Shown: piece by piece, positions 1-13,075 of the stretch
Layout of the letters: every line of letters begins with the position of its first letter
Position numbering within the stretch: the stretch's first letter is position 1
DNA from: Acidobacteriota bacterium
GTDB lineage: Bacteria > Acidobacteriota > Vicinamibacteria > Fen-336
Assembly: GCA_003222275.1 (NCBI GenBank)
Contig: QHVJ01000096.1
Coordinates: forward strand, 1-13,075
DNA: 13,075 nt
Reading direction: 5' to 3'
The notes under the pieces: generated by a model
Database searches by the model: none
Told to the model about the DNA's origin: nothing
The model's input: the letters and a program-made list of their open reading frames with translations, nothing else
Made by a program: the position numbers and the translations under genes

Positions 1-1
1 C

Positions 2-355
2 TCCTTCCTCGGCAAGCGTCCGAGTGTGGTCGAGGCGGGTATCGGCGTCCTGGCCTGCGTCCCCCTGCGCCACGAGGGCCGCATGCTGGGCCTGATCTAC
101 GTGGACGGGCGCCCGCGCAGAGACGGCTTCACTGAAGTGGACCTCGAGATCCTGGACTCCCTGCGGCAGCACGCCGCGATGCTGATCGCCGGCCTTCACC
201 TGGACCGCCGAATTCGCAATCTCTTCCCCAAGCCCGAGCCGGGTGCGGCCGCGGCTGAAAAGGGCCTGCTTCTTCAGCTGGAGCGGCGGCTGGGCAAATC
301 CGTGAAGCTTCGGCTGCCGGGGCCGGGGCCGGGGCCGGGGCCGGAAGAGCGCTGA
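2..355 (+). CDS. GAF-domain protein, C-terminal fragment; the ORF is open to the window start and ends in a PGPGPGPG tail
   Basis: The frame stays open from position 2. 'GRMLGLIYVDGRPRRDGFTEVDLEILDSL' resembles the end of a GAF domain. The true start lies upstream of the window. Confidence 0.55.
   Translation, partial: SFLGKRPSVVEAGIGVLACVPLRHEGRMLGLIYVDGRPRRDGFTEVDLEILDSLRQHAAMLIAGLHLDRRIRNLFPKPEPGAAAAEKGLLLQLERRLGKSVKLRLPGPGPGPGPEER
319..342. repeat. (GGGGCC)x4 hexanucleotide microsatellite inside the 3' end of the GAF-domain gene, encoding PGPGPGPG
   Basis: Four perfect tandem GGGGCC units are read directly at 319-342, flanked by partial units. Confidence 0.8.
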
Positions 356-356
356 G

Positions 357-1799
357 TCAGGCGGCGTCGATGGCGGCGGCCACCCGATGGGCCGACCGCG
401 TGGCGGCCTCCATCCCCCAGTTGAGGTTGTCCGCGTACGCGCCGACGAAGTGGATGCGGCCTTCCGGCTCGATCACGCGCGGCCAGAAGCGGCGGAGCTG
501 GCCCGGACCGTAGCTGACGGGCTCGCAGGCCATGGCCCACGGGTCCTTCGCCCAGTCGATGACGAAGGCCTGCTCGATGTCGTCGGGGCCGCCCGGATAG
601 TAGCGGCGGAACGTGGCCAGCGCGTCGTCGGCGGTCGTGAAGCCGGGGGCGGTGCCCACGATCAACCCGCGCTTCGTCTCCACCTCGTCTCCCATCCGCC
701 ACACGTGCTCGAGCGCCGGCTGGTCGAAGATGATGTTGGGGCTCGTCTTCTGAGCCTCCCAGAAACGCGAGCGCGATTGGAACACGGGACGCGACGCCGT
801 GTAGTAGGGAAAGCCCTGAACCACGTAGGCGCGCTCCTCGGGCCACGCGGGCGTGACCGGCACCTCGCGCAGCTTCACCAGCGACATGGCCGAGACGAGG
901 TAGTCGCCTTCCTCCGTCCGCTCGCGCCCGGCCTCGCGGTACTTCACCTTGACGCCCGTGTCGCCGCGCTCGATCCCGGTCACGGGGCAGCCCAGCCGGA
1001 CCCGCTCGCCGAGCGCCTTCGTGAACGCGTCGGGCAGCGACTGGTTGCCGCCCTCGATCCGGAACACGTGAGGCGGGAACAGCGGCACGCCGCGTAGCTT
1101 GAGCAGCCCCGCGTGCCACACGGACTGGAGCGCCGAGCCGCGCGACCCGATGAGCCCGATGGCGGCGGCCGAGGCGCCGTCCTTCTTCAGCAGGTCGTTG
1201 AAGCTGATCTGGTCCAGGTGGTCGAGGCCCGCGCCGAAGGGCTGGTATTCGTCCTTGAAGCTGTCGAGATAGGGCTTGAAGTAGAGAGAGGCCAGGTTCC
1301 ACCACGGCTCGTGCGACAGGAAGTCCACCTCGCGCTGGTTGAGGCCGAAGCCGGCCAGCACCCTGGGATCGGCGAGCATCTCCTCCGTGTACGGCCGCTC
1401 GTTGATGAGCCGCAGCATGTTTTCACGCCGGTGGTAGGGACGCGCCGTGAGACCGAACTCCGCCACGTGGCCCCAGAAGAGCTCGTAGCCGGGCTTGGTG
1501 AAGTGCTCGGCGCCGCCGTCGACGTAGAGCCCGTCGGCCAGCGGATCGCGGACCGTGCGGACGTGCCCTCCCGTCCGTCCCGCCGCCTCGAGCACGGTCA
1601 CGTCGTGGCCGCGCTTCGTCAGCTCGTGGGCGCAGCAGAGCCCGGCGATGCCGCCGCCGGCGACGATGACCTTCTTGGGACGCCCGGCCCCGGGCGTCTG
1701 GACGCCCGCCTCGGCCGCGGCCCGTCCGACCGGGGAGGCCAGGACGGCCGCTCCCGCCAGCTTCAGCACGTCGCGGCGGCTCATCGCTTCGCGTGGCAT
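357..1799 (-). CDS. flavin-containing amine oxidase / L-amino-acid-oxidase-family protein with a twin-arginine (Tat) signal peptide
   Basis: The 480-aa ORF has the N-terminus 'MSRRDVLKLAGAAVLASP' (RR motif plus hydrophobic stretch). The dinucleotide-binding motif 'KKVIVAGGGIAGLCCAHEL...VTVLEAAGRTGG' follows. A GGAGG Shine-Dalgarno sits upstream at ~1806-1812 on the minus strand. Confidence 0.85.
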   Translation of the reverse strand: MPREAMSRRDVLKLAGAAVLASPVGRAAAEAGVQTPGAGRPKKVIVAGGGIAGLCCAHELTKRGHDVTVLEAAGRTGGHVRTVRDPLADGLYVDGGAEHFTKPGYELFWGHVAEFGLTARPYHRRENMLRLINERPYTEEMLADPRVLAGFGLNQREVDFLSHEPWWNLASLYFKPYLDSFKDEYQPFGAGLDHLDQISFNDLLKKDGASAAAIGLIGSRGSALQSVWHAGLLKLRGVPLFPPHVFRIEGGNQSLPDAFTKALGERVRLGCPVTGIERGDTGVKVKYREAGRERTEEGDYLVSAMSLVKLREVPVTPAWPEERAYVVQGFPYYTASRPVFQSRSRFWEAQKTSPNIIFDQPALEHVWRMGDEVETKRGLIVGTAPGFTTADDALATFRRYYPGGPDDIEQAFVIDWAKDPWAMACEPVSYGPGQLRRFWPRVIEPEGRIHFVGAYADNLNWGMEAATRSAHRVAAAIDAA

Positions 1800-1883
1800 A
1801 GGACGCCTCCTCGCGTCGGGCGGGATTGTAGTCCGGTAAGGACGCCCGCAGCGCGCGCTTAGATAAGGATAGCGGGCGGAGTA

Positions 1884-2606
1884 TTACCGGCGTGAGTCGG
1901 CCAGGGGCCGCCTCCAGAGCTCGTCCTGCGGATCGGATTCACGCTGCCGGCCGCCGGCGGGGCGGCGCGGCGGAATGCGCGTTCCGGAAATCCTGTCCCA
2001 TAGCCCGCTCGTCAACCCGAAACCCTGGGCCGCGCCCCGCGGGCTGTGGTGGTACCAGTGATGGAACCGGATGTACTGGAAGTAGCGGGACCGGAACCGG
2101 CAGAAGTGGACCGAGTAGTGGATCCACTCCTCGAGCACGTAGCTCTGGAGCAGGCCGGCGACCAGCACCGGCGCCTTGTAATAGGGCGTGAGGAGGAAGC
2201 TCACCGCGACGAAGAGCGCCGCGAAGGGGACCGAGTCGAGGTAGCCGTTGATGTACATCCCGTCCCACGGGCGCTGATGATGGTCGGCGTGCATCGTGTC
2301 GAAGAAGGTGTGCGCTCGATGCTTGAAGAATCCCGGCCCGTCCGGGAAGGGCCCGTGGAGGATGAACCGGTGGACGAGGTACTCGAGCAGCGTCCAGGCC
2401 ATCACCCCCAGGGCGAGATAGGCCAGGGCGTAGCCGGGATGGAAGACGAAGGCCGACACCAGCACGGTCGTCGAGTACGCGGTGAACAGGATCGTGACGG
2501 GATAGAAACGCCGCCGCGCCGTGCGGGCCTCGTCCGCGAGCACGATGCCCTCGGGGACAGGGAACAACGGATCAGGAATTCCACTGATCGATTTCAGGAG
2601 TGGCAT
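1884..2606 (-). CDS. fatty-acid hydroxylase / sterol-desaturase-family membrane di-iron protein; start ambiguous (ATG 2606, TTG 2663, or a GTG near 2543 with GAGGG upstream)
   Basis: Histidine-box motifs 'HRFILHG', 'HADHHQRP' and 'HFCRFRSRYFQYIRFHHWYHH' are present. The protein has several hydrophobic segments. It lies between the dehydratase and amine-oxidase genes on the same strand. Confidence 0.8.
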   Translation of the reverse strand: MPLLKSISGIPDPLFPVPEGIVLADEARTARRRFYPVTILFTAYSTTVLVSAFVFHPGYALAYLALGVMAWTLLEYLVHRFILHGPFPDGPGFFKHRAHTFFDTMHADHHQRPWDGMYINGYLDSVPFAALFVAVSFLLTPYYKAPVLVAGLLQSYVLEEWIHYSVHFCRFRSRYFQYIRFHHWYHHSPRGAAQGFGLTSGLWDRISGTRIPPRRPAGGRQRESDPQDELWRRPLADSRR

Positions 2607-2715
2607 AGAAGACTTTAAGCAGATCAGCAAAGGGCCCGCGACGCAAGCGGCAACGGGCGACAAAACCGTAGGCCGTCCCGCGCGGCGCGGACGTGCCTGG
2701 TTCCCCGCGGGCGCT

Positions 2716-4080
2716 TTAAGGCCGGATCACGGTCCCGTCGCGCCGCCGCGTACGGCCCCAGTCATAGTCGAAGTGCGGCGGGCCGGGGGGGAAGGGATAC
2801 CTCGCCGCCGCTTTCTCGTCCACGTCGATGCCGAGCCCCGGAGCCTCGCTCGCCCACAGGGCGCCGTCCCTGACCTCGGGGCAGCCGGGAAACACCTCCC
2901 GCGTCTTCCCTCCGAACCCCGAGCCCTCGTGAATGCCGAAGTTGTGGCTGGCCAGCTCGAGAGCGAGCTGTGCGGCGTGGCCGACGGGCGAGGTGTCGCC
3001 GGGCCCGTGCCAGGCCGTGCGCACGCCGAAGAACTCGCAGAGCGCCCCCAGCTTCCGCGCCATGCTCAAGCCGCCGATCTGCGACACGTGGGCGCGGATG
3101 AAGTCGATGAGGCGGCCGGTCACGAGTGGCACGTACTCGTGCTGGGTGTTGAACAGCTCCCCCATGGCGATGGGCACGCTCGTCTGCTGGCGCAGGATCC
3201 GGAAGTGCTCGTTCTGCTCGGGCGGCAGGGGGTCCTCGATGAAATAGGGACGGTAGCGCTCCAGCTCCTTGCACACCTGCACCGCCTCGGGAAGAGTCAC
3301 CCGCTCGTGCATGTCGTGCAGCAGCTCGACCTCGTCGCCCAGCGCGCCGCGGACGTGCTCGAACAGCTTCGGCAGCAGTCGCACGTACGGCCCCGACTCC
3401 CAGACGCGGGTGGGGTGCGTTGGCCCGTCCAGCTCGCCCTCAGGCGCGCTGGCGCCGCGGACGCCGTAGGTCGCCACGCCCGGAACCGCGACCTGGATGC
3501 GCACGTGGCGGTAGCCCTGCTCGACGGCCCGCCGGGCCTGGTCCGTCACCTCCTGGAAGTCGCGCCCGCTGGCGTGGAAGTAGAGGTCCGCGGCCATCCG
3601 GACCTTGCCTCCGAGGAGCTGGTAGACGGGCATGTTGGCGCGCTTGCCCTTGATGTCCCATAGCGCCTGGTCCACGCCGCTCATCGCGTTGAAGAGGACG
3701 GGCCCGTTCCGCCAGTAGGAGCTGACGTAGGAGGACTGCCAGATGTCCTCGATCTCGTCGGCGTTGCGGCCGAGGAGGAAGGGCTTGAGGTACTGCTCGA
3801 CCGCGGTCTGGACGACGTACGCGCGCTGGGTGAACGTCGCACAACCCAGGCCGTAGAGGCCCGGCTCGCTGGTCGTCACCTTCACCACCACCAGCCGGAT
3901 CCCATCGGGGGCGGTGAGGATCGTCTTGACGTCGGTGATCTTCACCGGCGGGAGGCCCCGGCGCGCGGGGACCGCCTCCTGGGGGAGGACGGAAGCCGAG
4001 AGCCTTCGGGGCGACAAGGCCGCGGCCGCACCAGCCACCGTCCCCCGCGATATCCACTGCAGGACGTCACGCCGATCCAT
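2716..4080 (-). CDS. enolase-superfamily protein of the D-mannonate dehydratase (ManD)/RspA/D-galactonate-dehydratase family, with an N-terminal Tat-like signal
   Basis: 'VKITDVKTILTAPDGIRLVVVKVTTSEPGLYGLGCATFTQRAYVV...IEDIWQSSYVSSYWRNGPVLFNAMSGVDQALWDIKGKRANMPVYQLLGG' closely follows the ManD family N-terminal and barrel pattern. The N-terminus is 'MDRRDVLQWISRGTVAGAAAAL'. A strong SD (GGGGGAGG) lies 7 nt upstream of the ATG at 4080. Confidence 0.85.
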   Translation of the reverse strand: MDRRDVLQWISRGTVAGAAAALSPRRLSASVLPQEAVPARRGLPPVKITDVKTILTAPDGIRLVVVKVTTSEPGLYGLGCATFTQRAYVVQTAVEQYLKPFLLGRNADEIEDIWQSSYVSSYWRNGPVLFNAMSGVDQALWDIKGKRANMPVYQLLGGKVRMAADLYFHASGRDFQEVTDQARRAVEQGYRHVRIQVAVPGVATYGVRGASAPEGELDGPTHPTRVWESGPYVRLLPKLFEHVRGALGDEVELLHDMHERVTLPEAVQVCKELERYRPYFIEDPLPPEQNEHFRILRQQTSVPIAMGELFNTQHEYVPLVTGRLIDFIRAHVSQIGGLSMARKLGALCEFFGVRTAWHGPGDTSPVGHAAQLALELASHNFGIHEGSGFGGKTREVFPGCPEVRDGALWASEAPGLGIDVDEKAAARYPFPPGPPHFDYDWGRTRRRDGTVIRP

Positions 4081-4135
4081 ACCAAGCCTCCCCCGGACGA
4101 GTCGTGCTTCGATCTTCGACGGCGAAGGTGCCAGG

Positions 4136-4621
4136 CTAATTCAGCTTCCGTTTGATCGCCGCTACGGCCTCGCGGGCGCCTTCGTAATCCGGACGGATCT
4201 CGAGCGCCCTCTGGAACTCTTCGAGGGCCTTCGAGAACATGTCGAGGGCTACGTAGGCGCGCCCGAGGTTGAGATGCGGGTAGTGCGGCGCCTCGTAGCG
4301 CCGGGCCCGGGTGGCCTTCTCGAGCCACGGGATAGCCTCGCGGTGCCGCCCCATCTCGATGAGGTAGGCGCCGATGTCGTTGTACGGGTTCCCGAACTCG
4401 GGGTCCACGCCGATCGCCCTCTGGCACTCGGCGATGGCGTCCTCGAGGCGTCCCAGGAACGAGTAGGTCCAGCCCAGGAACGTGTGGGCCTCGGCGGTGG
4501 GATAGGCCTCGGTCGATCGCTGGTAGAGATCGACGGCGAGGTCGAGATCTCCGCGCATCTGGGCGTCGAAGGCCTGCTGGAAGAGCCTGGCGGCGAGCTC
4601 GATGAAGTTGTCGGCGCCCAC
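4136..4621 (-). CDS. TPR-repeat protein (GTG start; the start is uncertain and could be an internal ATG)
   Basis: The ORF shows repeated TPR-like helical motifs (LG..Y...G..E.A......A....P). It lies 55 bp upstream of the dehydratase gene on the same strand. Confidence 0.65.
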   Translation of the reverse strand: MGADNFIELAARLFQQAFDAQMRGDLDLAVDLYQRSTEAYPTAEAHTFLGWTYSFLGRLEDAIAECQRAIGVDPEFGNPYNDIGAYLIEMGRHREAIPWLEKATRARRYEAPHYPHLNLGRAYVALDMFSKALEEFQRALEIRPDYEGAREAVAAIKRKLN

Positions 4622-4672
4622 GGCTCGATCATACTCCGCGCACCTCGACCAACGGGTGATGTACGACGGCCT

Positions 4673-4762
4673 AGTTGACGATTGCGGCGTAGACGAGTGT
4701 CGAGAAGCGTCCGAACAGCTTGTACTCGTCGAACGGAACGTGCTCCACGAGCAGGATCATGA
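4673..4762 (-). CDS. possible small ORF (29 aa, MILLVEHVPFDEYKLFGRFSTLVYAAIVN) with a strong AAGGAG ribosome-binding site; function unknown
   Basis: AAGGAG lies 9 nt upstream of the ATG, which is unusually good for this GC-rich context. The ORF is immediately upstream of the TPR gene on the same strand. Its tail 'LVYAAIV' faintly recalls the C-termini of RelE/YoeB-family toxins. It could also be a chance ORF. Confidence 0.2.
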
Positions 4763-4858
4763 CGATCCGCTCCTTAGAGTCGAGGCGGGCGAGGGTGGTG
4801 GCGGCGCCGTCCCAGGCTTCCTCTTGACAGATGTAGCCTCACGTGGCTGCATTGAGGC

Positions 4859-5146
4859 ATGAGGGCTGTAGGTGTTCGTGAGCTGAAGAACCGTCTGAGC
4901 GAGTATCTCCGCCTGGTGCGGAGCGGGGAGGAGATCCTCGTTACGGACCGCGGTGAGGTGATCGCGGAGTTGCGTCAGCCTATTCCACGCGTCGCACTGC
5001 TCTACCCGGCGCTGCTCGAGGCCTTTCGGCAAGGGCGGGCCCGGGTGGGACTACCCAACCGTCCCGGTCTGTATCCCACCCTGGGTCCCGTGATGCCGCC
5101 CGGCTCGGCGGCCAAGCTCCTCTATGAGGAGCGAGGCGAGCGCTGA
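4859..5146 (+). CDS. Phd/YefM (prevent-host-death)-family type II antitoxin, with a C-terminal extension; no toxin gene follows it
   Basis: The N-terminus 'MRAVGVRELKNRLSEYLRLVRSGEEILVTDRGEVIAELRQP' is the classic Phd/YefM pattern (..ELKN.LSE.L..V..GE...VT..G...A.L). Codon usage has lower GC than neighbouring genes. The downstream 131 bp contains no PIN/RelE-like ORF. Confidence 0.7.
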   Translation: MRAVGVRELKNRLSEYLRLVRSGEEILVTDRGEVIAELRQPIPRVALLYPALLEAFRQGRARVGLPNRPGLYPTLGPVMPPGSAAKLLYEERGER

Positions 5147-5277
5147 TTCTCTACGCGGAATCTCCTTCCGTGGCGGCCGAGCGGCGGTCGTTTCGCGGAT
5201 CTGGTGGAAAGTGCTGACGCTGCGCTTTCCATCACTCGGGCGACACGACGGGGCAAGAGGCAGGAGGCCATAGAATC

Positions 5278-6642
5278 ATGAATTTCAGCAAGAGACAGTT
5301 CATCAAGCGATGCGCGGCGATCCTGGGCGGATCAGCCATGTCACGCATGTTTGGTAGCGCATCAGTCGGCGCGACGTCGGAGAGCGCGCTTGCCAATTGG
5401 GCCGGCAATTACCGGTACAGTACCGACCGTCTGTACCGTGCCAGATCGCTGGAACAAGTTCAGGAGTTCGTCAAGCAGCACCGTCAACTAAAGGTCCTCG
5501 GCACGCGTCATTGCTTCAACGGGATCGCCGACAGCACCCACGATCTCCTCTCCCTCAGGGAGATGGATCAGGTGGTCGCGCTGGACCAGGGATCACGGAC
5601 GGTGACCGTCGAAGCGGGCATGAGCTATGGTCAGTTGTGCCCCTATCTCGATGAGAAGGGCTTTGCCCTGCACAACCTCGCCTCCTTGCCCCATATCTCC
5701 ATTGCGGGAGCGTGCGCCACGGCAACGCATGGCTCGGGCGTCAAGAATGGAAACCTGGCCACAGCAGTTTCCGCCATGGAGATCGTCACCGCTGGCGGCG
5801 AGGTGCTCAAGCTTTCCCGCGATACGGACGGCAGCACGTTTCAGGGGAGCGTCGTCAATCTCGGTGCTCTGGGCGTGGTCACCAAGGTGACGCTGGACGT
5901 TCAGCCCGCCTTCCTGATGCGCCAGGACGTCTATCTGAACCTCCCGACGGCGCAAGTAAAGGACCATTTCGAGGACATCGCTTCCGCCGGCTATAGCGTG
6001 AGCCTCTTCACCGATTGGCAGAAGGGGCGGATGAACGAAGTCTGGATAAAGCGTCGCGTCGACAAGGGGGTGACCCTGGCCGCCAAGCCGGAGTTCTATG
6101 GGGCAACACTCGCCACCAGGAACCTCCACCCGATCGTCGAGCTCTCCGCGGAAAACTGTACGGAACAGATGGGTGTCCCTGGCCCGTGGTATGAGCGATT
6201 GCCTCACTTCCGCATGGGTTTCACGCCAAGCAGCGGGAAGGAGTTGCAGTCCGAGTACTTCGTTCCCCGCCGGAACGCCGTCGAAGCCATTCTCGCGGTC
6301 GAGCGATTGCGCGACCACGTGAGCCCTCACTTGATGATTTCAGAACTGCGCACGATCGATGCGGACCAGCTGTGGATGAGTCCCTGTTACAACCAGCCCA
6401 GTCTCGCCATCCACTTCACGTGGAAACAGGACTGGGAGTCGGTCAGGAAGGTGCTACCGATGATCGAACGGGAACTGGCGCCCTTCAAGGTCCGACCGCA
6501 CTGGGGAAAGTTGTTCACGCTGGCCCCCGCGCAACTGCAACTGCGCTACGAGAGGTGTGGCGAATTCAAGCGGCTGGTGAAGCAGTATGACCCGCAGGAT
6601 AAGTTCCGCAACGAGTTCCTGGCCGCGAATCTCTACAGCTGA
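5278..6642 (+). CDS. FAD-linked oxidase of the vanillyl-alcohol-oxidase fold, D-arabinono-1,4-lactone oxidase/L-gulonolactone oxidase/alditol-oxidase subfamily, with a Tat-like (KR-variant) signal
   Basis: 'NWAGNYRYSTDRLYRARSLEQVQEFV...LKVLGTRHCFNGIADS' matches the FAD_binding_4 N-terminus of GULO/ALO/xylitol oxidases. The C-terminal 'HWGK' ALO-domain motif is present. The N-terminus is 'MNFSKRQFIKRCAAILGGSAMS...ALA'. AGGAGG sits upstream. GC content and codon usage (AGA, AAT, TTC) are clearly below the window average. Confidence 0.88.
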   Translation: MNFSKRQFIKRCAAILGGSAMSRMFGSASVGATSESALANWAGNYRYSTDRLYRARSLEQVQEFVKQHRQLKVLGTRHCFNGIADSTHDLLSLREMDQVVALDQGSRTVTVEAGMSYGQLCPYLDEKGFALHNLASLPHISIAGACATATHGSGVKNGNLATAVSAMEIVTAGGEVLKLSRDTDGSTFQGSVVNLGALGVVTKVTLDVQPAFLMRQDVYLNLPTAQVKDHFEDIASAGYSVSLFTDWQKGRMNEVWIKRRVDKGVTLAAKPEFYGATLATRNLHPIVELSAENCTEQMGVPGPWYERLPHFRMGFTPSSGKELQSEYFVPRRNAVEAILAVERLRDHVSPHLMISELRTIDADQLWMSPCYNQPSLAIHFTWKQDWESVRKVLPMIERELAPFKVRPHWGKLFTLAPAQLQLRYERCGEFKRLVKQYDPQDKFRNEFLAANLYS

Positions 6643-6797
6643 CCTTTGCCTTTCACCATCGCCGCAAACAAGCTGGCCATGCAACCGGAGGCCCCGCCGC
6701 TACCGGATTTGCGAGAAGCAGTCCGGAAAATCGACGGCCGCGTCCGTCAAATGGTCAGCAGGGCCAGAAAGCCGGCGGTGATAGGTGGTGAAGCTCC

Positions 6798-7718
6798 ATG
6801 TTCGTCACGTGTCGTTCTTGCGCCAAGCGCTTTTCGGATCGGGCGCCGGCCTGCCCCTTCTGTGGAGCGTCGCCACCGAAAGCGCGGCTGGACGCGCCCG
6901 GCAGCGTTGGGAGCGTCCCGACCGCTATCGGACGGCCTCCCGACCGCACAGACCGCGTCCGGCCTGATCCGAGTTTTCATCTCAGTGCCGGCAGCGTGCT
7001 GGCACGGACCTTCCGCCTGTGGGCGACAAACTTCCTCGCCCTGTCCGTCCTCGGAGCGCTTATCCACTCGCCAGCGATTGCGGCTTGGACACTGATCGCC
7101 GTCATTGGTGGCCATGACCCGGAACGACGGAACATCTTCAGCAGTGTCGCGAACCTACTCGGGCTGATCCTGAACCTGATACTGGAAGGAGCCGTCACCT
7201 ACTCCGTTTTCGGGCAGATCCGCGGTTCGCCTGTCCCTGTCGGAGTCGCGTTGCGCATCGGCCTGTCGCGCGCTAATGCTGTGCTGGGGGCAATTCTTCT
7301 CGTGGGATTAGTCATGCTTCCCGCCTGTGTCTGTTTGATCGTGCCCGGTCTCATCCTCGCAACGTGGTACTGGGTCGCGGTCCCGGTGGCGGTTATCGAG
7401 TCGCCCGGATCACGGGCCGCCCTCACGCGCAGCAAGGAGCTCACGCAGGGCGACCGGTGGCCGGTCTTCGCGTGCATGAGTTACCTCGGGATGATGCGAT
7501 TGGCGGGCTTCGCGGTCATCGTCGCCGGCGTACGCGCGGCGGGCGGGCCCGCAGTGTTCGAAAGGGTCACCGGTTCGCGAGGTGCTTCGATGCAACTGAC
7601 CCCTGGCGCAAAGGGCGTCGTGGAGCTTCTGACCATTCCGCTGCTTACGTTGGGAGTGATCGGGGCAACCGTCGCGTACCACGACCTCCGCTTCGGAAAG
7701 GAGGGAACTACCGCGTGA
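6798..7718 (+). CDS. membrane protein with an N-terminal zinc ribbon (CxxC...CxxC) followed by about six transmembrane segments; function unknown
   Basis: 'CRSCAKRFSDRAPACPFC' is followed by long hydrophobic stretches. The stop TGA at 7716-7718 overlaps the GTG of the next small ORF. Confidence 0.65.
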   Translation: MFVTCRSCAKRFSDRAPACPFCGASPPKARLDAPGSVGSVPTAIGRPPDRTDRVRPDPSFHLSAGSVLARTFRLWATNFLALSVLGALIHSPAIAAWTLIAVIGGHDPERRNIFSSVANLLGLILNLILEGAVTYSVFGQIRGSPVPVGVALRIGLSRANAVLGAILLVGLVMLPACVCLIVPGLILATWYWVAVPVAVIESPGSRAALTRSKELTQGDRWPVFACMSYLGMMRLAGFAVIVAGVRAAGGPAVFERVTGSRGASMQLTPGAKGVVELLTIPLLTLGVIGATVAYHDLRFGKEGTTA

Positions 7719-7945
7719 GCCTTGAACATCGTCCTGCTTGTGGCGCCCGGCGGATGTTGTTGGACGGTGAAGGTGGAGACGTCGACGTGACCGAGGGTCT
7801 GCGGTGGCTAAATGCGGCGGCAGTGCAGGACGAACCCCAGGCGCTCCGGCACCTTGGGTTACCCCGCGGGCGACACCCAAGAACTGCCCGGAAGCAAGTC
7901 ATTGAATCATTGGAGCCGGCGCTCGGGATTGAACCGAGGACCTGA
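7715..7945 (+). pseudogene. Sel1-like repeat gene remnant (one repeat); its 3' end reads into the tRNA-Thr fragment
   Basis: 'GEGGDVDVTEGLRWLNAAAVQDEPQALRHLG' fits the Sel1 repeat consensus. The ORF has a GTG start overlapping the upstream stop (GTGA). Its last ~11 codons are encoded by the tRNA-derived sequence. Confidence 0.25.
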
Positions 7946-7955
7946 TGATTACGAA
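7911..7955 (-). tRNA. 3' fragment of a tRNA-Thr(CGT) gene (anticodon loop to CCA); an att-type direct repeat left by an integrative element
   Basis: The minus-strand sequence is TTCGTAA-TCATC-AGGTC-CTCGG-TTCAATC-CCGAG-CGCCGGC-T-CCA. This has a canonical T-arm, acceptor 3' strand, discriminator and CCA. The sequence upstream has no matching 5' acceptor, D-arm or anticodon 5' strand. Confidence 0.6.
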
Positions 7956-8062
7956 TCCGTGTCTTCGTCGATGTTGCTAGAACGTCCTGCAACGTCTTGA
8001 AACCAGCAACCCCAGAAAGCCCTTGCCGTTAGCGGTTGAGATGTGGTTCGATCGCTCTCCTG

Positions 8063-8108
8063 CAGTTTCGACCAGTTTCGGTCGCGGTGTTACCCCGGTG
8101 TTACCCCG
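8063..8108 (+). repeat. short direct repeats upstream of the integrase start: 'cagtttcg' twice (8063-8080) and the tandem 11-mer 'gtgttaccccg' twice (8087-8108); candidate arm-type or regulatory sites
   Basis: Read directly from the sequence, 45-90 bp upstream of the integrase ATG at 8155. Confidence 0.5.
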
Positions 8109-8154
8109 CGGGAGTCGCTGATGTTCTTTCAGCGTGTCCGTGGTCGAGGTGTCG

Positions 8155-8650
8155 ATGCCGACGGTGAAGCTGACCGCTCGCACGGTCGAAGCTGCGCGTC
8201 CGCCTAGGTCGGGTCGCCTCGAACTGTCCGACGTTGACCTCCCAGGCTTCTGCATTCGCATTACACGCAACGATCGACGCACGGCCTGTCTTCTACCGTG
8301 TCGGTTCGCGATTGCGCCGTGCGACGCTCGGCACGCTTCCACCGCCTGGCGGATGCTCGTCAGCTCGCGCGCGAGGCGCTCCGCGATGCTGCGCTCGGGT
8401 ACGATCCCGCCTCGGCTAAACGCGAGGCTCGCGAAGCGTTGACGGTCGCTGTCCTGGTCAGGGACTACATCGAAGCCGATTCGGGTCGTCGCAGTTCCGC
8501 CACTAACGGCGACTACCGACGCACACTCAAGGCGGTCGTCGAGAGGTCACCCATCGGGCAGCAAGCGGCCGCTCAGGTGGCCCGCGGCGAGCTACGCGCC
8601 TTCCTTGAAGGCACTGCCCGCAAGACTCCGATCCGGGCAAATCGCGTCCG
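8155..8650 (+). pseudogene. int: tyrosine integrase (P4-like, DUF4102 arm-binding N-terminus) that is frameshifted and truncated, leaving only the N-terminal ~160 aa in two frames
   Basis: The first frame gives 'MPTVKLTARTVEAARPPRSGRLELSDVDLPGFCIRITRNDRRT' (DUF4102 pattern). Near 8280-8330 it shifts to a second frame giving 'LADARQLAREALRDAALGYDPASAKREAREA...YRRTLKAVVERSPIGQQAAAQVARGELRAFLEGTARKTPIRANRVRQ' (integrase SAM-like N-domain). No catalytic domain (R..HxxR..Y) follows. Confidence 0.7.
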
Positions 8651-8909
8651 GCAGCCGAAGCCATGCCCGCTGCGTGACGAGTCCAACATTGCGAGCCGCC
8701 AAGTCGTAGAGAGGACCTCGAAAGCCCTTCCATCGGACACCTTCCAGCAGAAAGACCCTGAAGCGCCGAAAGTCCTCCGAGAGGGCCTCGTAGAAAGCAG
8801 CCGAGCCGATATGGAACATCGGATAGAGCGTGATCCGCAGATCGTGGTCCGGATGGCGCATCGCCGTACGGCCGACGGCCGCGAGGTCGCCTCGCACGAA
8901 CTCGACCAT
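8592..8909 (-). CDS. hypothetical protein or fragment (105 aa), with weak resemblance to the TraB/GumN/Tiki superfamily N-terminus
   Basis: 'DLRITLYPMFHIGSAAFYEALSEDFRRFRVFLLEGV' resembles the GxxH...E motifs of that superfamily. It is far shorter than family members and lies in the lower-GC accessory region. Confidence 0.3.
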   Translation of the reverse strand: MVEFVRGDLAAVGRTAMRHPDHDLRITLYPMFHIGSAAFYEALSEDFRRFRVFLLEGVRWKGFRGPLYDLAARNVGLVTQRAWLRLPDAICPDRSLAGSAFKEGA

Positions 8910-8912
8910 TGC

Positions 8913-9107
8913 CTAGACCCTTCGGCGTCCGACTCCTGCGTGCTGGCTGCCCTCGTGAGCTCGACGCCGACGGCCATCCACCAACCGCAGTCGGGTTTCG
9001 ATGTCGGCGGTCTCCTCAGTCGACAGGCCAAGAAAGTCCTGCGTCGTCCCGAACCACCAACCCCGCCTTTCGAGCCTCTTTTTCTTCGCCCTATGCATCC
9101 TTGCCAT
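8913..9107 (-). CDS. hypothetical small basic protein (64 aa)
   Basis: The ORF lies immediately upstream of the 8592-8909 ORF on the same strand, with a 3-nt gap. 'WFGTTQDFLGLSTEETADIETRLRLV' is non-repetitive and possibly HTH-like. There is no confident family match. Confidence 0.3.
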   Translation of the reverse strand: MARMHRAKKKRLERRGWWFGTTQDFLGLSTEETADIETRLRLVDGRRRRAHEGSQHAGVGRRRV

Positions 9108-9206
9108 CCCTCTCGTCGGCTTCGGCGGTCCTTCGCGCCCGCTCTCTGCGCTGCAACGTTCGCTTACATTACCACCGTGCCGGTACGCGTTAGAGGCTAC
9201 TGAATC

Positions 9207-9536
9207 TCAGCCTTCAATCCTCGAAGATCGCAGGCGCGCGAGCTCTTCAACACTCCGTTCGGCCTCCGTGCCAGCCTCTTCCCATTCGTCGGCGCCGACA
9301 CTTCGAAGCTCAGCGAGAAGCTCGTCCTCCGGGACCTTGACGTCGGTTCGGCTCGCCCAATGGGCCAGCAGCCGCAGTATCCCGAAGGTCGGTGGCCCAA
9401 GCATGTCGATGAGGATTCGGAGGCCTTCCAGGGACACGGAGCGGAAGGCGGGGGTATACCGCTTTTTAGCTTGCAGTACCCCGATGTTGGATCGGTACGC
9501 CTCCCGTGAGCACGCCAACGTAATATGCTCACACAT
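9207..9536 (-). CDS. hypothetical protein (109 aa)
   Basis: This is a non-low-complexity ORF in the lower-GC region. The overlapping plus-strand ORF is Ser/Arg-rich and looks spurious. There is no recognisable SD. Confidence 0.25.
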   Translation of the reverse strand: MCEHITLACSREAYRSNIGVLQAKKRYTPAFRSVSLEGLRILIDMLGPPTFGILRLLAHWASRTDVKVPEDELLAELRSVGADEWEEAGTEAERSVEELARLRSSRIEG

Positions 9537-9809
9537 ACAGGCGTAAGTGGAAGGAAGCTCACGACCACCATGGCGCCACGCGGGCTCTCACAACAGCGAG
9601 CACGCGGGGGGCGTGAGGAACCGTAGCCCCACCAGCAAGCGCCCGGGGCATTTCGAGGACGGTGACGCCGGCGTGTGACTCGCGGTCGCCGGAGGCGACG
9701 TCCTGGCGCCGGTGCTGTTCAACCGCATGACCTTGGAGCGCGTCGGTCCTCTCAATAGCGAGAGACGTTCCGAGCGTGTGTCTCGTTTCTGGGAGGGGCA
9801 CCAACAGCA

Positions 9810-9842
9810 GGAGGGCGGCGGCCATCGCCGCCGCCGCCCTCC
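9810..9842 (-). terminator. GC-rich hairpin (13-bp stem: ggagggcggcggc / gccgccgccctcc) 5 nt downstream of the SPFH gene stop; candidate intrinsic terminator
   Basis: A perfect inverted repeat is read directly. It is followed on the minus strand by a modestly T-rich stretch (TGCTGTTGGTG). Confidence 0.45.
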
Positions 9843-9847
9843 ACGCT

Positions 9848-10957
9848 TTACAGCAGCTTGACCACCCGATCGGCGAGGCCCTTCTCGCCGAGGACGACCG
9901 TCAGGTTGGCCTTCTCCGACACCTTCTCCAGCACCTCGAGCTCACGCAGACGCATCAGGGTGGGGCTCGACTCGAGGATCTTGGCCGTGTTGGCCTGCGA
10001 CCGCATGGCGGCGGTCTCCTCGCGGCGCGTGATGAGGGCGGCTTCGGCCGCCTTCTTGGCCTCGGTCACCTTGTTCATGAGGTCCTTCATCTCGCCGGGC
10101 AGGATGACGTCGCGGATGCCGAGCGCCACGACGTCGATGCCGAAGCCGGCGACTCGGACCCGCACGATACCGTCCAGCTCGCGGGCGAGGGCGTCCTTGT
10201 CGCTCAGGAGAACGTCCAGCTCACGCGTGCCGATGACAGCACGCAGCGCGAGCTGCGCCTCGCGGTAGAGAGCCTGGCGGTAGTCCTCTACCGTGGTGAC
10301 GGCCTTCAGGGGATCGGCGACCTTGAAGGTCACCACTGCATTCATGCGCAGCGTGACCTTGTCGGCAGTCATGATCTCCTGGCCGGCGATGTCCACGACC
10401 TGCTCGCGCAGGTCCACGTCGAGGATGCGGGCCTTGGCAACGCCCTTCCAGAAGGCGTGGGCGCCGGGGGCCAGCGTGGCCTCGTGGCGGCCGTCCTTGA
10501 AGAAGAGTCCGGCGTGGCCGGCCTCCATCGTCACCGCCTCCAGAAGCGGCGCGGCGCCGCGGGCCTCGGCGATAACGGCGAGGTCCTTGTGGTCGAAGCG
10601 CACCTCACGGGCATCGAAGACCGCGACCCGCACGTCGTGGAAAACCGTCCACAGCGCGTAAAGGCCCGGCTTCAGGACCATCTCCACGCGGCCGTCGATC
10701 CACACGACGGCGCGCTCGTAGTCCTTGAGGTCGACCACGCGCGCCTCTCCGCCCAGCGCGCCCGACTTGGCGATGACGTCCAGGTCGGCGTGCTCCAGCC
10801 ACGCGTCACGCACCGACACGACGTCCACGCGGATCTTGCACAGAAGATCCCACATGAAATGACGACCGGGACCGCGGACGTCCTTGAACTGGCGGTCCTT
10901 GAAGAGCAGACCGCGCTCGTGCTCACGAACCTTGAACCAACGCAGGAAAACCCACAA
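9848..10957 (-). CDS. SPFH/band-7 (stomatin/prohibitin-like, slipin-type) protein; proposed TTG start at 10957 with an AGGGGGTG SD
   Basis: 'RWFKVREHERGLLFKDRQFKDVRGPGRHFMW...LREQVVDIAGQEIMTADKVTLRMNAVVTFKVADPLKAV...' matches the SPFH domain. A coiled-coil-like C-terminus 'KVTEAKKAAEAALITRREETAAMRSQANTAKIL' follows. The longer N-terminal extension in the ORF track is Arg/Pro-rich and probably not translated. Confidence 0.85.
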   Translation of the reverse strand: MWVFLRWFKVREHERGLLFKDRQFKDVRGPGRHFMWDLLCKIRVDVVSVRDAWLEHADLDVIAKSGALGGEARVVDLKDYERAVVWIDGRVEMVLKPGLYALWTVFHDVRVAVFDAREVRFDHKDLAVIAEARGAAPLLEAVTMEAGHAGLFFKDGRHEATLAPGAHAFWKGVAKARILDVDLREQVVDIAGQEIMTADKVTLRMNAVVTFKVADPLKAVTTVEDYRQALYREAQLALRAVIGTRELDVLLSDKDALARELDGIVRVRVAGFGIDVVALGIRDVILPGEMKDLMNKVTEAKKAAEAALITRREETAAMRSQANTAKILESSPTLMRLRELEVLEKVSEKANLTVVLGEKGLADRVVKLL

Positions 10958-11219
10958 GGGACACCCCCTTTCCAATGAACGACGCCAAACGACAAGAATG
11001 GCCTCCGGGGGACGGTTCGCCGGCCGCCACGCCTCCAGCGTGGAGCGCGACTTGAGTCCCCGCCGACTTCGCTTGTTACGGGGCGTTTTGGCGGGGCCGG
11101 TATCCGCGCGCTGCAAGACGCTCTCGCGCGATGCCGGGCGTGGCCAACACGGGCCACGTCCGGCCGGCGGATCACGGCGTCCGTCCCCCGAAGACCGCAC
11201 TCACGACTCACCATTCACG

Positions 11220-11291
11220 AGTTGGCACAGGAGTCGAACCTGTGACAGCCGAGTTTCGAGCTCGGTGCTCTATCCACTGAGCTAACCCTGA
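11220..11291 (-). tRNA. tRNA-like pseudogene with a canonical D-arm, an anticodon arm (loop CTCGAAA, anticodon CGA) and a T-arm, but a non-pairing acceptor stem (5' TCAGGGT vs 3' GCCAACT) and no encoded CCA
   Basis: On the minus strand the D-arm is 'TAGCTCAGTGGATAGAGCA'. The anticodon arm is CCGAG-CTCGAAA-CTCGG. The T-arm is ACAGG-TTCGACT-CCTGT. The anticodon CGA combined with a short variable loop does not fit any standard isoacceptor. Confidence 0.45.
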
Positions 11292-11414
11292 CACCTCCCT
11301 TCGTTAGAACCCGTGCGCGGAACGCGCGCCGCCGATCACAAGGTGAGGCGACGCGCACCGCCGGCCCGGGGGTATCAGCCCTTTCGCGGCCTCGTGGCCG
11401 CCTGAACTCCAAAA

Positions 11415-11488
11415 TGGAGGTAGGTCGGGGAGTCGAACCCCGCTAACTGGCTTTGCAGGCCAGCGCCTGACCGCTCGGCCAACCCACC
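11415..11488 (-). tRNA. tRNA-Cys(GCA)
   Basis: The acceptor is GGTGGGT/ACCTACC (one G-U pair). The anticodon arm is CTGGC-CTGCAAA-GCCAG. The T-arm is CGGGG-TTCGACT-CCCCG. Discriminator T and CCA are encoded. Length is 74 nt. Confidence 0.85.
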
Positions 11489-11943
11489 GGCAACTTCCGC
11501 TGCATGCGAACCACGTGGTCCGCTGCGTGCGAGGCGGCCCAGCTCTCCGGCTTGATCAGCGCCTTGAAGCCCTGGCCGACCACGAGGCCGACGAGCTCCT
11601 TGACGTAGGCGCTGCTCTTGTGAGCCACGACGGGGTTGGCGTCGATGTGCACCGTCAGCTCCCCCTTTACGATCGGCGAGAAGTGGAGTCCGAGGTCCAC
11701 CGACTTCCAGACCTCCTTCAGGAGCCGCTCGCGCAGGGAGGTGATCCGCGGCACTGTCTCCTTGCGATACGCGACGCGACCGCCCTTCCTCGGCGTGAGG
11801 ATCACCACAACCGTCACGAACTGGGTCAGGCGCCCCGTCTGGAGAGAGTCCGTCCCGACGTGGACCGCCTGGCCGTCCCTGGTGGCATCGCTGACAAACT
11901 GGAGGATGTCGGGGATCTTGACCTCATTCAGCGTCTTCCACAT
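11443..11943 (-). CDS. YkuK/DUF458-family RNase-H-like protein; its 3' end overlaps tRNA-Cys by ~46 nt
   Basis: 'VHVGTDSLQTGRLTQFVTVVVILTPRKGG...LTVHIDANP...ALIKPESWAASHAADHVVR' follows the YkuK pattern (..GTDSQ...FVTVIVI). The last ~15 codons are encoded by the tRNA-Cys gene. Confidence 0.65.
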   Translation of the reverse strand: MWKTLNEVKIPDILQFVSDATRDGQAVHVGTDSLQTGRLTQFVTVVVILTPRKGGRVAYRKETVPRITSLRERLLKEVWKSVDLGLHFSPIVKGELTVHIDANPVVAHKSSAYVKELVGLVVGQGFKALIKPESWAASHAADHVVRMQRKLPVGWPSGQALACKAS

Positions 11944-11954
11944 CGTGACCTCGC

Positions 11955-12330
11955 TAGAGAATGGAGGAGGGCCCCGTAGCGATCGCGCAGCGATCGCGAT
12001 TGATCAGGGGCGCCGAATTCAATTCGGCGCCCCGGAAGCCTCGAACCCTGTCGACTGGTTTTCGGGACCAGTCTCTATCCGACAGAATGCCCTCCTGAAA
12101 TTGGCGGAGAGGGCCTTAGCGATCGCGAAGCGATCGCGATTGATGAGGGGCGCCGAATTCAATTCGGCGCCCCGGAAGCCTCGAACCCTGTCGACTGGTT
12201 TTCGGGACCAGTCTCTATCCGACAGAATGCCCTCCTGAAATTGGCGGAGAGGGCCTTAGCGATCGCGAAGCGATCGCGATTGATGAGGAGCGCCGAATTC
12301 ATTTCGGTGCTCGGAAGATTCGAACTCTCG
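11955..12330. repeat. 140-bp tandem repeat, ~2.6 copies; unit starts fall at 11978, 12118 and 12258, and the third copy diverges
   Basis: Each unit contains 'agcgatcgcgNagcgatcgcgattgat' (two GCGATCGC palindromes). It then has a perfect 13-bp-stem hairpin 'ggggcgccgaattcaattcggcgcccc'. It ends with tRNA-like sequence (GGATAGAG, the stem-loop GACTGGT-CCCGAAA-ACCAGTC, GGGTTCGAGG). Copies 1 and 2 are nearly identical. Confidence 0.85.
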
Positions 12331-12395
12331 TGGCCGGATGGCCTCGGCACATTAGCGGTGTGCTGGGCTCCCCACTCGCCCTTTCCTCTCCGTGA

Positions 12396-12470
12396 TGGTG
12401 GCCGACCAGGGACTCGAACCCTGAAGGTCCCGCTTAGAAGGCGGGGAAGCGTCCATCGCTCGCGTCGGCC
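12396..12470 (-). tRNA. tRNA-Arg(TCT)
   Basis: The acceptor is GGCCGAC/GTCGGCC. The anticodon arm is CCCGC-CTTCTAA-GCGGG. The T-arm is CAGGG-TTCGAGT-CCCTG. Discriminator A and CCA are encoded. Positions 8-9 are GC (unusual) and the D-stem has one G-U pair. Confidence 0.7.
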
Positions 12471-12472
12471 AA

Positions 12473-12560
12473 TGGTCCCCGCTGGAGGAGTTCAACCTCC
12501 GTCTCTCCGTCCGGTCCTCCTGCTTACGGGCAGGTGTGCTGCCAGTAACACGTCATCGAC
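12473..12560 (-). tRNA. long-variable-arm tRNA-like pseudogene (Tyr GTA-like anticodon region, 6-nt anticodon loop, no pairing 5' acceptor)
   Basis: The T-arm is GGAGG-TTGAACT-CCTCC, followed by AGCGGGG-A-CCA. The stem is CCTGC/GCAGG with loop CCGTAA. The 5' end (GTCGATG) cannot pair with the 3' acceptor. Confidence 0.3.
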
Positions 12561-12561
12561 T

Positions 12562-12635
12562 TGGTCCAGGCTCGAGGACTCGAACCTCGATTCTCCGGTA
12601 ATCGGCCGGAAGTCCTGCCGTTGGACGAAGCCTGG
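12562..12635 (-). tRNA. tRNA with a full cloverleaf and an atypical anticodon loop CCGATTA (anticodon GAT, C33, U37); Ile(GAT)-like or atypical
   Basis: The acceptor is CCAGGCT/AGCCTGG. The D-arm is GTCC-AACGGCA-GGAC. The anticodon stem is TCCGG/CCGGA. The T-arm is CGAGG-TTCGAGT-CCTCG. Discriminator A and CCA are encoded. Confidence 0.5.
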
Positions 12636-12637
12636 AT

Positions 12638-12712
12638 TGGTGCCAGCGGTGGGAGTCGAACCCACCTCGTCCCGATCAAAAGGCGGGCACGCGGCCGCTG
12701 CGTCACGCTGGC
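12638..12712 (-). tRNA. tRNA-Lys(TTT)-like with a C31-U39 mismatch in the anticodon stem and G37; a TTG reading is possible if the loop is taken as 9 nt
   Basis: The acceptor is GCCAGCG/CGCTGGC. The D-stem is ACGC/GCGT. The anticodon region is CCCGC-CTTTTGA-TCGGG. The T-arm is GTGGG-TTCGACT-CCCAC. Discriminator A and CCA are encoded. Confidence 0.5.
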
Positions 12713-12720
12713 AATGAAGC

Positions 12721-12859
12721 TGGCTGTAGGGCCGGGATTCGAACCCGGATCTTTCGGAGCGTCCGAAGTGAATTCGTCCGCTCCTCATCAATCACGATCG
12801 CTTCGCGATCGTTAGGGCCGGTTAACAGCCGGACTTGTTGCCGTTGCCACCACCCTACA
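12721..12859 (-). tRNA. 139-nt tRNA-Asn(GTT)-like gene with a ~65-nt insertion (GCGATCGC palindromes plus a 29-nt hairpin) at the variable-loop position
   Basis: On the minus strand the 5' acceptor TGTAGGG pairs 7/7 with the 3' acceptor CCCTACA, followed by G and CCA. The anticodon loop is CTGTTAA (the canonical Asn loop). The T-arm is CCGGG-TTCGAAT-CCCGG. The D-stem is imperfect. The inserted module is an inverted copy of the module in the 140-bp tandem repeats. Confidence 0.5.
12756..12815. repeat. inverted copy of the hairpin + GCGATCGC module (hairpin 12756-12784 'ggagcgtccgaagtgaattcgtccgctcc'; palindrome part 12785-12815); it lies inside the Asn-like tRNA gene
   Basis: The reverse complement of 12749-12825 aligns with the start of repeat copy 3 (12247-12320), including 'gatgaggagcg.cgaattca.ttcgg'. 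Confidence 0.7.
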
Positions 12860-12878
12860 AGCGCACGACCTGTGAGGC

Positions 12879-13016
12879 TGGCTGGCAGACGTGGATTCGC
12901 TGTCTCGACGCTCTGCGGAGCGGAGCGTCGAGGCACGGCGGATCACGCGGAGCGTGATCGCCCACCACGATTGGCGGGTTCAGAGCCCGCGGTCCTGCCG
13001 TTGGACGATCTGCCAA
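12879..13016 (-). tRNA. 138-nt tRNA-Gln(CTG)-like gene with a ~65-nt insertion (two hairpins, 12904-12931 and 12941-12959) in the variable region and a degenerate T-arm
   Basis: On the minus strand the 5' acceptor TGGCAGA pairs 7/7 with TCTGCCA, followed by G and CCA (U1-A72 and G73 are typical of Gln). The D-arm is GTCC-AACGGCA-GGAC. The anticodon arm is GCGGG-CTCTGAA-CCCGC, a canonical loop. The T-loop region is AGCGAAT, with CGAAT conserved but no pairing stem. Confidence 0.45.
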
Positions 13017-13075
13017 TGGTCGGGTCGGGAGGAGTCGAACCTCCATGCACCTGCGCCCGAGGCAGGTGGGCTACC
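13017..13075 (-). tRNA. tRNA-Pro(CGG), 3' portion; the 5' part lies beyond the window end
   Basis: On the minus strand the anticodon arm is CCTGC-CTCGGGC-GCAGG (anticodon CGG, G37). The T-arm is GGAGG-TTCGACT-CCTCC. The acceptor 3' strand is CGACCCG, followed by A and CCA. Confidence 0.7.

What the first reader, a model, noticed from the sequence alone, without database searches (positions are those of the whole stretch)
357..4621. Candidate operon of Tat-exported ManD-like dehydratase, membrane di-iron hydroxylase and Tat-exported flavin amine oxidase, preceded by a TPR gene
Four co-oriented genes are separated by only 52-84 bp. Both the enolase-superfamily member (ManD/RspA family) and the amine oxidase begin with RR-containing signal-like N-termini (MDRRDVLQWISRGTVAGAAAAL; MSRRDVLKLAGAAVLASP). 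Export of an enolase-superfamily enzyme is unusual, because characterised ManD/RspA proteins are cytoplasmic. Together with the membrane hydroxylase, this suggests an envelope-located oxidation/dehydration pathway that does not match a named pathway I know. The substrate could be an amino sugar acid or an amino lipid.
Basis: partly seen in the sequence, partly recalled or inferred. Interest (0 to 1): 0.6.

Follow-up and report, generated by a model that had tools for sequence, protein, structure and literature searches.

The report
Exported ManD-type dehydratase with unrelated neighbours
The four genes and the two twin-arginine export signals are real, and the exported ManD-type sugar-acid dehydratase belongs to a large clade of probably periplasmic enolase-superfamily enzymes for which I found no published description, but the four genes are neighbours only in one narrow soil Acidobacteria lineage and do not form a conserved pathway.

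Summary
Four co-oriented minus-strand genes are present: TPR, ManD-like, a Scs7/FA2H-like di-iron hydroxylase and a flavin amine oxidase. The gaps are 55, 52 (109 from the likelier ATG) and 84 bp. Both RR N-termini sit behind good ribosome-binding sites.

The RR signals are conserved in homologues: 114 of 120 for ManD and 105 of 110 for the oxidase. The ManD-like protein keeps all seven catalytic residues of characterised ManD.

The operon or pathway reading is not supported.
- None of 80 genome loci holding ManD relatives has the hydroxylase or the oxidase within 10 kb.
- None of 54 oxidase loci below 90% identity has the hydroxylase upstream.
- One MAG carries the ManD and oxidase orthologues on different contigs.
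- A relative whose ManD is 92–93% identical has three genes, two of them on the opposite strand, between ManD and the hydroxylase.
- The TPR gene is present only in 99%-identical contigs.

What remains interesting is the Tat-bearing ManD group. It forms two stable clades and is found in Acidobacteriota, Planctomycetota, Verrucomicrobiota, Bacteroidota and Rhodothermales. Its neighbours are often other Tat-exported sugar enzymes or periplasmic PQQ–cytochrome c dehydrogenases.

Most likely it is a periplasmic sugar-acid dehydratase. The substrate is unknown. Export has not been shown experimentally.

The parts
2716..4080 (-). ManD-subgroup enolase-superfamily dehydratase, 454 aa. It has a 45-residue N-terminal extension in front of a canonical ManD core that starts at VKITDVK.
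   Evidence: Pfam MR_MLE_N and MR_MLE_C. NCBIfam ManD 414 bits and PRK15072 408.5 bits, both under their cut-offs. Best solved relatives are 3t6c, 3tw9 and 4ihc, E about 1e-135. Catalytic R194, Y205, D256, H258, E282, E308 and H358 are conserved.
3946..4080 (-). Codons 1-45 of the ManD-like gene. This is a Tat-type signal (MDRRDVLQWISRGTVAGAAAALSPRR) plus a linker ending in the conserved RGLPP(V/L)KIT junction.
   Evidence: RR is invariant and L7 is over 90% conserved in 81 homologue N-termini. Tat-related models are the only ones matched by more than two of these N-termini. The window's own score on TIGR01409 is 12.9, below the 16.7 cut-off. The h-region is 12 uncharged residues followed by RR. 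The RBS GGGGGAGG precedes ATG1.
1884..2606 (-). Membrane di-iron hydroxylase of the FA_hydroxylase superfamily, Scs7p/FA2H-like, without a cytochrome b5 domain. An alternative TTG start lies at 2663.
   Evidence: Pfam PF04116, E 1e-14. Scs7p hydroxylase domain 4zr0, E 1e-11. The His motifs HRFILH, HADHH, HYSVH and HHWYHH are visible in the translation. Homologues are named sterol desaturase/sphingolipid hydroxylase or dihydroceramide 2-hydroxylase.
357..1799 (-). Flavin amine oxidase family protein, 480 aa, with a canonical Tat signal (MPREAMSRRDVLKLAGAAVLASPVGRAAAEA).
   Evidence: Pfam Amino_oxidase, E 2e-41. TIGR01409 scores 18.6, above its 16.7 cut-off. 105 of 110 homologues have an SRRDVLKLAG-type motif. 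The AF2 model has pLDDT 88.6, with residues 1-37 at low confidence. Fold matches are LAAO, MAO and NicA2 at about 20% identity.
4136..4621 (-). Small cytoplasmic-type TPR protein, 161 aa. It is only a neighbour and not part of any conserved unit.
   Evidence: TPR families. A close copy next to ManD occurs only in the 99%-identical contigs L103 and L109. It is absent at that position in L096 and L001.

Best explanation
The region holds independent genes that happen to lie head-to-tail in one narrow Acidobacteriota lineage.

(1) The ManD-like gene encodes a catalytically intact ManD-subgroup acid-sugar dehydratase. It is made with a twin-arginine signal, folds and oligomerises with Mg2+ in the cytoplasm, and is exported by Tat to the periplasm. 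There it dehydrates an aldonate-type sugar acid to a 2-keto-3-deoxy acid. The sugar acid would be produced by periplasmic sugar oxidation, through Gfo/Idh/MocA-type, PQQ-type or flavin oxidases. The product is then taken up.

(2) The amine oxidase is a separate Tat-exported flavoprotein of unknown amine substrate.

(3) The hydroxylase is an Scs7/FA2H-like membrane lipid hydroxylase.

(4) The TPR gene is unrelated.

Shown here: gene structure, signal conservation, catalytic residues and the lack of conserved linkage. Inferred: actual export, substrate, and the order of periplasmic steps.
For: Signals:
- RR motif in 114 of 120 ManD homologues and 105 of 110 oxidase homologues.
- HMM support.
- Moderately hydrophobic h-regions followed by basic residues.
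- Tat-bearing ManD proteins fall into two coherent clades, with only 3 parsimony changes among 75 sequences. They occur in Acidobacteriota, Planctomycetota, Verrucomicrobiota, Bacteroidota and Rhodothermales.
- An internal start cannot explain the extension. There is no start codon near the mature boundary in 11 of 23 loci, and the codon is CTG in the 92-93% relative L001.

Activity: all seven catalytic positions equivalent to NaManD R147, Y159, D210, H212, E236, E262 and H312 are present and invariant.

Periplasmic sugar context elsewhere:
- L001 and L096 have a Tat or Tat-like second MR_MLE, a Gfo/Idh/MocA protein and a xylose-isomerase-like TIM barrel upstream.
- L006 has Gfo, DUF1080 (3-keto-disaccharide hydrolase) and TIM-barrel genes, some with RR N-termini.
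- Spirosoma flavum and Parapedobacter pyrenivorans place the gene beside a PQQ-cytochrome c quinohemoprotein dehydrogenase and a conserved secreted 325-aa protein.
- Neighbour families overall are MR_MLE, MFS sugar transporters, SusD, Gfo, cytochrome c and PQQ.
- Tat-exported periplasmic Gfo-type sugar oxidation has precedent in PMC8121099.

Independence of the genes.
Against: - No signal-peptide predictor (SignalP, TatP) could be run.
- The window's own ManD signal is sub-threshold on TIGR01409 (12.9 against 16.7) and PF10518 (13.6 against 22.7). Its h-region is short at 12 residues, and an Arg at position 12 interrupts it.
- Codon 46 in the window is GTG, so a cytoplasmic isoform is conceivable here.
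- Neighbourhoods of Tat-ManD genes are heterogeneous. No partner is found in more than about a fifth of loci, so the periplasmic-oxidation link is suggestive only.
- The three genes ManD, hydroxylase and oxidase are contiguous in several contigs with 92-100% identical orthologues, and no terminator was detected between them. Local co-transcription is therefore not excluded.
Confidence: 0.68

Rival explanations
1. TPR, ManD, hydroxylase and oxidase form one operon. It encodes an envelope-located oxidation/dehydration pathway for an amino sugar acid or an amino lipid.
For: The genes are co-oriented with short gaps of 55, 52-109 and 84 bp. No terminator-like site lies between them. Two products are exported and one is membrane-bound. 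The ManD-hydroxylase-oxidase order recurs in contigs L007, L096, L097, L103 and L109.
Against: - Those contigs are all close relatives; their orthologues are 92-100% identical to the window's.
- In L001 and L105 (ManD 92-93% identical) about 2.2 kb lies between ManD and the hydroxylase; in L001 this holds three genes, two on the opposite strand.
- L108 has hydroxylase and oxidase with no ManD within 4.7 kb.
- None of 54 oxidase loci under 90% identity has the hydroxylase, and none has a ManD orthologue.
- None of 80 ManD genome loci has either gene within 10 kb.
- MAG GCA_003223555.1 carries ManD and the oxidase on different contigs.
- More distant hydroxylase homologues pair with an aminotransferase and an MFS transporter, or lie near a ceramidase.
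- The TPR gene occurs only in 99%-identical contigs.
Confidence: 0.07
2. Only the hydroxylase-oxidase pair is a functional unit in this lineage. For example, a membrane amino lipid or sphingoid lipid is hydroxylated and its amine is oxidised in the periplasm. ManD is merely adjacent.
For: The pair stays adjacent in every contig where the oxidase is at least 91% identical and upstream sequence is available (4 of 4, plus L001, L096 and L097). This holds even where ManD is separated or absent. The hydroxylase is Scs7/FA2H-like. Homologues occur near a ceramidase and fused to PagL.
Against: The pairing disappears at or below 88% oxidase identity (L106, L110, L010). It is absent from 54 more distant oxidase loci and from the hydroxylase loci L098-L102. 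The oxidase's commonest neighbours are FG-GAP/ASPIC, TPR, ALO-type and Zn-ADH genes. No substrate evidence exists.
Confidence: 0.12
3. The RR N-termini are not export signals. The true start of the ManD-like gene is the GTG at codon 46, which would give an ordinary cytoplasmic ManD beginning MKITDVK.
For: Codon 46 is GTG in the window, and the product would mimic the N-termini of cytoplasmic ManDs. The window's Tat HMM scores are sub-threshold.
Against: - There is no Shine-Dalgarno sequence before codon 46, whereas GGGGGAGG precedes ATG1.
- The codon is CTG or CTC in L001, L003, L008 and L009, and no start codon lies nearby in 11 of 23 Tat-positive loci.
- The upstream 45 codons are conserved as protein, with invariant RR and the conserved junction RGLPP(L/V)KIT.
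- The extension tracks phylogeny.
Confidence: 0.06

Closest known systems
D-mannonate dehydratase (ManD) subgroup of the enolase superfamily. Examples are Novosphingobium aromaticivorans ManD (PDB 2QJJ) and the enterobacterial ManD-family proteins 3T6C, 3TW9/3TWA and 4IHC.
   Same: The two-domain MR_MLE fold. Mg ligands Asp, Glu and Glu. The Tyr-Arg dyad on the 150-180s loop. The His acid. All align and are invariant in the clade. The E-value to 3t6c is 1.6e-136.
   Different: It carries a 45-residue Tat-type N-terminal extension that is missing from every solved or characterised member. It scores below the NCBIfam ManD equivalog cut-off (414 against 550) and below the PRK15072 subfamily cut-off (408.5 against 430). 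The loop between Y205 and the conserved W is shorter and of different sequence from both the 2QJJ-type and the 3T6C-type. It is only about 45% identical to canonical ManD. The substrate is unknown.
Tat-exported periplasmic Gfo/Idh/MocA sugar oxidoreductases. Examples are Zymomonas mobilis glucose-fructose oxidoreductase and the Bacteroides thetaiotaomicron BT2158 / DUF1080 3-keto-disaccharide pathway (PMC8121099).
   Same: An enzyme family that is normally cytoplasmic is sent fully folded to the periplasm through a twin-arginine signal to act on sugars before uptake. Such Gfo, DUF1080 and TIM-barrel genes lie next to Tat-ManD in L001, L006 and L096.
   Different: The fold and chemistry differ: dehydration of an acid sugar rather than NAD(P)-dependent oxidation. 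No exported enolase-superfamily member is described in the papers searched. None of these genes is in the window itself.
NicA2 / Pnao of Pseudomonas putida. From my own knowledge, these are Tat-exported flavin amine oxidase-family enzymes that pass electrons to a cytochrome c.
   Same: The window oxidase aligns end to end, including the signal region, with NicA2 (5ttj, E 6.5e-13) and matches its fold (6c71, TM about 0.7). Both have RR signals.
   Different: Identity is only about 20%, and the snake-venom L-amino-acid oxidases score better. The LAAO carboxylate-binding Arg90 aligns with His99, so it is probably not a classical L-amino-acid oxidase either. No cytochrome c partner lies in the window. 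The electron acceptor is unknown.
Scs7p / FA2H ceramide fatty-acyl 2-hydroxylase (PDB 4ZR0)
   Same: The hydroxylase domain aligns over residues 59-224 (E 1e-11). The histidine motifs are present.
   Different: It has no cytochrome b5 domain. It is a bacterial protein of about 240 aa. The substrate is unknown. Its neighbours vary: oxidase, aminotransferase plus MFS, or ceramidase.

Membership tests
ManD subgroup, enolase superfamily | Three carboxylate Mg2+ ligands at the ends of barrel strands 3, 4 and 5 (NaManD D210, E236, E262) | tested here: met
   D256, E282 and E308 align with them (numbering checked against 2qjj through L095). They are invariant in 28 homologues.
ManD subgroup, enolase superfamily | Tyr-Arg general-base dyad on the 150-180s loop, and the His general acid (NaManD Y159, R147, H212) | tested here: met
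   Y205, R194 and H258 align and are invariant. The residue roles come from my own knowledge of Rakus et al. 2007 (cited in PMC5368075).
ManD (isofunctional D-mannonate dehydratase, NCBIfam NF043051 equivalog) | Score at or above the curated cut-off | tested here: not met
   414.3 bits against a cut-off of 550. The subfamily model PRK15072 scores 408.5 against 430. It should therefore not be called a mannonate dehydratase.
ManD (isofunctional) | Dehydration of D-mannonate or D-gluconate in vitro | not testable with these tools
   Needs enzyme assays on an acid-sugar library.
Twin-arginine (Tat) signal peptide | Z-R-R-x-hydrophobic-hydrophobic motif near the N-terminus, followed by a weakly hydrophobic uncharged h-region and a basic c-region | tested here: met
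   ManD: DRRDVLQ, a 12-residue h-region (mean Kyte-Doolittle 1.09), then RR. Oxidase: SRRDVLK, a 12-residue h-region (1.67), then R. The motifs are conserved in 114 of 120 and 105 of 110 homologues.
Twin-arginine (Tat) signal peptide | Curated HMM cut-off (TIGR01409, 16.7 bits) | tested here: inconclusive
   The oxidase scores 18.6 (met). ManD scores 12.9 (not met). Among 81 ManD homologue N-termini, 25 hit TIGR01409 and 49 hit the formate_TAT model at E up to 1, and no non-Tat model is matched by more than two.
Twin-arginine (Tat) signal peptide | Demonstrated Tat-dependent export | not testable with these tools
   Needs reporter fusions, fractionation or tat mutants.
Conserved operon / pathway of the four genes | Gene order or co-occurrence kept across divergent genomes | tested here: not met
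   None of 80 ManD genome loci has the hydroxylase or oxidase. None of 54 oxidase loci below 90% identity has the hydroxylase. The order is interrupted in L001. The genes are on separate contigs in one MAG.
L-amino-acid oxidase | Carboxylate-binding Arg (Arg90 in snake-venom LAAO) | tested here: not met
   In the phmmer alignment to 3kve, Arg90 pairs with His99 of the window protein. H99 is invariant in the clade.
Scs7p/FA2H-type fatty-acyl 2-hydroxylase | Histidine-rich di-iron motifs in a four-helix membrane domain, plus an N-terminal cytochrome b5 domain | tested here: inconclusive
   The His motifs are present and the hydroxylase domain aligns. The cytochrome b5 domain is absent, as the protein is only 240 aa.

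The most novel reading that the evidence does not exclude
Tat-bearing ManD-subgroup proteins would be the first enolase-superfamily acid-sugar dehydratases that work in the periplasm. This would be an ancient trait, kept in two clades found in at least five bacterial phyla. They would complete a periplasmic route from sugar to sugar acid to 2-keto-3-deoxy acid, downstream of PQQ, Gfo or flavin oxidases. Part of what is thought of as cytoplasmic Entner-Doudoroff-like chemistry would then take place outside the inner membrane in many soil bacteria.
Probability: 0.5. Interest if true: 0.55.

Novelty: new variant of a known kind. Interest (0 to 1): 0.4.

Why it matters
All characterised aldonate and uronate dehydratases are treated as cytoplasmic. 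Pathway reconstructions for Acidobacteriota, Planctomycetota, Verrucomicrobiota and Bacteroidota annotate these genes as "mannonate dehydratase" or "RspA" on that assumption.

If the clade is periplasmic, its substrates, transport steps and energetics differ from those annotations. Dehydration would occur before uptake, possibly coupled to respiratory-chain-linked sugar oxidation. The enolase superfamily would also gain a Tat-exported branch.

Two cultured hosts, Spirosoma flavum and Parapedobacter pyrenivorans, make this directly testable.

The finding is also a cautionary case. Tight co-orientation in a single window suggested an operon that comparative context does not uphold.

Tried and rejected
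- I could not obtain the primary ManD-subgroup paper. Look-ups by PubMed id and by a guessed PMC id failed. Statements about the activity classes of 3T6C-type and 3TWA-type proteins are therefore not used as evidence.
- Searches for any description of Tat-exported enolase-superfamily or mandelate-racemase proteins found nothing relevant.
- The search of representative clusters at 50% identity gave family size only (742 clusters at E up to 1e-30). It said nothing about signals, because many representatives are fragments.
- The promoter and terminator scan found no sites in 1..5400. This neither supports nor excludes co-transcription, and Acidobacteria promoters are not covered by the scan.
- The structure prediction and fold search of the oxidase placed it in the MAO/LAAO/NicA2 fold at about 20% identity. 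This does not narrow the substrate.
- A peptidase_S15 gene lies near oxidase homologues in L010, L011, L012, L096 and L097, but it did not appear among the 25 commonest families of the immediate neighbours of 59 oxidase loci. I dropped it as a lead.
- TPR proteins are frequent near oxidase homologues. They are abundant in these genomes, and the window's TPR gene has no close copy outside the 99%-identical contigs, so I dropped this too.
- I considered and rejected an internal GTG start at ManD codon 46.
Full report
**Observation**

The window carries four co-oriented minus-strand ORFs at the coordinates given:
- a TPR protein, 4621..4136
- a ManD-like protein, 4080..2716
- an FA_hydroxylase-family protein, 2663 or 2606..1884
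- a flavin amine oxidase, 1799..357

The gaps are 55 bp, 52 bp and 84 bp. The middle gap is 109 bp if the ATG at 2606 is used, which is about where gene callers start the orthologues at 227–240 aa. Pfam and NCBIfam confirm all four domain assignments.

Reading the strand shows GGGGGAGG 7 nt before the ManD ATG and GAGGAGG before the oxidase ATG. Both RR motifs therefore lie inside the best-supported reading frames.

**Are the RR N-termini export signals?**

SignalP and TatP are not available, so I used conservation and curated HMMs.

ManD-like protein:
- The best 120 homologues are all at least 70% identical. 114 of them start M-x-RR-(D/E)-x-L-(R/Q)-W-(L/I)-S followed by an Ala/Gly-rich stretch. 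The six exceptions lack the N-terminal region; several are visibly truncated.
- In 81 non-identical N-termini RR is invariant and L7 is over 90% conserved.
- When those N-termini are scanned against NCBIfam, Tat-related models (formate_TAT 49, TAT_signal_seq 25, TatB_1 3) are the only ones matched by more than two members.
- The window's own peptide is sub-threshold: 12.9 bits against a 16.7 cut-off on TIGR01409 and 13.6 against 22.7 on PF10518. Its h-region is short, at 12 uncharged residues after an Arg at position 12.

Amine oxidase:
- Its N-terminus passes TIGR01409, at 18.6 bits.
- 105 of 110 full-length homologues carry an SRRDVLKLAG-type motif.
- In the AlphaFold model only a short helix (residues 8–21) is predicted in the otherwise low-confidence first 37 residues, ahead of the Rossmann fold.

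I tested the downstream-start rival directly. Codon 46 of the ManD gene is GTG in the window and would give MKITDVK, like cytoplasmic ManDs. Three results argue against it:
- The same codon is CTG or CTC in the closest relatives.
- 11 of 23 Tat-positive loci have no start codon near the boundary.
- A conserved protein junction, RGLPP(L/V)KIT, spans it.

**Is the enzyme intact?**

A canonical ManD from L095 aligns 1:1 with NaManD (2qjj), which gave me the residue numbering. Using it, the window protein has R194, Y205, D256, H258, E282, E308 and H358 at the positions of R147, Y159, D210, H212, E236, E262 and H312. All seven are invariant in 28 homologues.

The nearest solved structures are the enterobacterial ManD-family proteins 3t6c, 3tw9 and 4ihc, with E about 1e-135. 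Canonical ManDs score about 1e-86 to 1e-98.

The protein misses NCBI's equivalog cut-off for ManD (414 against 550 bits) and the subfamily cut-off (408.5 against 430). It is therefore a member of the ManD subgroup by mechanism but should not be named a mannonate dehydratase.

**Is it an operon or pathway?**

Comparative context says no.

Relatives whose orthologues are 92–100% identical show several arrangements:

| Loci | Arrangement |
|---|---|
| L007, L096, L097, L103, L109 | ManD, hydroxylase and oxidase contiguous |
| L001, L105 (ManD 92–93% identical) | About 2.2 kb between ManD and the hydroxylase; in L001 it holds three genes, two on the opposite strand |
| L108 | Hydroxylase and oxidase, with no ManD in the 4.7 kb upstream |

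The TPR gene accompanies ManD only in the 99%-identical contigs L103 and L109. It is replaced by other genes in L096 and L001.

Beyond that lineage the linkage vanishes:
- None of 80 genome loci with ManD relatives (40–71% identity, up to 10 kb flanks) holds a hydroxylase or oxidase homologue.
- Of oxidase loci with at least 1 kb of upstream sequence, 4 of 4 at 90% identity or more have the hydroxylase, and 0 of 54 below 90% do. None has a ManD orthologue.
- MAG GCA_003223555.1 carries the ManD orthologue (78%) and the oxidase orthologue (88%) on different contigs, and neither is near a hydroxylase.
- Hydroxylase homologues at 66–77% identity sit with an aminotransferase and an MFS transporter, or near a ceramidase.
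- A family census of the immediate neighbours of 59 oxidase loci lists neither FA_hydroxylase nor MR_MLE among its 25 commonest families. The top families are FG-GAP/ASPIC, TPR, ALO-type oxidase and Zn-ADH.

Local co-transcription in this lineage cannot be excluded, since no terminator was detected. A shared pathway has no support.

**What is the ManD-like gene, then?**

Tat-type N-termini occur on ManD-subgroup proteins from several groups:
- Acidobacteriota
- Planctomycetota (Isosphaeraceae)
- Verrucomicrobiota
- Bacteroidota, including the cultured Spirosoma flavum and Parapedobacter pyrenivorans, with textbook S/N-RR-x-x-L-K motifs
- Rhodothermales

Homologues from Chloroflexota, Firmicutes, Spirochaetes and Enterobacteria start directly at the barrel-capping domain.

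I built a neighbour-joining tree of 75 core domains. The 35 Tat-bearing sequences fall into two coherent clades, with only three parsimony changes. The signal is therefore an old, stably inherited trait, which argues for function.

The neighbourhoods are heterogeneous but carbohydrate-flavoured and periplasmic:
- In L001 and L096 the genes upstream are a second MR_MLE (MRKRQFLGSLLGAAG), a Gfo/Idh/MocA oxidoreductase (MRRRQFVAKTSAAVAG) and a xylose-isomerase-like TIM barrel (TRREFVASVSALA). Each has a Tat or Tat-like N-terminus.
- In Isosphaeraceae (L006) the gene faces a cluster of Gfo, DUF1080 (3-keto-disaccharide hydrolase) and TIM-barrel genes, several with RR N-termini, and is followed by a permease.
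- In Spirosoma and Parapedobacter it lies on one strand with a PQQ-dependent dehydrogenase fused to a cytochrome c domain. From general knowledge, such quinohemoproteins are periplasmic. A secreted 325-aa protein, 53% identical between the two genera, lies there too.
- Across 27 loci the commonest neighbour families are other MR_MLE proteins, MFS sugar transporters, SusD, Gfo, cytochrome c and PQQ.

This resembles the established logic of Tat-exported periplasmic sugar oxidation, as in Zymomonas GFOR and B. thetaiotaomicron BT2158/DUF1080 (PMC8121099).

My best reading is a periplasmic acid-sugar dehydratase acting on aldonates made outside the inner membrane. Export and substrate are inferred, not shown.

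**The other two enzymes**

The oxidase has the MAO/LAAO/NicA2 fold at about 20% identity. The carboxylate-binding Arg90 of L-amino-acid oxidases aligns with an invariant His99, so it is probably not a classical L-amino-acid oxidase. From my own knowledge, NicA2 is a precedent for a Tat-exported member of this family that uses a cytochrome c. The window offers no partner, and the substrate is unknown.

The hydroxylase aligns with the hydroxylase domain of yeast Scs7p (E 1e-11) and keeps the histidine motifs. It lacks a cytochrome b5 domain. One homologue is fused to PagL and another lies near a ceramidase, which points to membrane-lipid hydroxylation.

**Novelty and score**

I found no paper describing an exported enolase-superfamily dehydratase. 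Public names for this clade are "mannonate dehydratase", "RspA" and "D-galactonate dehydratase family".

The proposed four-gene pathway is not real as a conserved system. The Tat-bearing ManD clade is a new variant of a known enzyme kind. It is widespread, and it is testable in cultured strains.

Overall interest is 0.4.

Noticed in passing
window 5278..6642 (+): An alditol-oxidase homologue (PDB 2vfr xylitol oxidase, E 4e-117; 8ot8, E 1.5e-136). It has about a 33-residue N-terminal extension, MNFSKRQFIKRCAAILGGSA, which is the Tat consensus with KR in place of RR. Orthologues in another lineage start MNKRSFIKLFSGTAAAP, so the KR form is conserved. It would be a third candidate Tat substrate in the window.
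   Followed up: partly
L160, L175, L177, L180 (and L174, L181): In other lineages (oxidase about 59% identical) the alditol-oxidase homologue lies divergently 0.36-0.8 kb from the amine-oxidase homologue. In the window the same two genes are also divergent, but 3.5 kb apart, with the antitoxin, TPR, ManD and hydroxylase genes between them. This may be an older pairing of two exported flavoproteins. There are only about two independent lineages, so it could be chance.
   Followed up: partly
L036 6656-11329; L041 10001-14512: In Spirosoma flavum and Parapedobacter pyrenivorans three genes share one strand: a PQQ dehydrogenase with an inserted cytochrome c domain, a secreted 325-aa protein with no family match (53% identical between the genera), and the Tat-ManD gene. 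The 325-aa protein is an uncharacterised candidate partner.
   Followed up: partly
L001 5246-7880; L096 2311-4615: Relatives with 92-93% identical ManD have, upstream of it, a second MR_MLE protein (409 aa) starting MRKRQFLGSLLGAAG (a KR variant), a Gfo/Idh/MocA protein starting MRRRQFVAKTSAAVAG, and a xylose-isomerase-like TIM barrel starting MKVTRREFVASVSALA. In the window this block is replaced by the TPR and antitoxin genes.
   Followed up: partly
window 4859..5146 (+): A PhdYeFM-type antitoxin gene (95 aa) with no toxin ORF behind it, since the next gene starts at 5278. The relative L096 has a Phd plus PIN pair. This may be an orphan or a decayed toxin-antitoxin module.
   Followed up: no
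window 26..355 (+): The 3' end of a GAF-domain gene, ending in a PGPGPGPGP tail. It is convergent with the oxidase gene and ends one base short of the oxidase stop codon at 357. L096 and L097 show the full gene as FHA plus GAF.
   Followed up: no
window 11223..13075 (-): A tRNA cluster. ARAGORN calls Cys, Arg, Ile and Lys, and Rfam adds hits at 11223-11287 and 13020-13075. The two tools agree on only two loci. ORFs at 11636..12238 and 12241..12717 share the peptide AERALAIAKRSRLMR, which implies a direct DNA repeat near 12.1-12.3 kb.
   Followed up: no
P0504; L102 449-4394; L098 6001-8913: Hydroxylase homologues occur fused to a PagL lipid A deacylase domain, three genes from an alkaline ceramidase, or directly followed by an aminotransferase and an MFS transporter. 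These are hints that this bacterial Scs7-like clade acts on membrane lipids.
   Followed up: no

Follow-up and report, generated by a model that had tools for sequence, protein, structure and literature searches.

Organization of the locus

The window (the whole stretch of acidobacterial DNA analysed here, 13,075 nt) carries on its minus strand, at 11219-13075, 12 co-oriented tRNA or tRNA-derived units within 1.86 kb, as counted from predictors, reading of the sequence and alignment to relatives. This agrees with an earlier sequence-only reading, which had noticed at least nine same-orientation units in about 1.9 kb with spacings of a few nucleotides; the spacers between array units measure 1-19 nt. 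ARAGORN at default settings, a check suggested by that reading, calls Cys-GCA (11415-11488), Arg-TCT (12396-12470), Ile-GAT (12562-12635) and Lys-TTT (12638-12712), all on the minus strand, and the Rfam tRNA model adds 11223-11287 (45.8 bits) and Pro-CGG (13020-13075), the latter cut by the window end. The three units previously described as canonical are all recovered (Cys and Arg by ARAGORN, Pro by the Rfam model), and the predictors return Ile and Lys besides. Relaxed ARAGORN additionally finds Gln-CTG, and sequence reading together with the relatives' alignment resolves six further tRNA-derived units, namely Gln, Asn, a Thr/Arg chimera, Ser(GCU) and Ser(CGA) twice.

On the minus strand, the array enters the window with tRNA-Pro(CGG) (13017-13075; Rfam tRNA 31.3 bits; CCA encoded), which lacks its 5' end at the window border, differs by one T-loop base from the full-length copies of L005, L007 and L009 and is identical to that of L023. 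It is followed by tRNA-Gln(CUG) (12879-13015; U1-A72, G73 and CCA) and tRNA-Asn(GUU) (12721-12859), both interrupted, and by tRNA-Lys(UUU) (12638-12712; Rfam 50.2 bits) and an Ile(GAU)-type tRNA with C1-G72 (12562-12635; Rfam 49.3 bits). The unit at 12473-12560 had been taken for a Tyr-like tRNA with a 6-nt loop; the loop is there (CCGTAA), and the Tyr identity was rejected, as alignment to L005, L007 and L009 reveals instead a deletion chimera in which the 5' part of Thr(CGU), with a loop lacking U33, is joined to the 3' part of Arg(CCU), GGTTGAACTCCTCCAGCGGGGACCA. Next come a canonical tRNA-Arg(UCU) (12396-12470; CCA encoded; orthologues in L007, L009 and L023), a disrupted tRNA-Ser(GCU) (12242-12391), two Ser(CGA)-type copies (12102-12235 and 11962-12095), a DUF458/YkuK-like gene (11443-11943) and a canonical tRNA-Cys(GCA) with U73 and CCA (11415-11488; Rfam 57 bits).

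Elsewhere the window encodes oxidoreductases, an enolase-superfamily protein, TPR and SPFH proteins and, of an Arm-type integrase, only an N-terminal fragment. Both this fragment and a tRNA 3' fragment are some 3 kb away from the array, and no phage structural or replication genes that would mark a prophage adjoin it.

The array in relatives and viral contigs

In the Vicinamibacteria contigs L005, L007, L008 and L009 (17-26 ARAGORN tRNAs), ykuK is preceded by an array of 21-27 genes in the same order as here, which ends ...His Pro Gln Asn Lys Ile Thr ... Arg Ser Ser-ykuK-Cys, and base-level alignment confirms this order for the window. L023, a longer contig of the same population as the window, holds the whole array, with 14 ARAGORN-intact and about 9 disrupted units in 2.7 kb, and the array of L005 packs 26 tRNAs into 3.25 kb. 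Through these two contigs, the window itself being truncated, the array reaches the density of long tRNA arrays (L-arrays; at least 20 tRNA genes, at least 2 per kb), and its single strand and 1-19-nt spacers match their operon-like arrangement. On the IMG/VR viral contigs L024-L027, in the parts covered, the array comprises 26-34 genes in unchanged order next to a ykuK of 61-66% identity, flanked by ParB, PD-(D/E)XK, endonuclease VII and polyvalent-protein genes; phage genes adjoin the array at L024 and L026. Weak BLAST matches tie it to actinophage tRNA arrays, and plasmid tRNA arrays gave no sequence match. The earlier suggestion of an array of the mobile-DNA or phage type is well supported by this shared order in Vicinamibacteria and viral contigs.

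A synteny comparison, also proposed at that stage, shows that related ykuK loci exist with the array, without any tRNA (L006, L010-L012, L015 and L016) or with a single Leu(CAG) (L013, L014, L017 and L019), a patchiness that, together with the viral copies, fits the sporadic, horizontally transferred distribution of L-arrays. The chromosomal arrays lie on ordinary contigs of 0.4-3.4 Mb (3.4 Mb for L009) and span about 20 amino acids with an anticodon set that is incomplete for full decoding; their Leu(GAG) and Leu(CAG) units are short-arm tRNAs of 76-78 nt. Stems show compensatory changes among chromosomal arrays (e.g., Gln pair 3-70 is G-C, A-U or C-G), which shows that selection has long acted on the array; decay therefore applies to the window's population more than to the family.

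We read 11219-13075 as the 3' third of a long phage-type tRNA gene array of 21-27 genes in full, so that a soil acidobacterium would carry a phage-type set of extra tRNA genes with an RNase H-like gene between two of the tRNAs, and we put the probability of this reading at roughly 80%. tRNA arrays as such are already known, but there had been no report of one from Acidobacteria, a phylum listed in a previous survey among those with only short accretive arrays (PMC8421152). The DUF458 association and the confinement of inserts to tRNA genes, both described below, are new leads.

Anticodon-loop variants and two-hairpin inserts

The Ile(GAU) loop CCGAUUA, whose C33 and U37 had been noticed before (as CCGATTA), is identical in six chromosomal arrays (6/6) and in L029, and the viral copies of L024-L026 have CTGATTA with U37 kept; the C33/U37 loop is ancestral to all chromosomal array copies. 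The C31-U39 mismatch and G37 of Lys(UUU), likewise seen earlier, are shared by L003 and L023 and private to this population, while in L005 and in every viral orthologue the loop reads CTTTTAA and the stem is paired. The Thr/Arg fusion is also common to L003 and L023; L002 retains Arg(CCG)-Arg(ACG)-Arg(CCU).

Several units are broken by inserts, all of which share a two-hairpin fold with compensatory changes in the hairpin stems; at least three unrelated sequence families have this layout. All eight lie in loops or junctions, five in T-loops and none mid-stem. The Gln insert (64 nt, 12900-12963; -24.1 kcal/mol, z -4.96) splits the T-loop between T54 and C56, recurs in L023 and is unrelated to the other element; the orthologues in L005, L007, L008 and L009 read CGTGGTTCGAxTCCACG without interruption. 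The other element, of 62-68 nt, sits in Asn, Ser(GCU) and Ser(CGA), and on L023 also in Ala and Val. In Asn, an inverted copy of the GCGATCGC type (12755-12817; inverted repeats I1/I2; fold z -4.53) interrupts the variable loop, which is uninterrupted in the orthologues, and the unit differs from these by a D-stem mismatch, G10.A25. Copy A (12254-12315; fold z -3.33) lies on the 3' side of the T-arm of Ser(GCU), and has left the 3' T-stem strand two bases short; the intact gene, ...GAGAGTTCGAATCTCTCCCTCTCCGCCA, is found in L001-L004 and L023. Copy C (11973-12040) replaces the 3' T-stem strand of Ser(CGA)-type copy 2, at a loss of 7 nt, and this unit ends in GCCCTCCTCCA. Uninterrupted Ser(CGA) genes occur in L001 (73 nt) and L008, with the element present in L002-L004 and L023. 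Removing the inserts restores Gln and nearly restores Asn, but not Ser(CGA) or Ser(GCU).

Ser(CGA)-type copy 1 consists of a 5' part, the hybrid copy B (12114-12180) and a Ser(GCU)-type 3' end (12102-12113). Since the first 35 nt of copy B are as in copy C and its last 35 nt as in copy A, this unit is the product of an unequal crossover: copy B is an exact C/A recombinant, and the 140-nt tandem repeat (family D1) arose by unequal crossover of two element copies. The hairpin module that had been described as interleaved with the tRNAs is found as three tandem 140-nt copies and one inverted copy. The 140-nt duplication is present on the window contig only.

There are four element copies in the window and four in the same array on L023, each inside an array tRNA gene, and its 25-mer core occurs four times against none expected. 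An exact-pattern scan of metagenome contigs, which would miss diverged copies, found the element in this array alone, and it gave no match in the viral contigs. Comparison of filled and empty sites showed neither terminal inverted repeats nor target-site duplications: the ends, CCCTA... and ...CCG, are not inverted repeats, insertion deletes 0-7 nt, and the insertion sites share only GG|A. No transposase was identified for the element. This mobile, non-coding element stands in both orientations relative to transcription and varies in presence among contigs that encode identical YkuK. This variable orientation and the lost T-stem parts of the Ser copies are not those of a spliceable tRNA intron of the archaeal BHB or group I kind.

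The anomalies for which the first reading had spoken of atypical or pseudo tRNAs are real, and most are recent lesions of genes with canonical orthologues at the same positions; every disrupted unit has one. Such orthologues had been expected to reveal a misreading of the letters; they do exist, and the sequence had nonetheless been read correctly. Insertions, the Thr/Arg deletion fusion, unequal crossover and the Lys substitutions together indicate that the array is evidently eroding in this population, and the excess of loops without U33 in chromosomal over viral arrays, quantified below, is a further sign of decay.

ykuK, the SPFH gene and its structured leader

The product of ykuK scores above the Pfam gathering threshold for DUF458 (PF04308, E 1.9e-29), with an RNase H-like fold and conserved acidic residues. 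Its conserved core ends near 11506, and the tail of the open reading frame is read-through that runs 46 nt into tRNA-Cys, in line with the overlap of array and ykuK seen before. Such a gene lies in or beside the array at every array-bearing locus, and in the chromosomal arrays it stands between tRNA-Ser and tRNA-Cys. The latter follows ykuK with a short spacer or none in L005, L008, L009 and the viral L024-L027, with tRNA-Ser genes intervening in L025-L027. Large phages rich in tRNA genes, KVP40 and Astolliot among them, also have DUF458 genes.

Downstream, an SPFH/Band-7 gene (9848-10957, minus strand; PF01145), noted earlier as a neighbour of the array, encodes 369 aa according to the calls on L001 and L002, and a 450-aa call is an over-extension into its conserved untranslated leader (10958-11218). 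SPFH genes follow ykuK in the majority of chromosomal relatives, namely in L005, L007-L009, L013-L016, L018 and L019 (partial in L015) and as a fragment in L011; no match was found at L006, L010, L012 and L017, and viral loci lack them.

Between tRNA-Cys and the SPFH leader lie two further minus-strand elements. The first (11288-11381) is a conserved structured RNA, a long hairpin closed by an outer helix. In its RNAalifold consensus from 12 loci, 6 of the 32 pairs show compensatory double changes; all ykuK-SPFH loci have this RNA, array-less ones included, and it has no match in Rfam. The second (11219-11287) had been counted as an array member with a CGA anticodon and an unpaired acceptor. 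Its D, anticodon and T arms are present, the acceptor has just three conserved pairs instead of seven, and there is no CCA; the Rfam tRNA model, with deletions at acceptor positions, scores it at 45.8 bits. Its 17 consensus pairs include 9 with compensatory changes over 10 loci, its anticodon loop is hypervariable (CTCGAAA in the window, CTGATAA in L002, L004 and L019, CCGAAAA in L005), and it is found even in relatives without the array. With this covariation behind it, it is a conserved tRNA-like module of the SPFH leader, not an array tRNA. YrlA (bacterial Y RNA, RF02553) has no match in 11219-11381 even at E = 10; the only YrlA match (17.6 bits, E 2.2) falls over the Pro and Gln genes.

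Relation to known systems and proposed role

Small non-autonomous mobile elements include MITEs, REP/BIME and IS200/IS605-derived palindrome-associated elements. The inserts resemble these in being short (59-68 nt), non-coding, multi-copy, hairpin-forming, variably present within the population and free of target duplications, but they lack terminal inverted repeats and a clear target, and their copies are known only inside array tRNA genes. tRNA punctuation is the model for mitochondrial transcripts, and mascRNA is a tRNA-like processing signal. Comparable to the former, the ykuK frame has tRNAs within 0-18 nt on both sides, and phage L024 has two open reading frames between tRNAs. As with the latter, the tRNA-like module precedes the SPFH leader; unlike it, the module has only a 3-bp acceptor stub, which makes its recognition by RNase P uncertain.

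The L-arrays, including that of the PCC 7120 delta plasmid (PMC8421152), and the tRNA array units of Acidithiobacillus and Firmicutes (PMC4758250) both have at least 20 co-oriented tRNAs, more than 2 per kb and very short spacers. Like the present array, they are patchy among relatives, contain pseudogenes, insertions, duplications and deletions, include or adjoin protein genes (among them RNA-repair genes such as rtcB) and have an apparent regulatory region upstream. In contrast, this array is acidobacterial, lacks a sequence match to plasmid arrays, embeds DUF458/YkuK instead of an HNH homing endonuclease and is coupled downstream to the structured RNA, the tRNA-like module and the SPFH gene. 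Phage tRNA clusters (cluster C1 mycobacteriophages and Streptomyces phages, PMC10264068 and PMC5966550; T4-like KVP40) are close counterparts given the viral copies of the array, the short-arm Leu tRNAs annotated in actinophages, the phage DUF458 genes and some non-canonical anticodon loops, but the window copy is chromosomal without phage structural genes nearby, and loop deviations occur more often in chromosomal copies than in viral ones.

Upstream of the arrays lies a predicted promoter followed by a conserved leader that ends in a terminator; within 10800-13075 no promoter-like site and, only at the SPFH start, a terminator-like site were found. Transcription would start outside the window and pass such a leader. 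A single precursor may span the array, ykuK and tRNA-Cys, probably together with the SPFH leader; by excising its tRNAs, tRNA-processing enzymes would set the ykuK mRNA free, on the pattern of tRNA punctuation. The array tRNAs would be extra copies, mostly reading G/C-ending codons, and by analogy to L-arrays and phage arrays may keep translation going once the host's own tRNA pool has been impaired.

Alternative readings

An unlikely alternative holds that the atypical units are functional, specialised RNAs, in which the loop variants C33, U37 and G37 confer resistance to anticodon nucleases or create decoys, and the inserts are either tolerated as extra arms or spliced out of the precursor, with YkuK as a possible nuclease and an RtcB-type enzyme as a possible ligase. 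Anticodon-loop changes in phage tRNAs reportedly evade anticodon nucleases (PMC10264068), and the fixed CCGAUUA of the chromosomal arrays, with U37 kept in phages, would fit; so would the placement of all eight inserts, the perfect stems around that of Gln, an RtcB fragment upstream of the L005 array and the Ro/vWA-like and RF-1-like neighbours of phage YkuK genes, which suggest RNA repair. However, evasion predicts more deviant loops in phages, and loops without U33 are four times commoner in chromosomal (23/102) than in viral arrays (9/162; p = 7e-5), with the Lys variant private to one population. The element also occurs in both orientations and varies within that population, Asn has acquired a D-stem mismatch, and the T-stem nucleotides lost in Ser(CGA) and Ser(GCU) mean that an intact tRNA cannot be regenerated. 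That the 59-68-nt inserts are mobile intervening sequences that home into array tRNA loops and are excised by YkuK and an RtcB-type ligase is very improbable, though if true it would give bacteria and phages a counterpart to the non-canonical tRNA introns of archaea. The weaker proposal that YkuK/DUF458 serves tRNA arrays specifically, as their pre-tRNA or RNA-repair nuclease, is likelier than that.

It also seems improbable, somewhat more so than specialised RNAs, that the array is the main, vertically inherited tRNA operon of its hosts and was acquired from them by phages. The ordinary chromosomal contexts, the coverage of about 20 amino acids, the compensatory changes as a sign of long-term purifying selection and the conservation of ykuK, structured RNA and SPFH around the array speak for it. 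Yet close relatives have ykuK-SPFH without the array, with the leader directly abutting ykuK in L011 and L016; the locus persists in this population with at least nine disrupted units; the anticodon set would not suffice; the short-arm Leu units are like those of actinophage arrays; and long arrays are treated as horizontally acquired (PMC8421152). That the odd units, especially the 140-nt repeats, are metagenome assembly artefacts from strain mixtures is hardly credible, since, although most contigs with this ykuK are short and break near the array and the triple repeat is confined to the window contig, independent contigs from other samples and assemblers (L002-L004, L022 and L023) show the Thr/Arg chimera and the insertions in Gln, Asn and Ser(CGA) again, identical to the base, the hairpin-A sequence of copy A is unique, and the longest exact A/C match of 16 nt is too short for a graph loop at usual k.

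A long tRNA array shared between chromosomes of Acidobacteriota

At default settings, ARAGORN calls tRNA-Cys-GCA (11415-11488), tRNA-Arg-TCT (12396-12470), tRNA-Ile-GAT (12562-12635) and tRNA-Lys-TTT (12638-12712) on the minus strand of the window and adds Gln-CTG at a lowered threshold; its intron mode yielded only spurious fusions of adjacent genes. The Rfam tRNA model further matches, on the same strand, a tRNA-like unit with deleted acceptor positions (11223-11287) and a tRNA-Pro-CGG gene that is cut by the window end (13020-13075). Read directly, this strand shows T-arm-like GGTTCGA motifs every ~75-140 nt. All structural anomalies listed in the sequence-only reading were found in the sequence, and the repeated hairpin module that it described within the array corresponds to three tandem 140-nt copies (11957-12376) plus their hairpin part in inverted orientation (12779-12819). 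Its placement of ykuK-like and SPFH genes beside the array was also borne out: the ykuK-like ORF (11443-11943) clearly belongs to PF04308, and the ORF downstream encodes an SPFH/Band-7 protein. A 450-aa version of the SPFH ORF was dropped because it over-extends into a conserved leader.

The YkuK-like protein has more than 900 homologues (the best 120 being 80-100% identical), most of them on very short contigs that end near the array. Longer contigs and a scan of species-representative genomes provided 12 further loci, all of Acidobacteriota or Vicinamibacteria. Four Vicinamibacteria chromosomal contigs (L005, L007, L008 and L009) carry 17-26 co-oriented ARAGORN tRNA genes directly upstream of ykuK and tRNA-Cys after it, in the order Trp, Tyr, Gly, Gly, (Thr), Lys, Leu, Leu, Leu, Asp, Ala, (Glu), Met, Val, His, Pro(CGG), Gln, Asn, Lys(UUU), Ile(GAU), Thr(CGU), Phe, Thr, Glu, three to four Arg, an unusual UAU-loop unit of 92 nt, Ser(GCU), Ser(CGA), ykuK and Cys. 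The window can be aligned base for base to the final third of this series. CCA is encoded in all array units, and Leu(GAG) and Leu(CAG) are short-arm tRNAs of 76-78 nt. The class II-like UAU-loop unit (90-94 nt) has C1-G72, reads CUUAUAC in its loop and departs from the canonical form in its T-loop (GGCRGCA). Chromosomal (L007 9707-9798; L005 ~9700-9795; L009) and viral arrays (L025 5994-6087; L026 6209-6298) both keep it, and its anticodon, variable and T stems show compensatory changes; the window's population lacks it.

A cyanobacterial origin, hinted at by HIP1-like GCGATCGC palindromes, was rejected because 6/6 copies lie inside the hairpin element and the source as well as all relatives are Acidobacteriota. 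No plasmid relatives were found in PLSDB by distant-mode BLAST with the L005 array as query. Long tRNA arrays with pseudogenes, embedded genes and horizontal spread are already known (PMC4758250, PMC8421152, PMC5966550), as are phage tRNA arrays with a proposed anti-defence role (PMC10264068). Unlike published long arrays, those described here have an Acidobacteriota host, a group previously listed as without long arrays (PMC8421152) and unmentioned by Tran et al. Long, horizontally spread arrays are thereby extended to a phylum that ranks among the most abundant in soil. Three new leads emerge: the DUF458 association, the confinement of the hairpin inserts to tRNA loops, and two conserved RNA structures without an Rfam family, namely a terminator-ended leader preceding the array and a structured RNA plus tRNA-like module preceding the SPFH gene. 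All functional roles given here are inferred.

The arrays are tied to uncultivated phages

In our scan of IMG/VR, YkuK relatives of 51-66% identity were encoded on six viral contigs, and four of the six carry 26-34 tRNAs ordered as in the chromosomal arrays. On these four contigs, ykuK occupies the same relative position as on the chromosomes and is followed by Ser/Cys/Gln(UUG). The flanks of the viral arrays encode ParB-like, PD-(D/E)XK, Sak4/ParA-like, endonuclease VII and polyvalent proteins. The viral loci are lower in G+C and have neither the SPFH gene nor the structured RNA. It is this identical gene order that ties the chromosomal arrays to uncultivated phages. Among GenBank phages, BLAST with the L005 array gave weak matches only, to actinophage tRNA pairs and in part across gene junctions.

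Genes of translation-rescue and RNA-repair type neighbour ykuK and the arrays. On viral contig L024, ykuK directly adjoins an ORF with an RF-1 domain (ArfB-like, 7644-7994), the pair being flanked by tRNA-Ser and tRNA-Cys, and a further array locus (L029) also has a phage tmRNA (13336-13706). DUF458 genes are found in tRNA-rich large phages as well: that of KVP40 adjoins a DUF2828/DUF7788 "RNA-binding protein" gene (L030 3523-4959), and that of Pseudomonas phage Astolliot lies 1.2 kb from tRNA genes. Separately, we noted a vWA-domain ORF near ykuK and the array on viral contig L026 (7231-7986) and, upstream of the L005 array, a C-terminal fragment of RtcB (5872-6300).

No sequence relative of YkuK was found among solved structures and no model in NCBIfam. 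An AF2 model (pLDDT 65 overall, 70-87 in the core) predicts an RNase H-like beta3-alpha-beta-alpha-beta-alpha core; four acidic residues (D32, E77, D101 and D142) never vary, and E72 is almost invariant. In the literature, DUF458 appears only as a predicted member of the RNase H1 clade (PMC3985635). The presence of its gene within tRNA arrays of phages and chromosomes, beside ribosome-rescue and RNA-repair-type genes, is the first genomic-context clue for this RNase H-fold family, which has been without known function since 2005. PADLOC returned no match for YkuK, SPFH or their neighbours, and membership of a defence system was rejected.

Decay of the array within one population

Alignment with relatives located a 64-nt interruption exactly within the T-loop of the window's tRNA-Gln (between CGTGGT and CGAATCCACG) and a 63-nt interruption in the variable loop of its tRNA-Asn; the orthologues of both are uninterrupted. 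The repeats were resolved with four contigs from other samples (L001-L004) whose YkuK is identical to that of the window. In L001, Ser(GCU) is intact and is separated by 6 nt from an equally intact Ser(CGA)-type gene of 73 nt that lies immediately 5' of ykuK; L002-L004 carry a single ~66-nt hairpin module within the Ser(CGA) T-arm, and the window goes beyond these with a module in Ser(GCU) too and an additional 140-nt unit. Its middle module copy is an exact recombinant (first 35 nt of the Ser(CGA) copy, last 35 nt of the Ser(GCU) copy), as expected from unequal crossover between two element copies. The unit at 12473-12560, previously taken for a Tyr-like tRNA, proved to be a chimera of a Thr(CGU) 5' part, with a loop lacking U33, and an Arg(CCU) 3' part; L003 and L023 have this fusion in common, and L002 retains Arg(CCG), Arg(ACG) and Arg(CCU). 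Taken together, the population offers a natural snapshot of a dispensable tRNA array in decay, as hairpin elements enter tRNA loops, element copies cross over unequally and genes fuse.

The 4.4-kb contig L023 reaches past the window, displays the whole array of the population and has further element copies in the Ala D-loop and at the Val acceptor/D junction. The Asn module is an inverted member of this family. Across metagenome contigs, the 25-nt core of the element was found on two contigs only, both carrying the window's array, and exact-pattern scans of viral contigs matched neither the element nor the Pro-Gln junction. Two-hairpin inserts unrelated to those of the window sit in the T-loop, exactly between GGGTT and CGA, of L005 Arg(UCU) (~9560-9680) and L009 Asp(GUC) (~4300-4460). 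At least three sequence families have this architecture in common, and the inserts are seen in tRNA loops only. All inserts tested fold as two hairpins (z-scores -3.3 to -6), and the hairpin repeats had no credible Rfam match at a permissive threshold. The inserts have no terminal inverted repeats, comparison of filled and empty sites revealed no target duplications, and insertion goes along with target deletions of 0-7 nt and occurs in both orientations. Because of these features, we take the inserts to be mobile DNA elements, small and non-autonomous, and not introns at the RNA level.

The arrays are also patchily distributed. Array genes are absent from the chromosomal ykuK loci L006, L010-L012, L015 and L016, and L013, L014, L017 and L019 have a single Leu(CAG); at L011 and L016, the conserved upstream leader directly abuts ykuK. 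Anticodon loops without U33 make up 23/102 in chromosomal arrays but 9/162 in viral ones (Fisher p = 7e-5), an excess better accounted for by a constraint relaxed upon chromosomal capture than by evasion of nucleases. G37 and C31.U39 of Lys(UUU) are private to the window's population (CTTTTAA in L005 and all viral orthologues); in contrast, the Ile(GAU) loop CCGAUUA is the same in 6/6 chromosomal arrays, with U37 retained in viral versions too. Pair 3-70 of Gln varies between chromosomal arrays (G-C, A-U or C-G), and such compensatory stem changes show that purifying selection acted in the past.

Conserved RNAs and expression of the array

The CGA-anticodon unit had been counted among the atypical tRNAs of the array. 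Its acceptor anomaly is real, yet the unit is not a decayed array tRNA: the region 11219-11381 is conserved at every ykuK-SPFH locus, including array-less ones. Within it, 11219-11287 has D, anticodon and T arms plus a 3-bp acceptor stub; 9/17 pairs show compensatory changes, and the anticodon loop differs at almost every locus, even within the window's population. Conservation without the array, compensatory pairs and the variable loop mark it as a selected tRNA-like RNA module in an SPFH leader of ~260 nt or more, a candidate processing signal, protein-binding mimic or other element. Between this module and tRNA-Cys, 11288-11381 (minus strand) is predicted to form a long hairpin with a closing outer helix, including six compensatory pairs across 12 loci, and has no credible Rfam match at a permissive threshold.

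In the window, 10800-13075 contains no promoter-like site and a single terminator-like match, at the SPFH start. Upstream of the arrays and beyond the window, we predict a near-consensus sigma-70 promoter (TTGACA-17-TACATT) followed by a conserved ~205-nt leader RNA with a terminal 13-bp intrinsic terminator ~85 nt 5' of the first tRNA (L023 2790-3058, minus strand; L005 7172-7412; L007 7465-7707; L008 4280-4521; L009 3269-3511; L011 5697-5938; L016 5735-5927). This leader lies just 5' of the tRNA array, or directly 5' of ykuK at array-less loci, and has no Rfam match at a permissive threshold; it may gate expression of the array, as an sRNA or attenuator.

The ykuK start codon lies 18 nt past the CCA of Ser(CGA), and many ykuK versions have no stop codon ahead of the next tRNA, so that the ORF reads into it (window 11443-11506, minus strand; L026 7995-8540; L024 8450/8451). 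Such stop-less ORFs recur in chromosomal and phage versions. This tight packing suggests that a single precursor would span the array and ykuK and that tRNA excision would define the mRNA ends; if the tRNA is cut from the precursor, the ykuK mRNA would be non-stop.

The G+C content of the window drops near 4500 from ~0.69-0.71 (1-4500) to ~0.61-0.65 (4500-13075), compatible with a foreign origin, and the lower-GC part contains an integrase fragment, the SPFH gene, ykuK and the array. At 7911-7960 (minus strand), the anticodon arm, T-arm and CCA of a tRNA-Thr(CGU)-like gene stand as an isolated 3' half, ~340 nt from an ORF (8298-9203, plus strand). The N-terminus of this ORF has a weak match to the DNA-binding domain of Arm-type integrases, and the half-gene and the ORF may be remnants of the attachment site and integrase of an integrated element.

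Follow-up and report, generated by a model that had tools for sequence, protein, structure and literature searches.

The question raised by this locus is how a short tandem repeat with tRNA-like content came to lie in a bacterial contig, and whether the repeated unit is an element in its own right. The window, meaning the whole stretch of 13,075 nucleotides analyzed here, has a GC content of 65.6%, lower than the value of about 68% given in a preliminary description made from the sequence alone. Related contigs and arrays are referred to below by their L numbers.

A tandem repeat with a 140-bp period

TRF reported a period of 140 nt over 11977-12325, with 2.5 copies and 95% matches, and a repeat search placed three registers at 11957-12096, 12097-12236 and 12237-12376, with identities of 100, 94 and 60%, respectively. 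The 140-bp tandem repeat of the preliminary description is therefore real and non-random. The octamer GCGATCGC occurs six times in the window, every time within the repeat, compared to 1.10 +/- 0.98 occurrences in shuffled sequences, of which 0 of 200 reached six. A near-perfect hairpin, GGGGCGCCGAATT-C-AATTCGGCGCCCC, is present in repeat units 1 and 2 and has diverged to GAGCGCCGAATTCATTTCGGTGCTC in unit 3, as had been described. The inverted fourth copy reported inside an Asn tRNA gene is likewise present at 12756-12818, and the 41-nt arm at 12252-12292 matches 12779-12819 in inverted orientation with 93% complementarity.

The repeat lies in a long tRNA array

In the minus-strand tRNA cluster that surrounds the repeat, ARAGORN called Cys, Arg, Ile and Lys tRNAs and Rfam added two more; the cluster holds approximately 11 tRNA genes or pseudogenes, of which ARAGORN found 4. 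The array also contains a protein-coding gene.

11443..11943, minus strand: RNase H-like gene (PF04308, YkuK/DUF458) within the array, Pfam E 1.9e-29

The RNase H-like protein matches PF04308 and one unannotated PHROG only, with no match in PDB, NCBIfam or PADLOC. An exact-sequence look-up of this protein led to independent metagenome contigs that are 99% identical to the window, and the name that NCBI gives the protein cluster (locus tag DMF83_08620) assigns the contig to an Acidobacteria MAG. Next to the array of L030 lies an ECF sigma factor gene, indicating a bacterial setting. The related arrays have the properties of L-arrays, with at least 20 tRNA genes at about two or more per kb, a patchy distribution and a variable context: L016 carries 23 tRNAs in 2.5 kb, 24 tRNAs lie upstream of the RNase H-like ortholog in L031, and the flanking genes vary among L026, L030, L031, L033 and L034. 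As the RNase H-like gene holds an equivalent position beside the complete arrays L031, L033 and L034, and is thus also found with insert-free arrays, it is not specifically tied to the inserts described below. A phage-type HNH endonuclease is encoded in L029 and an RtcB fragment adjoins L031, and the flanks that were read around the arrays revealed neither a transposase nor an HUH gene. The relevant passages of the literature (PMC8421152) describe L-arrays as horizontally spread, supernumerary, associated with HNH endonucleases and RtcB, and prone to insertions, duplications and deletions. Taken together with the full explanation developed below, it is probable that positions 11,220-13,075 make up the distal portion of a long L-array which reached the Acidobacteria MAG by horizontal transfer and is read from the minus strand.

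Interrupted tRNA genes beneath the repeat

Three real tRNA genes of the window, Ser(GCT), an anticodon-CGA tRNA and Asn(GTT), are interrupted by copies of one module, which we term family 1, and in each of them the acceptor stem closes across the module.

12242..12391, minus strand: gene C, interrupted tRNA-Ser(GCT), T-stem 3' strand hit, module antisense
12253..12317, plus strand: module in gene C, CTAG-first strand on the plus strand of the window, nhmmer E 3e-19
12102..12235, minus strand: gene B, chimeric pseudo-tRNA with its 5' part from the CGA gene and its 3' end from Ser(GCT), duplication product
12113..12180, plus strand: module in gene B, recombinant with a C-type GCGATCGC side and an A-type hairpin
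11962..12095, minus strand: gene A, anticodon-CGA tRNA, T-loop and T-stem 3' strand replaced by an antisense module
11974..12040, plus strand: module in gene A, nhmmer E 6e-18
12721..12859, minus strand: interrupted tRNA-Asn(GTT), sense module at the junction of anticodon stem and variable loop
12756..12818, minus strand: module in the Asn gene, clean 63-nt insertion, nhmmer E 9e-20

Gene C has a long variable arm and the acceptor GGAGAGG...CCTCTCC-G-CCA (12391 to 12242), and gene A has the acceptor GGAGGGC...GCCCTCC-T-CCA (12095 to 11962), while the acceptor halves of gene B, GGAGGGC and CCTCTCC, are mismatched. The preliminary description had found no valid acceptor because the wrong strand was read and the insert was not read across; on the minus strand there is a 7-bp acceptor whose 3' strand lies beyond the module. 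Brute-force removal of one segment from each gene, followed by ARAGORN, restored tRNA calls upon removal of 40-60 nt for Ser(GCT), Asn(GTT) and Gln(CTG), and in related arrays for Ala(TGC) and Val(TAC). Gene C lacking 59 nt was called as tRNA-Ser(gct), and 463 single-deletion variants of the Asn gene were called as tRNA-Asn(gtt). No single deletion yielded a call for genes A and B, which, as is seen from the empty allele, lack the T-stem 3' strand. That allele, in L001, reads GGAGGGC...CAGGG TTCGACT CCCTG GCCCTCC T CCA and is called by ARAGORN as a 73-nt Ser(cga). Uninterrupted alleles also exist for gene C (L001-L004, L026, L035 and L038) and for the Asn gene (L016 and L029). The interrupted genes are thus canonical tRNAs, with a cloverleaf, a 7-bp acceptor and a detector call, after excision, or in the case of the CGA gene through its natural empty allele.

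It follows from the L001 allele that the tRNA-like part of the repeat unit, about 75 nt, is the 5' portion of a real tRNA gene read from the opposite strand. The association of the repeated module with tRNA sequence therefore holds, and with it that part of the earlier proposal of a tRNA-derived repetitive element, but the module of 63-68 bp is not itself derived from a tRNA.

At 12473-12561, the 5' part of a Thr(CGT) gene is fused to the 3' half of an Arg(CCT) gene, a further product of recombination within the array.

Structure of the family-1 module

The family-1 module is a non-coding sequence of 63-68 bp that consists of a GCGATCGC-NNN-GCGATCGC hairpin, a conserved spacer ATTGAnGAGG and a second hairpin of 11-13 bp. 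Two AGCGATCGCG repeats with an 11-bp period make up hairpin 1, whose stem is 8 bp and whose loop is 3 nt long; it is nearly invariant. Hairpin 2 drifts in sequence, with pairing kept through double-sided substitutions at stem positions 7-9 in a loop-anchored table, and has decayed in the L030 Ala copy. As judged from these sequence comparisons, the near invariance of hairpin 1 and the compensatory changes that retain pairing in hairpin 2 despite its drift indicate selection on the element itself. Each DNA strand of the module folds into two hairpins. With regard to a preferred strand, the predicted folding energy is slightly better for the CTAG-first strand in 12 of 12 copies, substitution counts are 5 G.T against 3 A.C, and the G-N-A loop is broken to AAC in L038. 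The module begins with GCC-YTAG, the YTAG lying 5' of hairpin 1 (GTAG in one copy), and ends with G(R)AAG after hairpin 2. The termini have no complementarity, so there are no terminal inverted repeats, and alignments of filled against empty alleles reveal no target duplication but a loss of 0-7 nt of target.

Empty and filled alleles and the origin of the repeat

The related contigs contain the locus in other states, and the number of modules differs from assembly to assembly. In L001 the Ser(GCT) and CGA genes are adjacent and both uninterrupted, with the T-arms GAGAG-TTCGAAT-CTCTC and CAGGG-TTCGACT-CCCTG. Seven to eight contigs (named L002-L004, L026 and L035-L037) carry the module solely in the CGA gene. 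Both the insertion in gene C and the three-copy arrangement are known from the window's own assembly alone, and the tandem 140-bp unit is absent from nine related contigs.

Column-by-column comparison of the three copies shows that the 8 diagnostic sites of copy B in 12101-12145 are all C-type and those in 12149-12240 all A-type, with zero private mutations and a switch point at 12146-12148. The modules of the adjacent Ser(GCT) and CGA genes have the same orientation and lie 140 bp apart, which is the period of the repeat. As the middle copy is a perfect chimera and the period equals the module spacing, the repeat can be accounted for by one unequal crossover or template switch, and on this comparison of sequences the tandem repeat is a by-product of recombination between the module copies in the Ser(GCT) and CGA genes. 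The tandem amplification of an element, as first proposed, is replaced by one duplication with a 140-bp period, in which the copy in the middle combines its two neighbors cleanly.

The view of the preliminary description, that a tRNA-derived, SINE- or satellite-like unit of 140 bp was tandemly amplified, does account for a 140-bp periodicity that carries tRNA-like content. That view is nevertheless extremely unlikely, as the 140-bp unit is found at no other locus, only the module of 63-68 bp recurs, and does so at non-homologous positions, the tRNA-like part is an intact tRNA gene in L001, and the length of the unit is the spacing of two modules around a chimeric middle copy. A satellite would be a unit amplified as such, present in more than two full copies or at other loci, and what is present here is 2.5 registers.

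An assembly artefact is an alternative source of the middle copy: if the genome held two modules only, one each in Ser(GCT) and the CGA gene, an assembler running through the repeat loop twice could have invented copy B. In favor of this, the duplication is seen in no other contig, short-read contigs of the locus end at or near the array, and copy B has no private mutations. The chimeric junction, however, requires reads that join a C-type left half to an A-type hairpin, and the longest exact word common to the parental modules is 16 nt, below the usual assembly k, which makes such a loop unlikely; furthermore, no contig was found that has both parental modules but lacks B. We therefore regard an artefact as quite unlikely.

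Insertion sites of family 1

Alignment of filled and empty alleles, together with profile searches, defined six independent family-1 sites.

Ala(TGC): D-loop position 20, sense, 1 nt replaced
Val(TAC): positions 7-11, sense, 5 nt replaced
Asn(GTT): junction of anticodon stem and variable loop, sense, AACCG-GAAAGATCC becoming AACCG(GCCCTAA...GACGCTCC)GAAAGATCC, no target duplication
Ser(GCT): T-stem, antisense, 5 nt replaced, GGAGAGG-GAGAG-ATTCGAA becoming GGAGAGG(GCCTTAG...GTGCTCGGAAG)ATTCGAA
tRNA(CGA): T-arm, antisense, 6-7 nt replaced, GGAGGGCC-AGGGAG-TCGAACC becoming GGAGGGCC(CCGTAG...CCCCGGAAGCC)TCGAACC
L038: spacer between Ser(GCT) and Ser(CGA), antisense, intergenic

Both orientations occur, and five of the six sites are inside genes. 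As the arrays are about 85% tRNA sequence, hits in genes do not need tRNA-specific targeting. On the CTAG-first strand, GG precedes the module at 6/6 sites. The junctions are uneven, with 5-7 nt of target replaced at three sites (Ser, CGA and Val) and short variable nucleotides at both module ends. Empty alleles are known for 5/5 gene-internal sites, showing presence/absence polymorphism. All seven arrays that form one subclade carry the Ala module, where it interrupts each array's only Ala gene, and that gene retains its G3:U70 acceptor and TGC anticodon; being the sole copy, the interrupted Ala gene could still be in use. The complete arrays L031, L033 and L034 (21-26 tRNAs), which adjoin more divergent orthologs of the RNase H-like protein gene, contain no family-1 copy and have an intact tRNA-Ala, from which it follows that the family-1 insertions are derived within one subclade.

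A second insert family

The window also contains an insert of a different family.

12879..13015, minus strand: interrupted tRNA-Gln(CTG), family-2 insert in the T-loop
12900..12963, minus strand: family-2 two-hairpin insert of 64 nt, after T54 of the T-loop, sense, nhmmer E 5e-21

Deletion variants of this gene were called as tRNA-Gln(ctg), and empty alleles are present in L016 and L029; at the junction, CGTGG TT CGAAT becomes CGTGG T(GGGCGATC...GAGACAG)CGAAT. Family 2 also occurs in an Ile gene (L029) and a Gly-like gene (L029 and L030), at the identical T-loop position and always in sense orientation, and the insertion in the Gly-like gene is clean. L034 contains a weak family-2 copy.

Distribution outside the window

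The search beyond the arrays used one exact 24-nt conserved core pattern, with the host itself known as a 13-kb contig. Among 185,579 species-representative genomes, the pattern gave 10 matches, all by chance, in coding sequence and without hairpin 2 or tRNAs, and the cyanobacterial matches of the pattern were in unrelated contexts. Three scans of viral contigs gave zero matches or one chance match. In JGI metagenomes there were seven genuine loci, and 7/7 are dense tRNA arrays homologous to that of the window. BLAST of 11200-13075 gave no match among annotated plasmids and, among phages, only a 60-nt tRNA similarity. At E <= 1, Rfam found nothing in the modules and only tRNAs in the surrounding region, and the literature yielded no description of either insert family. 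Both insert families appear to be restricted to the mobile tRNA array.

In L015, L017 and L018, hairpin 1 with ATTGA lies 85 nt past an IS110-family transposase. A link to this IS was rejected, as there is no matching half on its other side, and the proximity may be a coincidence or reflect a target.

How the inserts may have spread

The explanation that we consider probable is that an L-array was invaded at the DNA level by the family-1 element and that one recombination event then produced the repeat. The filled and empty alleles show that the element inserted into several array genes, in the window Asn(GTT), Ser(GCT) and the adjacent tRNA(CGA), and the chimeric copy B shows recombination between module copies; an unequal crossover or template switch within 12146-12148 would then have doubled the intervening 140 bp, giving rise to the chimeric gene B and the apparent 2.5-copy repeat. 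The element was presumably mobilized in trans, with its hairpins being recognized, and the interrupted genes were most likely inactivated, which would be tolerable because the array tRNAs are supernumerary. As to the reaction itself, family 1 resembles IS200/IS605 and REP elements in having neither inverted repeats nor duplications, in its subterminal hairpins and in a GG flank that is constant, and by this analogy a hairpin-dependent single-strand transposition of that type, which is the route we prefer, may have been involved. The imprecise junctions, with 5-7 nt replaced at three sites, are a poor fit to a precise transposase reaction, so this route is held tentatively, as one that falls somewhat short of probable.

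The main alternative involves no transposition at all: array nucleases such as the HNH endonuclease would cut tRNA genes, and repair would copy a neighbor's module through microhomology or join it to the broken ends. In its favor, spread is confined to the arrays, the junctions are heterogeneous, the target having lost 0-7 nt and the ends carrying a few variable nucleotides, and the G(R)AAG flank resembles the native Asn flank GAAAG. L029 encodes an HNH endonuclease, nucleases that cut tRNA genes have been reported in the literature, and recombinant products are frequent. On the other hand, the clean insertions in the Asn gene and, for family 2, in the Gly-like gene resemble a defined reaction, GG precedes 6/6 family-1 sites on the same module strand, the compensatory changes in hairpin 2 point to the element being under selection, and no co-conversion tract of donor flanks has been demonstrated. 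Break repair is a serious alternative source of the insertions, if a rather unlikely one.

A further alternative is that the inserts of both families are RNA introns, cut from the pre-tRNA by an endonuclease and ligase, such as the RNase H-like protein and RtcB, so that the genes would remain functional. In its complete form, families 1 and 2 would be new array-resident, site-directed elements whose RNA is processed by the host, family 2 always at T54/C56 in sense; the sense copies (Ala, Val, Asn, Gln and Ile) would be excised or tolerated through a YkuK-family nuclease and RtcB-type ligation, and the antisense and intergenic copies would be dead ends. The family-1 copies in Ala, Val and Asn and every family-2 copy are in fact sense, the position of family 2 in the T-loop is constant, the interrupted Ala with its preserved G3:U70 and TGC is the sole Ala gene in seven arrays, and RtcB is tied to L-arrays in the literature, with an RtcB fragment beside L031. 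However, among the six family-1 copies, two run antisense to the tRNA and another is intergenic, and Ser-C and CGA-A have physically lost the T-stem 3' strand, so no excision can rebuild these tRNAs. The predicted folds of all interrupted precursors contain both module hairpins but neither a bulge-helix-bulge nor junction pairing, there is no Rfam match, the host is bacterial, the insert-free arrays share the RNase H-like gene, and hairpin 2 is decayed in the L030 Ala copy. We consider RNA processing very unlikely, both for the element families as a whole and for the proposed excision of the sense copies, notably Ala, to which the small remaining probability applies.

Group I introns were also considered and rejected, as the inserts are 63-68 nt long compared to a core of at least about 200 nt, and there is no Rfam match.

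Implications

The finding can be accounted for by ordinary processes, here at work on an unusual substrate. The locus provides a dated, strain-level series of an L-array, from the empty state to one insertion to two insertions and a duplication, in which L-arrays can be seen to acquire pseudogenes, chimeric genes and tandem repeats. As tRNA finders miss the interrupted genes, the gene content of arrays and the 'completeness' of supernumerary tRNA sets are under-counted wherever such inserts are present. The two families, one of them T-loop-specific, also offer a compact system in which to study hairpin-directed insertion that involves neither inverted repeats nor target duplications. Were an interrupted gene to prove functional, it would bear on the open question of protein-dependent tRNA splicing in bacteria, and the RNA-processing alternative, if true, would mean that a bacterium splices tRNAs with the help of proteins or matures them from split precursors.

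Comparison with known elements

Families 1 and 2 are apparently two undescribed small insert families for which the underlying process is familiar. Like REP/REPIN sequences and the palindrome-associated elements of the IS200/IS605 group, family 1 is short, non-coding and built of hairpins, without terminal inverted repeats or target duplication; it likewise has a conserved tetranucleotide (here YTAG), inserts beside a short motif (here GG) and occurs in both orientations. Subterminal hairpins at both ends, without inverted repeats or duplication, are present as in IS200/IS605. IS200/IS605 elements insert precisely 3' of a fixed target of 4-5 nt; for family 1, GG precedes the module at 6/6 sites, and only the Asn site is clean, with Ala losing 1 nt, Ser, CGA and Val having 5-7 nt replaced, and L038 lacking an aligned empty allele. 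REPs are extragenic and present in tens to hundreds of copies genome-wide, whereas all genuine family-1 copies come from a single clade of tRNA arrays, with 5/6 sites genic and genome-wide copies judged from the 13-kb host contig. In contrast to both groups, the family-1 junctions are imprecise at half of the sites, and the flanks that were read contain no RAYT or TnpA gene.

Rickettsia palindromic elements are 100-150 bp long, spread genome-wide and tolerated in-frame in proteins. They share with family 1 a small size, a palindromic structure, a location inside functional genes and polymorphism between relatives; family 1, however, targets tRNA genes and has destroyed the T-arm of two of them. 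MITEs are approached in that the modules are short, non-coding, multicopy and polymorphic, but terminal inverted repeats and target-site duplications are absent. HIP1 is over-represented genome-wide in cyanobacteria, and the preliminary description had drawn a link to it from the octamer, which is indeed the same sequence, here in paired form. That link is not upheld, as the contig is from an Acidobacteria MAG and 6/6 occurrences are inside the module, with zero elsewhere in 13 kb.

Non-canonical tRNA introns of archaea and their transposition in Thermoproteales have been reviewed (PMC4090602, PMC4390854). They are likewise related short inserts at varied non-anticodon positions of different tRNA genes, which tRNA finders then miss. 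Archaeal tRNA introns are always sense, carry a bulge-helix-bulge (BHB) motif and require EndA. Compared to these introns, the inserts described here have a variable orientation, no BHB, a bacterial host and a loss of exon sequence. An archaeal-type intron was rejected on the same grounds, with no BHB in the folds, antisense copies in Ser(GCT) and CGA where the T-stem strand is missing, and an intergenic copy in L038.

Finally, the closest likeness is to published L-arrays (PMC8421152; Tran et al. 2016, PMC4758250), which in the passages concerned are likewise runs of at least 20 tRNAs with 1-10-nt spacers in varied genomic contexts, and likewise contain pseudogenes, insertions, duplications and deletions, with HNH endonuclease and RtcB genes nearby. 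The same passages describe no defined small element that interrupts tRNA genes, as the two families do here. In the relevant part of a published survey, Acidobacteria are placed among the phyla without L-arrays, whereas the array described here belongs to an Acidobacteria MAG.

Chimeric, truncated and unusual tRNA genes

A trace of rearrangement within the minus-strand tRNA array lies in one pseudogene, which was recognised by its match to tRNAs of related arrays, and a second gene is degenerate at its acceptor stem:

12473-12561, minus strand: chimeric tRNA pseudogene
11223-11287, minus strand: tRNA found with Rfam (45.8 bits)

The pseudogene matches tRNA-Thr(CGT) in its 5' part and is identical to the tRNA-Arg(CCT) of related arrays over its 3' half. 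This Thr/Arg chimera implies that about six genes were deleted by recombination between one tRNA gene and another. The tRNA at 11223-11287 lacks 4+4 nt of the acceptor stem, has the anticodon loop CTCGAAA and was not called by ARAGORN; related arrays carry tRNA-Phe(GAA) at roughly this position. In addition, position 33 is C instead of the near-universal U in the minus-strand anticodon loops of tRNA-Ser(GCT) (12355-12349) and the CGA tRNA (12068-12062). The CGA tRNA of the window's lineage is of the short type-I form; the orthologous genes in three related arrays (L031, L033 and L038) encode normal long-arm tRNA-Ser(CGA) and share its acceptor stem.

Inserted hairpin modules

A second family of two-hairpin insert, unrelated to the 63-68-bp module (family 1) of the Ser(GCT), CGA and Asn(GTT) genes, was found inside tRNA-Gln (12879-13015):

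12900-12963, minus strand: family-2 two-hairpin insert, 64 nt

The insertion point is exactly 3' of T54 in the T-loop, and the Ile gene and one Gly-like gene of related arrays (L029, L030) carry family 2 at the identical T-loop position and in identical orientation. Array L016 lacks family 2.

Separately, an exact match to hairpin 1 of the family-1 module plus ATTGA occurs at 1687-1710 of L015, a contig with 58% GC and no tRNAs, and also in L017 and L018. This match follows an IS110-family transposase gene, 85 nt past its stop codon, and could represent a target, an IS end or coincidence.

Array-embedded genes and a probable island border

Protein-coding and border features were as follows:

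11443-11943, minus strand: array-embedded PF04308 (YkuK/DUF458, RNase H-like) gene
7911-7957, minus strand: isolated 3' half of a tRNA, with the anticodon-loop region TTCGTAA, a T-arm and CCA
8298-9203, plus strand: ORF adjoining the tRNA half, with a weak integrase arm-binding match as its sole similarity
8085-8108: perfect tandem repeat, CGGTGTTACCC x2.2
316-344: perfect tandem repeat, (GCCGGG)x4.8

The final ~15 codons of the PF04308 gene overlap tRNA-Cys (11415-11488); next comes a Band_7 gene. The gene is embedded in the same array family in L026, L031, L033 and L034, and more than 900 homologues of its protein share at least 80% identity, the majority on short contigs. Searches of PDB, NCBIfam and PADLOC with this protein yielded no match. 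The tRNA half and the adjoining ORF are probably the decayed edge of an integrated island carrying the array; the CGGTGTTACCC repeat occupies non-coding sequence between them.

Finally, a phage-type HNH endonuclease gene (phrog_2255, E 2e-30) directly follows the array in L029 (2528-3013), and an RtcB fragment flanks that of L031 (3872-4300). These two neighbours resemble the published surroundings of cyanobacterial L-arrays, dense tRNA gene arrays that are reported to spread horizontally (PMC8421152).

Follow-up and report, generated by a model that had tools for sequence, protein, structure and literature searches.

What are the two tRNA-like elements of about 138 nt, one with an Asn and one with a Gln anticodon, found at the end of a contig from an Acidobacteria MAG? 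The window, by which we mean the whole stretch of 13,075 nt that was analyzed, had an initial annotation that described both elements and offered three explanations: tRNA genes hit by a mobile module, tRNA-derived SINE/MITE-like elements, or tRNAs with a giant extra arm. We find that both are genuine tRNA-Asn and tRNA-Gln genes in a mobile tRNA array of a soil bacterium, and that each carries an insert of about 63 nt with two hairpins. As to the nature of the inserts, the reading that we favor, with a probability of about two in three, is that they are small non-autonomous DNA insertion modules that colonise redundant tRNA genes of the array, probably inactivating them.

The region is the 3′ part, the last ~1.9 kb, of a long CCA-encoding tRNA array on the minus strand of the contig. 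The two elements, their inserts, their neighbors and an embedded protein gene are as follows.

11443..11943, minus strand: RNase H-like gene (PF04308/DUF458, YkuK-type; Pfam E = 1.9e-29) inside the array
12396-12470, minus strand: array neighbor tRNA-Arg(UCU)
12473-12560, minus strand: chimeric remnant, Thr(CGU) in its 5′ part and Arg(CCU) in its 3′ part
12562-12635, minus strand: array neighbor tRNA-Ile(GAU)
12638-12712, minus strand: array neighbor tRNA-Lys(UUU)
12721..12859, minus strand: tRNA-Asn(GUU) gene with module 1 inside; 76-nt body, CCA encoded, 139 nt overall
12755..12817, minus strand: module 1 within the Asn gene; 63 nt placed after tRNA nt 42 and before nt 43, edges ambiguous by 1 nt
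12879..13015, minus strand: tRNA-Gln(CUG) gene interrupted in the T-loop; 74-nt body, CCA encoded, 137 nt overall
12900..12963, minus strand: module 2 insert in Gln; 64 nt in place of U55
13020..13075, minus strand: upstream neighbor tRNA-Pro(CGG), cut by the window end (Rfam 31.3 bits, truncated); complete in contigs L014 and L009

We used the DUF458 gene, with 936 homologues, as a marker for finding related arrays. It lies within the syntenic arrays of L016, L018, L028, L031, L032, L034 and L036, and in those of viral contigs L019-L027. The same array occurs in differing genomic contexts and on viral contigs, and the tRNA order Trp...Gln-Asn-Lys-Ile-Thr...Arg-Ser-Cys is kept across contigs with different flanks and across phage contigs. 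L009 has 23 tRNAs in 2.5 kb, and L016 and L018 have 26 each. The array has the properties by which an L-array is recognized: at least 20 tRNA genes, at least 2 per kb, in the same orientation, supernumerary and patchily distributed. L-arrays are horizontally acquired and redundant, and contain pseudogenes (PMC8421152), which are defined there by lack of expression (PMC8421152, PMC4758250). The likeness extends to dense same-strand tRNA genes that have tiny spacers and keep their order; protein genes are embedded among them, insertions, duplications and deletions are frequent, and some of the genes are pseudogenes. Small structured inserts inside tRNA genes, as seen here, are not described in either paper (PMC8421152, PMC4758250). 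The array as a whole is decaying, as seen in the Thr/Arg chimera and in a tandem duplication. Between 11900 and 13075 there is no sigma-70-like promoter and no intrinsic-terminator-like site, and we rejected the idea that the inserts act as promoters or terminators.

Both elements lie on the minus strand where the initial annotation placed them, and the Asn element has the length given there (139 nt); the Gln element is 137 nt, position 13016 being one base upstream of the gene. The 7/7 acceptor stems and the canonical anticodon loops can be read directly from the sequence (TGTAGGG/CCCTACA and CTGTTAA in Asn, TGGCAGA/TCTGCCA and CTCTGAA in Gln), and both genes have discriminator G and an encoded CCA. 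When L009, L016 and L018, whose Asn genes are intact at 76 nt, are aligned with the Asn element, one 63-nt gap appears, that is, a clean insertion at the junction of the anticodon stem and the variable loop. The insert reads CCCTAA, hairpin A (CGATCGCG-AAG-CGATCGTG), ATTGATGAGG, hairpin B and CCG, and it is matched by CM R1 at 12746-12822 on the minus strand with 89.8 bits. For Gln, alignment with the intact genes of L009 and L018 shows a T-arm CGTGG-TTCGAAT-CCACG that has become CGTGG-T(64 nt)CGAAT-CCACG. Here the insert reads GG, hairpin 1 (GCGATCACGC-TCC-GCGTGATC(C)GC), CGTGC, hairpin 2 (CTCGACGCTC...GAGCGTCGAG) and ACAG. Thus an insert at the position of the variable arm, as initially described for both, holds for Asn, while in Gln it sits inside the T-loop; and of the pair of perfect hairpins reported for Gln there are indeed two, one of them with a single bulge.

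As raw sequences, the 139- and 137-nt elements receive no ARAGORN call and no RF00005 match even at E <= 10, and they are recognized only once about 63 nt have been taken out. Their intact orthologues score 59.8 bits (Asn, 76 nt) and 61.3 bits (Gln, 74 nt) with the Rfam tRNA model. When the insert is removed in silico, ARAGORN calls tRNA-Asn(gtt) in 284 deletion variants of the Asn element, and it regains tRNA-Gln(ctg) in 16 variants, only with deletions of 57-68 nt that start in the T-loop. With these calls and their orthology to bona fide tRNA genes, the bodies are tRNA genes. In its intron mode, ARAGORN proposed no tRNA for Gln, and for Asn only 'Val(cac)' with an intron of 57 nt, which is spurious; we preferred the orthologue alignments. 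In class II tRNAs (Leu, Ser and Tyr), a single variable-arm hairpin of about 10-25 nt lies between nt 44 and 48. Neither gene is of this kind: the Asn insert has 63 nt and two hairpins, sits at nt 42/43 and is lacking in the orthologues, and the Gln insert is in the T-loop.

Intact Asn and Gln genes occupy the same array position in L009, and likewise in L016 and L018; these arrays are on soil metagenome contigs, and intact orthologues are the rule in most arrays. This is why the pairing in the two elements is not a matter of chance complementarity. Nor is an assembly artefact at all credible. The 140-bp triplication described below is found in this MAG contig only, which would fit an artefact, but the interrupted Asn and Gln alleles are identical in the independent JGI assembly L014, and alleles with modules are present in at least 6 independent assemblies. 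In their tRNA portions the elements are array genes whose orthologues keep the same order, not dispersed copies, and a reading as tRNA-derived SINE/MITE-like elements is not supported.

The initial annotation also pointed to 140-bp tandem repeats nearby (TRF: period 140, 2.5 copies, 95% matches) whose period resembles the lengths of the two elements. The reason for the resemblance is that the repeat unit is itself a tRNA-Ser(CGA) of ~73 nt with a net insertion of ~61 nt and a 6-nt spacer.

11962..12095, minus strand: tRNA-Ser(CGA) with antisense module 1, repeat unit 3, from allele comparison
11969..12043, plus strand: module 1 copy, CM 93.0 bits, including a few flanking bases
12102..12235, minus strand: second tRNA-Ser(CGA) with module 1, repeat unit 2, in this window only
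12109..12183, plus strand: module 1 copy, CM 98.5 bits
12242..12391, minus strand: tRNA-Ser(GCU) with module 1 at its 3′ end, the hybrid first repeat unit, from alignment
12249..12323, plus strand: more diverged module 1 copy in Ser(GCU), CM 88.2 bits

In Ser(CGA), the 3′ strand of the T-stem and the 3′ part of the T-loop have given way to module 1, 67 nt for 6 nt. This gene is intact (73 nt) in L001 and filled in L002-L004 and L014; Ser(GCU) is intact, with 90 nt, in L001-L004, L009 and L014. The triplication is unique to this contig, with one unit in other assemblies, and probably came from unequal recombination between Ser genes that bore the module. The module of the Asn insert recurs in the repeats (I1/I2), as had been noticed, in inverted orientation: 41 nt are 90-93% complementary, and the CM scores are 88-98 bits.

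Module 1 consists of a GCGATCGC-pair hairpin, then GATTGATGAGG, then a 27-nt hairpin. A CM search of about 280 kb found 14 full-length copies (84-98 bits), all in tRNA genes. Within the array lineage the hosts are tRNA-Asn, Ala(UGC), Val(UAC), Ser(CGA) and Ser(GCU), and the positions differ, the D-loop in Ala(UGC) and nt 7-11 in Val(UAC) among them. Both orientations are found, the Ser(CGA) copies being antisense. The presence of module 1 differs between near-identical arrays. L016 has intact Ala and Val genes, and those of L014, L009, L011 and L036 are filled. These empty and filled alleles, multiple copies, several tRNA positions and two orientations support the first of the three initial explanations. 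A 24-nt pattern run over 241 million metagenome records found true module 1 copies in such arrays only; GTDB genomes gave no copy with a hairpin, and the viral contigs and plasmids searched gave zero copies. In the phage-borne arrays L019-L027, a deletion scan revealed no inserts of ~60 nt, only noise and one short D-loop hairpin (L020). Candidates L005-L008, L010, L012, L013 and L015 were rejected as chance matches in coding DNA. We also rejected the cyanobacterial HIP1 element: GCGATCGC occurs 6 times in the window, all within the repeats, and the contig is from Acidobacteria, so this is not a genome-wide HIP1.

Module 2 has a homologue, also of 64 nt, in the tRNA-Gly(GCC) of L018, where it sits between T54 and C56 of the T-loop exactly as in Gln. 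The alignment of the Gln and Gly inserts has z = 7.0, and 0 of 500 shuffles reach its score; read from the folded sequences, 4 of the 11 pairs of hairpin 1 differ between the two with pairing retained. A third, unrelated insert with two hairpins uses the same site in the tRNA-Arg of L016. The T54/C56 site has thus been taken by two unrelated insert families, in tRNA-Gln, tRNA-Gly and tRNA-Arg. The Gln-Gly pair excepted, the inserts of module 1, of module 2 and of the L016 tRNA-Arg have no significant sequence similarity to one another. In a BLAST search of about 335 kb, neither the module 2 insert nor the Arg insert turned up again, and a pattern search found no module 2 in viral contigs. So far, the insert families are found only within tRNA genes of this array lineage. 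Three differing inserts at one exact T-loop position suggest a process more specific than random colonisation.

How could these modules have moved? Comparing empty with filled sites, they are 59-67 nt long and replace 0-6 nt of the target, with no target-site duplication (TSD). Terminal inverted repeats (TIR) are absent from module 1: judging by the alignment of its copies, CCCTAGCGATCG at the left end agrees at ~4 of 12 positions with the reverse complement of the right end CCTTCGGACGTC. With neither TIR nor TSD, the usual hallmarks of transposition are missing. Gene tables and a domain search found no transposase, RAYT, homing endonuclease or TnpA in the window or in the flanks of the related arrays.

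One could then suppose that the modules are not strictly mobile, and that a single hairpin-rich ancestral segment was copied locally into nearby tRNA genes, by template switching during replication or, as 'filler' DNA, by microhomology-mediated repair of double-strand breaks, possibly after a nuclease had cut tRNA genes. We regard this as unlikely but worth weighing. The junctions have 1-4 nt of microhomology (CCGG on the left and AAAGATCC on the right in Asn, ACGG and AGGATCC in Ala), with 0-6 nt of target loss and no TSDs; both orientations occur; the module copies are confined to one ~3-kb array; and the NHEJ enzyme LigD is encoded near the L032 array. Against local copying, the same module boundaries are reused, within a few nt, at four or more independent sites. 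The Gln and Gly copies of module 2, each 64 nt long, belong to different arrays and have only the flanks GGT and CGA in common. Finally, the copies of module 1 have diverged and yet both hairpins are kept: 98.8% of cells pair, 5 pairs have changed on both sides, and 0 of 500 shuffles match this. An element selected for its structure fits better.

Conserved hairpins also invite an explanation at the RNA level, in which the inserts would be intervening sequences, transcribed with the tRNA and afterwards cut or taken out by an enzyme made of protein, so that functional tRNAs still result from these genes. Such a tRNA intron or intervening sequence would be of a type new to bacteria, and a possible route is a nuclease (the DUF458 RNase H-like protein of the array, or RNase III) followed by ligation by RtcB. 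We consider it quite improbable. The Asn insertion is clean, two insert families use an identical T-loop site in three tRNAs, the hairpins covary, and both the cloverleaf and the acceptor stems have been kept, in the acceptor stem of Gln with a compensatory change from A-U to G-C. In addition, a gene with a nuclease fold is conserved within the array, and an RtcB fragment adjoins the L016 array; RtcB is reported to be linked to and co-regulated with cyanobacterial L-arrays (PMC8421152).

On the other hand, the Ser(CGA) copy is antisense and its gene has lost the 3′ strand of the T-stem, Gln and the L018 Gly would lack U55 after excision, and Val has had 5-6 nt replaced. Simple excision would therefore restore no canonical tRNA in most copies. 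As for the bulge-helix-bulge (BHB) motif, in none of the 7 interrupted tRNAs does a strict hBHBh' motif give a tRNA on removal; most of the 7 have as many such motifs as shuffled sequences do, or nearly so, with Arg of L016 having 4 against a mean of 1.08. There are marks of decay in the tRNA bodies, such as C25A in Asn, which breaks the G10-C25 pair present in all intact orthologues, or U33C and the loss of CCA in the Ala of L036.

No ribozyme supports an RNA-level reading either. The inserts match no Rfam family at the gathering threshold or at E <= 10, the group I and group II intron families included. Weak Rfam matches to BjrC80, YrlA and Plastid-ycf2 were dismissed, as they are far below threshold and lie over tRNA or palindrome sequence. 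A hammerhead has a core of CUGAUGA ... GAAA and three stems. The hammerhead-like string UGAUGAG...CGAAAG of the Asn copy (UUGAUGAGG-stem-CCGAAAG) was rejected, as it is not conserved elsewhere: other copies have GAUCAG, GAAGAG, GGAAG, CAAGG and GAAUG. A broader version of this idea takes the ~63-nt inserts for a tRNA intervening sequence of a kind new to bacteria or phages, or for a homing mini-element that targets tRNA loops. The array-linked DUF458 protein, RtcB or both would recognize the hairpins and take the inserts out of tRNA or tRNA genes, or put them in. If true, bacteria would have a system for tRNA splicing or homing that depends on protein and uses no BHB; we consider this, too, quite improbable.

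The giant extra arm of the initial annotation corresponds to functional enlarged tRNAs or tRNA-like RNAs, in which selection would maintain the two hairpins as an additional arm, perhaps to bind protein or to regulate. The predicted RNA folds are strongly structured (z = -4.3 and -4.6), the MFE folds retain the acceptor stem in both and the T-arm in Asn only, and unpaired motifs, GATTGATGAGG and the GAATTCAYTTC loop, are conserved. But the insert position varies by tRNA (D-loop, nt 7-11, 42/43, T-loop), the copies of one family run antisense, other copies delete stem sequence, and most arrays have intact orthologues. The T-loop insert of Gln removes U55, and loss of U55 would break the D-loop/T-loop elbow. 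As a designed feature, the extra arm is very unlikely.

We come back to insertion modules, and to how they compare with known systems. PATEs (of IS200/IS605 type) and REP/REPIN sequences are very short, hairpin-defined elements without TIR or TSD, moved by HUH Y1 transposases; their hairpins evolve by compensatory changes, and REPs are extragenic and occur by the hundreds. The modules share with them the lack of TIR and TSD, hairpins near both ends, small size and compensatory hairpin evolution. A PATE would insert 3′ of a fixed short target; the left flanks here are CCGG, ACGG, CCGG and GGCC for module 1 and GGT for module 2. They differ in having two hairpins unlike each other, and target deletions are not expected from the PATE mechanism; neither the window nor the flanks examined encode a cognate Y1 transposase or RAYT. 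Like these genes, bacterial tRNA genes interrupted by group I introns are overlooked by standard finders, but group I introns are at least 200 nt, sit in the anticodon loop and have a core detectable by Rfam, while the inserts here are 63-64 nt and outside the anticodon loop.

The intervening sequences of rRNA are similar in being hairpin-shaped extra sequence in a loop of a stable RNA gene, variable between strains. These are removed by RNase III without religation. Such RNase III-removed sequences are not known outside rRNA, and a fragmented tRNA would not be expected to function. Archaeal tRNA introns 'transpose' among positions (D-loop, variable region, T-loop) and have a BHB cut by EndA. 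The modules resemble the non-canonical ones (in Thermoproteales, and also in Cyanidioschyzon merolae; PMC4090602) in being near-identical short inserts at many tRNA positions, and are unlike them in the lack of BHB, the bacterial host, the antisense family and the several copies that delete tRNA sequence. A further comparison is with the small non-autonomous repeats of bacteria (MITEs), among them the Rickettsia palindromic elements, which are found inside tmRNA and RNase P RNA genes (PMC2229807). Like these, the modules are short, non-coding, multi-copy (14) and polymorphic in presence between arrays, form hairpins inside conserved RNA genes and may be tolerated there. Those elements measure at least 100-150 bp, usually have TIR with TA or other duplications, and are spread genome-wide (PMC2229807); unlike MITEs, the modules have 59-67 nt, no TIR or TSD and 0-6 nt of target replaced, and were found in tRNA genes of one array lineage only.

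We propose that these are small, non-coding modules, defined by their hairpins, which spread as DNA through a horizontally mobile array whose tRNA genes are redundant and tightly packed. The driver might be a hairpin-recognizing enzyme acting in trans, or template switching in replication or repair at short homologies (left CGG/CCCTAG, right CCGAAKG/(A/C)TCC). Because array tRNAs are supernumerary, the insertions would be tolerated, and the affected genes were most likely turned into pseudogenes. We infer this inactivation rather than observe it, as the Gln body keeps every stem together with the GlnRS identity set (U1-A72, G2-C71, G3-C70, G10 and G73). A comparison of substitution rates also speaks against it to some degree: interrupted bodies are only mildly more diverged than their intact neighbors, and that of Asn is less diverged. 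The insertion of such two-hairpin modules into tRNA genes is probably a phenomenon not described before, and probably one that inactivates genes.

Standard tRNA finders miss these genes, and consequently tRNA counts in mobile arrays are too low and 'gaps' in arrays are misread. The empty and filled sites, with five tRNA targets, two orientations and three families, make a compact natural set that could show how very small hairpin elements without TIR or TSD move, and the reuse of an exact T-loop site suggests a specific recognition process that is as yet undescribed. If RNAs of the interrupted genes are processed back to working tRNAs, this would be the first case in bacteria of a tRNA intervening sequence that depends on protein; if there is no processing, the genes illustrate how redundant, horizontally acquired tRNA arrays decay.

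The final 1.9 kb of the window holds closely packed tRNA genes on the minus strand, all of them encoding CCA, with spacers of 2-6 nt. The array order is as follows.

Pro(CGG), minus strand, first, cut by the window end
12879-13015, minus strand, the Gln-like element, second, after Pro(CGG)
12721-12859, minus strand, the Asn-like element, third, before Lys(UUU)
Lys(UUU), Ile(GAU), a degenerate tRNA, Arg(UCU) and a 140-bp tandem repeat, minus strand
RNase H-like (PF04308) ORF, Cys(GCA) and one further tRNA-like gene, after the tandem repeat

Neither element is called by ARAGORN, and the covariance-model check suggested in the initial annotation gives no Rfam match to the raw elements even at E ≤ 10. 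The perfect acceptor stems and canonical anticodon loops described there are borne out: read on the minus strand, both stems pair 7/7 (TGTAGGG/CCCTACA in Asn, TGGCAGA/TCTGCCA in Gln), and both elements have a discriminator G, CCA and a canonical anticodon loop (CUGUUAA in Asn, CUCUGAA in Gln). The T-arm of Asn and the D-arm of Gln are perfect on that strand.

Related arrays were found by look-up of the embedded RNase H-like protein and by scanning public contigs with a 24-nt module pattern; contigs are cited here by L-number handles, of which L019-L027 are viral. The window itself lies on an NCBI MAG contig labelled Acidobacteria bacterium. The 23 tRNA genes of L009, packed into 2.5 kb, follow the order seen in the window, and an uninterrupted 74-nt tRNA-Gln(CUG) (Rfam, 61.3 bits) and an uninterrupted 76-nt tRNA-Asn(GUU) (59.8 bits) fill precisely the interval that separates Pro(CGG) from Lys(UUU). 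L016 (an 807-kb contig) and L018 also have uninterrupted Gln and Asn genes at that position. Pairwise alignment of each element to its intact gene opens one gap. For Asn, the gap is clean and 63 nt long; it separates nt 42 from nt 43 at the 3′ end of the anticodon stem, and its boundary is ambiguous by one G. For Gln, 64 nt replace U55 (window CGTGG-T[64]CGAAT-CCACG vs. intact CGTGG-TTCGAAT-CCACG), so the variable-loop position first given for both inserts is refined for Asn and wrong for Gln, whose insert is in the T-loop. When deletions are scanned in silico, tRNA-Asn(gtt) is called for many variable-region deletions, and tRNA-Gln(ctg) only for 57-68-nt deletions starting in the T-loop. Both interrupted alleles recur without a single base difference in L014, a soil contig from an independent JGI assembly, and therefore they are not assembly artefacts. 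At the level of sequence, there is proof that the two elements are interrupted tRNA genes.

The Asn insert belongs to a family (module 1) that reads CCCTAG, hairpin A, GATTGATGAGG, hairpin B, CCGAAKG. Two 11-nt direct repeats AGCGATCGCGA, which also pair as GCGATCGC-NNN-GCGATCGC, make up hairpin A, and hairpin B (~27 nt) has a conserved loop GAATTCAYTTC. Compensatory change preserves both hairpins (pairing holds in 98.8% of cells of a model-fitted alignment, and five pairs have changed on both sides; 0/500 shuffles do as well), and the unpaired motifs are also conserved. Module 1 is found in four further genes.

Ser(CGA): antisense module 1, 67 nt for 6 nt, T-stem 3′ strand lost; filled in L002-L004, L014 and the window, intact in L001
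Ser(GCU): module 1 at the gene's 3′ end; filled in the window only, intact in all other arrays checked
Ala(UGC): module 1 in the D-loop, 62 nt for one T; filled in L009, L011, L014 and L036, intact in L016, L028, L031 and L032
Val(UAC): module 1 at nt 7-11; filled in L014, intact in L009 and L016

The 140-bp tandem repeat is a duplicated tRNA-Ser(CGA) with module 1 and a 6-nt spacer; in its first unit, Ser(GCU) and module 1 form a hybrid. The lengths of 139, 138 and 140 nt, whose match had been pointed out initially, coincide because each is a ~75-nt tRNA plus ~63 nt. The search for further copies, also suggested there, was productive: a covariance model trained on eight copies reports 14 full-length copies (84-98 bits), including one untrained copy in L036, and no other comparable match in ~280 kb of array and flanking sequence. 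A metagenome-wide pattern scan returns true copies only in such tRNA arrays, and scans of GTDB genomes, IMG/VR and PLSDB return none.

The Gln insert is from a second family, module 2, and its T-loop site recurs. Running the deletion scan on un-called gaps of other arrays, we find a tRNA-Gly(GCC) in L018 with a 64-nt module 2 insert (5961-6024) in place of U55 (ACGGG-T[64]CGATA-CCCGT). Gln and Gly inserts have a common architecture: GG; hairpin 1 with apex CACGC-TYC-GCGTG; GTGS; hairpin 2 with base CTCGAC...GTCGAG; RCAG. Their similarity is significant (z = 7.0; 0/500 shuffles as high), and hairpin 1 shows both-sided change at 4/11 pairs. A 59-nt insert in L016 (9626-9684), again with two hairpins but unrelated in sequence, separates T55 from C56 in tRNA-Arg(UCU). 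No such inserts were found in L028, L031, L032, L034 or the phage-borne arrays L019-L027.

The arrays hold other elements. The RNase H-like DUF458/YkuK gene (11443-11943, minus strand) is embedded directly before tRNA-Cys, and also occurs in L016, L018, L028, L031, L032, L034, L036 and L019-L027. It is very conserved (936 homologues, the best 120 of 936 mostly 80-100% identical) and moves with the array across differing genomic contexts and IMG/VR viral contigs; distant homologues among the matches listed are in Vibrio phages of 157-250 kb. Downstream of tRNA-Cys is a non-tRNA element of ~100 nt (11288-11414, minus strand; GGCCGGCGGYGYGCGTCGCCTCAC...GTGATCGGCGGCGCGCGTTCCGCGCACGGGTTCTA...GGAGGTGTCAG) with a predicted long hairpin and no match in Rfam, nearly identical base for base across diverged arrays (L016 10530-10663, L018 9105-9233, and L032, L036, L028, L034). 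It is followed by a 65-nt tRNA-like gene (11223-11287, minus strand; Rfam 45.8 bits, no ARAGORN call) with its acceptor stem symmetrically shortened by 4 bp; in L016, a tRNA-Phe(gaa) is called at the orthologous position. A conserved tRNA-Leu(CAA)-like gene of ~100 nt (L009 880-979; L016 ~8110-8212; L028 ~3330-3432; L036 ~100-205), missed by ARAGORN at 46.6 Rfam bits, has a long variable arm resembling a second anticodon arm (5-bp stem, 7-nt loop CUUAAGA, UAA). In viral contigs, a tRNA-Arg(CCG) apparently has a short extra D-loop hairpin CTGCGAAAGCAG (L020 ~633-707, gap 399-638), and tmRNA genes lie inside or beside the array (L023 2424-2800; L024/L025 2709-3012; L027 11336-11706). Elsewhere in the window are a Phd/YefM-type antitoxin ORF (4859-5146, plus strand; Pfam E = 1.3e-07), where G+C falls from ~0.69 to ~0.62, and a weak match to an integrase arm-binding domain (8298-9203); the array side of the window may belong to an integrated element.

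How do the modules get into tRNA genes? The modules have no terminal inverted repeats, and comparison of empty and filled sites shows replacement of 0-6 nt of target and no duplication of it, with common junctions CGG|CCCTAG (left) and CCGAAKG|(A/C)TCC (right). These junctions are compatible with both a trans-acting hairpin-recognising enzyme and microhomology-mediated copying. No transposase is found in the window or in the flanks retrieved for related arrays, and no promoter-like or terminator-like sites were found in 11900-13075. The simplest reading takes the modules to be small, hairpin-defined, non-autonomous pieces of DNA.

An RNA-level role, with excision and religation of the tRNA, is less likely, because there are antisense module 1 copies and because tRNA nucleotides are lost at most insertion sites. 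No BHB motif whose removal gives a tRNA was found in the interrupted tRNAs, and no ribozyme or intron match in Rfam; a hammerhead ribozyme was discarded, as the hammerhead-like string of the Asn copy is not conserved. This role keeps some standing because the T-loop site recurs, because the cloverleaves are intact, and because the arrays are linked to a conserved nuclease-fold gene and to RtcB, the latter a linkage reported for cyanobacterial L-arrays, long horizontally transferred tRNA gene arrays (PMC8421152), and echoed by a truncated RtcB (RNA ligase) ORF ~1.2 kb upstream of the L016 array (5872-6300).

The closest analogues are Rickettsia RPEs and archaeal non-canonical tRNA introns. RPEs are small palindromic repeats that also land inside RNA genes, tmRNA and M1 RNA (PMC2229807), but the modules here are half their size and without TIR or TSD. 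In the archaeal introns, nearly the same sequence recurs at many tRNA positions (PMC4090602), but they have the BHB hallmark absent from our inserts, and our host is bacterial. Our literature searches turned up no bacterial tRNA gene with an insert in its T-loop, D-loop or variable region, the inserts described being group I introns in the anticodon loop, and therefore we class the inserts as a variant of small insertion element disrupting RNA genes; that they are something categorically new has a minority chance.

Bodies of the interrupted tRNAs diverge only mildly more than their neighbours, with some marks of decay: C25A in Asn disrupts G10-C25, and the L036 Ala has U33C and no CCA. The array itself shows a sign of decay in a chimeric remnant (12473-12560, minus strand; also in L003 and L014) that joins a Thr(CGU) 5′ half to an Arg(CCU) 3′ part, a deletion product lacking the Phe, Thr, Glu and Arg genes of L009, L016 and L002. 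Long tRNA arrays, redundant and passed on horizontally, are known to gather insertions, duplications, deletions and pseudogenes (PMC8421152). On the simplest reading, the hairpin modules spread among the tRNA genes of the array, and their insertions are tolerated because the affected tRNA genes are supernumerary.
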